DNA of 63,989 nucleotides, counting the filler, from Basidiobolus meristosporus CBS 931.73 (lineage: Eukaryota; Fungi; Basidiobolomycota): NCBI GenBank assembly GCA_002104905.1. It is 3 parts of 3 records of this genome, joined end to end, with 100 filler letters (N's around TTAATTAATTAA, not from the genome) between each part and the next. Parts side by side here need not be neighbours in the genome. Positions count along the whole stretch, not along the records: positions 1 to 23,636 come from MCFE01000963.1; 2 more parts are not named here. The stretch is one strand, 5' to 3'. Under the pieces are notes generated by a model, which did no database searches, was not told the origin of the DNA, and was given only the letters and a program-made list of their open reading frames with translations. A program made the position numbers and the translations under genes. Below are positions 1 through 63,989 of the stretch, piece after piece; the stretch's first letter is position 1; each line of letters begins with the position of its first letter.

Positions 1-10
1 CATCCGATGA

Positions 11-523
11 GTAGCCCAAGCCTGTTACTCCTCACAAGACTCCAACCAGCTCCTATTCCCGCCGTCCCCGTCGGGGAACGAGCACCCCAGCCCTGTCCGG
101 GGGTCTCCGACCGTTTACAACCCGCACTACTCGCGGGTGGTGTCCCCACCGGCGTCCCTGGCCTCGAAAAAACGGAGTTTCGACGAGTTGGAGGAGGAGT
201 ACTATGGCCGGGGCAATACACAGACCCGGGGATTCGCCGCTTTCCCATCCCCACACTCCCTCTCCCCCAGCTCGCTGCCATCCCCCTCGTTGGCCCAGTC
301 GAACCCCAACCTTCCCTACGAATCCTCCCCTTCCATGAGTAAACGGGTGAAGCTCTCGGATGCCGAGCAGTTCGGCATCCACGAGTCGTCCGAGGACCAT
401 CTGGACTCATTCAACGAGCAATGCTTCTCGTACGGTCGACCGGATCCCTCGTTCCCCAACGAATCGCTAGGGCTGTTGCTGGAGTCCCTAAGTCCACCCC
501 AGAGCGAGCCGGAGGCCCATTAG
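11..523 (+). CDS. Probable terminal exon of a Ser/Pro-rich, likely nuclear regulatory protein whose 5' part lies outside the window
   Basis: The frame of the 137..523 ORF is open from 11 to the TAG at 521-523. The segment is GC- and CpG-rich with C/G-ending codons, unlike its flanks. It carries NLS-like KKRSFDE and SKRVKLS, and there is a possible acceptor AG at 13-14. Confidence 0.5.
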   Translation, partial: VAQACYSSQDSNQLLFPPSPSGNEHPSPVRGSPTVYNPHYSRVVSPPASLASKKRSFDELEEEYYGRGNTQTRGFAAFPSPHSLSPSSLPSPSLAQSNPNLPYESSPSMSKRVKLSDAEQFGIHESSEDHLDSFNEQCFSYGRPDPSFPNESLGLLLESLSPPQSEPEAH

Positions 524-1440
524 ACTCGGAGAATGTGAGCATGAGCGTGAGCACGAGCATGGGCATGGGCATTGATTGCATTTCCTACCGAGGGATCGAT
601 GTTTGGCTCGCGTTCTTTCGATGTATATAACACGTGATGCTTGGGACCATCTAGATGCGAGGTTCATCTATCTTTTGAATCAATGGTTCGTAGATAAGGC
701 GTTTATTACTCAGCACATCCCTCTTCCACTTCCACTTCCCCCTCTCCATTTGTTTTTTTTGTATATCTGTACTACCATCCTCCAATATACAAGTTCATTC
801 TAAACCTTGTGGTGATCACGAGTAGTGCATCGAACCTCGTCTGCATGTTTCTCCCAACCCCGCACTCGGGATTGTTGGCATGGCTGGGTGGGAGCGGTGT
901 GTGGCCGATCTGGCCGTCACTCGTATGCCGAGCCACGGTGATCGGGACCATCTTTGTGGTCGGTTCATCCAAACACTGGCCACCCTCGCTCTGACATGGA
1001 TCTAGAAGATCAGCTTTCCCAAGTGTTGTAAGCCTTGCAACTGGTGAGAAAACGCTCAGGATTTGGACGGTGGGACACCGTTCAGAAAGGCCTTGGCAAC
1101 CACTTTTGTATCGACCTTCCAAGACCATGCCAATCAAGCGATATCATGTGAGTTGGGGGGGCATATTGGTGAGTGTACTCACCATGATATGTATGATCCC
1201 CATCAGCCCCCTTCATATGTATAATGTGTTGCCTCACACTACTGGCCATTGCAAATGTTCTGAGCCATTCAATACGACCAGTTGACTTGGGTGCCTATCA
1301 GTGTATGGGCCACTTTGTTGAAGGTCCAGCGTTTATTGACTGGCTCATTGAACGGTACCTGGGTACTTGTACCTTTTGTCAAATGTCAAAGTGTAGTAAT
1401 GAGATTGTCTGTGGAAGGCTGCAGGAGGTGTGTTCGAAGC

Positions 1441-2160
1441 GTTGTAAATTTCGTAATTACACCTAAATATCACCTAACTTAGTCACTTAAATCATTGCCT
1501 ACGAATCTTGGAGATATTGGAAGTGATTGGGAGAACAAGTAGATCATGTGGTTTTCACTTGATGATTCATTGAATGTAATAGCAGTATTTATACTTTTTA
1601 CTTGGTCTTGGCAAACAAGATGTGGAATATGCTTAGGAAGGTCCCAAGAATATATGAGCAAGGCTTGAGGCTGTTTGGACAACTTATCAAAATTTCATGT
1701 TCTGGGTACCTGATATTTTGGTGAAATTAATCAAAGCAATTCCCAACAAGAAATTTGGTCTGGATTTTCTAAGATTTGTAGGTAATGATTTAAGTTATCA
1801 AGTTAGGTGAATATTTGGGTGTTATTTCAAATTTTGCAACAAAGACCACATAAGCTAATTGTTCTTCCAATCATTTCCAATATTCCAAAGACTCTTACAA
1901 CAGGTTATGAGCCCCAAGTTGTCACTCTTGGCAATGTGTACTACTGCTATTTCTGGAACTTTTCCCTCTGCTGAAAAGTTCAATAGTTCTCACTAGCAAG
2001 TATGGAAGGTGAAGACAAAGATGCTGCTACAGGAACAAAGCTTTGGGGATATTTTTGTGGGGGAGGAATGCCCTCCTAAAGGTGTAGGAGAAGAAGCCTT
2101 TAAGTATCAGAAGTATAAAGCGCCTTTAACTCCATATGTCTGAATATTAAAAACAAATTC
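1441..2160 (+). mobile_element. Rearranged copia family-A 5' LTR (internal inverted LTR copy) with PBS and gag stub
   Basis: An LTR start at 1441-1510 is followed by a reverse-orientation LTR at about 1505-1840. The LTR end ...CTTACAACA at 1902 abuts PBS GGTTATGAGCCC (1903-1914), followed by a decayed gag N-terminus. Confidence 0.8.
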
Positions 2161-2247
2161 CTAAATCTACTCTATGTGTTTATTTTGCCAAGACCCTGTC
2201 AAAGTTTAAGTCTCACCTTTATATTCAATAAATCATTATGTGAAAAC

Positions 2248-5200
2248 TGTTGTAAAAATTAGTAATTCCACCTAAATATTCACCTACCTTAGTCACTTAG
2301 ATCATTACCTTCAAATCCTAGGGAATACTGACCAAACTCCTTTTCAGGATTTACTTAGAATATTTTTACCAAAGTGCCAGGTACCCCACACATGAAAATT
2401 CTCAAAGTTGTCCAAACAGCCCCAGACTTTGCACACATGTTTTTGGGACCTTCTTTAATCTATTCTACATGCTTGAAATGCAAAGACCATGTGAAAGTAT
2501 AAATACTACTTTTACATTCAATAATTCATTAAGTGAAAACAACATAATCTACTTGTTCTCCAAATCACTTCAAATATCTCTAAGACACTTACAGCAGGCT
2601 ATAAGCCCCAAGCTATCACTCTCTGCAATGTCTACTACTGCTATTACTGGAATTTTTCCCTCTGCTGAAAAGTTGGATGGATCTAACTACTAAGTGCGGA
2701 AGGTGAAGATGAAGATGCTGCTACAAGAAAGAGCCATTTGGGATATTGTTATGGGAGAAGAATGCCCTCCTAAAAACATGGGAGAGGAAGCCTTAAAGTA
2801 CCAGAAGAAAGAACAAAGTGCCTCTAATTGCATATGCCTTAATGCCAAAGACAAATTGCTAATACTTTGCTCAAGAGCAAAAACGGCAAACAGTGCCTAG
2901 AAGGCATTAGAAGACACCAAATAGTCATGCTCAGCTGTGAAGAAAATGTATCTTGGACAAAAGCTCTTTATTGCAAAGATGCTGCCAGGAGAAGAAATCA
3001 AAAATCTAATTAGCAAAATTACCCTGCTAGTGGATAAGATGGAATCTATGGGCATACCAACTGCTGATGATGATGTGATAGTAACCATCCTGAATAGCCT
3101 GACAGACAAGTCTCAGGGCCTTGTATCAGCCCTAGAGTCCAGAACTGAAGATTTGATCTTAAATTATGTATATGGAAGGCTCCTGGATGTAGAACTAAGA
3201 AAATCAAGCACCAATAAGAAGGAAGAAGTAAATACTTTAATAAGCAATGAAAACCAGAAAAGGAGATACCCAAGACCTTTCAAAGGCAATAGCAACCTGA
3301 TTTGTAACTACTGCAAAAGGAAAGGACACACATCAGACTGGTGCTTGAAAAAGTAAGATAGTTGGCAGAAAAAGCTTGAATATGGAAATGCTGCAGCAAC
3401 TGAAGATAGACTATTGGAATCTGCACTAAAGATGACCATAAACAAGGATTCCCAGATGTGGTATATTGACTCTGGAGCATCTCAGCACTTTAGACACCAA
3501 AAAGAACTTTTTGCCCAATACCAAGATATTCTAATTAAGAAGGTTTCATGGGTGACAATAGAATACTTGATGCAGTGGGAGAAGGAACCATCCAAGTGAG
3601 CCTTAGAAGCAGTAAGGGAAGCCATACACTGACCTTTAAAGAAGTACTCTATGTGCCAGAAATAGCAAAGAACCTACTATCTGTAAGCAAGGCCTCAGCA
3701 GAAGGACTCAGTTTCAGCTTTGACAGTTCTGGATGCAGGATCACTGATCAAAATGGTGCCCATATTGCTTTGGGTATCAGAGATCAGAATCTGTATAAAC
3801 TGACCTATGGTAGATCATATCTGGCAGCCAGTATAAGTGACTTGAATGAAGAAACACCAATGTCTATATAAGTTGACTTATATTCCATCATATCTGGAAG
3901 CCAATATAAGTAACTTTAATGTAGAAACACCAATCCTTTGGCACAGGAGATTTGGGCATATCAACTTAGATTATGTGCACAAAATGATCAAAGATCAGCT
4001 AATTTCCAGAGTAAAAATAGATCCCCCACCTGATTTAGAGCACTATGAATCCTGCATATATGGGAAACAAGCCAGACAACCATTCAAGAGCTCTGGGTTA
4101 ACCAAAACTAAGAAAAATTAGATCTGATTCACTCAGATCTGTGTAGACCTATGCAAAACTTATCCTTAGGCAGGATGAAGTATTTAATCACTTTTATAGA
4201 TGATTATACAAGATACATGTGAATCTACTTCATGGAAAGAAAGGAAGAAGCTCTGTCTAAGTTCAGGGAGTGTAAAGCCACAGTGGAAAGAGACACTGGT
4301 GAAGAATTCCAGAAAACATGCTCTGACAATGGTGGAGAATATACATGAAAATTCATCATCCACTTCTGCAAAACTCTGGGATAAAGCAAGAGACTACTGT
4401 ACCATACTCCACACAGCAAAATGGAGTGGCAGAACATGCAAACAGATCAATAATTGATATGGCAAGATCTATGATCCATGTTCAAAAATTGTCCTATGAT
4501 TTTTGGGTGGAATCAGTTGCCACAGCTGTATACCTTAAAAATAGGAGTTATAACAGAATACTTTGCAATTCTACTCCATTTGAAGCATGGTATGGATACT
4601 CACCAAGTGCAGAGCATCTAAGAATATTTGGGTGTGCAGCATATGCCTGTTGAAATATTATACTATTTGGTATCATTCAGCAGCTGAAAATTTACTGAAC
4701 AATTCTAGACTAGTCTTGGCCACCATAGGACTTACTTGCAGCTCCAACTTTGCCAGTTTCTTCACATCTATGATCCTATGATTATTCCCCTATAGTGAAG
4801 ATCAAATTTATACTTTTGCCAAACATTATGCACTAACCCTGAAACTGTTACAGAATGCTCCTGAATGTTAAGAAACCCTCCTCACTTAGTGTTACAGCTT
4901 TATTACTTCTACAAAGATATAAATACTGATCCTCTTTATGAGTAAACAACAGTTCAACTATTAACACTGTATCTTGATAAGTTCCCTTTATCCAAATGAC
5001 TTATTAAATTGCAACAATGCCAAGAAACTGACTGAAAATCAGTCAAAATTTGAGCCAAAAAGTGTAAAATGCATATTTTTGGGCTACTGCATTGAGAGTA
5101 AAGCATAAAGACTCTACAATACCAAGGCAACAAAGCTAATCAAGTCCAGGGATGTGTTGTTTGATGAAAATTCAAACTTTTACAAAAAATGATATCACAA

Positions 5201-7371
5201 GATGACTAAAATTTGATTGCAAGTCCACCAATAGTCAGGATTGAATCAGAGCAAAACAATGAGAGCTTTTTCACTGCAGGGGACACTACAGCCATGGTTC
5301 AGCCTGCATCAGTTCCCAGGAATATCCCAGAAGTGATCATTCCAGTATCAAATGCCCAGCAATCCTATCAGACAAAAAATAGCTTAAATTACTATATCAA
5401 TGAGGGTACAAACTTAGCCTAGGCCTATTCAGCCCATATTGATGCACCCCAGACTGTAAAAGAGGCCTAAATAGCCCTCAGACAAAGTTTTGGAGATCTG
5501 CAATGACTGAGGAATATCAGGCACCAATGGAAAATCAAGCTTGGGACTTGGTCAATTACCAATCAACCAAAAATCAATTGGATGCAGATGGGTCTTCAAG
5601 ACAAAATACAGGGCTGATGGTACAGTAGAAAGCTAAAAAGCAAGACTTGTGGCCAAAGGATACTCTCAAACAAAAGGACTTGACTACACTGAGACATTTG
5701 CACTGGTAGCCAAGTTTAATTCCATCATATTAATTTTGGCTATTGCAGCCAAATATAAGTTTTTTATCCATCAAATAGATGTAAAAGCTGCATTTTTGAA
5801 CAGGGAGCTTGCTGAGAACATGTATATGGACCAGCATAATGGGTTTGTTGACCAAGACAACCTCCATTTGGTCTGCAAGCTTATAAAGTCTCTATATGGT
5901 CTCAAACAATCACCAAGAGCCTGGAATTGCAAGATATATTCCTATTTGCAATCTTTGAGTTTCCAAAGGAGTAATGCTGACTGAAGTATATACTATAAGC
6001 AAGATAGAGCAAGTCCAGTTCTATTGGCTCTATATGTGGATGATCTTATTGTAGCCACTAATAACCTAGCAACATTGGAAGAGACTAAATCCAGCCTATC
6101 TAAGGAGTTCAAGATGTCCATTCTAGGAGAACTCAGTTACTACTTGGGGATTAAGTTCTCCATAGACAGTGGTACCCAGACTATCACCCCAAGCCAATCC
6201 AAGTATATTCAAGATATACTAAAGAAGTACCAACTGGAAGACTATAAACTGGCAGCTACCCAATGGAGACAAACCTTAGCTTGGTCAAAACTCAATCAAA
6301 TCAAGAGAGCTTGGTGTCATCTGAAAGCTCTGACTTTCCTTATCCATCTATGGTTGGCAGTCTGATGTACATCATGCTTGGAACACATCCAGATTTCTCA
6401 TATTCAGAGGGAGTTGTCAGCCAACATAATCAGAGCTATGGATCTGATCATATTGCAGCAGTTAAGTAGATAGTTAGATATCTGAAAGGAACTGCTGATA
6501 TCTGCTGAAGATACACTTAAAAAGATTCAGAACAGGATCCTGTGAGATACTCTGATGCTAATTGGGGACAAAATATGGAAGACAGCAGATCCACCACAGG
6601 ATACACCTTTCTTTACTGTAAAGGAGCAATTTCATGGAATTCAAGAAAGCAACAAGCCATAGTGCTTTCTACCACGAAGACAGAGTACATGGCAACCTGT
6701 GAAGCTACAAAAGAAGGAATGTGGCTAACAAAGCTTTTACAGATTTAGGCCTATTTTAAAAAACACCTATTACCTTATTTCAAGACAATCAAGGATGGAT
6801 ACAACTAGGTAGATATCCAACTTTTCATGCTAGAACTAAGCACATAGATATTAGACATTGTTTCATATGTGAAGCTATAGAGAATAGCTTAGTTAGCTTA
6901 GCTTACTGTCCTTCATATGAAATGATTGCAAACATATTTACCAAACCATAAGCCAGAGACAAGCTTGAATATTGTAGATCAAAATTAGGACCAGTCAGTA
7001 TGAACATTTAGCTGAGTGGGACTGTTGTAAAAAGTTTGTAATTCCGCTTAAATACTCACATAACTTAGTCACTTAGATCATTACCTTCAAATACTAGAGA
7101 ATACTGACCAAATTCCTTGTTGCAATTTACTTGGAATATTTTCATCAAATACCAGGTACCCTGAACGTGAAAATTCTCAAAGTTGTCCAAAGAGCCCCAA
7201 ACCTTGCACACATGTTCATGGGACATTCCTAAATCTATTCTATATTGTTGTTATGTCAAGACCATGTAAATGTATAAATACTACTTAGAAAATCAATAAA
7301 TAATCAAGTGAAAACCACATAATCTACTTGTCCTGCCAATCACTTCCAGAATCTCCAAGACTCTAACAACA
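2248..7371 (+). mobile_element. Near full-length degenerate Ty1/copia LTR retrotransposon, family A
   Basis: 5' LTR 2248-2596, PBS GGCTATAAGCCC, gag (EKLDGSNY; CNYCKRKGHTSDWC zinc knuckle), protease (WYIDSGASQH), integrase (DNGGE-like region, QQNGVAEHANR), RT ([25 protein letters not shown]), RNase H (YSDANW, ISWNSRKQ), purine tract and 3' LTR 7023-7371. Many stops and frameshifts; no matching TSD (AAAAC vs CATGA). Confidence 0.95.
4648..5016 (+). mobile_element. Solo LTR of copia family B inserted in the integrase of the family-A element
   Basis: TGTTG...GCAACA, 369 bp, flanked by 5-bp TSD ATGCC (4643-4647 and 5017-5021). Homologous to the LTRs of the 15682-20755 element. Confidence 0.9.
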
Positions 7372-7970
7372 CATGAAAAGCTCCTGGATGTAGAGTTAAG
7401 AAAATCAAGCACCAATAAGAAGGAAGAAGAAAAAGCTTTAATAAGTAATGATCACCAGAAAAGAAGATACCCAAGAACTTTCAAAGGCAATAGCAACCTG
7501 ACTTGTGAGTACTGCAAAAGGAAAGGACACACATCAGACCAATGCTTGAGAAAGAGAGAGTCAGCAGAAAAAGCCTGAACATAGACTATTTATATCTGCA
7601 CTAAATATGACCACAAACAAGAATTCTCAGATGTGGTATGTTGACTCTGGAGCATCTCAACACTCTACAAGCCAAAAAGAACTTTTTGCACAATATCAAG
7701 AAATTCCATTTATAAAGTTTTATGGATGGCAATAGAATACTTGATGCAGTGGGAGAAGGAACCATCCAAGTAAGCCTTAGAAGCAGTAAGGGAAGCCATA
7801 CACTGACCTTTAAAGAAGTACTCTATAAGCCAGAAATAGCAAAGAACCTACTATCTGTAAGCAAGGCCATAGCAGAAGGACTCAGTTTCAGCTTTGACAA
7901 TTCTGGATGGAGGATCACTGAACAAAATGGTGCTCATATTGCATTGGGTATCAGAGATAAGAACTTGTAT
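7372..7970 (+). mobile_element. Copia family-A gag/protease fragment
   Basis: Near-duplicate of 3173-3800 (LLDVELRK, zinc knuckle, WYVDSGASQH, PEIAKNLLSVSKA). Confidence 0.9.
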
Positions 7971-8197
7971 AAGTATTCTGTTATAACTTCAATTTTAAGG
8001 TATATAGCTATGGCAACTGAATATACCCAAAAATCATACAAAACATTTTGATCATGGATCATATATCTTGTCAAATCAGTTATTGATCTGTTTGAACATT
8101 CTGCTACTCTATTTTGCTGTGGGGAGTATGGTACAGTAGTCTCCTGCTTTAACTCATGCATTTTGCAGGAGTAGATGCAGAGTTTTGAGGTATATTC

Positions 8198-8900
8198 TGT
8201 AGTAAATGTTGTAAGAGTCTTGGAGATATTGGAAGTGATTGGGAGGACAAGTAGGTTATGTGGTTTTCACTTGATGATTCATAGAATGTAAAAGTAGTAT
8301 TTATACTTTTACCTGATCTTGGCATTACAAACACGTAGAATAGGTTAAGGAAGGTCCCAAGAACATGTGTGCAAAGTTTGGGGCTGTTTGGACAACTCTG
8401 AGAATTATCATGTTCTGGGTACCTGGTATTTTGGTGAAAATATTCTAAGTAAATCCCAAAAAGGAATTTGGTCAGTATTCTCTAGGATTTGAAGGTAATG
8501 ATCTAAGTGACTAAGCTAGGTGAATATTTAGGTGGAAATACAAATTTTTACAACAGTAAAAGTCTTGGAGATATAGGAAGTGATTGGATAGACAAGTACA
8601 TTATGTTGTTTTCACTTGATGATTTATTGAATGTAAAAGTAGTATTTATACTTTTACCTGATCTTGGCATTACAAACACGTAGAATAGATTAAGGAAGGT
8701 CTCAAGAACATGTGTGCAAAGTCTGGGGCAGTTTGGAAAACTTTGAGAATTTTCATGTTCTGGGTACCAGATATCTTGGTGAAAATATTCTAAGGAAATC
8801 CTGACAAGGAATTTGGTCAGTATTACCTAGTATTTGAAGGTAATGATCCAAGTGACTAAGTTTGGTGAATATTTAGGTGGAATCACAGATTTTTACAACA
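8198..8900 (-). mobile_element. Outer solo LTR, family A
   Basis: TGTAGTAAA...TTACAACA with 5-bp TSD TATTC (8193-8197 and 8901-8905). It is split after 9 nt by the inner LTR. Confidence 0.9.
8207..8555 (-). mobile_element. Inner solo LTR, family A, inserted into the outer LTR
   Basis: TGTTGTAAGAG...TTACAACA with 5-bp TSD GTAAA (8202-8206 and 8556-8560). Confidence 0.92.
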
Positions 8901-9500
8901 TATTCTCCACCATTGCCAGAGTGTATTTTCTTGATTTTTCCACCAGTTTCCCTCTCTACCATGGCTTTAAGCTCCCTGAGCCTAGACATAGCTTCTTCCT
9001 TTCTCTCCATGAAGTAGACTCATCTGTATCTTGCATAATCATCTTGAAAGTGCTTAAATACTTTATCCCACCTAAGGATAAATTTTGAATAGGTCTGCAC
9101 AGCTATGAGTGAATCAGATCTAATTTTCTCTTAGTTTTGACTAACCCTGAGCTCTTGAAGGGTTATCTGGCTTGTTTCCTATATATGTGGCTTCATAGTG
9201 CTCCAAATTAGGTGGGGGATCAATCTCTACTCCGGAAATTAGCTGATCTTTGATCATTTTGCGCAAATAATCAAAATTGATGTGCCCAAATCTCTTGTGC
9301 CAAAGCATTGGTTTTCTTCATTAAAGTTACTTATATTGGCTTCCGGATATGATGGAATATAAGTCAACTTGTATTGATTTGATATCTGATACCCAAAGCA
9401 GTATGGTCACCATTCTGATCAGTGATCCTTCATCCAAAATTGTCAATGCCAAAGCTGAGTCCTCCTGTGGTGGCCTTACTTACAGATAATAGGTTCTTGG

Positions 9501-12500
9501 CTATTTCTGTCTAACTGCTGCAATATGATCAGTTCCAGAGTTCTGATTATGTTGGCTGACAACTCCCACTGAATATGAGAAATCTGGATGTGTTCCAAGC
9601 ATGATGTACATCCAACTGCCAACCAAAGATTGATAAGGAAAGTCAGGGCTTTCAGATGGCACCAAGCTCTCTTGATTTGATTGAGTTTTGACCAAGCTAA
9701 GGTTTGTCTCCATTGGGTAGCTGCCAGTTTATAGTCTTCCAGTTGGTACTTCTTTAGTATATCTTGAATATACTTGGATTGGCTTGGGGTAATAGTCTGG
9801 GTACCACTGTCTATAGAGAACTTAATCCCTAAATGGTATCTGAGTTCTCCTAGATGGACATCTTGAGCTCTTTAGATAGGCTAGATTTAGTCTCTTCCAA
9901 TGTTGCTAGGTTATTGGTGACTACAATAAGATCATCCACATATAAAGCAAATAGACCTGGATTGGCTCTATCTGACATATACTATGCACTTTAGTCAGTA
10001 TTACTTCCTTTGTAACTAAAGGATTCCAGATAAGACTATATCTTGCAATTCCAGGCTTTTGGTGATTATTTGAGACCATATAGAAACTTTTTAAGCTTGC
10101 AGACCAAATGGAGGTTGTCTTGGTCAACAAACCCATCATGCTGGTCCATATATGTATCCTCATCAAGTACTCCATTCAAAGATCCAGTTTTTACATTCAT
10201 ATGAAGTATAAAAAAATTATATTTGGCTGCAATAGCCAATATCAAATCGTAGGAATTAAACTTGGCTACCAGTGCAAAGGTCTCAGTATAGTCAAGTCAT
10301 GTTGTTTGAGAGTATCCTTTGGCCTCAAGTCTTGCTTTGTTTCTTCCAATTGAACCATCAGCCTTGTATTTTGTCTTGAAGACCCATCTGCATGCATTTT
10401 ATTTTTGGTTGATTGGTAATTGACTAAGTCCCATATTTGATTTTCCATTAGGGCCTGATAATCCTCAGCCATTAAAAATCTCCAAAACTTTGTCTGAGGG
10501 CTATTTAGGGCCTCTTTTACAGTACAGGGCTCATCAATATGGACTGAATAGGCAGAGGCTAAGTTTGTACCCCTATTAATATAGTAATATGTGCTATTTC
10601 TGGTCCAGTTATATCTCCTGGAATTTGATACTGTAATGATCACTTCTGGGATATTCCTGCAAACTGATTCAGGCTGAACCATGGCAGTAGTGTCCCCTGG
10701 AGTAAGAAAGTTCTTATTGTTTTGCTCTGATTCAATCCCAACTATTGGTGGACTTGAGATCAAATTTTGGTCATCTTGTAATATATTTTTTGTAAAGGCT
10801 TGAATTTTCATCAAACAGCACATCCCTGGATTTGATTAGCTTTGTTGCTTTGGTATTGTAGAGTCTGTATGCTTTACTCTCAATGCAGTAGCCCAAAAAC
10901 ATGCATTTTACAAATTTTGGCTCAAATATTGACTGATTTCCAGGCAGTGTCATGGCAAATGCTGTACACCCAAATATTCTTGGATGCTCTGCACTTGGTC
11001 TGTATCCATATTATGCTTCAAATGGAGTAGAATCATAAAGTGTTCTGTTACAACTCCTATTTTTAAGGTATACAGGTGTGCCACTGATTCTGCTCAAAAA
11101 CTAGAGGATAATTTTTGATCATGGATTGTAAATCTTGCCACATCAATCATTGATCCATTTGCATATTCTGCCACTCCATTTTGCAGTGGGAAGTATGGTT
11201 CAGAAGTCCCTTGCTCTATCCCAGAATTTTGCAGAAGTGGACGTAGAGTTTTGAGGTATATGTTCCACCATTATTAGAGCATATTGTCTGGATTTTTTCA
11301 CCTTTGTCTCTCTCCACTATGGCTTTACACTCCCTGAACTTAGACAGAGCTTCTTCCTTTCTCTTAATAAAGTAGACCCACATGTATCTTGTATAATCAT
11401 CTATAAAAGTGATTATATACTTCATGCTGCCTAAGGATACGTTTTGCATAGGTCCACACAGATCTGAGTGAATCAGATCCAATTTTTCTTAGATATGATT
11501 AACCTAGATCTCTTGAACAGTTTCTGACTTGTTTCCCATATATGAGGGCTTCATAGTGCTCTAAATTAGGTGGGGGATCAATTTTTACTCTGGAAATTAG
11601 CTGATCTTTAATCATATTGTGCACATAATCAAAGTTGATATGCCCAATTCTCCTGTACCAAAAGAATTGATGTTTCTTCATTAAAGTTACTCATATTGGC
11701 TTCCAGATATGATGGAATACAAGTCAACTTTTATAGATTTTGATATCTAACACTCAAAGCAATATGGTCACCATTCTGATCTGTGATCCTGCATCCAGAA
11801 TTGTGATAGCTGAAACTGAGACCTTCTTCTATGGCCTTACTTACAGATAGTAGGTTCTTGGCTATTTCTAGCACATAGAGTACTTCCCTAAAGGTCTGTG
11901 TGTGACTTACTTCACTGCTTCTAAGGTTTACTTGGATGGATCCTTCTCCCCCTATATCAAGTGCTCTGTTGCCACCCATAAAACCTTTTTAATTGGCATT
12001 TCTTGATAATGGGTCAAAAGTTCTTTTGGGTATGTAAGGTGTTGAAATGCACTAGAGTCAACATACCCCGTCTGAGAATCCTTGTATGTGGTCATATTTA
12101 GTGCAGATATGAGTAGTCTATCTTCAGTTGTTGCACCATTTCCATATTCAGGCTTTTTCTGCTGACTATCTCACTGTTGGAAGAACCAGTCCAATGTATA
12201 TCATTTCCTATTGCAGTATTTGTAAAGCAGGCTGCTATTACCATCATTAGGTATTGGCTATCTTCTTTGTTGGTTATTCTTGCTTATTAAAGCTTCTTCC
12301 TCTTCCTTCTTATTGGTATTGGATTTTCTTGATTCTGCATTCAGGAGCCTTCCATATAAATAATTCAAGGTTAAATATTCATATCTGGATCTAGAGCTCT
12401 TACAAAGCCCCAAACTTGTCTGTCAAGCTATTTGGCATGGTTACTATCACATCCTCATCATTGGTTGGTACACCCACAGATTCCATCTCATCCACCGCAG

Positions 12501-13270
12501 GTAATTCTGTTAATTAGACTTTCCATTTCTTCTCCTGGCTGCATCCTTGTAGTAAAGGATTTTTGTCAAAGGTACATATTCTTGGCAGCTGAAATGACTG
12601 GTAGGTGTCTTCTAATGCCTTTCTAGCATACTTGTCCATTTTTGATCTTGAGCATTGAATTAGCAATTTGTCTTGGAAATTAAGGCAGATACAGTTGAAG
12701 GCACTATGTTCTTTCTTCTGGTACTTTAAGGACTCCTCTGCCACATATTTAGGGGGGCATTCTTCTCTCATGACAATATTCCAAATGCTGCTCTCTTGTA
12801 GCAGCATCTTCATCTTCACCTTCCACACATGATAGTGAAATCCATCCAATTTTTCAGTAGAGGGAAAACTTCCAGTAATAGCAATGGTGGACATTGCAGA
12901 GAGTGACAGTTTGGGGCTCATAGCCTGTAGCAAAAGTCTTTGAGATGTTGTAAGTGATTGGGAGGACAAGTAGATTATGTGGTTTTCACTTTATGACTTA
13001 ATGAATGTAAAAGTAGTATTTATACTTTCACATGGTTTTGGCATAAGCTCACATGGAATAGGCTTAGTATGGTCCCAAGAACATGGGTGCACAGTTTGAG
13101 GCTATTTAAACAACATCAAGAATTTACATGTTCTGGGTACCTGATATTTTGGTGAAAATATTTTAAGTAACTCCCCCAAGAAATTTGGCCAGTATCCCTA
13201 GGATTTGATGGTAATGATCTAAGTGACTAAGCTAGGTGAATATTCAGGTGCAATTACAAATTTTACAACA
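9501..13270 (-). mobile_element. 3'-truncated copia family-A element
   Basis: 5' LTR 12926-13270, PBS GGCTATGAGCCC, gag (EKLDGFHYHVWKVKMKMLL), integrase (DLIHSDLCGPM, FIDDYTRY, QNGVAE) and RT fragments to about 9501. RNase H and the 3' LTR are missing. Confidence 0.9.
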
Positions 13271-13299
13271 ATTAGAACATTTGATCCAGCTGGATTTGG

Positions 13300-15645
13300 A
13301 AACATCTGAGTAAACCTCAGAGGTAGTAAAGGATATTCAAGCTCTTACCTTCAAAGAAGTAGTGACTATCACTATGTCAACAAGAGTGCAAGCTTGGCCT
13401 ATGCCTATTCAGTCCTATTGATCAGCTCCAGAAGGTAAAATAGGCTCTAAACAGTCCTCAGACAAGGTTTTGGAAAAACTCTTTGGCTGAAGAATTACAA
13501 GGCCTGTTATAAATTCAAACATGGGACTTGGCCAAAATACCAATGCACCAAAAATCATTTGGACATAGGTAAGTGTTCAATATAAGGCTGGTGATACAAT
13601 TCAAGCATACAAAGCAAGACTTATGGCAAAAGAATACTTTCAAATGAAAGTACTGGGCTACAATGAAACCTTTGCCCAGTTGGCCTAATTAATTCTACCA
13701 GACTACAATAGGCAAGTGCAGCCAAATATAAGGTTTTTACATCTCATATGGTCCTAAAAGCTGCATTTTCAATGAGGAACCTGATCAGGATATGTACATG
13801 GACCAGCTTGATGGGTATGAGCACCAGAATAACCTCCAATTGGTCTGCAAGCTTAGTGAGTCCTTATGTGGTCATACATAAAAGCAAAGAAGGACTAAAG
13901 ATATGCATCTGGTAAGCAATACCCAACGCACTCAGTATCTAGCTCCTGAGGCTTGTAACATGTCACAAAAATGCATGGCATTCACTTACTCCACTGGTAC
14001 TATCTGGCATTATAAGTTGTTAGCATAGGTTTTAATTCTGGGCTAGTATTATATGTAGTGCCAGATAGTGCCATGCATTTTTGTGACATGTCAAAAGCCT
14101 CATGAGCTAGATTTGGAATGCTATGGGTATTGAATACCATATGCATGTCTTTTGTTGCTCTGCACTCTTACTTCCCATGAACAACATAGATTCCAAAAAA
14201 AGCTCAAAAGTAGATTTTCAAAAGCACAATAGGTGAAAAACAGGTGCTGCTTTGCATGAAGAGGAAGAAATATGTTTAACACTGTGTGGCCAAGTCCAGA
14301 TTTGCTGTGCATCTCTAACATACAATGCTAATATTTGACACTCATGGCTCAATATGGCACTGTTCAATGAAACAAGTCTTATATGTGCAGGGTTTTATTA
14401 TAGCTATCAAATACCCAAGAAACATGGCAACAGACTAGATTGAGCCTTTTTAAGGAGTTTGAGGTGCTCAACCTAGGAGAGCTCAGTTATTACTCAGGGA
14501 TAGAGCTCTCCATAGACAAGAGTACCCAGAATCTCACCCTAAGACAGTTCAAGTATATTTAAGATATACTTAAGAAGATCCAAATGGAAGACTGCACAAT
14601 GGCAGCTATCCAAATGGAGAAAAACCTTAACTTGATTAATGTTTAACCAAACAAAGAGAACTTGATATTATCTGAAAGCTGAAATTTTGCTTACCAATAC
14701 ATAGCAAGCAGTCTGATGTATAGCATGCTTTGACATGTCTAGATATCTGATATTCAGAGGGTGCTGGCAACCAGCACAGTTAATGATTTGAATCTGATTA
14801 TATTACAGCAGTTCAGCAGATTCTTTGGTATTTGAAAGTAATGATATCCTCTCAAAGTACACCTACTAAGATTCAAACAGACACTTATAAGTGACTCTAA
14901 TGCATTTTGGAACAGAACTCAGAAGACTGATCATTAACCATAGGATACACTTTTCTTTACTATAAGGAGAAATTTCATAGAATCCAAGAAAGCAACCGCT
15001 TGTAGCATTCTGTTCCACAGAGGTAGTATATATGGCAGCCTGTGAGGCTACACAAATGCAATATTGCTAAGGAAGCCTTTCAGAGACCTAGGTTTACATC
15101 AATCAGCACTTACTATACTACATCAAGATAACCAAGGATATCATTTCATTCATGAAGGCAGAGTAACAAGCTTGGTTAATTTAGCTCATTGTACTCACGA
15201 TGAAATGACTGCAAATATATTTATTAAGCCATTGGCTACAAATGCTTGCATATTGCAAATAACAACCAGGAATTGTAAATTTGAGTATTTATTTGAGCTG
15301 GAGTATTTTATAAAACTTTTAGCTGATCCTATATACTCATCTAACTTGATAACTTAGTTCATTACCTACTAATCTTCAAGAGTTTTGACCATATTCCCTA
15401 TAGGAATTTACTTCAAAAATCTTGACCTAGCATCATGTGCACAGAGCACGAAACTTTGACAAGTTGTCCATCAGCCTCAAACCTCAAACACATGATCTTG
15501 AAGCCTTCTCAAACATACTCATAGCATGCTTTACCAGTACCACACAAAAGTATGGTTACTGCTTTTACATACAGCAAACCATTAAGTGGAAATCACTTAA
15601 CTTGCTGATTTTTGGATTGCTTCCAATGTCTCCAGAGCTTGTAAA
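13300..15645 (+). mobile_element. Highly decayed copia RT/RNase H relic ending in a degenerate family-A-like LTR (about 15305-15645)
   Basis: Nucleotide similarity to 5400-6990 (RT and RNase H, e.g. LHQDNQG and ANIFIKPL). Confidence 0.75.
13898..14379. mobile_element. Truncated second copy of the foldback (palindromic) non-autonomous element
   Basis: The centre palindrome and right arm match 48880-49376 (ATTTTTGTGACATG, GGCTCAAT.TGGCACT...AACAAGTC). The left arm is truncated. Confidence 0.8.
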
Positions 15646-15681
15646 ACCAATATCAATATTTCTGGTCACCATTACAGAAGA

Positions 15682-18600
15682 TGTTGTATTTTCAGAACTA
15701 ATTTGGATATAAAGAGCTTCTCAAGTAATAGTGATAATAGTTGAACTGACTATTATCTCATAAAGAAGATCAGTAATTCTACCTTTGTAGAAGTAAAACA
15801 ACTGCAACACCAAGTAAGAAGAGCTTCTCATCACTCAGGAGCATTCTGTTACAGCTTCAGAGCTAGTACATAATGTTTGGCAATAGTGCTAATTTCATCC
15901 TTTACTCAGGGGCATAATTATAGGATCATATATCTGAAGCAAGTGGCAAAGTGAAGGCTGTAGGTTAGCTCTACAGTGACCAAGCCTACTACAGGATTGT
16001 TAGGTAAATTTTTAGCTGCTAAGTGATACCAAATGGTTTAATTTTTCAATTCTCCCCCTAAACTCAATAACTTCCCAATCCTAGTTTTTTTCTGAGATTC
16101 TCAATTGTGGCCTGGCTATTGGTTTTGTCAATATATGTCATTATCTTGTCAGTTAGGCAGTAAACTTACTCTACTTAGTTATTTCTACAGCTTCCTTCAC
16201 AAAGTGATGTTGTGAATCTATATGTCATTAGTTCTGACAAGATCAGTAAGATTCCTAGCTGGTGAAATACAACTTTGAGTATTCTTGTAAATACTGTGTT
16301 GGATTGTCCGATTTGAACCAAAGTCTTTGAATACTTTTTGTAGCCATACAGCCTCCTTTTTTGCTTGACAAGCAGAAACATACTCAGCTTCAGTTGTAGA
16401 AAGGGCAAGAGTTGGTTGTTTCTTGCAATTCCAAGTAATACCTGCACCAGCATTAAGCAATACATATCCCACTGTAGAGCATCTGGTTAATCATATCCCT
16501 ACCCCAATCTGAATTATTTAACATCAAACTGTTGCCTATAAGCTGCTCCAAAGTATTCCAGTATCACATCTATGGTACCTTGTAGATATCTGAAAATACA
16601 CTACACTGCTGGAATTTCATTTCATTCATAAATTTGCATAAATTGACTGACTATTCTACTACCACTGCAAAATTTGAACATGTAGACTCCATCAAGTACA
16701 TCAGGCTGCCAGCCACTGATTGATAGGGAAAGCTTTAGTCCATACATATAGCCTTTTGACATAAACTGGCTAAGTTTTGCTCAGTTTTGAGTTATTGTAC
16801 ATGAGGGTAGCTATGGGCTTACATTTTTCATTTTGAGGCATCTGAGAGTGTCCCTAATGTACTTAGACTGACTTGGCACAACATTTTGCACAGGTATGGA
16901 AAATACGACTTTATTTCCAAGAAAATGGCTCAACTTTCCAAGATTGTTGATCTCAAACCTGCTGAAGTGATCCAATTTTGACTGTTTAAGTGCCTCTTGG
17001 CCCTGGTAACAATTATTAGGTTGTCCACATAAAGATTTGGTAAATCTACCAGTTCCCATATTCTTGCCCTGATCAGGGATTGGTACTCCTCCTGCATGGC
17101 TTGTTGCCACATACTAGCATATAGACTTTGCATTGCCTTTGTAGATTATGAGGTTTGGCACACAAGGCAAGATAAGCTTCTTCATAATCATTGGATGTTG
17201 GTCACCAAAGATCTACAGGTATTTCTTATTCTTGTCAATCTCCTAACTCGGATAATCTGATCTGATCTGGAACTGGTAGAATAATCTTCCACATCTGGCT
17301 AAAGTAGGCATGTTTCTACTTCATTAGTGTTGATTGCATCAATCAGGGAGCTGGCCAATGATTTCAGTGTCTTTATGACCTGAACTCTCCTCAAATACAA
17401 CCTGCCTGCTCTTGATCCACTTCTGAACTTGGCTATCATTACATTCTGTAGGCTTAAGTATGCTGAAAACACTCTAGAAAGCTTCCTGTGTTACAAGTCT
17501 TGGTATAAGAGTTGCAGAGGAATAGGGAGCTTAGCTAGTATTGTATTCACTACAAACTGGAACTGCTCTTTATTGAGATTCTAGCAGCTCCTTATATACA
17601 TTTTGCCAGATCAATTGCTGACTATTGTATTTTCTAATGTAGGCTGTGGCTGATGACTCATTTGATTGCATCATCATTGCCCAATACAGATCCTGCCTAA
17701 TATATCTATTTCTGTCTGACAAGGATCTGCTGATTCATTTGCTGACTAATGTTACTGATTTGATAGATAATACTAGATGATACTGATAATCATAGACAAA
17801 TAACTAATTGATTTGACTAAAAGCTGATCTAACTTGAACATTTCAAGCAGCAGATCATAACACCTGTTCAACTCTTAGGTTCCAACCTGGAGCATTGTTT
17901 GCCAGAAATGTGATAGAAAACATCACTGCCAAAGACCCTGAGAGTGCTGGAGGTCTAGTTGTTTGCCTGTATATGCTTCAAAGGGTATAGAGCCTCATTG
18001 TTCTGTAGTTGAGCAGCTATTCTTGATATATACCATATGCAGCAACAGATTCAGCCCAAAACCTGTAGTCCAGTCCCTTATCATGTAGAGTAGACCTTCC
18101 TAATTTCTACTGGTGTTTGATTTGCAAGTTCTGCTACTCCATCTTGCCATGGAGTAATGTAGAACAGTGATCTGTTTAAGTATGCCAGTAGATGAGCACA
18201 GATTTGCAAACTCCTTTGGCAGTATTCCCCTCCATTCTCACTTTGAAGTACCTTCAACTTACACCCAGTTTAGTGTCACTGCCATGTTCTTAAAGTGCCT
18301 AAACATCTCCAAAGCTTCATCCTCTGTCTTGAGAAGTATACCAATGGATATCTTGTCTTGTCATCACTAAGCATCATATGTTACAAGTCTTGGTATCAGT
18401 GTTGTAGAGGAATATGAAGTTGAAGCTAGTACTGTATTCACTAAAACCTGAACTGATCTTTATTGAGATTCCAGCAGCTTCTTATATACATTTTGCTAGA
18501 TCAATTGCTGACTAATTGTATTTTCTAATGTAGGCTGTGGCTGATGACTCATTTGATTGCATCATCATCACCTAATAAGATCCTACTTGGTATATCTATA

Positions 18601-20755
18601 TATGTCTGATAAGGATCTGCTTGTTTCCCATATGAACAAACCCTGCAGACATGCAATTTGATTGAAATTGGGTGATTAAGGCCCAAAACTAGTTCATTTT
18701 TGCCAATTGGCTCATTTTCTGTTCCCCACTCTTTCCTTGACTCCTATGCCATGCCTTCCAGCTAGTTTCAACAGGTTCAGCAATGCTACATACTCCAGTA
18801 AAGTGATCTTGAATAGTAAGTTTTATATGTTGTGATCTCTGATTTGCAAAGCTAATTTTTGTCCATTTTTACTCAATGTTGAGCAGCTCAACTTAGTAAA
18901 AGCAAATTTCAGTCCCTGAGTAGTTGCTCTACTGACTGAGAGTAGGTTCTTAGCTATTTCCTGGTATATAAAGTAGGTCAGTCAGTTTTGCTGTTGTTGC
19001 CCCTGAGGATATCACTCTTATTTGGCTTTATAGACCCACTGGGAGTAGCTTCCAGAATAGGGTTGTCTCTCAGATAAGCTTCTCTTACAGGCATAGTCTT
19101 AAAGTTGTTAAACCGCTCCTATTTACCACAAATATGTTGTGATGCTCCAGAGTCAATATACCATTGATTACTTTAGTTACTTGGACTCTCTTGTGGAGTT
19201 ACAAATAACTGTGCATCAGCATCTATATAGTTTGCCTGCTCTAGTTTCTCTTATTTCTCTGCTTGTTTCTTCTTGCTTTCTCCTGCCCAGTGTCCTGTCT
19301 TCTAGCAGTAGCTACAGCAATCAGGTTTTCTTTGGTTTTGTTGCTTTCTCTTCTTTTTGTTGTGTCTATCTGAGCTGAATAAAGCATTATCTTCAGTTTT
19401 CTCTGCTTGATCAATACATCTAAGTTCTTCATGGTGAAGTCTTCATTTGACATGGTCTAACGATCAGACTGTCTTCTCTGCTTTCAAATCAAAGTACAAG
19501 AGGCTCATACTTGTCTAGTAAGTTGCAAAGCAGACAGAGTTCTTTTCTTCATCATCTACACCAGCATTAATGCTAAAATATTGTAGAGACATATTTGAAG
19601 TGAAATGAAGAATTAGAAGATTGGTGATGATACTCAGTTAGTTGATTTATTGAGTTGCAATGTAGTGTTTGATACTTATTTTCGGAACTATGTAAGAGTA
19701 GCAATTTACTCATTACAAGGGGAGTCTCAGGAGTACATGTGCCAAGTTTCAGCTCATTTGGACAAGTTGCAGATTTTCCTATAATTCTGTACTTCACTAA
19801 TGTTTGACAATTAGTAATATATAACAACAGTTTCTAAGTTAGTATTCTGAGATATGTCATTTAACTAAGTGCGTTCATAATATAATAATTAGTGGACTCC
19901 AATTATGTCTACAATGAATAGTGTCAAGTTCTTTGGCCAGTGTCTCCATTCTGGTAATGAGTTGTAGCATTTCATCAGCTAGCTTCTTCCTCAAGTTGAA
20001 GAACACTGGTTTGCAATAATGCTTGCTTAGTACTGACTTTGCTCTAAAGAGCATATCCAAGGATTCCCATGCTGCTTTGGCAGAATTTGAGGCATGAATT
20101 TGTCCAATAAAGGAATCTTGTACATGCTGACACTTATAGCATCAAAGGCTTTTTCTCCTTCTCTTCAAACTTCTCCACATCTTCTGTTGTTCCTTTAGGC
20201 TAGAGTTCTCTTCCTGTGACTATAGTTTGAAAGCTTTTTTTCCCAAGATGGACCTGCATCTTGATTCTCCAAAGTCTGTAGTTCTTCCCATCAAACCTCT
20301 CCTTTACAGACTAGATGTCTGTATTGTTCAGTTGGCTGGTGGATGTCAGCTTTGGAATTGATTCAAGGCATTCAGGATTCATAACCTGCTGCAATTTAAG
20401 AAGTAATTTGGACATAAGGAACTTATCAAGAAATAGTTGTAATAGTTAGGACTGTTATTCACTTATAAGGAGGCTCAGTATTTATACCTTGGTAGAAGTG
20501 ATACAACTGTGACACTAAGGTAAAGAGTGCTTCTCAACACTCAGAAATATTCTTTAACAGTTTCAGGGTGGGTATATAATGTTTGGTAATAGTGCTAATT
20601 TGATCCAACTCTAGGGGACTATCTTAGGATTATATATATGACAAAAGTGGCAAAGTTGGGGCTATATGCTAGTCCTATGGAGCCCAAGACTAGTCCAGAA
20701 TTGTTAAGTATATCTTTAGATATTGAAGGCTACCAAATAGTACAATATATCAACA
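15682..20755 (-). mobile_element. Near full-length degenerate Ty1/copia element, family B
   Basis: 5' LTR 20387-20755, PBS GGTTATGAATCC, gag (ERFDGKNYRLWRIKMQ), integrase remnants, RT, RNase H (ITWNCKKQPTLALSTTEAEYVS), PPT TAGGGGGAG and 3' LTR 15682-16051. Near-TSD GAAGA/GAGGA. Confidence 0.88.
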
Positions 20756-22550
20756 GAGGAAAGGACACACATCAAGCAGATGCTCTCAAAAGAAAGATCA
20801 TTGGCAGAAAAGCCAGAATATGGATACGCAGCAGCCATCAAAGTTAGAGTATTTGTACCTGCTTTGTGTGTGACAATAAATAATAATAAGTAGTTATGGT
20901 ATTCTAATTCTGAGGTATATCAGTACTTGTTACACCACAAAGACTTTGCCCCCAACATCAAGACATTCCAATTTTGATGGTTTTCATGTATAACTATAGA
21001 ACTCCTGATGGAGCTGGGCAAGACACTGTCCAGGCAGGCACTAGAAAAATGATGGAGGCCATATATATACCCCCAAAGGTGGACTCAAATAAACCAGAAA
21101 TAGCCAAGAACATATTATCTGTAGTGAAGGCCACAGCACTAGGACTCAATTCTCATTTTGAAAGCTCTAGATGCAGGATCACAGATGACAATTGCACTCA
21201 TGTTGCCTTAGGTAGTAGCAATCAGAGCATAGATAAGCCAAAAAAGATCCTAGCATATCTGGATGCCAGTATTGATAACTTAAGTAAAAGGCATTAAAGG
21301 GTTGTTACAGCAGAATTGGAAACATCCATTTTGATCCATTTAGTCAAATGATCAAAAACTAAGATTCCAAAGTGTAAATTGATTCCATAGCTAATTTGTA
21401 CACTGTGTGGCCCAATATAGAGGAAGCAAGCCAGGCTGGTGTCAAACTGGTCTGCACTAGTCAGAGCTACAAAGATTATATAGCCTAGATTTGAGTTGCA
21501 ATATATAACATAACATTATGCAATTATACTCCATTTTAGACTTCGCAAAGATAAGAACCAGCTGAAGCACACCCAGGATTATCTGTTTGCACAGCACATG
21601 CCAAAACTGCCACAGATTGGTCAAGACTTAGATCAAAAAGTGCAAAATTGACATTTTTAAGCCACTGCAATGCCAAACTCAAGAAATAAGGCAAGTCTGA
21701 GGATGATTTTGAATTATTGAACTATATAGTATTATACATCAGCTTAAAAGTCACTTAACTATTATGGACAAGTCTTAGTCCCTGCAGGACTCATTTACAG
21801 CCCAATATTGCCACTCTCTTTCACCTATATGGCACAATGATCATTACCATATACTCTAGATCAAATTAGAACTCTTACCAAATATTATGTATTAAGCCTG
21901 AAGCTTTTACAGAAGGCTCCTGAAAGGTGAGAAACTGTTGTCACTTAGCATTGCAGTTGCGTTACTTCTACAATGGAATCAATCTTGGCTGCTTTATAAA
22001 TAAATAACAGCTTGACTATCATCACTATTTTGCTACAGGTTCTGGATATCCAGACACTTCTTAAACTTTGTAACAATCTATGAGCCATAATTGCCACTTT
22101 CTATTCTAAGTATGACTGCTACCAGCAAACAGAGCAACACAAACATCTTTGCTGCAAGGGAGAGGTATGATGCAAGAGCTAAAGACTTTGGAGAATCCAC
22201 AAGTATACTCAACATGTGGAAAGAAAGCTTTGAAATACAGTAACAGGAAAAAAAATTGAACCCAAAGGAACAGCAGAAAAAGTTGAGAAGTTGCAAGAAA
22301 AGCCTATAGTAGCATATACCAAATGTGAAAGATTCATTCATTGAGCAACCTTGTGCATTCAATGCTGCTAAAGCTGTATATGAATGTATAAAGAAGATCT
22401 TTAGTGCAGAGTCAACATTATGCAAGCTTCATTTAAAAAAAAGGTTTGTCAACATGAAGAAGAAGCCAGTGTATGACATCAACATAAATGATGAAAAGAA
22501 AAAGTATCAGCAAGAGCAAAGTTCCTGGTTGCAGTTGCAGTTGCTATGAG
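20756..22550 (+). mobile_element. Scrambled copia relics (protease/GAG-pre piece, family-B LTR remnant about 21780-22075, gag stub)
   Basis: KPEIAKNILSVVKA motif, similarity to the family-B LTR, and a gag-like start at about 22150. Confidence 0.65.
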
Positions 22551-22848
22551 GGGAGAAGAGGAGACTGAGAGGATGGCTGGTAGGAAGCAGCATCTTGCCA
22601 ATATATAGAAGTCCCCATAGGTCTCAGCCTGAGTCTATGATAGGATATAACAAGTCAGGAGTGATGGCAAGATAGTCCATCAGTTGTTGGCAAGCATGCA
22701 ACTGATTTGATCATACTCATCACCAGTGTAACCCATGCTGAGCACAATCACCTCAGAATGAGTGGTTGAGAATCTCCAGCAATAATGCCATCAGGCTGGC
22801 TGCAATCAGTGACCATCCAAGTCACACCTCTGTCAGATTCCTTGAAGA

Positions 22849-22922
22849 TATAGCCATAGTCTAGTGGTTAAGGCTGGGCAGGGCACTCATCAGGCCCAGG
22901 GATCAATACCCACCTGATGCTA
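22849..22922 (+). pseudogene. Degenerate tRNA-derived sequence (pseudogene or SINE-like head)
   Basis: A-box/D-arm TAGTCTAGTGGTTAAGGC and a decayed B-box GGGATCAATACCC. The anticodon and acceptor stems do not pair. Confidence 0.3.
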
Positions 22923-23012
22923 ATAGCTGAAAATACATGGGAGGGGATAATCAGTGGTTTTAATTTTTTTTTCAAATATTTTGCCAGTCACCCTTAAATA
23001 TGCACTGACTTG

Positions 23013-23137
23013 AGCTGACCCTAAGCAGGGAGACTTTTAGCTGACCCTAAGCAGGGACTTTTTTAGCTGACCCTAAGCAGGGACTTTTTTAGCTGACCTA
23101 AGCAGGGACTTTTTTAGCTGACCCTAAGCAGGGACTT
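23013..23137. repeat. Tandem repeat, about 5 x 26 bp (AGCTGACCCTAAGCAGGGACTTTTTT)
   Basis: Units start at 23013, 23039, 23065, 23091 (1-nt deletion) and 23116 (partial). There are no spacers. Confidence 0.95.
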
Positions 23138-23262
23138 GTTCCTTGATTAAACAGCCTTTTAAGAGCTAGTAGGTTTGAAATGTGTTTATTCAAAAATATC
23201 TTACTATGCCAAAACTTTCACACTGCTCAAAAAGTATATGTATCTGCTTTTGAGAGCCCAGC

Positions 23263-23595
23263 CTAGCAGCAGTCATCACAGCAGTCATCATAGCAGTCAT
23301 CATAGCAGTCATCATAGCAATCATCATAGTAGTCATCTTCACAGCAGTCATCATAATCATCATCATAGCAGTCATCATAGTCATCATCACAGCAGCAATC
23401 ATCTTCCCAGTCATCATAGCAATCATCATCATAATCATCACAGCAATCATCACCATATCCATAGGAGTTGTACCATCTCTTCTGGAGTGCACTTCCAGTG
23501 GTAGCTACCTCCACCTGGGGTAAAGCCAAGCTGGTCTTCAGGAGGAGAACACTGACCATGGCCACAAGGGAGGCTCTGCTTAGAAGGGATCTCAT
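23263..23595 (-). CDS. Small secreted prepro-peptide with an Asp/Cys/Tyr-rich 70-aa mature region
   Basis: Intact 110-aa ORF with a hydrophobic signal (…LLLKTSLA-LP), a short propeptide ending in KR (Kex2-type site) and DDCY/DDCC repeats. AATAAA lies on the minus strand at 23185-23190. Confidence 0.85.
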   Translation of the reverse strand: MRSLLSRASLVAMVSVLLLKTSLALPQVEVATTGSALQKRWYNSYGYGDDCCDDYDDDCYDDWEDDCCCDDDYDDCYDDDYDDCCEDDYYDDCYDDCYDDCYDDCCDDCC

Positions 23596-23636
23596 AGTGA
23601 AAGGTGGTGGACTGAGTGTGGCAAAAGAGAAGGATC

Positions 23637-23736
23637 NNNNNNNNNNNNNNNNNNNNNNNNNNNNNNNNNNNNNNNNNNNNTTAATTAATTAANNNNNNNN
23701 NNNNNNNNNNNNNNNNNNNNNNNNNNNNNNNNNNNN
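23637..23736. other. Assembly gap
   Basis: N-run containing the artificial linker TTAATTAATTAA. Confidence 1.
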
Positions 23737-24190
23737 GACCACAAGAAGTTTCAAACCGTACTGGATGGGCCCATTCGTTGTAAGTAGAATAATGCCATTC
23801 TCAACATATCAGCTCGTAGATATGAGTGGCCAAGTTCAGAAAACGTTAGTCCACCGAGACAGACTAAAAATAGCATTGCAAGGCGGACCATTCCCCGAAA
23901 AGAAGGTTTGGTACCATAAAGACGAGGATTCTTCAGGAGAAGAATCAATTGAAGAAGGGGAAAATGTTATGAAAGTCTGAATCCCGACCAGAACAAGCAG
24001 CAAGTTGTCGCATATAGAGATGCGTCAACACCAAAAATCATCAAAGATGATCAAAGACAGATGGGCTAAAGTAAGACAAGTTGTATGCAAATGATTGAGA
24101 AATGTATAAAGAGTAGATCCTACGCTAAAATAAAGGATAGACCTTGTTACACCAAACAGAAGGACAGGAACTGGCCTGGATTTCATAACA
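23737..24190 (+). mobile_element. 3' end of a Ty3/gypsy element (integrase C-terminus, PPT, 3' LTR 23965-24190)
   Basis: GPY/F-type motif FKPYWMGPFVVSRIMPFSTYQL...VHRDRLK, PPT GAAGAAGGGGAAAA, and an LTR with a perfect 10-bp terminal inverted repeat TGTTATGAAA...TTTCATAACA. Confidence 0.88.
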
Positions 24191-24194
24191 TCTT

Positions 24195-24520
24195 TGTTAC
24201 AGGGTAAAGTATACCTGTAGAATAAGTGGTAGGTACTCCGCAAAAGACAACCATCTGTATGGATATAAGGGCAATCATGCCGATCTACACCCAAATAGAG
24301 TTACTCGGACCAAAACCCTATCTAGCACCAATTTATCACTAATCTATCACTGAAACCTAATTAGCACACACAGTATAAAAGGTACACCATGAATAACGAT
24401 TGTAGACAAGCTTGTACACAAATAAAGTATCTTCTTACTTGCAACCTGGATCAACTCTACCCTCTCCGGAATCCCAAGAGATATACTGCTTAACCGGGAT
24501 TTCCCTCTACGAGTGTAACA
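24195..24520. mobile_element. Probable solo LTR of a further family
   Basis: TGTTACA...TGTAACA termini, 326 bp, flanked by the 4-bp direct repeat TCTT. Confidence 0.7.
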
Positions 24521-25610
24521 TCTTGTTATAAAGTAGGGAGTCAGTCGATGTTAAGCGACATCAACGCGTACAAAGACGACCTAGTAGCCCAAAAAAAGAC
24601 AAATCGCATACACTCACAATAAGGTAAAAATACGAAGCAAACAATCAAATAAAGGAGTTAGAATTGAGAACTCTATCATCTTCTCATACCACCCCGTCGA
24701 ATCCACTGCTGTTGGTTATGGTTACATAGTAATGAATTTAACCTGCGAAAAGTGCTACTTTATACCGGATAAACTGGACTGTTTTCAGTTTGGAGCGTGA
24801 TCTAACCCATTTATGTTGGAGCCAATTTTGGAAATGTGGCCAACGAATTCCTGGGTTCTTCCCAAACGTGATCAATATTAACGGCAAGCCCACATATCTT
24901 AGCACCTATTGTGGTAGTTGAAGATTCTTTAAAACTAGTCATCCTAGCCTTACTTTAGCGGCTCAAGGCCTTCCTTGCTAAAAAAAGGTACTTTGGCATT
25001 CTATATCAACGACTGAACCTCTTGAACCAGCTTTACGACCAATGGCTCATTGATACCAATCAAAGGATTATTGCAATTATGGGTGCAAACAAGAACCATC
25101 CTCAAAAAAGCAAAGCATCCAGCCGAAGTCAAGCCCAATATCAACTAGTTGTTCAAAAAGAATATCATGTGGGACATATGGTCTCCAACAGCAAATGTAT
25201 CGAAGTCTATCTGGAAAAATATGAACACTTGCTCAAGTGGAAAAATATAATCTATATGTAATAAAAGTGAGCCTTCAGCTTGGATCAACGCAAATAATAA
25301 TCCGATTTCAAAATAGTTTTGGTTACTCATAATTGGGTGACTTTTCTTGACGATATTGTAGTCAGTCAGCTGCATGTACCTGAAATACAAAAATTATGAC
25401 AAATTAAGCGTATTTCGAGCCCACAGGCTTGAAAGACTAAACCTCCAGGTGGATTACCAATTTAATATTAAGTCGCCAGTACCTGCATGTTGTATGACCT
25501 GAAACTTAGTGATTGATAGTCGTGGGAATTAAGAAGAACCGTCGGGACTACACATATACGAATATAAAGCCCAAAGAGGAGTGATCATTCAAGAAACACT
25601 TAACGACAAA

Positions 25611-26342
25611 ATGCTTTTCAGAAATATCCTCTTAGCCGGCGCCATGGTGATCTCCATGATTGCATCCTCTTTTGCCGCTCCTCTTGACCGCGACCAGCCC
25701 AGTATTACGGCAACCCCCGAGTATGTGGAGCTATATAAAAACGTAAAGGCATGTAGTGAAGAATTTCCATCCTCACTCAAGGCCATTCCCGCTGGTAAGG
25801 AAGTGAGGTTTGCGGAATGTGTGAAGATGATCCAGGAGTTTACTCAAAGCCTGGGAGTACCGAGCAATAGTGTGACAAAGCGTGCTCTTGACGCAACTAA
25901 TGGGGTTGACGTATTTTTTGATGCCCTGGATCGCTTTGAGCAGACAGCAAAAAGCTGGGAGAACTCAAACCTCGTCTGTGGGATTACCAAGCAAAAAGGC
26001 GGCAAGGATATTTGCGGCTGTAACAAAGGCTACTGCTGGAGAAGGGTAAGTTGCCATGGAATTTCCTGTACAGAAACAGTAACTTACAAGGTATTCAGTG
26101 CCATGGAGGAGTAGGGATTATCTCGTTTGGCATTGGATATGTAGCACCCCCGCAAAGTGCACCAGAGTGGTGTTACATTAACAATATTCAAAGGTAGCAT
26201 ATAGGTATCATTTAGTAAGTTTGCATTCTTACTAACGCCAAAGTCTTTTCGCAGTGGCTCCGAATATCAGACATGCACCAAGGACTCGGACTGCGTTTTT
26301 GACAACACTAATTGCGCCAAGAACTACTGTGCCCTCTTTTAA
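25611..26342 (+). CDS. Secreted protein with a C-terminal Cys-rich domain (3 exons: 25611-26045, 26099-26193, 26255-26342)
   Basis: Signal peptide MLFRNILLAGAMVISMIASSFA and an internal KR. Splicing two introns of 53 and 61 nt (the second with an ACTAAC branch and a weak GTAGCA donor) gives CGCNKGYCWRRC...EWCY...YQTCTKDSDC...CAKNYCALF. Confidence 0.8.
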
Positions 26343-26601
26343 GCATCACTCTTCCCAACGTCTACATTCTCATTTTTCATTGTCTACTGCTAGCTTTATA
26401 CTATAAAGCACTGGGTTGAAATTAAATGCTGATTACTATTCCGTGTATGCACTGTCTCACATAAGGCTTGGGGTCATTTTTTGAGAAGTAGCAAACGCCG
26501 AGGCACCCAGGTTAAATCAATCTAGCTCGCATAAAGCTAATTGTGTGGGATCGAGAAGGTGATATAAATCGGGAGAGTCCGCATGACTTCACCAGTCAGT
26601 C

Positions 26602-27153
26602 ATGCAGCCTTCCTTCCTGTTGCTAGTTTCCGCCATCGCTTCATTGCAAGCAATTTCCGCTACCCCACTTGGTGGCTCCCACGTAGCCTTCACCAATGAG
26701 CTATGCGTCGAACAACTGGATGCTTGTTATCAGGACACTTAGGCCCCCAGTCAAGAACACCAGCCGTCAATTGAGGAGGTGGATGATTCGGAGATGAGTG
26801 GGCCAATGCAAACGAGCCAGACTTCGGGTGAGCAGCCAGGACTCTCTGGGTTCCAAGGGCTCGACATTTCAAATTTACAACCATCCCAAGCCTTACTGGA
26901 CAATATCAATGGCCATTCTGCCAGTAAAGCCAATGCCTTGTCCAACTCAAACCAGTTCGACCAAGCGCAAGTCATTGATCAAACCCTCTACCGGCCCAAG
27001 CAGCAACAGCCACAAATTATCATCACTCAGCCGGCAGCGTGTGCACTCAGAGGGGGGTACAAGAAGTATAAGAGATCTGTTCGTCACCACTTCAAAGATA
27101 CTAGGATTAGCACTAGTATACTCCAGAAAATCATGGTGAGTTCCACAAAATAA
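26602..27153 (+). pseudogene. Secreted-protein family 1 member with a single in-frame TAG at 26740-26742
   Basis: ATG 26602 gives the signal MQPSFLLLVSAIASLQAISA in frame with the 26779 ORF. It carries the shared motif LLDN...HSA....ALSN.NQ..Q.Q..DQ.LY.P and a basic tail. Confidence 0.7.
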
Positions 27154-27312
27154 TGGAAGAAAATTGAAAAAATAACGAGTGAAGGGAATGCAAAATACCG
27201 ATGGTACTCAAAAAGTATAATAATTATGTGAGTAATGACCTGATTAATCCATGAAATATATAATAGCAATTTTCCAGCTAACCCATTTTGTATGCTATAC
27301 AACAACCCACAA

Positions 27313-27813
27313 ATGCGTTATTCGCTCCACATGCGCTTTATTACTGTAGGCCTTGCCGCGAATCAAGTTGCCGTTGCTGCCCCAATCGGCTGTTCTTTTC
27401 CATGCACTCACGAGTATAGAAGGGTTCATTATCACAGTTTACCATGTGTGCAGTATGCGACCGATTACCACCAAAACGTTCGAGTTTTGCCTGTTTTTAA
27501 GATACCCAATGTCCGATCCCCGTTATTGCGTCAGGTTTTCATCACCGTGACCAGAAAGCAAGATAGCCTGAACATTGCTAATGCCAACAGCAATAAGGGC
27601 TTCAGTGTCAAGTATCAAGCAGGGCCCGGTCTTGAACTGGAGGGTCGGGGCAACGCATTAGAATATGCCAAGCAAAAGGACTATAGTTCTTTCTCTCCCT
27701 ACGTTCTGATACAGCCCACCCAAGATGTACAGTACACAACCTCAGTAACAGAGACACAATGCGTAAAAGAACAAAATATTCAATACACTCATTGTGCTGA
27801 CAATTGCGCCTAA
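27313..27813 (+). CDS. Secreted-protein family 2 member (unknown function)
   Basis: Intact ORF, paralog of 35264-35752, with an altered but still hydrophobic leader (…GLAANQVAVA-APIG). Confidence 0.65.
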   Translation: MRYSLHMRFITVGLAANQVAVAAPIGCSFPCTHEYRRVHYHSLPCVQYATDYHQNVRVLPVFKIPNVRSPLLRQVFITVTRKQDSLNIANANSNKGFSVKYQAGPGLELEGRGNALEYAKQKDYSSFSPYVLIQPTQDVQYTTSVTETQCVKEQNIQYTHCADNCA

Positions 27814-30800
27814 TAGATAAATCAGCCTTGACTGAGAATATTGAGTAGGCAAGACAAATAAGCCCTCTTTGCGCGACTACCCTACACAAAAGAATCGACA
27901 TTTGGCAATACCCCACAACGACACACACTGGAGGAACAGGGACACTTTACATTTGGTTGGTGCAAGGGTAAATAGTGCATGCAACATAGCCGGGTAGAGA
28001 AGCTCAATCAGCGTTGTGTATCAACTACCGCATTTGGAGAACTGGTGGGCTCCTACTTTGAGATGTCAGTGAGCCCTTTTCAGCGCCAGTTTCAATGTTT
28101 GTGTGCTCATTCCATCGAACTGTAAATAGTTGTATCGATGTTGGGGGTTTAATTTGTTGTAAATGTGATTTTTGGTGTTATTCGTGAGACGCAAAATGAC
28201 TCATACTACGATTTCTCAAGCATGGGCTTGAAGCGTGCACACAGGAATGGCACTGTTCTTACGTAGTTGGTTATTTCATAGTCAATATTTACAGTCCAGA
28301 ACAGTATATATAATACACTGATTTTAGTTGATTTCAATATTATGGGATTTGGCCACGAAAGGAGTGAAAATTTTTATCTTTTTTTTTCCTACAAATAGGG
28401 AGCATCTGTCGTTTGGTATCGTTACGACTGTACTTTGCAGGATTATATATATAGTACATTCCCAACAAAGACCCTAAAGGACGGTTTGCTCATTCTGACA
28501 GCTTGTTGTTACCCAACTATCATTCAAAAATCAAATCAAAATACCAATCTATTTCTCTACATATTCACTTCGAAAATCAGCAAGCAAAGAAATGAAAAAT
28601 ACTCAAAATTTTGATTGCAAAATAACATACTTGTTTGATTACGATTACAGCTTTCTGATCATTAAAATCAAATTCATAATTGAATGTTTAAGTGGACACA
28701 CAACTTTGCATAAAAATAGGAAAAGAATAAGTTGGTAGTCTCACTTTACTGTAGCGGCTACTGATGACCATCCACTCAGACTTGCCAACCTCTGACTGCT
28801 CCAGACACCAAAGGAATAGGGGCACTCCACATTTAGTTGTCGGCAACATAGTCAGATAGAGAATATGGTATTAAGGTTATTTATTGCAATGCTTTAATAT
28901 GTATTATCATCGCTTTAAGCTACCTTCACTGTTCCTTAGTAGATCCTACCACACTCACATACCTCAGGAATGACTGTATGGTGACACTCCTGCGTAATGA
29001 TTTCGGGCAAGAGCTATCTGTGCCGGGGCATAGGGCCAGTGGGGGGGGGGAGTACAGAGAGGCATTGTAATTATCAAACTCTTTATCTAGCTTCTAGCTC
29101 GAACCCCTAGTACCACAGACACTGTTTCAAAGATATTTTCAGGTGAAGTACTTACACACCGTTATTCTGGAGATTGCCGACTTGATTCCCCGTAGCTCAT
29201 GTTATAACGGAAAGTGTGGAGTTTGCCTGGCATATCAACGCATACACCGAAATATTGAGGATGCGTGGCTTCTATTTCTCATCCAAAAAGGCTTCATTGA
29301 AATGAATGAACAAGCCTGCGGTGTTGTATACTCAGTTTTCTTGCCACCAACGCAGTGATTGTAGCCTCGATTCGGGTCTATCATCTCTGCCCCTCACTAT
29401 GCCAATACTTAACCCACAGCTGATGCACCACTCTAGAGACATGAGCAACTTGAATGGACTGATGGCCTAACTGGATATTTTGTTGTGGCTTGACAAGGAC
29501 AATAATTGTAGTGAGTATTAGTCTGACAATGAACAGCACTTATTGATTCATTGTATACAAAGCACTTGTAATGTAAATTATACTTCTATGTGAAGCAAGT
29601 CGCTACAAACACTAAAGTTGTATCAAATACTTGCGTGTTATTGCAAAGGCTTAAAAATCAAGATTCATCGGCTAACAAGTGATTATTCGCAGACCATGTG
29701 CAACAATACTATACATCATTTATACTTTATAAGCGACAGTGTTACCTAGGACTTTGCATATCTCGATTAAGTCTCAAATAGTAGAGTGACTGTAATCAAA
29801 GTATCCACACTCATTCCATTGTTATAGACTGCTTAGCCACAACAGCCATGGAATGTACATGTTACAGTAAACGTAAGTATCAACATTGTCTATGCATCTC
29901 GAGGTCCTGACTTACTTTCCAGTTAGAGGCCAAAGATGCTTTATCGGTGAAGAACTACCACTACACAATAGCATATCTGATGAGTAACCCGGTTCATGGA
30001 TTTTGCTTTTGCGTATTAATACCACATTATCTCTGTACCACTATGCCATACGAGAAATATCACCTTAATGCTGCAGCTTTGTGGAACTGGTTTACATTAC
30101 CCAGGTAACCTTCTCTCTTGCACAACCATTTGTAGAGCTAGTCACAGTGACTATTGACGAAAGTATGTGCTACAATGTGGAAATGACGCCTATATATTGA
30201 GCTAACCTTGCTGCTAGACATCATTCACACACTAAGCTCTCCATTAAAACAATGATGAAGAAATTTGCTGTTTCCTTGATGGTCGCCTTTCTGGTGGCCA
30301 GCTCCAGTTCCGGCTCCGTATATTCTCTTTTGTGCCAAGCCCAAGGGCACTCAAGAGGCTCCTTGTGCGTTGGAGATCCGTATTCTGGGATACTGGATGC
30401 AAGTCCGGCCAAAGATGCTGTATCTGATGATCAATAAATCTAATACATTCAATGCTGAATGCTAGAAATAATGTAAGTATACATAGTAACTTGATAAAGA
30501 AGTAAACAGCAGTTATGTAACAGTGTATGTTGGGGTGTTCTAACCATACATGCTACTCATCATGTACACTGGTATAAATAACAGTCCTACTCTGTCAAAG
30601 TATAAATATACTAGTAAATGTATGTGGCTATTTATTCCCATAAGATCAGGGCCCGGAATACCATTATAATTACTAATTAGTGATTTCCAAAGTCCTAGTG
30701 CTCCTGTATGATGCAAATAAATCACTTTAATGTTTCCTATTCTGTTTAGAGAATTATCAACCTTTGGCAAAAACCTTAGGCTAGTGCTTCCAGCAGTAAT

Positions 30801-33256
30801 ACTTGTGTGTGAATCTCATGATAGCATATTACCAAATCTTGTGAAAGGTTATTAAGCCTATTCACTTTATTCACCCTATTAGGATCACTTAACCTACAGG
30901 CAAGCTCCCAAATACATAAACTGCCAATAGACAGTATTTGAGTAATATAGGGGTAAATCAAATGCTTATTTCCAACTTCATCTATTTAGTCAAGCGCAAG
31001 TCAATGTGTGTAAACAGATTGTAAGCTTCACTCTATATTGCACCTGGAAGTGTGGACCAATAGGCACTGAACAGCAACTCACCAAATTTGCCATGCTCTT
31101 TCTAAGTACAATAACTGAGGTTGTGGAGCTCGACATCTAGCAATATACCTATATGGCTGCAGGAGTACTCAAAATAAGAGTTCTAGATATTCTATTTTTC
31201 TTGCTTAGAAACACGTTGATTTCTTCAGCACTTACATAGATCAGCGCAATAGCTGTTACAGATTCAAAGTAGTGTCCTGCTGATAGATGCTTAACGGTCT
31301 CAAGGTTATTTAGGATATATGTTGAGATCTAGGTTGTTTGGTAACAGAAATTAAACAAAGCCTTTTCTAAAGGAAGCCAACGCTACTAAGGCAAAAGCAA
31401 AGACCTCACGGGTGCCATATCATATCGACCGCAACAGAAAAATATTGTCTTCAGAAGTACGGAGCGTGTGACACGATACTGATTGCTGGAACGGATGTGG
31501 ACACCGAGAACTGCCTGTACATGGCAGTTGTACACGTATATCTGATCAAAAGCATGACCGGGGTAAGACTCTGCTCTCACGCTATACTTCGACAATCAAA
31601 GTAGCAGTTCACGCATATGTTAGATGCTCACAGTGCAATGAGCATAATACAGCTGGGTCAAAGGAATGCGGATTTGAACTCATTTATTTCACAATGCTTC
31701 AGCTAAATATCCTTAACAGTAACATCTCCAAGAGTCCACCGGCTACGTAGGCACCAACCAAACCCTACGAGATTACCCATGTCTGGCTATCCACGCAGGC
31801 GGTCCTCTTTCTCCCTTTGAGGATCTGCTTGAAGGACAGCTCGCCAGTTCCGGGTCCTATGCAAGTCCAGCAAATCCCTTTGACTGTGACTGAGGCGTAG
31901 TTCCCGTTGTTAGCTCTCTTGGCTCTGGAAATTTCTTCTCTGACATCAGCAGAATACAAACGGGCTTCTTGATCGGATACCATAGCTGAGGAAGTGGGGT
32001 GCAATAAGTCTGAAGACTAACAAGTCCACAACTGCTGCTTTATATCTATCCCGCCCAGACAGTGACTCAATACTACGGCATTATGACGCCTCACTTCTTC
32101 CATACAGCTGGCAACAATTTGTAGCAAGCAATCCAGATTGACTGCACACTGGCAACGCACCATCCAGATAAATAGTTGCTTACATTGAGTGGATTGGTCA
32201 AGCATGGCATGAGCCAGAGCTTCCCCAGATGCAAAGACTGGATGGCCAACTGTGGTGAAGCCAAAGACGCCCATGACAATCAGTATGTATTGTCTTATAT
32301 CTACACTCGTTATCTCTTGCAACAACGATACTCAGTAAGTTATACAGCCAAGCCTGTGCAGCCCCAACATCTCCATGGATTGATGGTTACACGTTACGGC
32401 CTAACCATGCAGTAAGTTATTAAAGGGAAGATTCACACCGACTTAATAATGTAACGATTCAAAAAATACGCATTGAGGATTTAATATTCCATAAGAAACT
32501 AGTAATACATCGATGGAAATTGTGGAAGTGCAAGGCTTAAGGTACCAAATGTCTCTGTTATGTGGACTTATTGGATGTTTCGGCGTAGTGATTGTTTGCA
32601 ATCACGAGGAAGCTCTGGACCGCACCTTGAACACAGAGGGCCACTGAGTATTAGCGGAGATGTAGAGATGGAAGGAAAACCCGGCATCATCGCCATGGAA
32701 CTCCCCCTCCACAAATAGAGATTTTTATGAAAGGTTACGTCGAGTTCTTTGGGCTGCTATGGATATCAATTATGCTTATCGCCCAAACCCCAAGATGTTG
32801 AGTAAACACAGTACCTACGCATGTATTTGTCTGTTGTTGGTCATTGCTCTTGAGTATTATGACGTTGATAGTGCTGATTAGGTCTGTGCGCATGTAGTAC
32901 CAATAAGCAATTCTCCCATGGTTGTACCCGGTAGAGTGATCCACTCCTTATCCATTACGGCTTCGCTGCTAATTGGACATCAGTGACGGTGACTGCACTG
33001 TCAGTCATGCATGTTTTATCTGTCAACTGCAGTGGCAAGGAATCTGACATAATATGCTGAAATATGCTAAAAATACGCTAAAAATACGCTAAAAATTGAT
33101 TTCCGCATAGGTTACAAGTGTTCACCAAACCGTATATGAGCATAATACTGGTTACTTCCATAGATACTCAATAAACCTACTTTGGACAGCCGACATCTTT
33201 CAATATAGAAACTGTTTATTCACGCTCACATATCTGAACTGAGCGTAATGTGTCTC

Positions 33257-33620
33257 TTAGTCTCTCCAGATAGTAAAGCTCCACTGAGTTCCACTTGACA
33301 GGATGTATCCCTTAAGGTTCTGCCGATTTCTGAACTTTTCTTCGAGCTTCCCCCAGGAGTAGTGGTATTCTGGAGTTGTCCCTGTGTCTCTTGCAACACA
33401 GAAGGTCATTCCATTTTCGGAGTAGCTCTTGTGTCCATTATTGTCCAAGGCCTCATCAGTGAATTCTCGGCTGAAAGGGTAGTTTGCCATTGTAAGATCT
33501 ACGTGTTATAAAATAGACCAATTTAGCCCGATGAACCTGAATGTTGGATAGACTGACTTACCTTGACGCACTCTGCTATGCCGCTCATGACGGAGCCTAT
33601 ACTTATACCACTGACAGTTG
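33257..33620 (-). CDS. Last exons of an unidentified spliced gene or pseudogene
   Basis: A GTAAGT...CGTAG intron at about 33561-33499 joins WYKYRLRHERHSRVRQ to DLTMANYPFSREFTDEALDNNGH...IWRD. No family recognised. Confidence 0.35.
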
Positions 33621-33820
33621 AATTAACGCTCTTATCCCTTAGTTTGATTGATGAAAGATAACTAGTATCGTAAGCTTTGAATCCTTGCATGAGCTCATTT
33701 GTAGGCAAATAAATTGCAATTATCAACTCATGCTATTGTTGTTGGCCGGAGATGATTGCATGGCAAATAACTAATTAGGCTCCTATTATGGTTGTTATAT
33801 TATATTGCATTGTATGTGTC

Positions 33821-33910
33821 GTATCCTATCTCACACCTGTATCCTATCTCACACCTGTATCCTATCTCACACCTGTATCCTATCTCACACCTGTATCTTA
33901 TCTCACCACC
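33821..33910 (+). repeat. 18-bp tandem repeat x5 (GTATCCTATCTCACACCT), in frame, encoding VSYLTP
   Basis: Four exact units and one diverged unit. Confidence 0.95.
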
Positions 33911-33995
33911 TTGGGTGAAGTTGACCCCTCGAGAATTGGGGTACTCGGTATCTGCGCTTCAGGAGGTTACGTAACCTGTGCCACACAAACCGATA
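33821..33995 (+). pseudogene. Fragment of an alpha/beta-hydrolase (dienelactone hydrolase/peptidase S15-like)
   Basis: [33 protein letters not shown] matches the nucleophile-elbow region (GICASGG) of this family. No flanking coding sequence is seen. Confidence 0.75.
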
Positions 33996-34347
33996 CTCGA
34001 AAGCTTTGTCATTACTATACCCAACACCCAATACCTGGTTGACCTTTGAATCATAAATAAACCTTCGACCGGTATAATCAAAATTTAGTTTGGTGAAAAT
34101 ACAAATCTATTTTATAATCACGCCGCTTTAAAATTAGGTATTTTAGTGGAAACTGATAATAGTATATTTCTCGAAACAAAATGCCAAATGCTATAATCTA
34201 TATCTAGATGCAGTAAAAGCACGGATCGATGCAAATAATTATGGAGTAGTGTTTGAACATATACTAGTATATACATAGTCCAAGAGCTAAGCTAAATATT
34301 ACTTATAATTGTCAGACATTGGGTGAATATAGTAGACAGTTAGGCTA

Positions 34348-36260
34348 AGTGCTACATCAACAATATTCAAAGGTAGCATATAGGTATCATTCGGTAAGCT
34401 TGCACTCTTACTAACGCTAAAGTCCTTTTGCAGTAGCTCCGAATATCAGACATGCACCAAGGACTCGGACTGCGTTTTTCACAACACTAGTTGCGTCAAG
34501 AACTACTGTGCCCTCTTTGAAGCATCACTATTCCCAACGTCTACTTTCACTTATTCAGTGTCTATTGCTAGCTTTATACTCTGAAGGACTAACTAAGGAT
34601 GCATTGTTGCCATACCACTTTGTTAACTACTTCGTATATACACTGTCTCACCTACGAGAATTTCCAACCTTCAACCATCCCAAGCCTTGCTGGACAAAAT
34701 CAATGGCCATTCCTCCAGTAAAGCCAATGCCTTGTCCAACTCAAACCAGTTCGACCAAGCGCAAGTCATTGATCAAACCCTCTACCGGCCCAAGCAGCAA
34801 CAGCCACAAATTATCATCACTCAGCCAGCAGCGCGTGCGCTTAGAGGTGGGTACAAGAAGTATAAGAGATCTGCTCATCGCCACTTCAAAGTTAGATATT
34901 TCAGTGGAAACAGACATCAAGTCTAGTAAAAGTGAATTTACGAAATAAAATGAGCAACATATTACTCGGTATACTGATGATGTACAAGTACTCAAAAATT
35001 TGCTGATATGCACACACAGAAATAGTGTCCCTTATCGTTGTACATAATGGCATTATTTGTATTGAAGAGGATTATGGGCAGCGGTGATAGAACCATACAT
35101 ATACACAGAGGCTGTCATTCCAGTGCATGTGTTTTATATGCTACAGGTTTCCTCAATAAAGTCCATAACAGAATGTATCTAATAATACTCACTTTATGCC
35201 CTCGGCTTAATCTTATTATATAGCGTCGTATGCAACTAACTTATTTCTCAGCTATTCTTCAGCATGCGCTCTACTACCATAGCAGTGATTCTAGGCCTTG
35301 CCGCGAATCAAGTTGCCGTTGCTGCCCCAATCGGCTGTTCTTCTCCATGTACTCGCGAGTATAGAAGGGTTCATTATCGCAGTTTACCATGTGTACAGTA
35401 TGCGAACGATTACTATCAAAACGTTCGAGTTTTACCTGTCTTTAAGACGCCCAATATCCAATCCCCGTTATTGCCTCAGGCTTTCACCACCGTGACCAGA
35501 AAGCACGATAGCCTGAACATTGCTAATGCCAGCAGCAAGAAAGGCTTCAGTGTCAAGTATCAAGCAGGGCCCAGTCTTGAGCTGGAGGGTTGGGGCAACG
35601 CATTAGAATATGTCAAGCAAAATGACTGTAGTTCTTTCTCTCCCTACGTTCTGATGCAGTCCACCCAAGATGTACAGTACACAACCCCAGTAATAGAGAC
35701 ACAATGCGTGAAAGGACAAAATATTCAATACACTCATTGTGCTGACAATTGACACAGTGTACCAGTCCAAGAAGAATCGACATTTTACAATACCTCACAA
35801 CGACACACACCGGAGAAACGGGGGCGCTTTACATTTGGTTGGTGGCAAGGGTGAAATAGTGCATGCAACATAGCCGGATAGAGAAGCTCAATCAGCGTTG
35901 TGCATCAGCTACCGCATTTGGAGAACTGTTTGAACGCCATTTTCAATGTTTATCTACTCATTCCATCGAACTGTAAATAATTGTACCGATTTTTGGGGTC
36001 AAAATGCCGTAAATGTGATTTTTGGTTTAAGTCAACATACAATTGTATTATTCGTGAGATGCAAAACGACTCATTTGACGACATACTTTTTTGATTACAA
36101 TTACAGTTTTCTGATCATTAAAATCAAAATTCATAACTGCATGTTTAGGTGAGCGCACAACTTTGCATAAAAGTAGGAATAGAATAAGTCGGTAGTCTCA
36201 CTTTGTTGTAGCGGCTACTGATGACCATCCACTCAGACTTGCCAACCTCTGACTGCTCCA
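34348..36260 (+). repeat. Segmental duplication, copy 2
   Basis: Contains only the last intron/exon of the Cys-rich gene (frameshifted), a 5'-deleted family-1 gene (about 34660-34926) and an intact family-2 gene. Confidence 0.9.
35264..35752 (+). CDS. Secreted-protein family 2 member (unknown function)
   Basis: Intact 162-aa ORF with the clean signal peptide MRSTTIAVILGLAANQVAVA and Cys residues conserved with the 27313 copy. Confidence 0.75.
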   Translation: MRSTTIAVILGLAANQVAVAAPIGCSSPCTREYRRVHYRSLPCVQYANDYYQNVRVLPVFKTPNIQSPLLPQAFTTVTRKHDSLNIANASSKKGFSVKYQAGPSLELEGWGNALEYVKQNDCSSFSPYVLMQSTQDVQYTTPVIETQCVKGQNIQYTHCADN

Positions 36261-36267
36261 CTGCGCG

Positions 36268-36549
36268 TGTGTCTCAGAAAAATTAAGAATTCAATAATTA
36301 TGTTCTAGTTTCTACCCAAACCTAGCATATCTAGCACTCCTAAGTACACCAAGCCTAGCCTGAATAGCAAACCAACTCCATTGCCTTTATAGCCAAACCC
36401 AGCTATATTCAAGACCAATATTAGATCAGAACCTTTCTACTGATATTTCTGCCACTCTCTGGTAATTTTAAGATTCTGCACTTAATTGTCCCTTTGGTTC
36501 AGTTAAACCATTCAAGAGTTTTTATTACACTTTTCTCTTAGATACAACA
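36268..36549. repeat. LTR-like dispersed repeat (family C), copy 1
   Basis: TGTGTCTC...GATACAACA. Homologous to 62054-62334. No TSD found. Confidence 0.7.
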
Positions 36550-36972
36550 CTTGCCTAATATGTAGTAGCAGAAGTATGATCAATGCTAACACAAGAACAA
36601 GGGTAGGATTAGAGCAGAATAAAGCAGTCCAGCAATATCAACCAGTAGTGCATTTCTGAGAAACTACAATGGAAAAGTCAATTGCTGCGTCTGTTGAAAG
36701 AAACCTGAGTATTGGTAGAATTCATGATGATGAATTTATTGTTGTGAATTATGTCGGGATTCTGCTTATTGGTATAGTCCACTACCATTAACTAAAAATA
36801 TGCACACACTACTGATTTGCATGATAAAAGGAGCTTGATCTCATCCTTATTTGGTACTTCCACCCATCTTGACTGTTTCTTTTCCTCCTTGGTATGAGCT
36901 GACTCACAGAAAAACAAAGTACTTTGGAGCTTGCAAAATAGGGAAACTTGATTATGTGATACATATTCCCTA

Positions 36973-37304
36973 TGTTGTAAGAGTCTTGGAGATATTGGAA
37001 GTGATTTGGGAGGACAAGTAGATTATGTGGATTTCACTTAATAATTCATTGAGTGTAAAAGTAGTATTTATACTTTTACATGGTCTTGGCATTACAAACA
37101 CCTAGAAAAGGTTAAGGAAAGTCCCAAGAACATGTGTGCAAATTTTGGGGCTGTTTGGACAACTTATCTAATTTTCATGTTCTGGGTAAATATTCTAAGT
37201 AAATCCCAACAAGGAATTTGGTCAGTATTCTCTAGGATTTGAAGGTAATGATCTAAGTGACCAAGTTAGATGAATATATAGGTGGAATTCCAAATTTTAC
37301 AACA
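36973..37304 (-). mobile_element. Solo LTR, copia family A
   Basis: TGTTGTAA...TTACAACA with 5-bp TSD CCCTA on both sides. Confidence 0.95.
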
Positions 37305-37431
37305 CCCTATTTGTCCCCATAGGTTTGCGCTGGTTTTAAAAGGTAGCAATGCTAATCAGCAGTGACCTCTGCATCAATGACTACATGCTACTCTCCCTTT
37401 GGTTTTCATCCTTGCCATTGATTGCACATGA

Positions 37432-37610
37432 TTAGTGCAATATCTGGTCAAGTGCCTGAGTGTTGTCCAACAATGGACTCCAGTATTCTGGAGACTGCTC
37501 TACTTGCTGGTTGTCATATGTAGCTATGGGTGATGCAAAGGATACTGAGGTGGATGAAATGTGTAGATGAAATGCGGAAATCAATGACAGTAGAGTAAAG
37601 TTAATCCTAT
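37432..37610 (-). pseudogene. Internally deleted pseudogene of secreted-protein family 1
   Basis: Translates RINFTLLSLISAF...SVSFASPIATYDNQQVEQSPEYWSPLLDNTQALDQILH*, matching the 38455 gene. The start codon appears reduced to AT. Confidence 0.7.
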
Positions 37611-38095
37611 GTTGATAGCTACTCTAGGGGCCCAATCATCAAACCACAAAAACAAGAATCAAAACAATCTACAGCCAATTGAGCCTATATACCATTGATC
37701 CACGTACTTCATTGCTTCAACAATCTTCCATCTATTGCTCACCACAATAGCTCACCACCATTCCATTTTAGTAGTTTATTTGTTATTATACATATTTTTG
37801 AGGGAACAATGCCAAAATGATTCGTATGAGGAGCCATTGCCAGAATGTTCATGATGCTGAGGGCATAAAGGTTTTGACGTCTAATATGCCTGACAGAAAT
37901 ATTCTTATTGCTTGTCCTACGCTGTTTCTTCCTGATATCAGTTGTTGAAAAATTGCTTGTAAAAAAAATGTATGTGTTGGATAGCTTACAGAAATAGTGA
38001 TTATATGATGAGATTTATTATGAATGCCAAACTAGTGTTTACATGATCCAATTGAGTCAAAAGCCGCCTCTGTATCCATGTCTACAATAGCATTG

Positions 38096-38455
38096 TCAAC
38101 AACGTTTACACAATGGTTGATTGTCATCCTCATTGGGAGTAAATGATGGCACATATGTTGGTGCAGATGGTTGGTACAATATCTGATCTACTTGCTGCAC
38201 TTGCTCATATTGATTCTGGTTGGAAAGTGCCTCAACGTTCTGTGCAGAATGAGTCTGAGCGTTGTCTAGTAATGGATAGTTGTCTGGGGACTCTAGCTGA
38301 TAGTATGTTGGTGTGTATGACATTAATGGCTCATTGTCGAAGTCCACTGGGATGCCCTGGTCTACTTGCTGGTTGTCATACGTTGCAATGGGTGATGCAT
38401 AAGACACGCCAAATAGGAATACTAAGGCGGATAGAATGCGGAAAGTGCGTTGCAT
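38096..38455 (-). CDS. Secreted-protein family 1 member; a possible extension past the TGA reaches 38057
   Basis: ATG 38455, signal MQRTFRILSALVFLFGVSYA, and the shared LLDN...DQILYQP motif. It ends CKRC-TGA, followed in frame by QCYCRHGYRGGF-TGA. Confidence 0.75.
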   Translation of the reverse strand: MQRTFRILSALVFLFGVSYASPIATYDNQQVDQGIPVDFDNEPLMSYTPTYYQLESPDNYPLLDNAQTHSAQNVEALSNQNQYEQVQQVDQILYQPSAPTYVPSFTPNEDDNQPLCKRC

Positions 38456-39699
38456 GTTGGCTCTGGATGACACACTGGAAGGTAAACAGTTGCTTTGCTA
38501 GATTCATCAGCAATCATCAGCAACCAAACCCAGTTTACTACATTATGAAGCAGAAGTGGGTAAAGTTAATCATTATTTCACTTATATTGCAATCATCGGT
38601 GAGTAAGAGTTGATAACACGGTACTTTACTACTAGTGCAGTGTAATACATTTCTTTTGTTTGAGAGTATCCCTTGGCTTCATGTCTTGCTTTGTATCTTT
38701 CAACTGTACCATCAACCTTGTACTTTGTCTTGAAAACTCATCAGCATTCAATCAGAGATAAAAGTTTGCATCCTATATCATTGAGATACATCTCACCAAA
38801 AGAATTATCACCAACCCAGGTGGGGGTCAAACCAGTGACTTTCTCCTCTGAAGGGAGACACTCTTTGTACTGAGCTACAGGGCCATACAATGATCAGTAA
38901 AATCAACATTACATACTGGTTAATTTGATATGACCAGTTTGAATTAAAAAGGGCTAATATGCAGACCTGTTTTACAGAAGACCCACTTGTGCACTTCAAA
39001 TTGAATTTACGTTGTAAAATACAATGAGCTATCTGTATGCTCAAATGTATCTCAGACTATCAAGCTGAAACAAATAAAGGTGGAAGTAAACAATTGAAAT
39101 TCATGTGCAAGAACTAGTTAAGGTTATATAGGAATGTCCAACTGTAGCCAGGTCCTTGGCAAGCTATAGGTATATTTAAGGAAAGTGCACTCTATATAGT
39201 AAAAGTTCACCTTGGGTGCCTTGACTCTATCTTTCGAACTCGCTTAAAATGAGCTACTCTAAGTATGATTATCAGGATTCCCAAACCCTACATATACAAA
39301 GTACCAAAACTGGCATGTTAGTAATCAAGTACGAAGGATCAGGCTCGTATTAAATTTTGTCTGCCTAAGCTTGTTAATTAAGCTGACTTCATCCATCAAT
39401 CTTTTTCCATTTTGATACCTTTCGACCTCGGTCCATCAGATTTAGTTAAAGTATCCGGAAGTTTTTATATGACGAGGAGAATTGAACAGCTGTGGAGAAA
39501 ATGAACAATACGTAAAGGAATGGATATATAAAAATATACAATAAAGTGAGTATTTACTACCTCTTCAATGATAGATTGAATTCGATGAAAGAGTCAAGAA
39601 ATGTTCTTTCGCTTAGTTCTCGCTACTAAATGCACAAAAGCCACAATTGACACAACGCATTAGGTGCAATATTCCGAGTAATTCAGATAATAGACTATC

Positions 39700-39761
39700 A
39701 AAAAAATGACCTCCGAAGAGGTGTCCACTCAAGATTTACGTGTCATCCTTGTGCAGGGGCC

Positions 39762-39792
<31 letters not shown>

Positions 39793-39823
39793 TTCAAGTG
39801 TCAGAGGTCCCGAAGGACTTGAC
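39700..39823 (-). ncRNA. U6: U6 spliceosomal snRNA (divergent 5' and 3' ends)
   Basis: The minus strand reads AATTGGAACGATACAGAGAAGATTAGCATGGCCCCTGCACAAGGATGACACG (ACAGAGA box, AGC triad, ISL). It has the 5' stem-loop GTCC-TTCG-GGAC and a T7 terminator. The 5' end may be 39823 or 39818. Confidence 0.97.
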
Positions 39824-39846
39824 ATATATGACAGCCCCATACACAC

Positions 39847-39852
39847 TTTATA
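39847..39852 (-). promoter_or_regulatory. TATA box of the U6 gene
   Basis: TATAAA begins 29 nt upstream of the G at 39823. Confidence 0.7.
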
Positions 39853-39937
39853 TTACGTTAATGTGTAAGCGTAATAAATTATGGGAAATTTGTAAATTTG
39901 CCCCAAACTACTTGATTAATACCAGGATGAAAAAATT

Positions 39938-39975
39938 TGCCTACTGCCAGGATTGAACTGGCGACCTTCTGGTAA
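39938..39975 (-). other. tRNA-like 3' half with an intact T-arm/B-box, followed by oligo-T
   Basis: ACCAGAAGGTC-GCCAG-TTCAATC-CTGGC-AGTAGGCA-AATTTTTT. No convincing A-box/D-arm 5' half upstream. Confidence 0.55.
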
Positions 39976-40667
39976 ATCTCAATCACATGTGGTATTTGTG
40001 TAAGCACCTAGAATCGCATCGGCCTACCAGGCAATTACAACACCAGATCTTGGATTTCAAAAAAAGTAGGTTAGGCAGTAATAAACAGTTAAAGCTCTAC
40101 TTGCTCCACTCGGACCAAAGAACATAAACCACCAGGGAGTTCGAAAATTTCTCAGCCAACCATCACTTCACCATAAGGCAACTCATAATACAGCCCGTAT
40201 TACGGCACCAATAAATCTCCGAGACGCCTTACTCGAAGGCTAGGCTTCAAGTGACTACGTTGATAATGCAGGTGACAGGCCTATCAAGTTGGATTTTTCA
40301 ATTTCCTGGAATACTTTGATGCAGAGTTGGTGGTCCACGATGGCAACCCGAACGAGGAATAATAGTTCTGGAATAACCATACAACGTAGTGAGGTACTAT
40401 TTACGTCATGGCAGTCAAACGTGGATTCGCTTGTGTCACCTTTCCCATTCTCACAAAGCGTTGTTTTACCATATTGACGGGTAAGTTTATTATTAGAAGG
40501 TGCACGGAATATAGCATCCAGACCAAAAGAGTATGTTTTGTCGGTGTGGGTGTATGTATGGTACAACATGAAAGATGAGATCGGATATGGATAGTAAGTT
40601 TACAATTAGATGCGGAATCATTAGCTAGTAGAGTATTCACAGATTTGTTACATGTGATGGCTTTGCA

Positions 40668-41777
40668 TCACTGAGCAAGGATAGTTTCGTAGGTAGGAAG
40701 TGGGACGTTTGCCCACTCCAGAGATTCGACCTCTGAGTTCGATGCCTCGACAAGTTGGTTCGTGAATGATTGTGGATAGGAAGGCAAATCTTCTTCAATT
40801 TCTGGCTCTGGCTGGATCACTACCAAACACCTCAGAGTGATGGAGTTCAACTTTCGGTGGCTCTCAAACAAGATTCTCACCTCCAATTTATGTCGAATCT
40901 GTATCAGCTCGTGATTGATGTCACATCGCACCCTGGTGTCATTGGGAATATGAACGCGAACCAGCTTATTTGCCGCCAGATTATCATGGGTCGTGCATGT
41001 CGATTTCAGTCCAATCCAACGCTTGGTGTTGGCTGCACCGTCCGCATTTCTACCGGAATAAGTGATGTCTTCTACCAGCGAAAACTCCAGTCCAAGGAAT
41101 TTGATGTCTTTGAGGTGTGGCCATAGATGGAATTCAACCGGCACTATCTCGCCAAGAGTTAATATCTTGCTAGGAAGTGCTACACTATAGTCCATCACTT
41201 TCGGCCAGGAATTTGCCAAGGTAACGGCGGAGTATACGTCAGACTCAAAATCATCGCACGTGCGGTAGATGGATAGGTCCTTTACTTGCTTCACCTTGCT
41301 AGAGAGCCCGGATTTCTTTAGCACGGCAACTAGTCTGTATCGAATATCAAGGAATGGACTGCACACTGTCTCGGGTAATTCAGAGCTCACATTGAAGCTG
41401 AAGTCAAACACATGTGACCCGGCACTGAGTGACTGAAGAGACGCTGGGGAACCGAGGAACATCCGTTTCTCCTTTACCAAGCAGCGTTGTCCTTGTAGCT
41501 TTAAAGATTTGACGCCAAAAGCTAAGAGAGACCGTTAGTCATATGTAGCATTACAATTGCCTCGACATAGAAAAGGGAAAATACCTTTCTCTTCTAAGTA
41601 CCCCTCAAGCTGTAGCGTTATGGAGGAAACTTTGAGGGCTTTCTTTAGATGAATCAAGACCTTCCCCTGTATGGTGGTCTCCACTGGATGTTCAACCTCG
41701 GAAACACGTGTGTAGGGAAGGAACACCCTATCATGTATGGGTTTTATCTCGATTTTGATGTTTCCAGTAATAGTCAT
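40668..41777 (-). CDS. Alpha-arrestin (arrestin-related trafficking adaptor), 2 exons: 41777-41585 and 41521-40668, 348 aa
   Basis: Arrestin N and C domain features (GKVLIHLKK..KVSSITLQLEG; H.F.FSF...LPET; IRHKLEVRI). A 63-nt GT-AG intron with an ACTAAC branch keeps the frame. C-terminal LPSY and LPTY PY-like motifs. Confidence 0.88.
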
Positions 41778-42199
41778 TTCAATGATTCTTTGAAGGCAGC
41801 TTCAGGGAGAAAGTTGAGCGGGAAACGTATTGCTTGAACGGTAAAGCCAAAGTTAATGTGGGAGAGAAGATACAACTAAATGTAGTAGCGCGGGATTTAT
41901 TCTCCTTATATGCTAAATTCACTTTAAACTCCACCCTCGATGAGGAGATATAAATATATGGGATCCATTGAATACTGCAGTCACTCGGAGGTGAATCACC
42001 TGATGTCTTACCTTCACCAAATATGGAATTGATATTGGGTACGATTCAGTTGCATACCACAACATGAAGATTTACTCACCCACATCGTACATATTAGCCT
42101 CATTGAATCGTTCATGTTGGCCTCATGGACCATATTCCCTGGGTGGTAAGATATTTCTCGGGATATACTTTACCCTCGATGCAGGTGCCTCCAGGTGAT

Positions 42200-42370
42200 T
42201 TTGTACAAAGACTGAGAAGTTCATTTGGCCGGGAAATGAATGGTAGAGTCAGTGCCCCTGTTGAAGAGGCTATCTAATAATAAAAGCGTACGATGGGATT
42301 GGAGCCAAAGACGTCTCTTCCAGGCCTGAGAATTATGATGTCAGCACCACATTTGGTCAACATGGCTTAA
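42200..42370 (+). mobile_element. Possible ancient Ty3/gypsy RT-RNase H linker relic
   Basis: A frameshifted reading NKSVRWDWSQRRLFQA/LRIMMSAPHL resembles the K..F.W...F..LK..L.SAP.L linker. The match is weak. Confidence 0.25.
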
Positions 42371-42887
42371 CACTATTTCCGTTGGTCTCAAAAGGCACTT
42401 CGCTGATTATGGTTTTCCCCTTGTGCAAGGTACTACAAACTGAGTTGCGTCATGAAGTCAGTTCGATATGATCCGTCACCGACCCATCCACCCCTAACCC
42501 TACACGCTTGGTGATTTCATCGTGCCCATTGGCCCATCAATCATCTGACAAAAGTGGGTGAAACATGTCTACCACCAAAGTTTTCTTGATCAAACAAGCG
42601 TGAACATGAGTGACTTGGGGTGGTACCCGCGCTGTAAATGAAGCCTCCATCAAGACTGGAGATCAGACATTCTGATACTTGCATCATCTAGTGTCATTTC
42701 GCCAAACCTGGATTTTCCAGAAAGCCCTTCTATTTTGGGTTAGGTTTCAATCCACGAGCTTGCTTAAGTTTACTCAGCTTTCCTCCCCAGTGGTTAGTTT
42801 GGACCAGGAGTTAGCCACGTTCCGGACATTGATATTCAACAAATTTTGCCAAATCCCCGCTGTCTGTTAACGACTATACCCAAACCG

Positions 42888-43329
42888 ATGCCATTTGTGA
42901 ATCGCCGACCAAGTTCGTATCCATTAGCGTCAATAATAAGAAAGCACCCGGTGGTTGCTTTTGGGGTTCCTTTCCTGACTATAATAGTCGGAAGCTCGTT
43001 TTTATTGACCCAAATGACTCAGACAAGATACGATTTTCATGATAATAAAGTCAACGCGGTAAGTGGGCATTGTGGTTCATCTCCTCACCGGTCAACAGAG
43101 ATACTCAATATCACCACCCCCACCAGATGAGTACCGAGGAGAAGCTGAAGTTGGACAAAAATCGGCGCAAATTCTCGCTCCAGGAAGAGTACTGGGTTTG
43201 TAGGGTTTATGATAGGTTGGTTTCAGTGCAGTGACTGATGGGCGGATTCTTTAGCGTCTACAACAAGAAGCCGACGAAGAGGAAGACTGGGACATTGTTC
43301 GAGTTGAGCGACCGGCCAATGCCGAGTAG
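42888..43329 (+). CDS. COX16: Cytochrome c oxidase assembly protein COX16 (exons 42888-43058, 43127-43195, 43255-43329; 104 aa)
   Basis: RKHPVVAFGVPFLTIIVGSSFLL...RY, then LQEEYW-RL...DW..VRVERP. Two phase-0 GT-AG introns. Confidence 0.92.
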
Positions 43330-43971
43330 TGTATTCACTCCAGTGTTTATTTGTACATGCCCTCTCAAGCACCCGTCACGTCTTGGGAAAGTATATAAGA
43401 AGTATTCGAACAATAAAAAACGAGCCGCATCTTTCGCAGCTCACAAAGTAAAGCAAGTACACCGCCTTCCCCAGCTCGGCCGAATCAGTGACAGTACGCC
43501 TCCACATCGCATCGAATTATCTCTTGTATATAGAGGGACTTTTCGCATGTTGCCAATGGTACGCTAAGAATCTATCTAGACTCCAGATGGATTCTTAATA
43601 TACCTGAACCTGATGCGAAATAAAATATATGATCAACGCCAACAATTTTCACTAAATAGATGAAATTGTAACGGATATGGAAATCCATGTATGTTTGTTC
43701 GCCGGGTATTCCCAAATCAAAGAAGCTGAACGCCAGATTTCCTTGAGGTAAGTTACAACCTTAACAAATAAACTGCGTTGGTGTGGAATATGAATGAATC
43801 GGCCCACCGCCCTACATATGGTACTGGCCTGAATTTCTTGGCTCACTTCGAAAGAGAATTTTCGCTGTGGATGTATATATATAGTAATATTGGTCGTGGA
43901 CAGGTGCAGACATATAAATGCCACCCGACGTGTTTTTTGCCGGCACTGCCTCTTCCTCTACCTAGACTAGA

Positions 43972-44568
43972 ATGTTATTCCAAGCTAGCGCTCTCCTATT
44001 CTTTGCCAGCGTCTCACAAATTGTGGCCCAAGTTCCTTTGGCTCCCATCAACGCCGCATGGACAAAGCAATACGATCTATCCCAAGTCCCTAATATCGCA
44101 ACCAAACCAGTTGGCACTGGTATTTGCGCCTCCACCAGCTGCGGCCCCGACGAGTGTGACAAGTGTTGGGAAAGCTGCGGAAACTGCCCTAGACAAGAGG
44201 ACGTATATGGATGCAAAAAGGGCGAATGGGCCTTATCTTTCGATGACGGTCCAGAAGAGAGCACCTCGGAGTTGCTCGACATCTTAGACGCTGCCAAGGT
44301 CAAAGTTACTCTTCTCATGATCGGCTCCCAGGTCGTCAAATTCCCTCAAATAGTCAAGAGAGCTTATGATGCAGGGCATTTGATTGCTCAACACACCTGG
44401 TCACATCCTCATTTGATGACTCTGTCCAACGAGCAAATTGTCGCGGAATTACGGGCAACGGAAGATGCTATCTTCAACGTTACCGGGGTCAAGACCGCCT
44501 ATATCCGCCCACCATTCGGCGAGGCTGACGATAGAGTGAAGGCCGTCTTCAAAGCCATGGGGTACCAT
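43972..44568 (+). CDS. Secreted chitin/polysaccharide deacetylase (CE4, NodB domain), 3'-truncated by the gap
   Basis: Signal peptide, Cys-rich N-terminal segment, and CE4 motifs SFDDGP, HTWSHP and RPPFG. Confidence 0.95.
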
Positions 44569-44668
44569 NNNNNNNNNNNNNNNNNNNNNNNNNNNNNNNN
44601 NNNNNNNNNNNNTTAATTAATTAANNNNNNNNNNNNNNNNNNNNNNNNNNNNNNNNNNNNNNNNNNNN
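44569..44668. other. Assembly gap
   Basis: N-run containing the TTAATTAATTAA linker. Confidence 1.
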
Positions 44669-44744
44669 GGCTGAGGTAGACAAATTGCCTTTCTCCGCAA
44701 ACTCATCCACCTTACTGGAGTGTAGCTCAACTGCCTGCACTTTC

Positions 44745-45095
44745 TGTTGTAAGAGTCCTTGGAGATATTGGAAGTGATTGGGAGAACAAGTAGATTATGT
44801 GGTTTTCACTTAATGATTTATTGAATGTAAAAGTAGTATTTATACTTTTACATGGTCTTGGCATTACAAACACGTAGAATAGGTTAAGGAAGGTCCCAAG
44901 AACATGTGTGCAAGGTTTGGGGCTGTTTGGACAACTTTGAGAATTTTCATGTTCTGGGTACCTGGTATTTTGGTGAAAATATTCTAAGTAAATCCCGACA
45001 AGGAATTTGGTCAGTATTCTCTAGGATTTGAAGATGATGATCTAAGTGACTAAGTTAGGTGAATATTTAGGTGGAAAATACAAATTTTTACAACA
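44745..45095 (-). mobile_element. Solo LTR, copia family A
   Basis: 351 bp, TGTTGTAA...TTACAACA, with 5-bp TSD CTTTC on both sides. Confidence 0.95.
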
Positions 45096-45099
45096 CTTT

Positions 45100-47840
45100 C
45101 AACTCTTGTGAAAACAGCTGTTTTGTTGCTGGTAATACTTCTTGACTATGATGGGATTCAGTCTATTCTGAGCCTGTGGAGTCAATTAGCAAGAGCTGCA
45201 GTTTGTATTGTATGCTTCCCTGTCTCAAGCTTAGGCAGACATTTTTCCCTTTACATTTTCCTTTATCACTGCTAGGTCTTTCACAGCTACTTTGTTTGAG
45301 TGCTTCTTGTAGTGAGCTACATTTTCTCTTTGATAAATTCTGCTCTGACACATCTGTTTTGGCTTGCTTGTCCCTTGCTGGTACTCTTCTGGCAACCTGA
45401 CATTTCTTTTCTGCTTGTTTTGAGCTCTCAGCTGTAGTTGTGATTGGCTCCTGAGAAAGCCACTGGTTTTTTTCACTGCCAGGTCCTTTATTGCTACTTT
45501 GACTGAGTGCTTCTTGAGTGGTACTATGCCTTTTCCTTAATAAATGTTGTGCTGGTGCATTTGTATCTGCCTGCTTGGCACTTATTGGCACTCTTCCAGC
45601 TGCCTGTCATACTTTTGACACTTGTTTGAAGCTTTTGGCCCTGCTTACAAAGGGCTCTTAAGGAAGCCACTAATTTTTAGCCATGGCACCCATGTTCTTC
45701 TGCCTTTGATAGTTTCTGCTATACTTAAGATACTTTCTTGGCATACCAATGCTGGCCTAAAATCCATTTGCCTATTTGAATCCAGGATAATGCTCATGGA
45801 ACAAGTCAGGAACATTCTGCTTAGCCTTAAGTTCATGATGGTCTCATGGTATGCCAGCCTTAAGGTGATGGTGTGCTAGACTTCTGACAGCCTCTTGAAT
45901 ATTAGCCCACTCTTCATTATTGCACTCAGTGGCTTCACAGATCTTCAGTGTCTTTTGATTTTTGAGCTTTGGTATGAACACTATATTTTCTCCCTCCCAT
46001 GCTGTGATAGGTTTCTCTGTGGGCTTTATCTTTGGGTACTGTTGTTGTGCTTCTAAGACTGTATGGTGCTCCACTGCTTTTACATTGGGAAATGGATCAA
46101 TTTTTGGCTGTGACGTTGTGCTACTTGAGCTTCTTCATTGCAGCAAAGATGCTGCTCTCTCTACCTGGAATACTGATTCCTCTACATGTATTATCTGCTC
46201 ATCCTGCTTCTGAACTATTACCTGATTTCTCTGGGCCATTGCATCCATCCTATCAGCCACTACACCTAATTGTTTTTTTTATGCTTTGGTATGAGCTGAT
46301 AACACACTTGCTTATATGGGTGGTAGTGATGTTATGACAGCCACTTGCTGGCCTTCAGCTGAAGGTACTGTGCTTGCTACATTCCCATCTGCCTGAGCAT
46401 AATGGTCAGGTGGCAGCTCCACAAAGTTTCACAATTACCTTCTTGACTTAGAGCCTGAGGAGTCCACATTATTACCTTCAGTGGGCACATGGTCAACATG
46501 GCCTTTTTTGGATGTAGCCCTGCTTGTTGCACTGAACGTCAAAGCAAGCTGTCATCCAACAGTACTTCTACTACCATTAGCAGTGGGGTTTGGTTGGGAA
46601 ACAGATAGCTTTGCTTTATACTTTGGTGGAATATATATCAAAGTGAGTCAAACAAAAGGGGAAATAGTGTTGCATTTATGTGAGTATGTGGTACCACAGC
46701 TTTATATGTAATGCTTACTATGCCAGGTCATCATTGAATTTTACATTCATGTAGATGCAATGTCTCAAATATAATGCAGTCTCAAACTCACATGAATATT
46801 GACAAAAAAGTAGTATTGTTGTGTACATTGTTGAATGTCAGGCTGTTGCCCCATAGACAAGTCTACTTTGATTCAACACTATAAGAAAAAAAAAGACCAT
46901 GTGGCTATTGTAGCAAGCCTCTCAGCCATGAAGCATGCAGACAGCATAGGAAGTATTATAGGGATTATGGCCAGTGTTTTCTCCCACAAGTCATATCTAA
47001 CCATTCACCAGCTACTATTGTACTAACAAAATCTTACCAGCTATTTGACACTCTATTATTGCACCAAGCTGTACTTGTCACCTTGCGCAAACTGAGTCAG
47101 GAGAGTTTGTGACACCTTTAAGCTCTCCCCAGCCTTCTGAATATGGCATGCAGGGTGATAGCTCTGAAGAAGCAGGGTCACTGATGGAATGTGAGCCTAT
47201 CTTCCATTACAACAGTACACTGCATGAGCCCAGCAAGATCCCATTATTCAATGCAACAACACCCATGGAAAAAAATGCCAAGAAGACTTCATGGAACAAG
47301 TGAGCCCAGTAATTTATCTTCTGGAGAATGATGTGATGCTGTGGCTAGAGAAGTGCCCTATGAAAAATAACTTGGTCCTGCAGGTAGATCCAATCTGAAT
47401 CAGCCATTAAGATCCCATCAGGAGACTGCAATAGTGCCAGCAGCTTGAAATCAATGACCATCTACACAATGTTGTGACATGATCACAACAGTGCTTTGCT
47501 AATTTCACCATCAAATAAAGTTGATAATATATGACAATGCTTGTACTGTGTCTTGCCAAGGGTAGCATGGCATTGTTGTGGTCTCAGTGCACTTTACAAC
47601 TATTTGAGTGAATCTAACTGGCCAGTACATCCAATTGCCTTATATGGCAAAAAAACTGACAGTGTTTTGATGACCTTGTTGCAAGCCTTCAATGGCATTA
47701 TCATGGCAGTATGGCAGCCTACAGTTGGTACAGCATGACACTATTGCACCAATCTACCAAATGCAATTTCCTTTTTCTACCTCCCCTTCTTCAGTTCATA
47801 GTCCCCCTTACAGGTGCAATATAGCTCATATTTGCGTCAA
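45100..47840. mobile_element. Decayed CACTA/Tnp2-like element, copy 1: accessory ORF on minus (about 45100-46700), transposase 5' part on plus (about 46840-47840)
   Basis: Reverse-complement homology of about 45900-47500 to about 53700-55270. The N-terminus PCGYCSKPLSH is shared with the 54318 copy. Confidence 0.7.
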
Positions 47841-47849
47841 TTTAGTTTT

Positions 47850-49700
47850 AGACTTGTTCTGTTGGATAGTGCCACATAGTGCCAGCCTGTTTATAGTGCC
47901 AGGTCAATCTGGCACTATCTGGCACTATAATTTCTACCATTATGCCAGTGGTAGGATATAGTTACTGGTAACTTTACTCAATCTTACATATGTTGCTCAG
48001 AGTAGTGCTTTCCTTGCTTTATATACACTTCATAATGCCCCAGACACATTTCTCTCAGTGGATGTCTTCTTATAGGAATATACTGTGCACTGATAAGTAT
48101 CTTAACTATTTTACCTATTCTGCTGTTTTCTTCTATATATGACTTTCCTCTATATTTACCTGCCAATATGCTGAATCTCTTCAGATATCTAAGTGTATGC
48201 TCTACCCTCACTCTGAAATGATTAAATATCTCATTGTAGAGCCTCTGCTTCCTGCTAAGCACACCATTCCTTGGCTTCCTCTAAGCTGTAATACATCCTA
48301 ATCTCTGACAATTCTCTCCTATACAAGCTAAGTCTGCCATACATTTCTCCCCAGTATTGAATTCTGGATGATTCTCTACCCAGAGCACTTTGCCATGCCT
48401 ACTTCCAGCAAATGACCCACAAAACCAGATGATGTTACCCTTAATGTCAGACAGTGCTTGAAATGTCACACAGTGTGCCTTGTACCAGAATAAAAGTGCC
48501 TCCACCCTCTAGAAGGTCTGTTAATCCTGACTGGGAAGGTATCCAAAATACTCCTTATATGGAACCTGTTGCTGAATACTCTGGGATATGCAAGTCAATT
48601 GGAGCTTCTAAACTTAGTACTCCAAGCTTGCTCTAAGTCATTAGACTTGTTCTGTTGGATAGTGCCGCATTGAGCCATGAGTGCCAAATGATGCCATAGT
48701 GTGCCAGAGAGGTCAAGTGAGCCTATACTTGGCCACAGAGTGTGAAACATAGCTCTGCATCTTCATGTAAAGCAGCCCTCTGTGGTTCACCCATTGCACA
48801 GGAGAAAATCCATTTTTTGACCTTTTTTTGAGGATCAATGTAGCTCAGCATGTGTAAGAGCACAGGAGAACTGAAGATAGGCATCTGGTACTCAATACCC
48901 ATGGCACTCTGAATCTAGCTCCTGTAGCTTGTATCATGTCACAAAAATGAATGGCACTATCTTGGTCCACTGGTACTATCTGGCACTATAAAAGCTTTAT
49001 ATAGATCTTACTTTAGGACTAATATTGAAATATAGTGCCAGATAGTACCAGTGGACCAAGATAGTGCCATTCATTTTTGTGACATGATACAAGCTACAGG
49101 AGCTAGATTCAGAGTGCCATGGGTATTGAGTACCAGATGCATATCTTCAATCTGCTTGTGCTCTAATACATCCTGCACAACATTGATCCAAAAAAAAGGT
49201 CAAAAAATGGATTTTCTCCAGCACAATGGGTGAAACACAGGGGCTGCTTTGCATGAAGATGTGGAGCTATGTTTCACACTCTGTGGCCAGGTAGAGGCTC
49301 AATTGGCCTCTCTGGCACACTATAGCATCATTTGGCACTCATGGCTCAATGTGGCACTATCCAACAGAACAAGTCTATTCATACCCTCTGCAAAGTGGTT
49401 CTCTGTTGCTGTCAACTGGGAATAAAAGCTTTTAGGGCTTTTGGTGCCATGGATTGCGGGATGAAACCTTAGAGGGCAATAGTCCTTGTAATAGCAGAGA
49501 AGCTTAACAAGGGATCTCCTTGAGTAGATTGGGGTAGATGGACCACTGTACTTGATATAGATCTCCTCCTGTGTGTCACAAGGAAATCCAGTGGTTGTGA
49601 TGGGATTGAAGTAAAAAGGCCATTCAGATGAGTAACTCATATTGAAATTGGTAAGGATTGGGCGGAGATGATTTGATTTAATTTGGCACAATCAGCTTTA
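47850..49700 (-). mobile_element. PIF/Harbinger-like (DDE_Tnp_4/ISL2EU-type) DNA transposon, pseudogenised
   Basis: ILDTFPVRINRP...FYSG.YKAHC.TFQALSD..G.I.....GSRH; ADLA.IG; YNEIFNHFRVRVEHTLRYLKRFSIL. TIR AGACTTGTTCTGTTGGATAGTGCC at 47850 with subterminal TAGTGCC/GGCACTA motifs. Confidence 0.88.
48643..49376. mobile_element. 734-bp foldback/MITE-like palindrome inserted in the transposase
   Basis: Arms of about 350 bp around a spacer of about 40 bp, with the same TIR as 47850. Flanked by ATT...ATT (or TA...TA if the TIR starts at G). Excision restores the reading frame EGMN-DLEQAW. Confidence 0.92.
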
Positions 49701-49899
49701 TATATCTGATTTTGCGTGCATTATGATTAAATCTCCATTAATTGCCATGTATCCCATCATTATGTTGCAAAAATTGTCCTCAAACAATAACTGGGTATTT
49801 TTATTGATGTTTGACTCAAAAGTCTATAATTGAATAGGAAATCTGCAATTGATGTGATCTGATCTGTGTTAATGCAATCCAAGATGCACCATGCATAAT

Positions 49900-52150
49900 A
49901 CATGGAAGATTCAACAATCACATTAGCTTTCATATATAATTCATATAAGACCAGGTTGATGCCAATACACCACTGTATAAGTATCCAAATCCATCACTAT
50001 GGTCCCTATACAAAGTCTCAACTCATCTTTAGCTCAACCCAGACAAAACCCATCCCCCAGCTCACAGGTGCAGTCCGGACTGGAAAGGCAATGTTGGATC
50101 CCTTTGAGTTCTTGCCAAATGATTTCAGTATGGCCCAAGTGTCTATGGTGAGCTTTCATACAGATATTTGGGTACTACTCATTAATCTAGCAGAACTAGA
50201 TACCTTGGAGAGTTGACAGAGATGGAAGAACCAGAGTAGAAAGCTGTGGCATGCGTTCTACATCAAGATGCCAGTAGATGTATGTAAGAAGATATATAAC
50301 AAGACAAGTATTGAAATCAAGAATGAGCTGAGCATGAGGGGATTTGATGAAGAAGCCATGCAGGAATGATTTTGCACACAATTTGCTCAATACAGGCTGG
50401 ACACGTTCATTTGTGCCTTGACTTTGGGAACCAAAGAGATCTTGAATGAGTTTTTGCCTCAAATGACTAATGTATTATGTGATATATTTGTAGAGCTAAG
50501 TGGCTTCCAAGAGCAATATACACAGGACTCATCCAGGCAACAGTTGTAAAGTATTAGACAGAGGGTAAGTGAATACCTTGAGGAACCAGAAGGTGAGCTT
50601 CAAGAGGAAGAATACAGACTGTGAGCAACATTGTCAAGATTGTGCCAGCAGGCCTTGCTGGATTCCTTACCATCCCTTGCAACTTCAGCACGCTGGCGCA
50701 CGTCAGTCCAAACTGTGCCAACACCCTTTACAAGAGCACCCTGCATTGACTCAATGCGTATTGGGTCAATGCACATGCTTCAGAGCATAACCATCAGAAC
50801 CCACCAAACTGCTCAAAAAGTCACAAGTCCATTGGAGCAGGCCAAGTTGTGTCAACAAGTGGCATCACATTGGACTCAGCCAAGGGCCATGCCAGTGCAT
50901 CAAGTTGCGTCTGCGCGTGCCATTACACCTGACCATCAGCAAGTTTCTTCTGGTGAACTGACAAATGATGACCCACATGAAGTACCTCCACCACCAGAGC
51001 CTTTAGCAAGTAAAAGAACGCATCATCATGTAGTGCTGCAGGCCAGCTCAGTTGCATCATCCAGAGCAATTCAGAGCAGGAAGCTGAGCATGGCACTCAT
51101 CAACTAGGAGGCAAAATACTGACTACAAATACACAAGTAGCCAAGAGGATAGTCACAACAAGGTAGTGTAGGTGTGCAAAGTGAATCACTACCAAATGCT
51201 TCAGTAGTAATCCCTGTGAGAAAAATGCCTAGGAGAAGATGATGCAATTGCATTGAAGTGCTATTACTTGTAATGATCCAAACAATGCATTTTTTTTGTG
51301 ATCTGCATCAAGCCATTGCAAATCAGTGATCACTAAATTTTTGATATAAGCAATATTAAGGTTGTCTCACATTTGAGACAGGACCCCTATAAATAAACAC
51401 ACTGCATATGTATACATCATCTGTGGCACCAGTGCAGCCATTTGATCTGATTTGCACCCATACAATTGATTACGTGCTAGCTATGGCACCTTGTCCAATC
51501 ACTAGCATCAGGAATTTACTTGTTTAATGGGCAAAATGGGATATTTGATGGCAAATCAGGTGGCCTGTGTATTAGTCAAAGAGCAAATTAGGGGCTGAAA
51601 GCTTCAGGATACTTTTGGACCAATTGACCACTGAGATACCATCCAATTGGAGTATTAGTAACCAAAATGGTAAGTATTAGTGTAGTTTATGGTGTGATAT
51701 GCATTTATTGCCATTTAAATTAAAGAAATATATCCAGATACCAGATTTAACCTACCACAACAGCGGTATCTGATTGCGCATGTGATGCAAACATTACAAG
51801 TGGGTGCAATCATTTGTGCCAACCTCATTGTGTCAGATTGTGCCATAGTGTGCAAGATTGTCCCACATGATGCAAAATCATCCAAGAGCAATCCTGCCTA
51901 CTGGTAGCTACAATATTACGCCCAATTGTTCTTAGAGACTGCAGATTGCACCATGCACCCTGGCACAGTACAATGAAACAAGTTTATTGAATGGTACAGA
52001 AATTGGCTTGTAACAAGACAAATCTGGCATACCTTGGTAGAGTTTTCCAAATAAAAATTAGTTGCTTGATGCAACCAATCCTACTTTGTATTACTCAAAT
52101 GATTACCCACACATTAGGGCTGCATAGCTTTGTAACTCCATAGGCATTGG
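49900..52150. mobile_element. Decayed transposon-associated sequence; 50200-51020 is duplicated at about 57560-58380
   Basis: Direct nucleotide similarity between the two blocks, CpG-depleted, with no intact ORF. Confidence 0.5.
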
Positions 52151-55100
52151 CATCTCCATGTGTATATCTGTCCTCAGTATTTTCCAACTCTTCCTGGCTG
52201 TCCTCCATATGTCAACTCATCACATCCATGATGGACTTAACAATAATATTCTTGATGAGATTGTGATATGGTAGTACCTTCAACTTGACTTGTCTTCCTA
52301 TCTCCCTACACATCCGCTCCAGAAACTCCCAAAAGTTGAAGCAAGGTTCAATATTCTCAACACACCAAGCAAAATGGAGAAGGAAATGCATATAGTAGCA
52401 GCAGAGATCTACACGTTCAGCTTTATGTTTGTTGTATAGTTGCTCAAATTCCATCACAAACATTCTGTACAAAAGCTGTAGATGTATGAAGTTGGCATTG
52501 GTGATCTGCTTCTGGATAAATATTCCTACAATGTCTGCATATGTCTCCCAATGCTTCCAATGTACTCTTGGCAGATATGGCTTCAGAAGGCTACGTGAAT
52601 AAATACATATCCAGCTCATCCAGTCCTTGCACTTGTATTGATGCATATGGATATGAATGTTAATTGGAGGCCATGGGAAGCACTGAGGGTAGTAGATACT
52701 TGGTAATATCTTGCCAATTCTTTCAAATTTCTCTAGTTGCTCAAAGGCTTCATTTAGCCTGAAATGCCCCTTGGACAACTTGGTATTCAGTATAGGGATA
52801 TTGTTGGTAAGCAAATGCATTGCCCCCAGCGGAAAGCTTCTGCTCCAATGCATACCCTCTAACTTAAGTATCCCCAGATTGCAATTAATATCATATTCTG
52901 GCCAATGGCTTATAGCTTGCCAACTTTGCCGCAATTGCATGCTGACTTCTGTATGTTCTTGCCGTAGAAATATGATGTTCTTTACATTGTGGTTGGGTAA
53001 TGATAATGTGTATGAGTTACGGAGTAAGTCCTGTGGATCTCACACATTTTACAGCAAGACTTTTCATTGTACCCAGAAAAGCTGGCTATCTTGCTGATGG
53101 CTGGGGTATCTCCAATGCAACTGATAATATGTGCTCTGGCCTGATAGCCATTTACTGTTGTCCTACTGGAAAGCATGCAAAGTTCATCCAGCAATGGATA
53201 TAGGTGGCTGTCTAGGTTAGATGGTGATCTAGGCCCAGATACCAGTGAGATTACCTCAGATTTTGGCTCTGATACTGTAAGATAGGTGCAGATTCAGGTG
53301 TATGAGAATCAGTGGACAGCAGTATTTACTGGTAGAGTATTTGTTTACTACAAATTTATCAAGTGCCACAGCAAAGGCATGATCATTCATGCCATCAAAG
53401 TAGCCCTTGCTTCTTAGCTGTCTGTAATGTATGCCATCAAATATTTCTGATATGTTTGTGCTTGATTGATACTGAGGGTGGTACTTTATAGTTTCACAAT
53501 ATATGTCAGACTTTATAAGCCTCTTTAAACATGGTACTGCCTGAATGTATCTGGAATGTGAACAGCATATTCCCCCAATCGTGGTGGATTTCTCTCAAGA
53601 TGGATACCTTGCAATGGTGGCATTTTCTAATGTGAATGTCATGCAACTGTTAACAAATGCTGGTATCAGAACAGTGTCTGGATCAGATGTTGCCAGCTGC
53701 AGGATGTTTTTCCACTTATGCCATGTTCATGAAAAGTTGCATCAGGATGATTTTGGAAAGAAGTAGTAGTGAATCCTCAAAGCCCCTATTAATGCTATTA
53801 GTGAAACCTTCCACTTCACTAGCCACAACATTACAAAATTCACCAACAGATAGATTACTGGGCTCACTTGATTCCATAAAGTATTCTTGGCATTTTTTTC
53901 ACAGGTGTTGTTTCATTGAATAGTGGGATTTTGCTGGGCTCATGCAGAGTACTGTTGTGAGGGAAGATAGGCTCACAATCCATCAATGAGCATGCTTCTA
54001 CCAAGCTACCACCCTGCATGCCATATTCAGATGAATGGAGCAAGCCAAAAGGCATTAAAAACTCTCTGGATTCATTTTGCCCAAGGTGAAAGTACAGCCT
54101 GATGCTGTAATAGAAGTATCAAGTGGCTGGCAGAATTTTGTTGGTACAGTAGTGACCAGTGAGAGGTCACATATGACTTGTGTGGCAAAATAGTGGTCTT
54201 GATCTTTGTAATACTTCCTATGCTGTCTGTGTGCTTCATGGCTGAGAGGCTTGCTACAGTAGCCACAAGGTCTCTTTTCTCTTTTCTTATGGTGTTGAAT
54301 CAAAGTAGTCTTGTCCATGGGGCAAACAGCTTGACACTCAGCAATGTAATGCTTTTATCACTCTTTTGTCAATACTCATATGAGCTTGAGACAGTATTGT
54401 ATTGGATACACTTCACCTACACAAATGTAAGATTCAATGATGACCTGCCATATAAAGCATCATAAATAAAGTTGTGGCACCACATATACATGTATATATA
54501 ATACCATTTTCCCTTTGGTTTGACTTGCATCCATGTATATTCCACCAAAAAATAAAGCAAGGTTGTCTGGTTCCCAACCAAACCCCACAGCGGACAGCAG
54601 CAGAAGAGCAGTTAGGCTACAACTTGCCTTTACATTGAGTAAAACAAGCTGGGCCACAACAAAAAATGGCTCTGTGGAGAGTGTGCTCACTGAAGGGAAT
54701 AAAGCGGACTCCTCAGGCTCTCAGTCAAGTAGGCAATTAGGGACTTTTGCAGATCTACAATCTGTCCATATTGCTGAGGTAGATGAGAATGCAAAAAGCA
54801 GAACCTTCCGTTGAAGACCAGCAAGTGGCTGTCATAACATTGCCACCACCCATGTGAGCAAGTGTGTTTTCAGCTCATACTGAAGCATTAATGAGGTAAT
54901 CAGGTGAAGTGGCTGATAGGATTGATGCAATAGCCCAGAGAAATCAGGAAATAGTCCAGAAACAGGATGTGCAGATAAGAGGTGTAGAGCGATCAGCATC
55001 CCAGGTGGAGAGAGCAGTATCTTTGTTGCAAAGAAGAAGCTCAAATAGCTCAATATTGCAGCCAGGTATTGAGCCATTTTCTCATGTAGCAGCAGAGGAA

Positions 55101-55300
55101 CACCATACAGTCTTTGAAGCACAATGACAGTGCCCAAAGATAAAGCCTGCAGAAAAACCTATCACGGCTTAGGAGGGAGAAAATGCAGTGTTTATACTAA
55201 TGCCCAAAAATCAAAAGAGAGTGAAGACCTGTGAAACTGTGGAGTGCAATGATGATGCGTATTGGAACAGAAATCTGATGGAAGTTTGACTGGTATATGG
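52150..55300. mobile_element. Decayed CACTA/Tnp2-like element, copy 2: transposase on minus (about 54330-52150), accessory ORF on plus (about 54530-55270)
   Basis: GDTPAISK...G...CCKMC, GAMHLL.NN, KCKDW, FEQLY...CCYYMHFLLH...W.F.ERMC motifs typical of fungal Tnp2-family transposases. Confidence 0.8.
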
Positions 55301-57300
55301 GCCTAAATCGCCATCCAACCTGGATAACTACCTGTATCCATTGCCAAATGAATTTTGCTTGCTTTCAAGCAGGATAACAGTAAATGGCTGTCATGGCAAC
55401 AAGCATGTAAAATGTGCTCTGGCAATACCCCCATCTTCAGCAAGATAGCCAGCCTTTCTGGGTAGAATGGATGGTATTGCTGTCAAATGTGTGAGTTCTA
55501 TGGGACTAACTCAATAACTCATACACATTATTATTGTCCAACTACAACATTAAAAAATTTTCTTTCCACAGAGAGAACATACCAAAGTCAGCATGCAATT
55601 GCAGCAAAGTTGGCAAGCTATAAGCCATTGGCCAGAATATGAAATTAATTGCTATCTGGGGACACTTAAGATAGTGGGTATCTGTTGAGCAGAAGCTTTC
55701 CACTGGGAGCAATGCATTTGCTTACCAACAATATCTCTATACTGATTACCAAGTTGTACAAGGGATATTTCAAGCTAAATGAAGTCATTGAGATACCTGT
55801 GAAATTTGAAAGAATTGGCAGGATATTACTGAGTATCTGCTATCCCAGTGCTTGCCAAGGCCTCCAATAATCATTCATGTCCAAATGCATCAATACCAGT
55901 GCAAGTACTGGACAAGCTGGATAGGTATATTCAAGTGACCATCTGATGTTATGAATTGACACAAGGCAGGAGAGTAGGGCTAGGTAAGGCAGGACCAGGA
56001 AAGGACTTAGGTGTGGATCAACAAGGCAAGGTGGATTTCCAAGGCAAGGCTGTTTATTCAAGACCTGTGCTTATCAGACTGAGGAATACTTAAGGGGGTA
56101 TAGGACTATATATACTTTTTGGCTATACTGATGCCAAGAGATATTAACTAATACTAATGGGGTTGTGGGGTAAGGCAATGCAGCAGAGCTGGGGATAATA
56201 ATATAGAAAGCAAGGCACTGAGACAGCATGGGGAAATGGATTGGGTCACCTGATCATGTGACTAAGTCATGTGACCTGGTATTTCCATATATGGTACTGG
56301 ACTATGAAAGATACAATGGGAAGCTTCCATGAAATGTTCCATTGTGTAACAATGGTTTGGAAAGGTCAGAAACTCTCTGGAAGGTGGCAGAAGGTTCCAG
56401 AAGGATTCTCTTAGAAATTGAGCTAGGAAGCTGAAACTTGGCATGGGTGTTTGTGGTTGTCATGAGATCATGACATCTGAAGCCTTTTCTACCAAGAGTA
56501 TATTGGAAGCATTGGGAGTTTTATGAGGTCATTGTAGGAATATTCATTCAGAAGCAGGTTGCCAATACCAACTGCATACATCTACGGCTTTTGTACAAAG
56601 TGCTTGTCACAAAATTTGAGTGGCTATACTACAAACATAAAGGTAAACATGTAGATCTCTGCCGCCAATGTATCTATTTGCTACTCCATCTTGCTTGGTG
56701 TGTTGAGAATATTGGACCTTGCTTTACCTTTTGGTAGTTTCCTATGGAGCAGATGTGTGGGGAAATAGGAAGACAAGCCAAGTTGCAGGCTGTGACATAT
56801 CAAAATCTCACTAAGAATATTATCTTTGAGTCCATTATAGATGTGATGAGTTGGCACATGGAGGTCAGACAGGAAGAGTAGGAAATTCTTAGGACAGATG
56901 TGAATATGGCAACTCCTATGCCTACAGCATTAAGAAGCAAAGCAGCCCCAATGCACGGGTAATCAGTTAAGTAATGCAAAGTTGGGTAGAGTGCAACAAG
57001 CAACAAATTCTTATAAAAAAGATCTACCAAAGAATGCAAGGTTTCACTTGGTCATAAGCCCACTTCTTGACTATTCACTTCAGAACTCACACAAACAAGA
57101 GCCAGAGCACACCTATAAGGGGGACTAGAATCCAGCTAGGAGAAGGAATATATTGGCTAAATATCAAAAAGTTCTTTGCAGATACTGCGGAGTGATTCAT
57201 GGCAGAAGTGGTGGCAACCAAGCATATGTTTGGAAAATATTTATGTTACCAGCAATACAAGGTATATGGCAACTCTGCAAGTATCACACTAAAAAGCTGT
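55300..57300 (+). mobile_element. Tnp2-like transposase fragment, copy 3
   Basis: Reverse-complement homology to 52150-53250 and direct homology to 60100-60850. Confidence 0.8.
55947..56475. mobile_element. Solo LTR (family D) inserted in the transposase
   Basis: TGTTATGA...TCATGACA, 529 bp, with 5-bp TSD TCTGA. The empty site is visible in the paralog at about 60455-60470. Confidence 0.88.
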
Positions 57301-58699
57301 AAAGTTGAGGAATACCAGTATGTCAATTGTGGCTGGTGTGCGCATTTGTGAGGTTAGTAAGCTGGAGGCCATAGTTTTTTTGATTTGAACTATACATGCA
57401 ATTCCCAAGGTAGTAGTGGGTAAGCAAATAAAGTGGGGTGAATCTGCAGTGTAATATATGAGTAGCACAAGGGGAGGTAGAAAAGGAAGTATCCTTTGGT
57501 AAATTAGTACAGTAGCAGTTTACAGAACTAGCTCTAGGCCACCATAGGAAATCTAGCAGCACTGGATAACTCAGAGAGTCAACAGAGGTAGAAGAATCTG
57601 AGTACAAAGCTGCGGCATATGTTCCTATATTAAGATGCCAGCAGATGCATGTAAGAGGATGAATGCCAAGAGAAGAACTGAAAGCAAGAATGAGCTGAGA
57701 GTGAGGGAATTTGATGCGGAAGCTGCATGCCAAAAATTCTGTGCGCAATTTCACAGTATGGGGTGACCACATCTATTTCTGTCTCAAATTTGGGGCCAAA
57801 AAGATTTTACATGAGTTGTGCCTCAAATGACCAATGTACTACACAATATTTCAGTAGAGTTAAATGGCTTCTAAGAGCAGTATACCCAGGACCCATCAAG
57901 GCAGCAGCTTCAAAGTATTGGACAGAGGGTAGGTAAATACCTTGAGGAATCAGAAGGTGAGCTTCAAGAGGAAGAAAACAGACCATGAGCAATTGCATCC
58001 AGATTGCACCTGCACACCTTGCTTGACTTCATATCATCCCCTGCAACACCAGTTCACCAGCACATGTTGGTCCAATCTACACAAGCACCCTACACAAGAG
58101 TGCCCCTCATCAAGTCAATGTGCATTAGATCAATGCATGCCCTTCACATCATAACTACCAAAATGTGCCAAAATGCTCATTTAGACACAACACCATTGGG
58201 GCAAGCCAAGTTGCATCAACATGTAACATCACATCAAACTCAGCCAAGGGCTATGCCAAACACATTAAGTTGCGCCTGAACATGCTGTTTCACCTGACTA
58301 TTAGCAAGTTACTTCTAGTTAACTGACTGACAATGACCCACATGAATTACCACCACCACCAAAGCCTTTGGCAAGTAAAAGAACATGTCAGCACCTGGCA
58401 CTTCAGGATGGTTCCTGCCATTACAATCCCAATGAAGTATTATTGTAATGATCCCACCAAAAGACTATCTCAAAATTTAAATCCCATCACTAAGAGGTAT
58501 TGATGCTGTGTGGACACTGTGCAATGACTGCTAAGCAAATATTTACCCAAGAATTCACAAAAAGCATAGTCAAGGCTTTTGATCACAACAATACATAAGT
58601 AGTATTTGCTTGGTTCTCTACCAATCAGCTTACTCTCTGCTCCCAAATATTCAGTCATCTCCTATGTTTGTCTACATTGAATGGCTATTGCCTTTTTTA

Positions 58700-61600
58700 A
58701 CACTCCATACTTCCTGACTCATACACTGTGCTTACTTTTCATGGACACACATTGGTTTATTTCCTTTCAATCTTCATATGTAACTCAGTTTCCAATTGCA
58801 CTGACCTATGCAGATCCCTATACCCAATACTAACTTTAAGCTCAACTTCATACTTAACAAGTAACTTCATTAAAATCTGCCATTCAATAAGTATTTCTGC
58901 TGTGACACTCTTTTTCCACAACTTTTGCAAGAATCCCATGGCTTTATGCTGATGTTGATTCATTGGTTCCCACTTGCCCTGGTCCTCAGTCAGCACCTCA
59001 TCTTCTGGTCATTGCAATATTTAAGAGTGTTTTCTTGAGCACTGCTCTTGAAGAAACATGGCAACCCTTTACTGCTCCTGTTTTTGCCCCAAAATTCCAC
59101 TGTGGGCATTGCAATAGTCTTTTGAGTTCTAAAGCTTGTTGCTTTGTCTGTGAGTGGTATCCCCACACTGCCTACAAAAGTGGATGTCAAGGCTGTGATA
59201 TACAAGCTGCCTATCTCTGCAAACTGATCTATCTCACTGGAGAGTAGCTCAACAGGCTGTGCTTCTAACTCTTAAGAAAACAATTGTCATCCTGTTGGAG
59301 ATTATTCTTGGCTACTATGGGGTTCAGTCTGTTCCAGGCTTATGGTGTCAGTTGCTGATGAGTGATGTGGAGTTGTGGCTTGCAAAGTGGCGTATTTTCA
59401 TTAAGAACAGTAATGGGGGGCCTTGAGAATTTACTACTAATTCTTGCCAAATGATTCTAGGGTGTAGCTTACTATGTAAGTGGTACAAATTGGCAACCAT
59501 TTTGTAGCTGGCAACACATGACCCAGAGACTGTATTGATAGAATCATGTGTTAACAATTGCATGACACTCTCATCAGAAAATGCCCCCATTGTAGGAAAA
59601 TGTTGCACACACTCCAGATATATTCCTGCAATTCCCCCTCTACAAAGGCTCAGACAGTCCAACAGGTATTGTGAAGCTAAAACATACCACATGCAGTATC
59701 AATCAGGCACATACATTTCTGATATAAACAATGGTAGACACCACAATCAATTCAGAAGCAAAGGCTACTTTGGAGGTATGTATGACCATGCCCTTGCCTT
59801 GACACCTGATAGACGCTCATTAAACAAGTATATTGCCTGCAAATCCAGCGGACAATTGATTTTCATTAATCTAAATCTGCAACCAAGGTTATGATATCAG
59901 AGCAGAAATCTAATGGTAGTCTCTCTGATATCTGGGTCTAAATTGCCATCCAACCTGTAGAGCTGGCTTTTTGATGCACAATTAACAGCATTGCAGTTGA
60001 ATATGTGAGATCCAGTGTGTGTACTTTATAATTCATACTTATTATTGTTGGTAAAGTACCAATTTAAAGAACTTTGTCTTTCTACAGAGATAACTTACAG
60101 AATGCAGCAAGCAACTGTAGCAAAATTGGCAAGCTATAAGCCATTGATCAGAATGTGGAACTAATTTGACACCAGTGATACATAAGATTAAGGGTATCTG
60201 TTAGAGCAAAAGCTTTCCACTGGGAGACATGCATTTGCTCTTCAACAATATTCCTACACTAATGAGCAAGTTATAAACAAGCATTTCAAGCTAAATACTC
60301 CCTTTGAGACACCAGAGAGCTTTGAAAGAATTGGCAACATATTCCAGAATATCTGCAACCCAATGTACTAATAGCAAGCACTAATCCATATTTATATACA
60401 CACACAACAACACAATGCAAGGACTAGATGAGCTAGATATATATTTATTCAAGTGGCCTTCTGAAGCCATTTCTACCAAGAGTACATTAGAAGCATTAGG
60501 AGTCATATGCTGGTATTGTATCAATGCTAATTCCAGAGTGGATAACTATTGCCAATTTGGTGCATCTACAGCTTTTATGCAAGGGGTTTGAGATAGGATT
60601 AAGCTGCTATACTGCAAGCATAAAGCCAAACAAATAGATTTCTGTCACTGCTGTATCCATTCTCCACACCTTCTTGCTTCATGTGTGTAAAATAATGGGC
60701 CCTGCTTCATCTTATAGGAGTCTCCTATGAAGTGGATGTGTGGGCAGATAGGAAGACAAGTCAAGTGGCAAGCACTACCTCACCCAATTTCATCAAGATA
60801 ATAACCTTCAGGTCCATGATGGATGTGTTGCGCTGCTACTAGGAAGACAGCCAGGAAGTGCTGGAATATACTGTGGACAGATGGACACATGGAGACACCT
60901 ATGTCTTTAGCAATAAGAAGCTAAGCAGCTCCAGTATGTGGGTAATCAGCTACTCTACAAGATATAATCTGATACTGCAGGCGGATGTGATCCAGATCAG
61001 CGTCAAGATCCTGTCAGGAGACTGCTATAATACCAGTAGCTTGAATTTATTGACCATCTATACAATTGTATGACAGCTTCACAACTGCATTTGGCTAGTC
61101 TTACAGCCAAATAAAGTTAAAACACATAGCAGTATGGTACAGTGTTTTGCTCAGTGTGGCATGGCACGGTTGGGGTGCCGGTGCACTCAATACTATTTGA
61201 GTGGATCTAAGCAGCCAGTGTATCCAATTGCTTTATATGGCAAGAAACTTAACAATGTTTTGACAGTTTCAGTGCAGGCCTCTGATGATATTCTCACAGC
61301 AGTATAGTGGCCTACAACTAGTTCTGTAGAGTGCTCCATACCAATTTACCAAATGCTGTTCCATTTTCTTACCTCCCCTTGCGCAATTTATATATTCAGC
61401 TGTAAAATCACCTCACTTTGTTTGATTACCCACTACTACCTTGGGTATTCCACAGATAGCTTGAATCAAAGAAACTATGGCCTCCTGCTTACTAACCTCT
61501 TCAAGCACACGCACCTGCCACAATTGGCATACTTCTATTACCACAACTCTAGAGCTTTTTAGCGTGATACTTGCAAAGTTGCCATATACATTGTATTGCA
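58700..61600. mobile_element. Decayed CACTA/Tnp2-like element, copy 4: accessory ORF on minus (about 58700-59280), transposase remnants on plus
   Basis: Homology to 45700-46300 and to 52150-53800 (reverse complement). Confidence 0.7.
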
Positions 61601-62053
61601 GGTAACAAATACATATTGCAAGCATACACTTGGTTGCTGCCACTTCTGACATCAATACTGTTGTGCATCAACATTTAAAACTTGGCCAATTTCACTCCAT
61701 TAGAAAATCTAGTACCCTAACTGATTTTCCCTAACCCAAACATAACTAATCCCTGTTATGACTTATTTTATCACTTCTCAGAATCTATTTTTAGCTGCCA
61801 CACCTGATTAATTTTCATGTGGTCATTACATACTGAACTAATCTGCTCAGCCTTTCCAAGTAATTAGTCATCTGAGATTTATCCAACCACTTAGCAGTTG
61901 CCAAGACATCAGCTGATTAATGATGCAGCTTTTCATTTATCTTATGCATCTATCAACACCCCAACAGATTTCAATTAGTCCAGTCTCTTGGTGCTTACTA
62001 ACGCAACTTAATCAGAAAAGTATTAACAAAGCTTACTTAACCTTTTGGTTTAG

Positions 62054-62334
62054 TGTGTGTCTCAACAAAATTAAGAATTCAACAAATCCATTCTAGTTTC
62101 TACCCAAGCTTAGCATATCTAGCACTCTCAAGAACACCAAGCCTGGCCTGCATAGCAAACCTACTCTGTTACCTTTATAGCCCAACTCAGCTATATATAA
62201 GACCAATATTAGACCAGTACCTCTCTGCTAATATTTCTGACACTCTTGACAACTCTAAGATTCTGCACTTAGTTGTCACTTAGGTTCAGTTAACTCATTA
62301 AAGGGTTTTAATACACTTTTCTCTTGGATACAAC
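62054..62334. repeat. LTR-like dispersed repeat (family C), copy 2
   Basis: Homologous to 36268-36549. Confidence 0.7.
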
Positions 62335-62749
62335 AAAGACCTCCTTGATATCTGCAAAGAACTTTCTGGTATTTGGCCAATATATTTCTTATCCCTGCTG
62401 GATTGTGGTCCCCCTTATAGGTGCACCCTGGCTCTTGTTTATGAGAAATCTGTATTCAATGGTGTAGAAACTTGCTTGTGACCAAGAGAAAGCCAGCATA
62501 CTTTGGTAGAATTTCCTAATAATTAGCTGATAGTTACACCCAACCTTACTTTGCATTACTTAACCGCTTACCCACCCATTGGGGCTCCTTAGATTCTTTA
62601 TGCCATAGGCATAGCTGTCTTTATGTGCACATCTGTCCTCAGTATTTTCCAACTCTTCCAGGCTGACCTTCATGTGTCAACTCAGCAAAGTGACATCACA
62701 GTCCTGTTGCAAAGTAATGCAGAAGGTCAAAAATTCCAAGCATCTAAAC

Positions 62750-63426
62750 ATGACTGCTATGTGTCTTCTAATGCCATCTAGGCATTCTTTGCTGTTTTTA
62801 TTCTTGAGCATTAAATGGGCAACTTGTTTTTAATATCAAGGCAAATGCAGTTGAAGGCACTTTGTCTTCTCTTCCAGATTTATAAGGCTTCCTCTCCCAC
62901 ATTTTTAGGAGGGCAATCTTCTCCCATGACATTACCCAAAGACCTCTTTTGTTTAGCAGCATCTTCATCATTACCTTCCATACCCTATAGCTAAATCCAT
63001 CCAACTTTTCAGCTGAGCAAGAAATTTCATTAATAGCAATAGTACATTACACAAAGTGACAACCTGGGGTTCATAACCTGCTGTAAGAGTCTTGGAGATA
63101 ATCAGAGTGACTGGGAGGACAAGTAGATTATATAGTTTTCACTAAGTGATTTTTGAATGAAAAGTTATTATTTACAGTCTTGCTTAGTCTCAGCATAGTA
63201 AATACGTGTAATAGACTTGGGAAGGTTCCAAAAACATGTGTGCCAAGTTTGTGACTGTTTGAACAGCATTGAGAGTTTTCATGCTCTGAGTGCATGATGT
63301 TTTGGTGAAAATCCTCCCAGTAAATCCCAAGCAGAAAGTTAGTGGGTAGTTTCTAGGATTTTTAGGTAATGATCTATGTAACTAAGTGAGGTGATTACTT
63401 AGATACAATTACAAAGGTTTTCTACA
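62750..63426 (-). mobile_element. 5' end of a copia family-A element (LTR 63079-63426, PBS, gag stub)
   Basis: PBS GGTTATGAACCCC abuts the LTR, followed by gag DGFSYRVWKVMMKMLL. Confidence 0.85.
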
Positions 63427-63989
63427 CCCCCACTCAGCTATATATGAACACTAGCAAGTCCTAATTTAACCTGAGATGTTCAAATTTGTGTCTAGCTAAT
63501 GGTGTTATGATCTACAGATTGAATGTTTTAGTTAGGTTTCTTTTTAATCAAATCAATTAGTTTTATGTTTAGCCTATTGGTATATCAGTATTATCTATCA
63601 GATCAGCATTATTAAGTAAAATCCAATTGGGTGATGATGATGTAACCAAATGATTCTTCAGCCACAACCTACATTAGGAAATATAATGTGTCAGCAATTG
63701 ATTGGGCAAAATGTATATAAGGAGCTACTGGAACCTCTATAATGATCAGTTCAAGCTTCAGTTGATACAACTCTAGCTAAACTCCCTATTCATCTATAAC
63801 TCTTATATCCAAATTTGTAACAACTGTTTGGTAGATATGTCTCCATTTATTTCATCTGTGGGACATTGATCTATGTGAACCAGGTTATTCTCTATAACTC
63901 CATGTACAAAATGATGTCTGATTTTATTTGCTCAGTTCCAGTATGAGCATCTGAATTCCTACCCTAACAAGGAATTTGATCAGTTGTGT

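Follow-up and report, generated by a model that had tools for sequence, protein, structure and literature searches.

Organization of the locus

The window analyzed here, a stretch of 63,989 nucleotides (filler included) from Basidiobolus meristosporus CBS 931.73 (assembly GCA_002104905.1), contains at the end of its first part a 110-codon ORF for a predicted secreted peptide dominated by Asp, Cys and Tyr (Table 1). The exact protein is matched on two contigs of the assembly, namely MCFE01000963.1 (23,636 bp), where the product is called once, at the contig end, and MCFE01000819.1 (33,515 bp), which carries four calls of the 110-aa gene, one every 1,059 bp exactly, and ends 62 nt past the fourth stop. 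The four units on MCFE01000819.1, each made up of a 333-nt CDS and a 726-nt spacer, are 100% identical in DNA over the 1,059 bp, an identity that could in part reflect a collapsed repeat polished to its consensus. Leftmost in the array is a truncated unit, beginning within the CDS and fused in frame to a broken copia integrase ORF (L001 8699..9274). The right edge lies in the window and consists of one full gene, a full spacer and the 5′ region of the next unit, which ends 45 nt before its would-be ATG; alignment to the MCFE01000819.1 units is collinear down to window position 22504.

Both contigs end inside the array, which the assembler was therefore unable to span, in a strain that was sequenced with PacBio (PMC7466969). 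In the public run X1, which is probably from the source sample, a 1,062-nt circularized contig joins position 23636 back to 22504; being independent of the deposited scaffolding, it confirms the tandem junction. Five complete units plus a truncated one are the minimum for the array, which is probably longer, given that it breaks the assembly. Compared with the inner units, that in the window carries a single synonymous change (CTC/CTT, Leu) in its CDS, four substitutions in the spacer and 4.8 copies, as against two, of a 26-nt spacer repeat. As far as the aligned units tell, diverged edge units around homogenized inner ones are the pattern that concerted evolution gives.

The surroundings are rich in transposons. 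Between 2.2 and 22.1 kb, the window is a nest of degenerate Ty1/copia copies with gag, protease, integrase and RVT_2 domains, and its positions 1-523 hold the GC-rich last exon of a gene. On MCFE01000819.1, the array is preceded by genes for Kre9_KNH, endosulfine, glyoxalase (the B. meristosporus CBS 931.73 glyoxalase I ORX78564.1) and a mitochondrial carrier, and then by a 3′-truncated copia element; both edges of the array abut copia remnants. Neither the 10 kb on the upstream side of the array nor the 22 kb on its downstream side revealed an oxidase, tyrosinase, UstYa/DUF3328, methyltransferase or other tailoring gene. The unit is not a copia LTR, as the copia copies have no similarity to it, and an ORF at 22325-22549 that might be taken for a copia gag found no support from Pfam or BLAST.

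Two further elements lie in the spacer. One is the 26-nt tandem repeat, which follows the other, a tRNA-like stretch present once per unit, antisense to the gene, from which neither ARAGORN nor Rfam recovers a tRNA and whose fold is no better than that of shuffles (z = -0.9). In another strain filed under this species label, the tRNA-like stretch and the 26-nt repeat are linked on a 245-nt contig of high depth, which hints at a SINE-like repeat. A search against RNA families (Rfam) gave nothing at the gathering score, and sub-threshold matches to C/D-box snoRNAs in the coding tail are artefacts of the TGATGA in its Asp codons.

Table 1. Features of the terminal array unit in the window
Feature	Position	Strand	Basis or remark
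CDS, 110 codons from ATG plus TAG stop	23263..23595	-	four further gene calls with an identical product on MCFE01000819.1
Predicted signal peptide, residues 1-24	23524..23595	-	hydropathy and rarity in shuffles; putative cleavage site
Predicted propeptide, residues 25-40, ending in LQKR	23476..23523	-	Kex2-type P4-P1 motif (PMC8528282)
Predicted mature 70-aa peptide	23266..23475	-	composition, repeat structure, ESM Atlas model
AATAAA poly(A) signal, 72 nt past the stop	23185..23190	-	
26-nt tandem repeat (imperfect hairpin plus T6 run), 4.8 copies	23013..23137	+	
tRNA-like stretch (A-box-like and B-box-like motifs) running antisense to the gene	22853..22925	+	motifs read by eye; once per unit
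TATATAT of the truncated next unit	22601..22607	-	same motif 148 nt upstream of the ATG in complete units
Terminal array unit, array running past the edge at 23636	22504..23636	-	alignment to MCFE01000819.1 units; circularized contig

The predicted prepro-peptide and its Asp/Cys/Tyr tail

The N-terminus of the product is signal-like, with an n-region MRSLLSR containing two Arg residues, a 12-residue hydrophobic core (mean Kyte-Doolittle 2.5-2.7) and the tripeptide SLA before LP, which places Ser at -3 and Ala at -1 of the cleavage site as predicted, like the signal peptide itself, by simple rules. The segment PQVEVATTGSA then leads to LQKR (residues 37-40 of 110), which includes the only KR site of the whole protein. 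Since Kex2 prefers Leu at P4, Lys at P2 and Arg at P1 (PMC8528282), the fit of LQKR to this preference supports the propeptide reading at the level of sequence.

The 70 residues that follow the KR (residues 39-40) comprise 33 Asp, 16 Cys, 13 Tyr, two each of Trp, Gly and Glu, one Asn and one Ser, with no Lys, Arg or His, such that Asp, Cys and Tyr together account for 88.6% of the chain (Asp 47%, Cys 23% and Tyr 19%; Tyr plus Trp 21%). This tail opens with WYNSYGYG and continues with about 15 units of the form (DD/DDD)+(CC/CY/YY/Y), encoded by the 12-nt DNA repeat GAT GAC TGC TAT, with the cysteines forming four CC and one CCC clusters. The predicted mature peptide has a mass of 8.5 kDa and a calculated net charge of about -35 at pH 7, and its 70 residues contain no N-glycosylation sequon. 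The ESM Atlas model for the exact sequence (pLDDT 0.43, pTM 0.09) offers no confident fold, and we accordingly model the mature part as probably disordered.

An earlier note on this DNA, made from the sequence alone, had described the intact 110-aa ORF, the composition of its tail, a poly(A) signal about 70 nt past the stop and an architecture of signal plus KR-terminated propeptide; the ORF, the residue counts and the signal (at 72 nt) are borne out, and the architecture has the support of the sequence features above. As an interpretation, its account of the architecture stands, as does the early-diverging fungal origin that it assumed, and what it missed is the tandem amplification and the CpG-free, transposon-type setting of the gene. 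The gap beside the gene, which it had proposed to close in order to look for oxidases or paralogs, is the array itself, given the four further identical units and the truncated unit at the end of another contig.

Search for relatives

An exhaustive HMMER search of 1.84 billion representative proteins returned no match at E <= 0.001. In a phmmer control, the protein itself came out at 4e-62, and a version whose tail was shuffled and whose prepro part had 50% of its residues mutated still reached 3e-24, indicating that a relative of the latter kind would have been found by an HMMER-type search; a look-alike of the tail only was borderline (1e-3). A word-index protein search gave a single composition-level match (P0001, E = 0.95), which is encoded on a 2-kb contig beside a Legionella-type Lcl_C gene and is unrelated. 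No homolog was seen among metagenome contigs, no relative among ESM Atlas features, and no Pfam family at E <= 0.1, the metallothionein profile included. A PDB match to viperin (E = 0.003) is spurious, and the structure matches from the ESM Atlas are meaningless, coming as they do from a model with a pTM of 0.09. These searches did not return the protein itself because the exact sequence is absent from the 15-billion-protein collection. In the literature, we found no paper that mentions the peptide motifs or the assembly accession.

In contigs of the other strain (X5-X7), short pieces of the two repeats of the unit are found at 90-95% identity and very high word depth, among them one 314-nt contig whose tail is longer by an in-frame insertion of 3 nt. 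No non-repetitive part of the unit was seen in X5-X7, which, as these are contigs only, is not proof of absence. Judged by these comparisons, the gene is an orphan of restricted lineage that falls outside any named family. This agrees with the earlier statement that no named family is recognizable; of the two findings that were to count against the gene, namely the lack of a transcript and the lack of a homolog, the latter holds so far as the searches go.

CpG depletion and codon usage

The array unit contains not a single CpG, its 54%-GC prepro region included, where about 50 per unit would be expected at 44% GC; GpC is normal, so the loss is specific to CpG. The observed/expected ratio of CpG is bimodal in this genome, being 0.8-1.0 in ordinary genic DNA (window 1-1000 and the Kre9, endosulfine, glyoxalase and carrier genes on L001, 5-10 kb away) versus 0-0.15 in copia-rich DNA. 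The deamination of 5mC in methylated repeats is the expected cause of such a loss (PMC13297926), and the zero CpG of the array, resembling that of the flanking copia DNA, indicates an evolution typical of 5mC-targeted repeat DNA instead of that of a normal gene. The array may accordingly be silenced in the light of its base composition; at the same time, with no CpG left in the unit, CpG-directed methylation now has no target there.

The same bias governs the codons of the tail, in which a codon ending in C is always followed by T and never by G. We hence rejected the T/C variation at third positions as a sign of purifying selection, as its pattern is that of CpG avoidance and not of free synonymous drift. 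This avoidance is achieved solely by way of T-, A- or G-ending codons, and the CpA outcome, which would turn Asp into Asn, is seen in 0 of 35 acidic codons. The missing Asp-to-Asn outcomes would fit a constraint at the protein level, which is a weak argument and is weakened further by the possibility that the tail is a recent expansion of a CpG-free 12-mer. The GC3 of the tail is 0.39 versus 0.66-0.77 in neighboring genes, with mostly T-ending Asp and Tyr codons; this is not the pattern of a codon-optimized bulk product, and it counts against the explanation that we favor below.

Gene-like features of the unit

Three of the six frames are open across the 12-nt tail repeat, and an open tail is thus by itself no evidence of coding, which has to come from the non-repetitive 5′ part. 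We therefore turn to that part, the 444 nt that precede the tail, which were shuffled 20,000 times with dinucleotides preserved. An ORF in frame with the tail and starting at an ATG arose in 7.4% of the shuffles; its N-terminus was also signal-like, judged crudely, in 0.03%, and none of the 20,000 combined these two properties with a dibasic site just ahead of the tail. Complete units further display a TATATAT at -148, no ATG from -133 to -1, an A at -3 and an AATAAA at +72; the copy in the window retains 41 nt of leader before the edge of the piece, with its promoter lying beyond that edge. The ORF is intact in all five of the five complete copies, and the only CDS difference between them is synonymous. 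In our view, chance falls far short of accounting for the coherent gene structure of the unit.

An alternative product of 163 codons, read from an upstream in-frame ATG that is open in the array units, was rejected: this ATG lies just upstream of the TATA-like box, is probably outside the transcript, and would leave the signal peptide buried within the protein. Taken together, these sequence features make it likely that the 110-codon ORF is a real, expressed gene for a secreted peptide.

Predicted processing and function

The sequence establishes the ORF, the array, its gene-like signals, its orphan status and its lack of CpG; from it, we infer transcription, secretion, cleavage and all of the functional properties discussed here. 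Each 1,059-bp unit would be a self-contained gene, with a TATA-like box, a leader of about 100 nt, a single-exon ORF of 110 codons and a poly(A) signal. The product would enter the ER co-translationally and lose its signal peptide (about 24 residues) by a cut near Ala24, after which a kexin-type convertase is predicted to remove the 16-residue propeptide by cleavage behind LQKR (Arg40). The exported form would then be a disordered 70-mer of the type (Asp-Asp-X-X)n, with X being Cys or Tyr, that binds cations in bulk outside the cell, its carboxylates taking up Ca2+ and other divalent ions and the thiols set between them, in the manner of phytochelatins, taking up soft metals such as Cu, Zn and Cd. 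The gene dosage would set the capacity of the system, as it does in the CUP1 metallothionein array of yeast, which is a precedent for the tandem amplification of a small Cys-rich metal-binding gene (PMC4232551).

The explanation that we tentatively favor, at somewhat below even chances, is therefore composite: a real, lineage-restricted and amplified gene encoding a signal-bearing, LQKR-processed polyanion that would bind cations in bulk. With 47% Asp and no positive charge, the chain must bind cations. The acidic chain, the phytochelatin-like cysteines and the CUP1-like amplification together place extracellular cation or metal binding ahead among the candidate functions; by analogy with those systems it is possible, if doubtful, that this is the main job of the peptide. 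Against this proposal, the cysteines of secreted proteins are usually oxidized, and metallothioneins are cytosolic proteins poor in aromatic residues, as opposed to the 19% Tyr of this peptide. Tyrosine sulfation of the DY motifs was set aside, as fungi are not known to us to have a tyrosylprotein sulfotransferase. As for the processing enzyme, a survey of subtilases in six Entomophthoromycotina lists S8B kexins for Conidiobolus incongruus only and not for B. meristosporus (PMC6169396).

A more far-reaching version, which we consider speculative and rather unlikely, holds that the array is an active dosage device for a secreted polyanion, (Asp-Asp-Cys/Tyr-Cys/Tyr)n, of an extracellular metal/calcium-binding or self-cross-linking class hitherto undescribed in fungi, that this polyanion is the ribosomal and exported equivalent of phytochelatins or of the matrix proteins of animal biominerals, that the gene arose de novo from a 12-nt repeat in methylated repeat DNA, and that the loss of every CpG constitutes an escape from CpG-directed silencing.

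Alternative explanations

The main rival explanation is a satellite repeat situated in transposon-rich, methylated heterochromatin, whose ORF goes untranslated today, being a former gene that has died and been silenced or else a chance resemblance to a gene taken up by an annotation pipeline. The locus does display what is expected of a non-coding satellite as regards tandem identical units in CpG-depleted, transposon-flanked DNA: the units are arranged head-to-tail and break the assembly, copia remnants sit at both edges, the lack of CpG is shared with the transposon compartment, the 12-nt repeat of the tail leaves three frames open, codon usage is unlike that of the neighboring genes, and neither an RNA run containing the stretch nor a homolog nor a mention in the literature came to light. 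What such a satellite should lack, and this locus has, is a coherent gene structure. The full set of gene features occurs in the right order and frame to an extent far beyond chance, with the combination of three of them unmatched in the 20,000 shuffles and the TATA box, ATG-free leader, A at -3 and AATAAA coming on top; the ORF has stayed intact in every complete copy with but one synonymous difference, and a unit without CpG offers CpG-directed methylation nothing to act upon. We hence rate an untranslated satellite as improbable, at about one chance in a handful or slightly better.

The remaining two explanations accept the gene and differ on the use of its product. The peptide might be a structural polyanion, bridged by Ca2+ and cross-linked through disulfides and oxidized Tyr (dityrosine or DOPA), in the wall of the spore or zygospore or in the adhesive droplet of the capilliconidia. 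The 70 residues include 16 Cys and 13 Tyr, which, like the aromatic and Gly-rich start WYNSYGYG, would suit such chemistry; tandem amplification suggests the need for a large amount of product, and marine adhesives likewise pair polyanionic proteins with Tyr/Cys chemistry. Basidiobolus sticks to its arthropod carriers by way of the adhesive droplet of the capilliconidia, and adhesive capilliconidia are a trait of the family (PMC13370150). The composition, on the other hand, matches no known fungal wall or adhesive protein, the protein has no Ser/Thr-rich region for glycosylation, no GPI signal and no PIR repeat, and there is no oxidase gene nearby. A structural role is the next option after cation binding and is unlikely. 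Still further down the scale, the Asp/Cys/Tyr tail could be the core of a Kex2-dependent RiPP precursor, serving as the substrate of enzymes that oxidatively cross-link Tyr and Cys, an idea already raised in the earlier note. In its favor are the signal peptide, the Kex2-type site and the Tyr-rich core, along with the inclusion of RiPP precursors among class 1 Kex2 substrates (PMC8528282). It has lost ground through our analysis and now appears very improbable: the protein has one KR site in place of repeated cores that are each flanked by KR, the flanks (10 kb upstream and 22 kb downstream of the array) hold only copia fragments and housekeeping genes with no oxidase or other gene for a tailoring partner, and a 70-residue core with a charge of -35 is unlike the cores of known fungal RiPPs.

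Implications

If expressed, the peptide would be the first fungal polyanion known to us that is secreted, gene-encoded, hyperacidic and rich in Cys and Tyr, and the array would extend the CUP1 type of tandem amplification to an early-diverging fungus, an inhabitant of vertebrate guts and occasional human pathogen. Such a gene would also provide a testable handle on how Basidiobolus deals with extracellular metals or calcium, or on the composition of its spore wall or adhesive. More generally, the locus offers a test case for two questions, namely whether genes are born from short repeats inside silenced repeat DNA and whether a total loss of CpG frees a repeat from control by cytosine methylation. 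On account of its extreme charge and the lack of Lys and Arg, the mature peptide would be missed by standard tryptic proteomics, and RNA-seq pipelines that drop multi-mapping reads would under-count a gene in such an array.

Comparison with known systems

The closest parallel in precursor design is with the small secreted Cys-rich proteins of the K2PP type (e.g., SnTox3, ToxA and SIX1/4/6; PMC8528282), which likewise have a signal peptide, a short disordered propeptide, a dibasic site with an aliphatic P4 residue and a Cys-rich mature part, and which are similarly orphan sequences in transposon-rich DNA. The Basidiobolus protein has, by simple criteria, a predicted N-terminal signal peptide, and its LQKR provides the canonical KR/RR or LxxR motif by which this class is defined (PMC8528282), placed within the first half of the chain and preceded by a disordered segment. 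It does not show the folded, disulfide-stabilized mature domain of the class, being instead a low-complexity polyanion with 89% Asp, Cys and Tyr and no predicted fold (pLDDT 0.43, pTM 0.09). The K2PP proteins further belong to plant pathogens, as against a saprobe and opportunist of the vertebrate gut, are not tandemly amplified and share no sequence similarity with the peptide.

In genomic arrangement, the counterpart is the CUP1 array of Saccharomyces cerevisiae (PMC4232551), which also consists of near-identical head-to-tail units of about 1-2 kb, each with one small Cys-rich gene and its promoter. The Basidiobolus array shares with it the head-to-tail, near-identical units carrying a complete gene each. 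Unlike the Basidiobolus product, CUP1 is a cytosolic protein that lacks a signal peptide, a high Asp content and any Tyr; the Basidiobolus array, for its part, is situated in CpG-depleted transposon DNA, and there is no sequence similarity between the two. Nor does the peptide belong with the metallothioneins: their family profile gave no match in Pfam (E <= 0.1), and whereas 23% Cys and the Cys clusters are in keeping with such proteins, 21% Tyr plus Trp and a secretion signal are not.

Chemically, the tail recalls the phytochelatins, (gamma-Glu-Cys)n-Gly, in the alternation of carboxylates and thiols along a short chain, which is suited to Cd, Cu, Zn or As. Those peptides are made enzymatically from glutathione, remain intracellular and contain no Tyr, as opposed to the ribosomal and predicted secreted peptide of Basidiobolus. 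A second chemical parallel comes from the hyperacidic matrix proteins of animal biominerals, such as those of the Aspein/Asprich type and Prismalin-14, the latter with Gly/Tyr-rich and Asp-rich parts. They share with the Basidiobolus peptide a signal peptide, a disordered chain of about half Asp or more and aromatic or Gly-rich stretches beside runs of Asp, but belong to calcifying tissues, are without regular Cys and have no homology to it; to our knowledge, Basidiobolus has no mineralized structure.

The precursors of dikaritin-type RiPPs and other Kex2 repeat proteins (ustiloxin/phomopsin) are comparable in their signal peptide, their dependence on Kex2 and their Tyr-containing cores. They differ in having many short cores flanked by KR and encoded beside genes for UstYa/DUF3328 or tyrosinase, where the Basidiobolus protein has a single KR, hence lacks several Kex2-flanked cores, and has no adjacent tailoring genes in the flanks surveyed. 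Going by these sequence-level likenesses, we file the gene under no named family and recognize a kinship of kind, on the one side with orphan small secreted Cys-rich proteins and on the other with adaptive tandem gene arrays.

Copia Elements at the Array Edges

In the window, the tandem array of D/C/Y peptide genes is flanked by a nest of Ty1/copia elements in which every reading frame is broken; the copies are 66-93% identical to one another and fall in the same range against the copy at 6754-9137 of L001 (contig MCFE01000819.1, which ends inside the same array). A 345-bp direct repeat in this nest also matches L001 6754-7105 and several further window sites, and so probably represents copia LTR sequence. 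Between the array edge and the closest identifiable copia remnant lie 430 bp (window 22078-22503) that resemble no other part of the window or of L001. An ORF at 22325-22549, gag-like by eye, was rejected as a gag gene, being without support from Pfam or BLAST. At the left array edge, on L001, an integrase ORF with rve and SH3-like domains continues in frame into the final 45 codons of a D/C/Y tail, and the first tail codon past the junction encodes Ala, as against Asp in intact copies.

Features of the array, its flanks and a database look-alike
Feature	Location	Strand	Remarks
Last coding exon, Ser/Pro-rich	window 1-523	+	GC-rich; ends ...SEPEAH
Ty1/copia nest	window 2246-22077	both orientations	at least 5 degenerate copies; gag, Pol_BBD, gag_pre-integrase, rve, RVT_2
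Direct repeat, 345 bp	window 8211-8900		two copies, 90% alike
tRNA-like stretch	window 22853-22925	+	A- and B-box-like motifs; each array unit
26-nt units	window 23013-23137	+	each an imperfect hairpin + T6; each array unit
Chimeric ORF, 191 aa	L001 8699-9274 (MCFE01000819.1)		copia integrase fused to D/C/Y tail
P0001, 129 aa	L005 140-529 (GCA_044344285.1, JAZHCH010802743.1)		sole weak database match

Spacer Elements and the Repeat in Another Strain

The spacer of all array units bears the tRNA-like stretch followed by the 26-nt units, both antisense to the D/C/Y gene. In sequencing runs of another strain labelled B. meristosporus (X5-X7), the two are joined on one 245-nt contig at a word depth of ~600-700. 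Together with the box-like motifs and the hairpin and T6 units, this high-depth contig suggests that a SINE-like repeat of Pol III type is abundant in that strain. The D/C/Y repeat has counterparts in these runs as well: short contigs with 90-95% likeness to it, placed at window 23275-23364, reach word depths of 1,200-1,300 versus ~5-10 for other contigs, and one low-depth 314-nt D/C/Y-like contig has a 3-nt in-frame insertion; neither the prepro region nor the bulk of the spacer is covered by any contig of these runs.

Two kinds of look-alike were set aside. P0001 combines a single hydrophobic segment with a tail that is acidic and contains Trp, Tyr and Cys (...DWYDDDCYDDYYGYED). Its contig is 2 kb long, and the neighbouring gene there is of the Legionella-type Lcl_C kind; the DNA seems bacterial, and we regard the likeness as compositional only, not as a sign of kinship. 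Seven Rfam C/D-box snoRNA matches on the Asp-codon repeat (window 23220-23421, minus strand) are all sub-threshold and arise because TGATGA resembles a C-box, and were rejected as RNA genes.

CpG Compartments

The exon at the window start, which has no Pfam match, shows 61% GC, a GC3 of 0.77 and a CpG observed/expected ratio of 0.89. Across window 1-23636 and L001 1-13572 this ratio is sharply bimodal, at 0.8-1.0 in genic versus 0-0.15 in copia-rich DNA, with a change-over completed within ~1 kb (window 1000-2000; L001 5000-6000); GpC is normal and TpG/CpA raised. This combination points to cytosine methylation that, in this Zoopagomycota genome, has acted over a long time on the repeat compartment and specifically at CpG sites.
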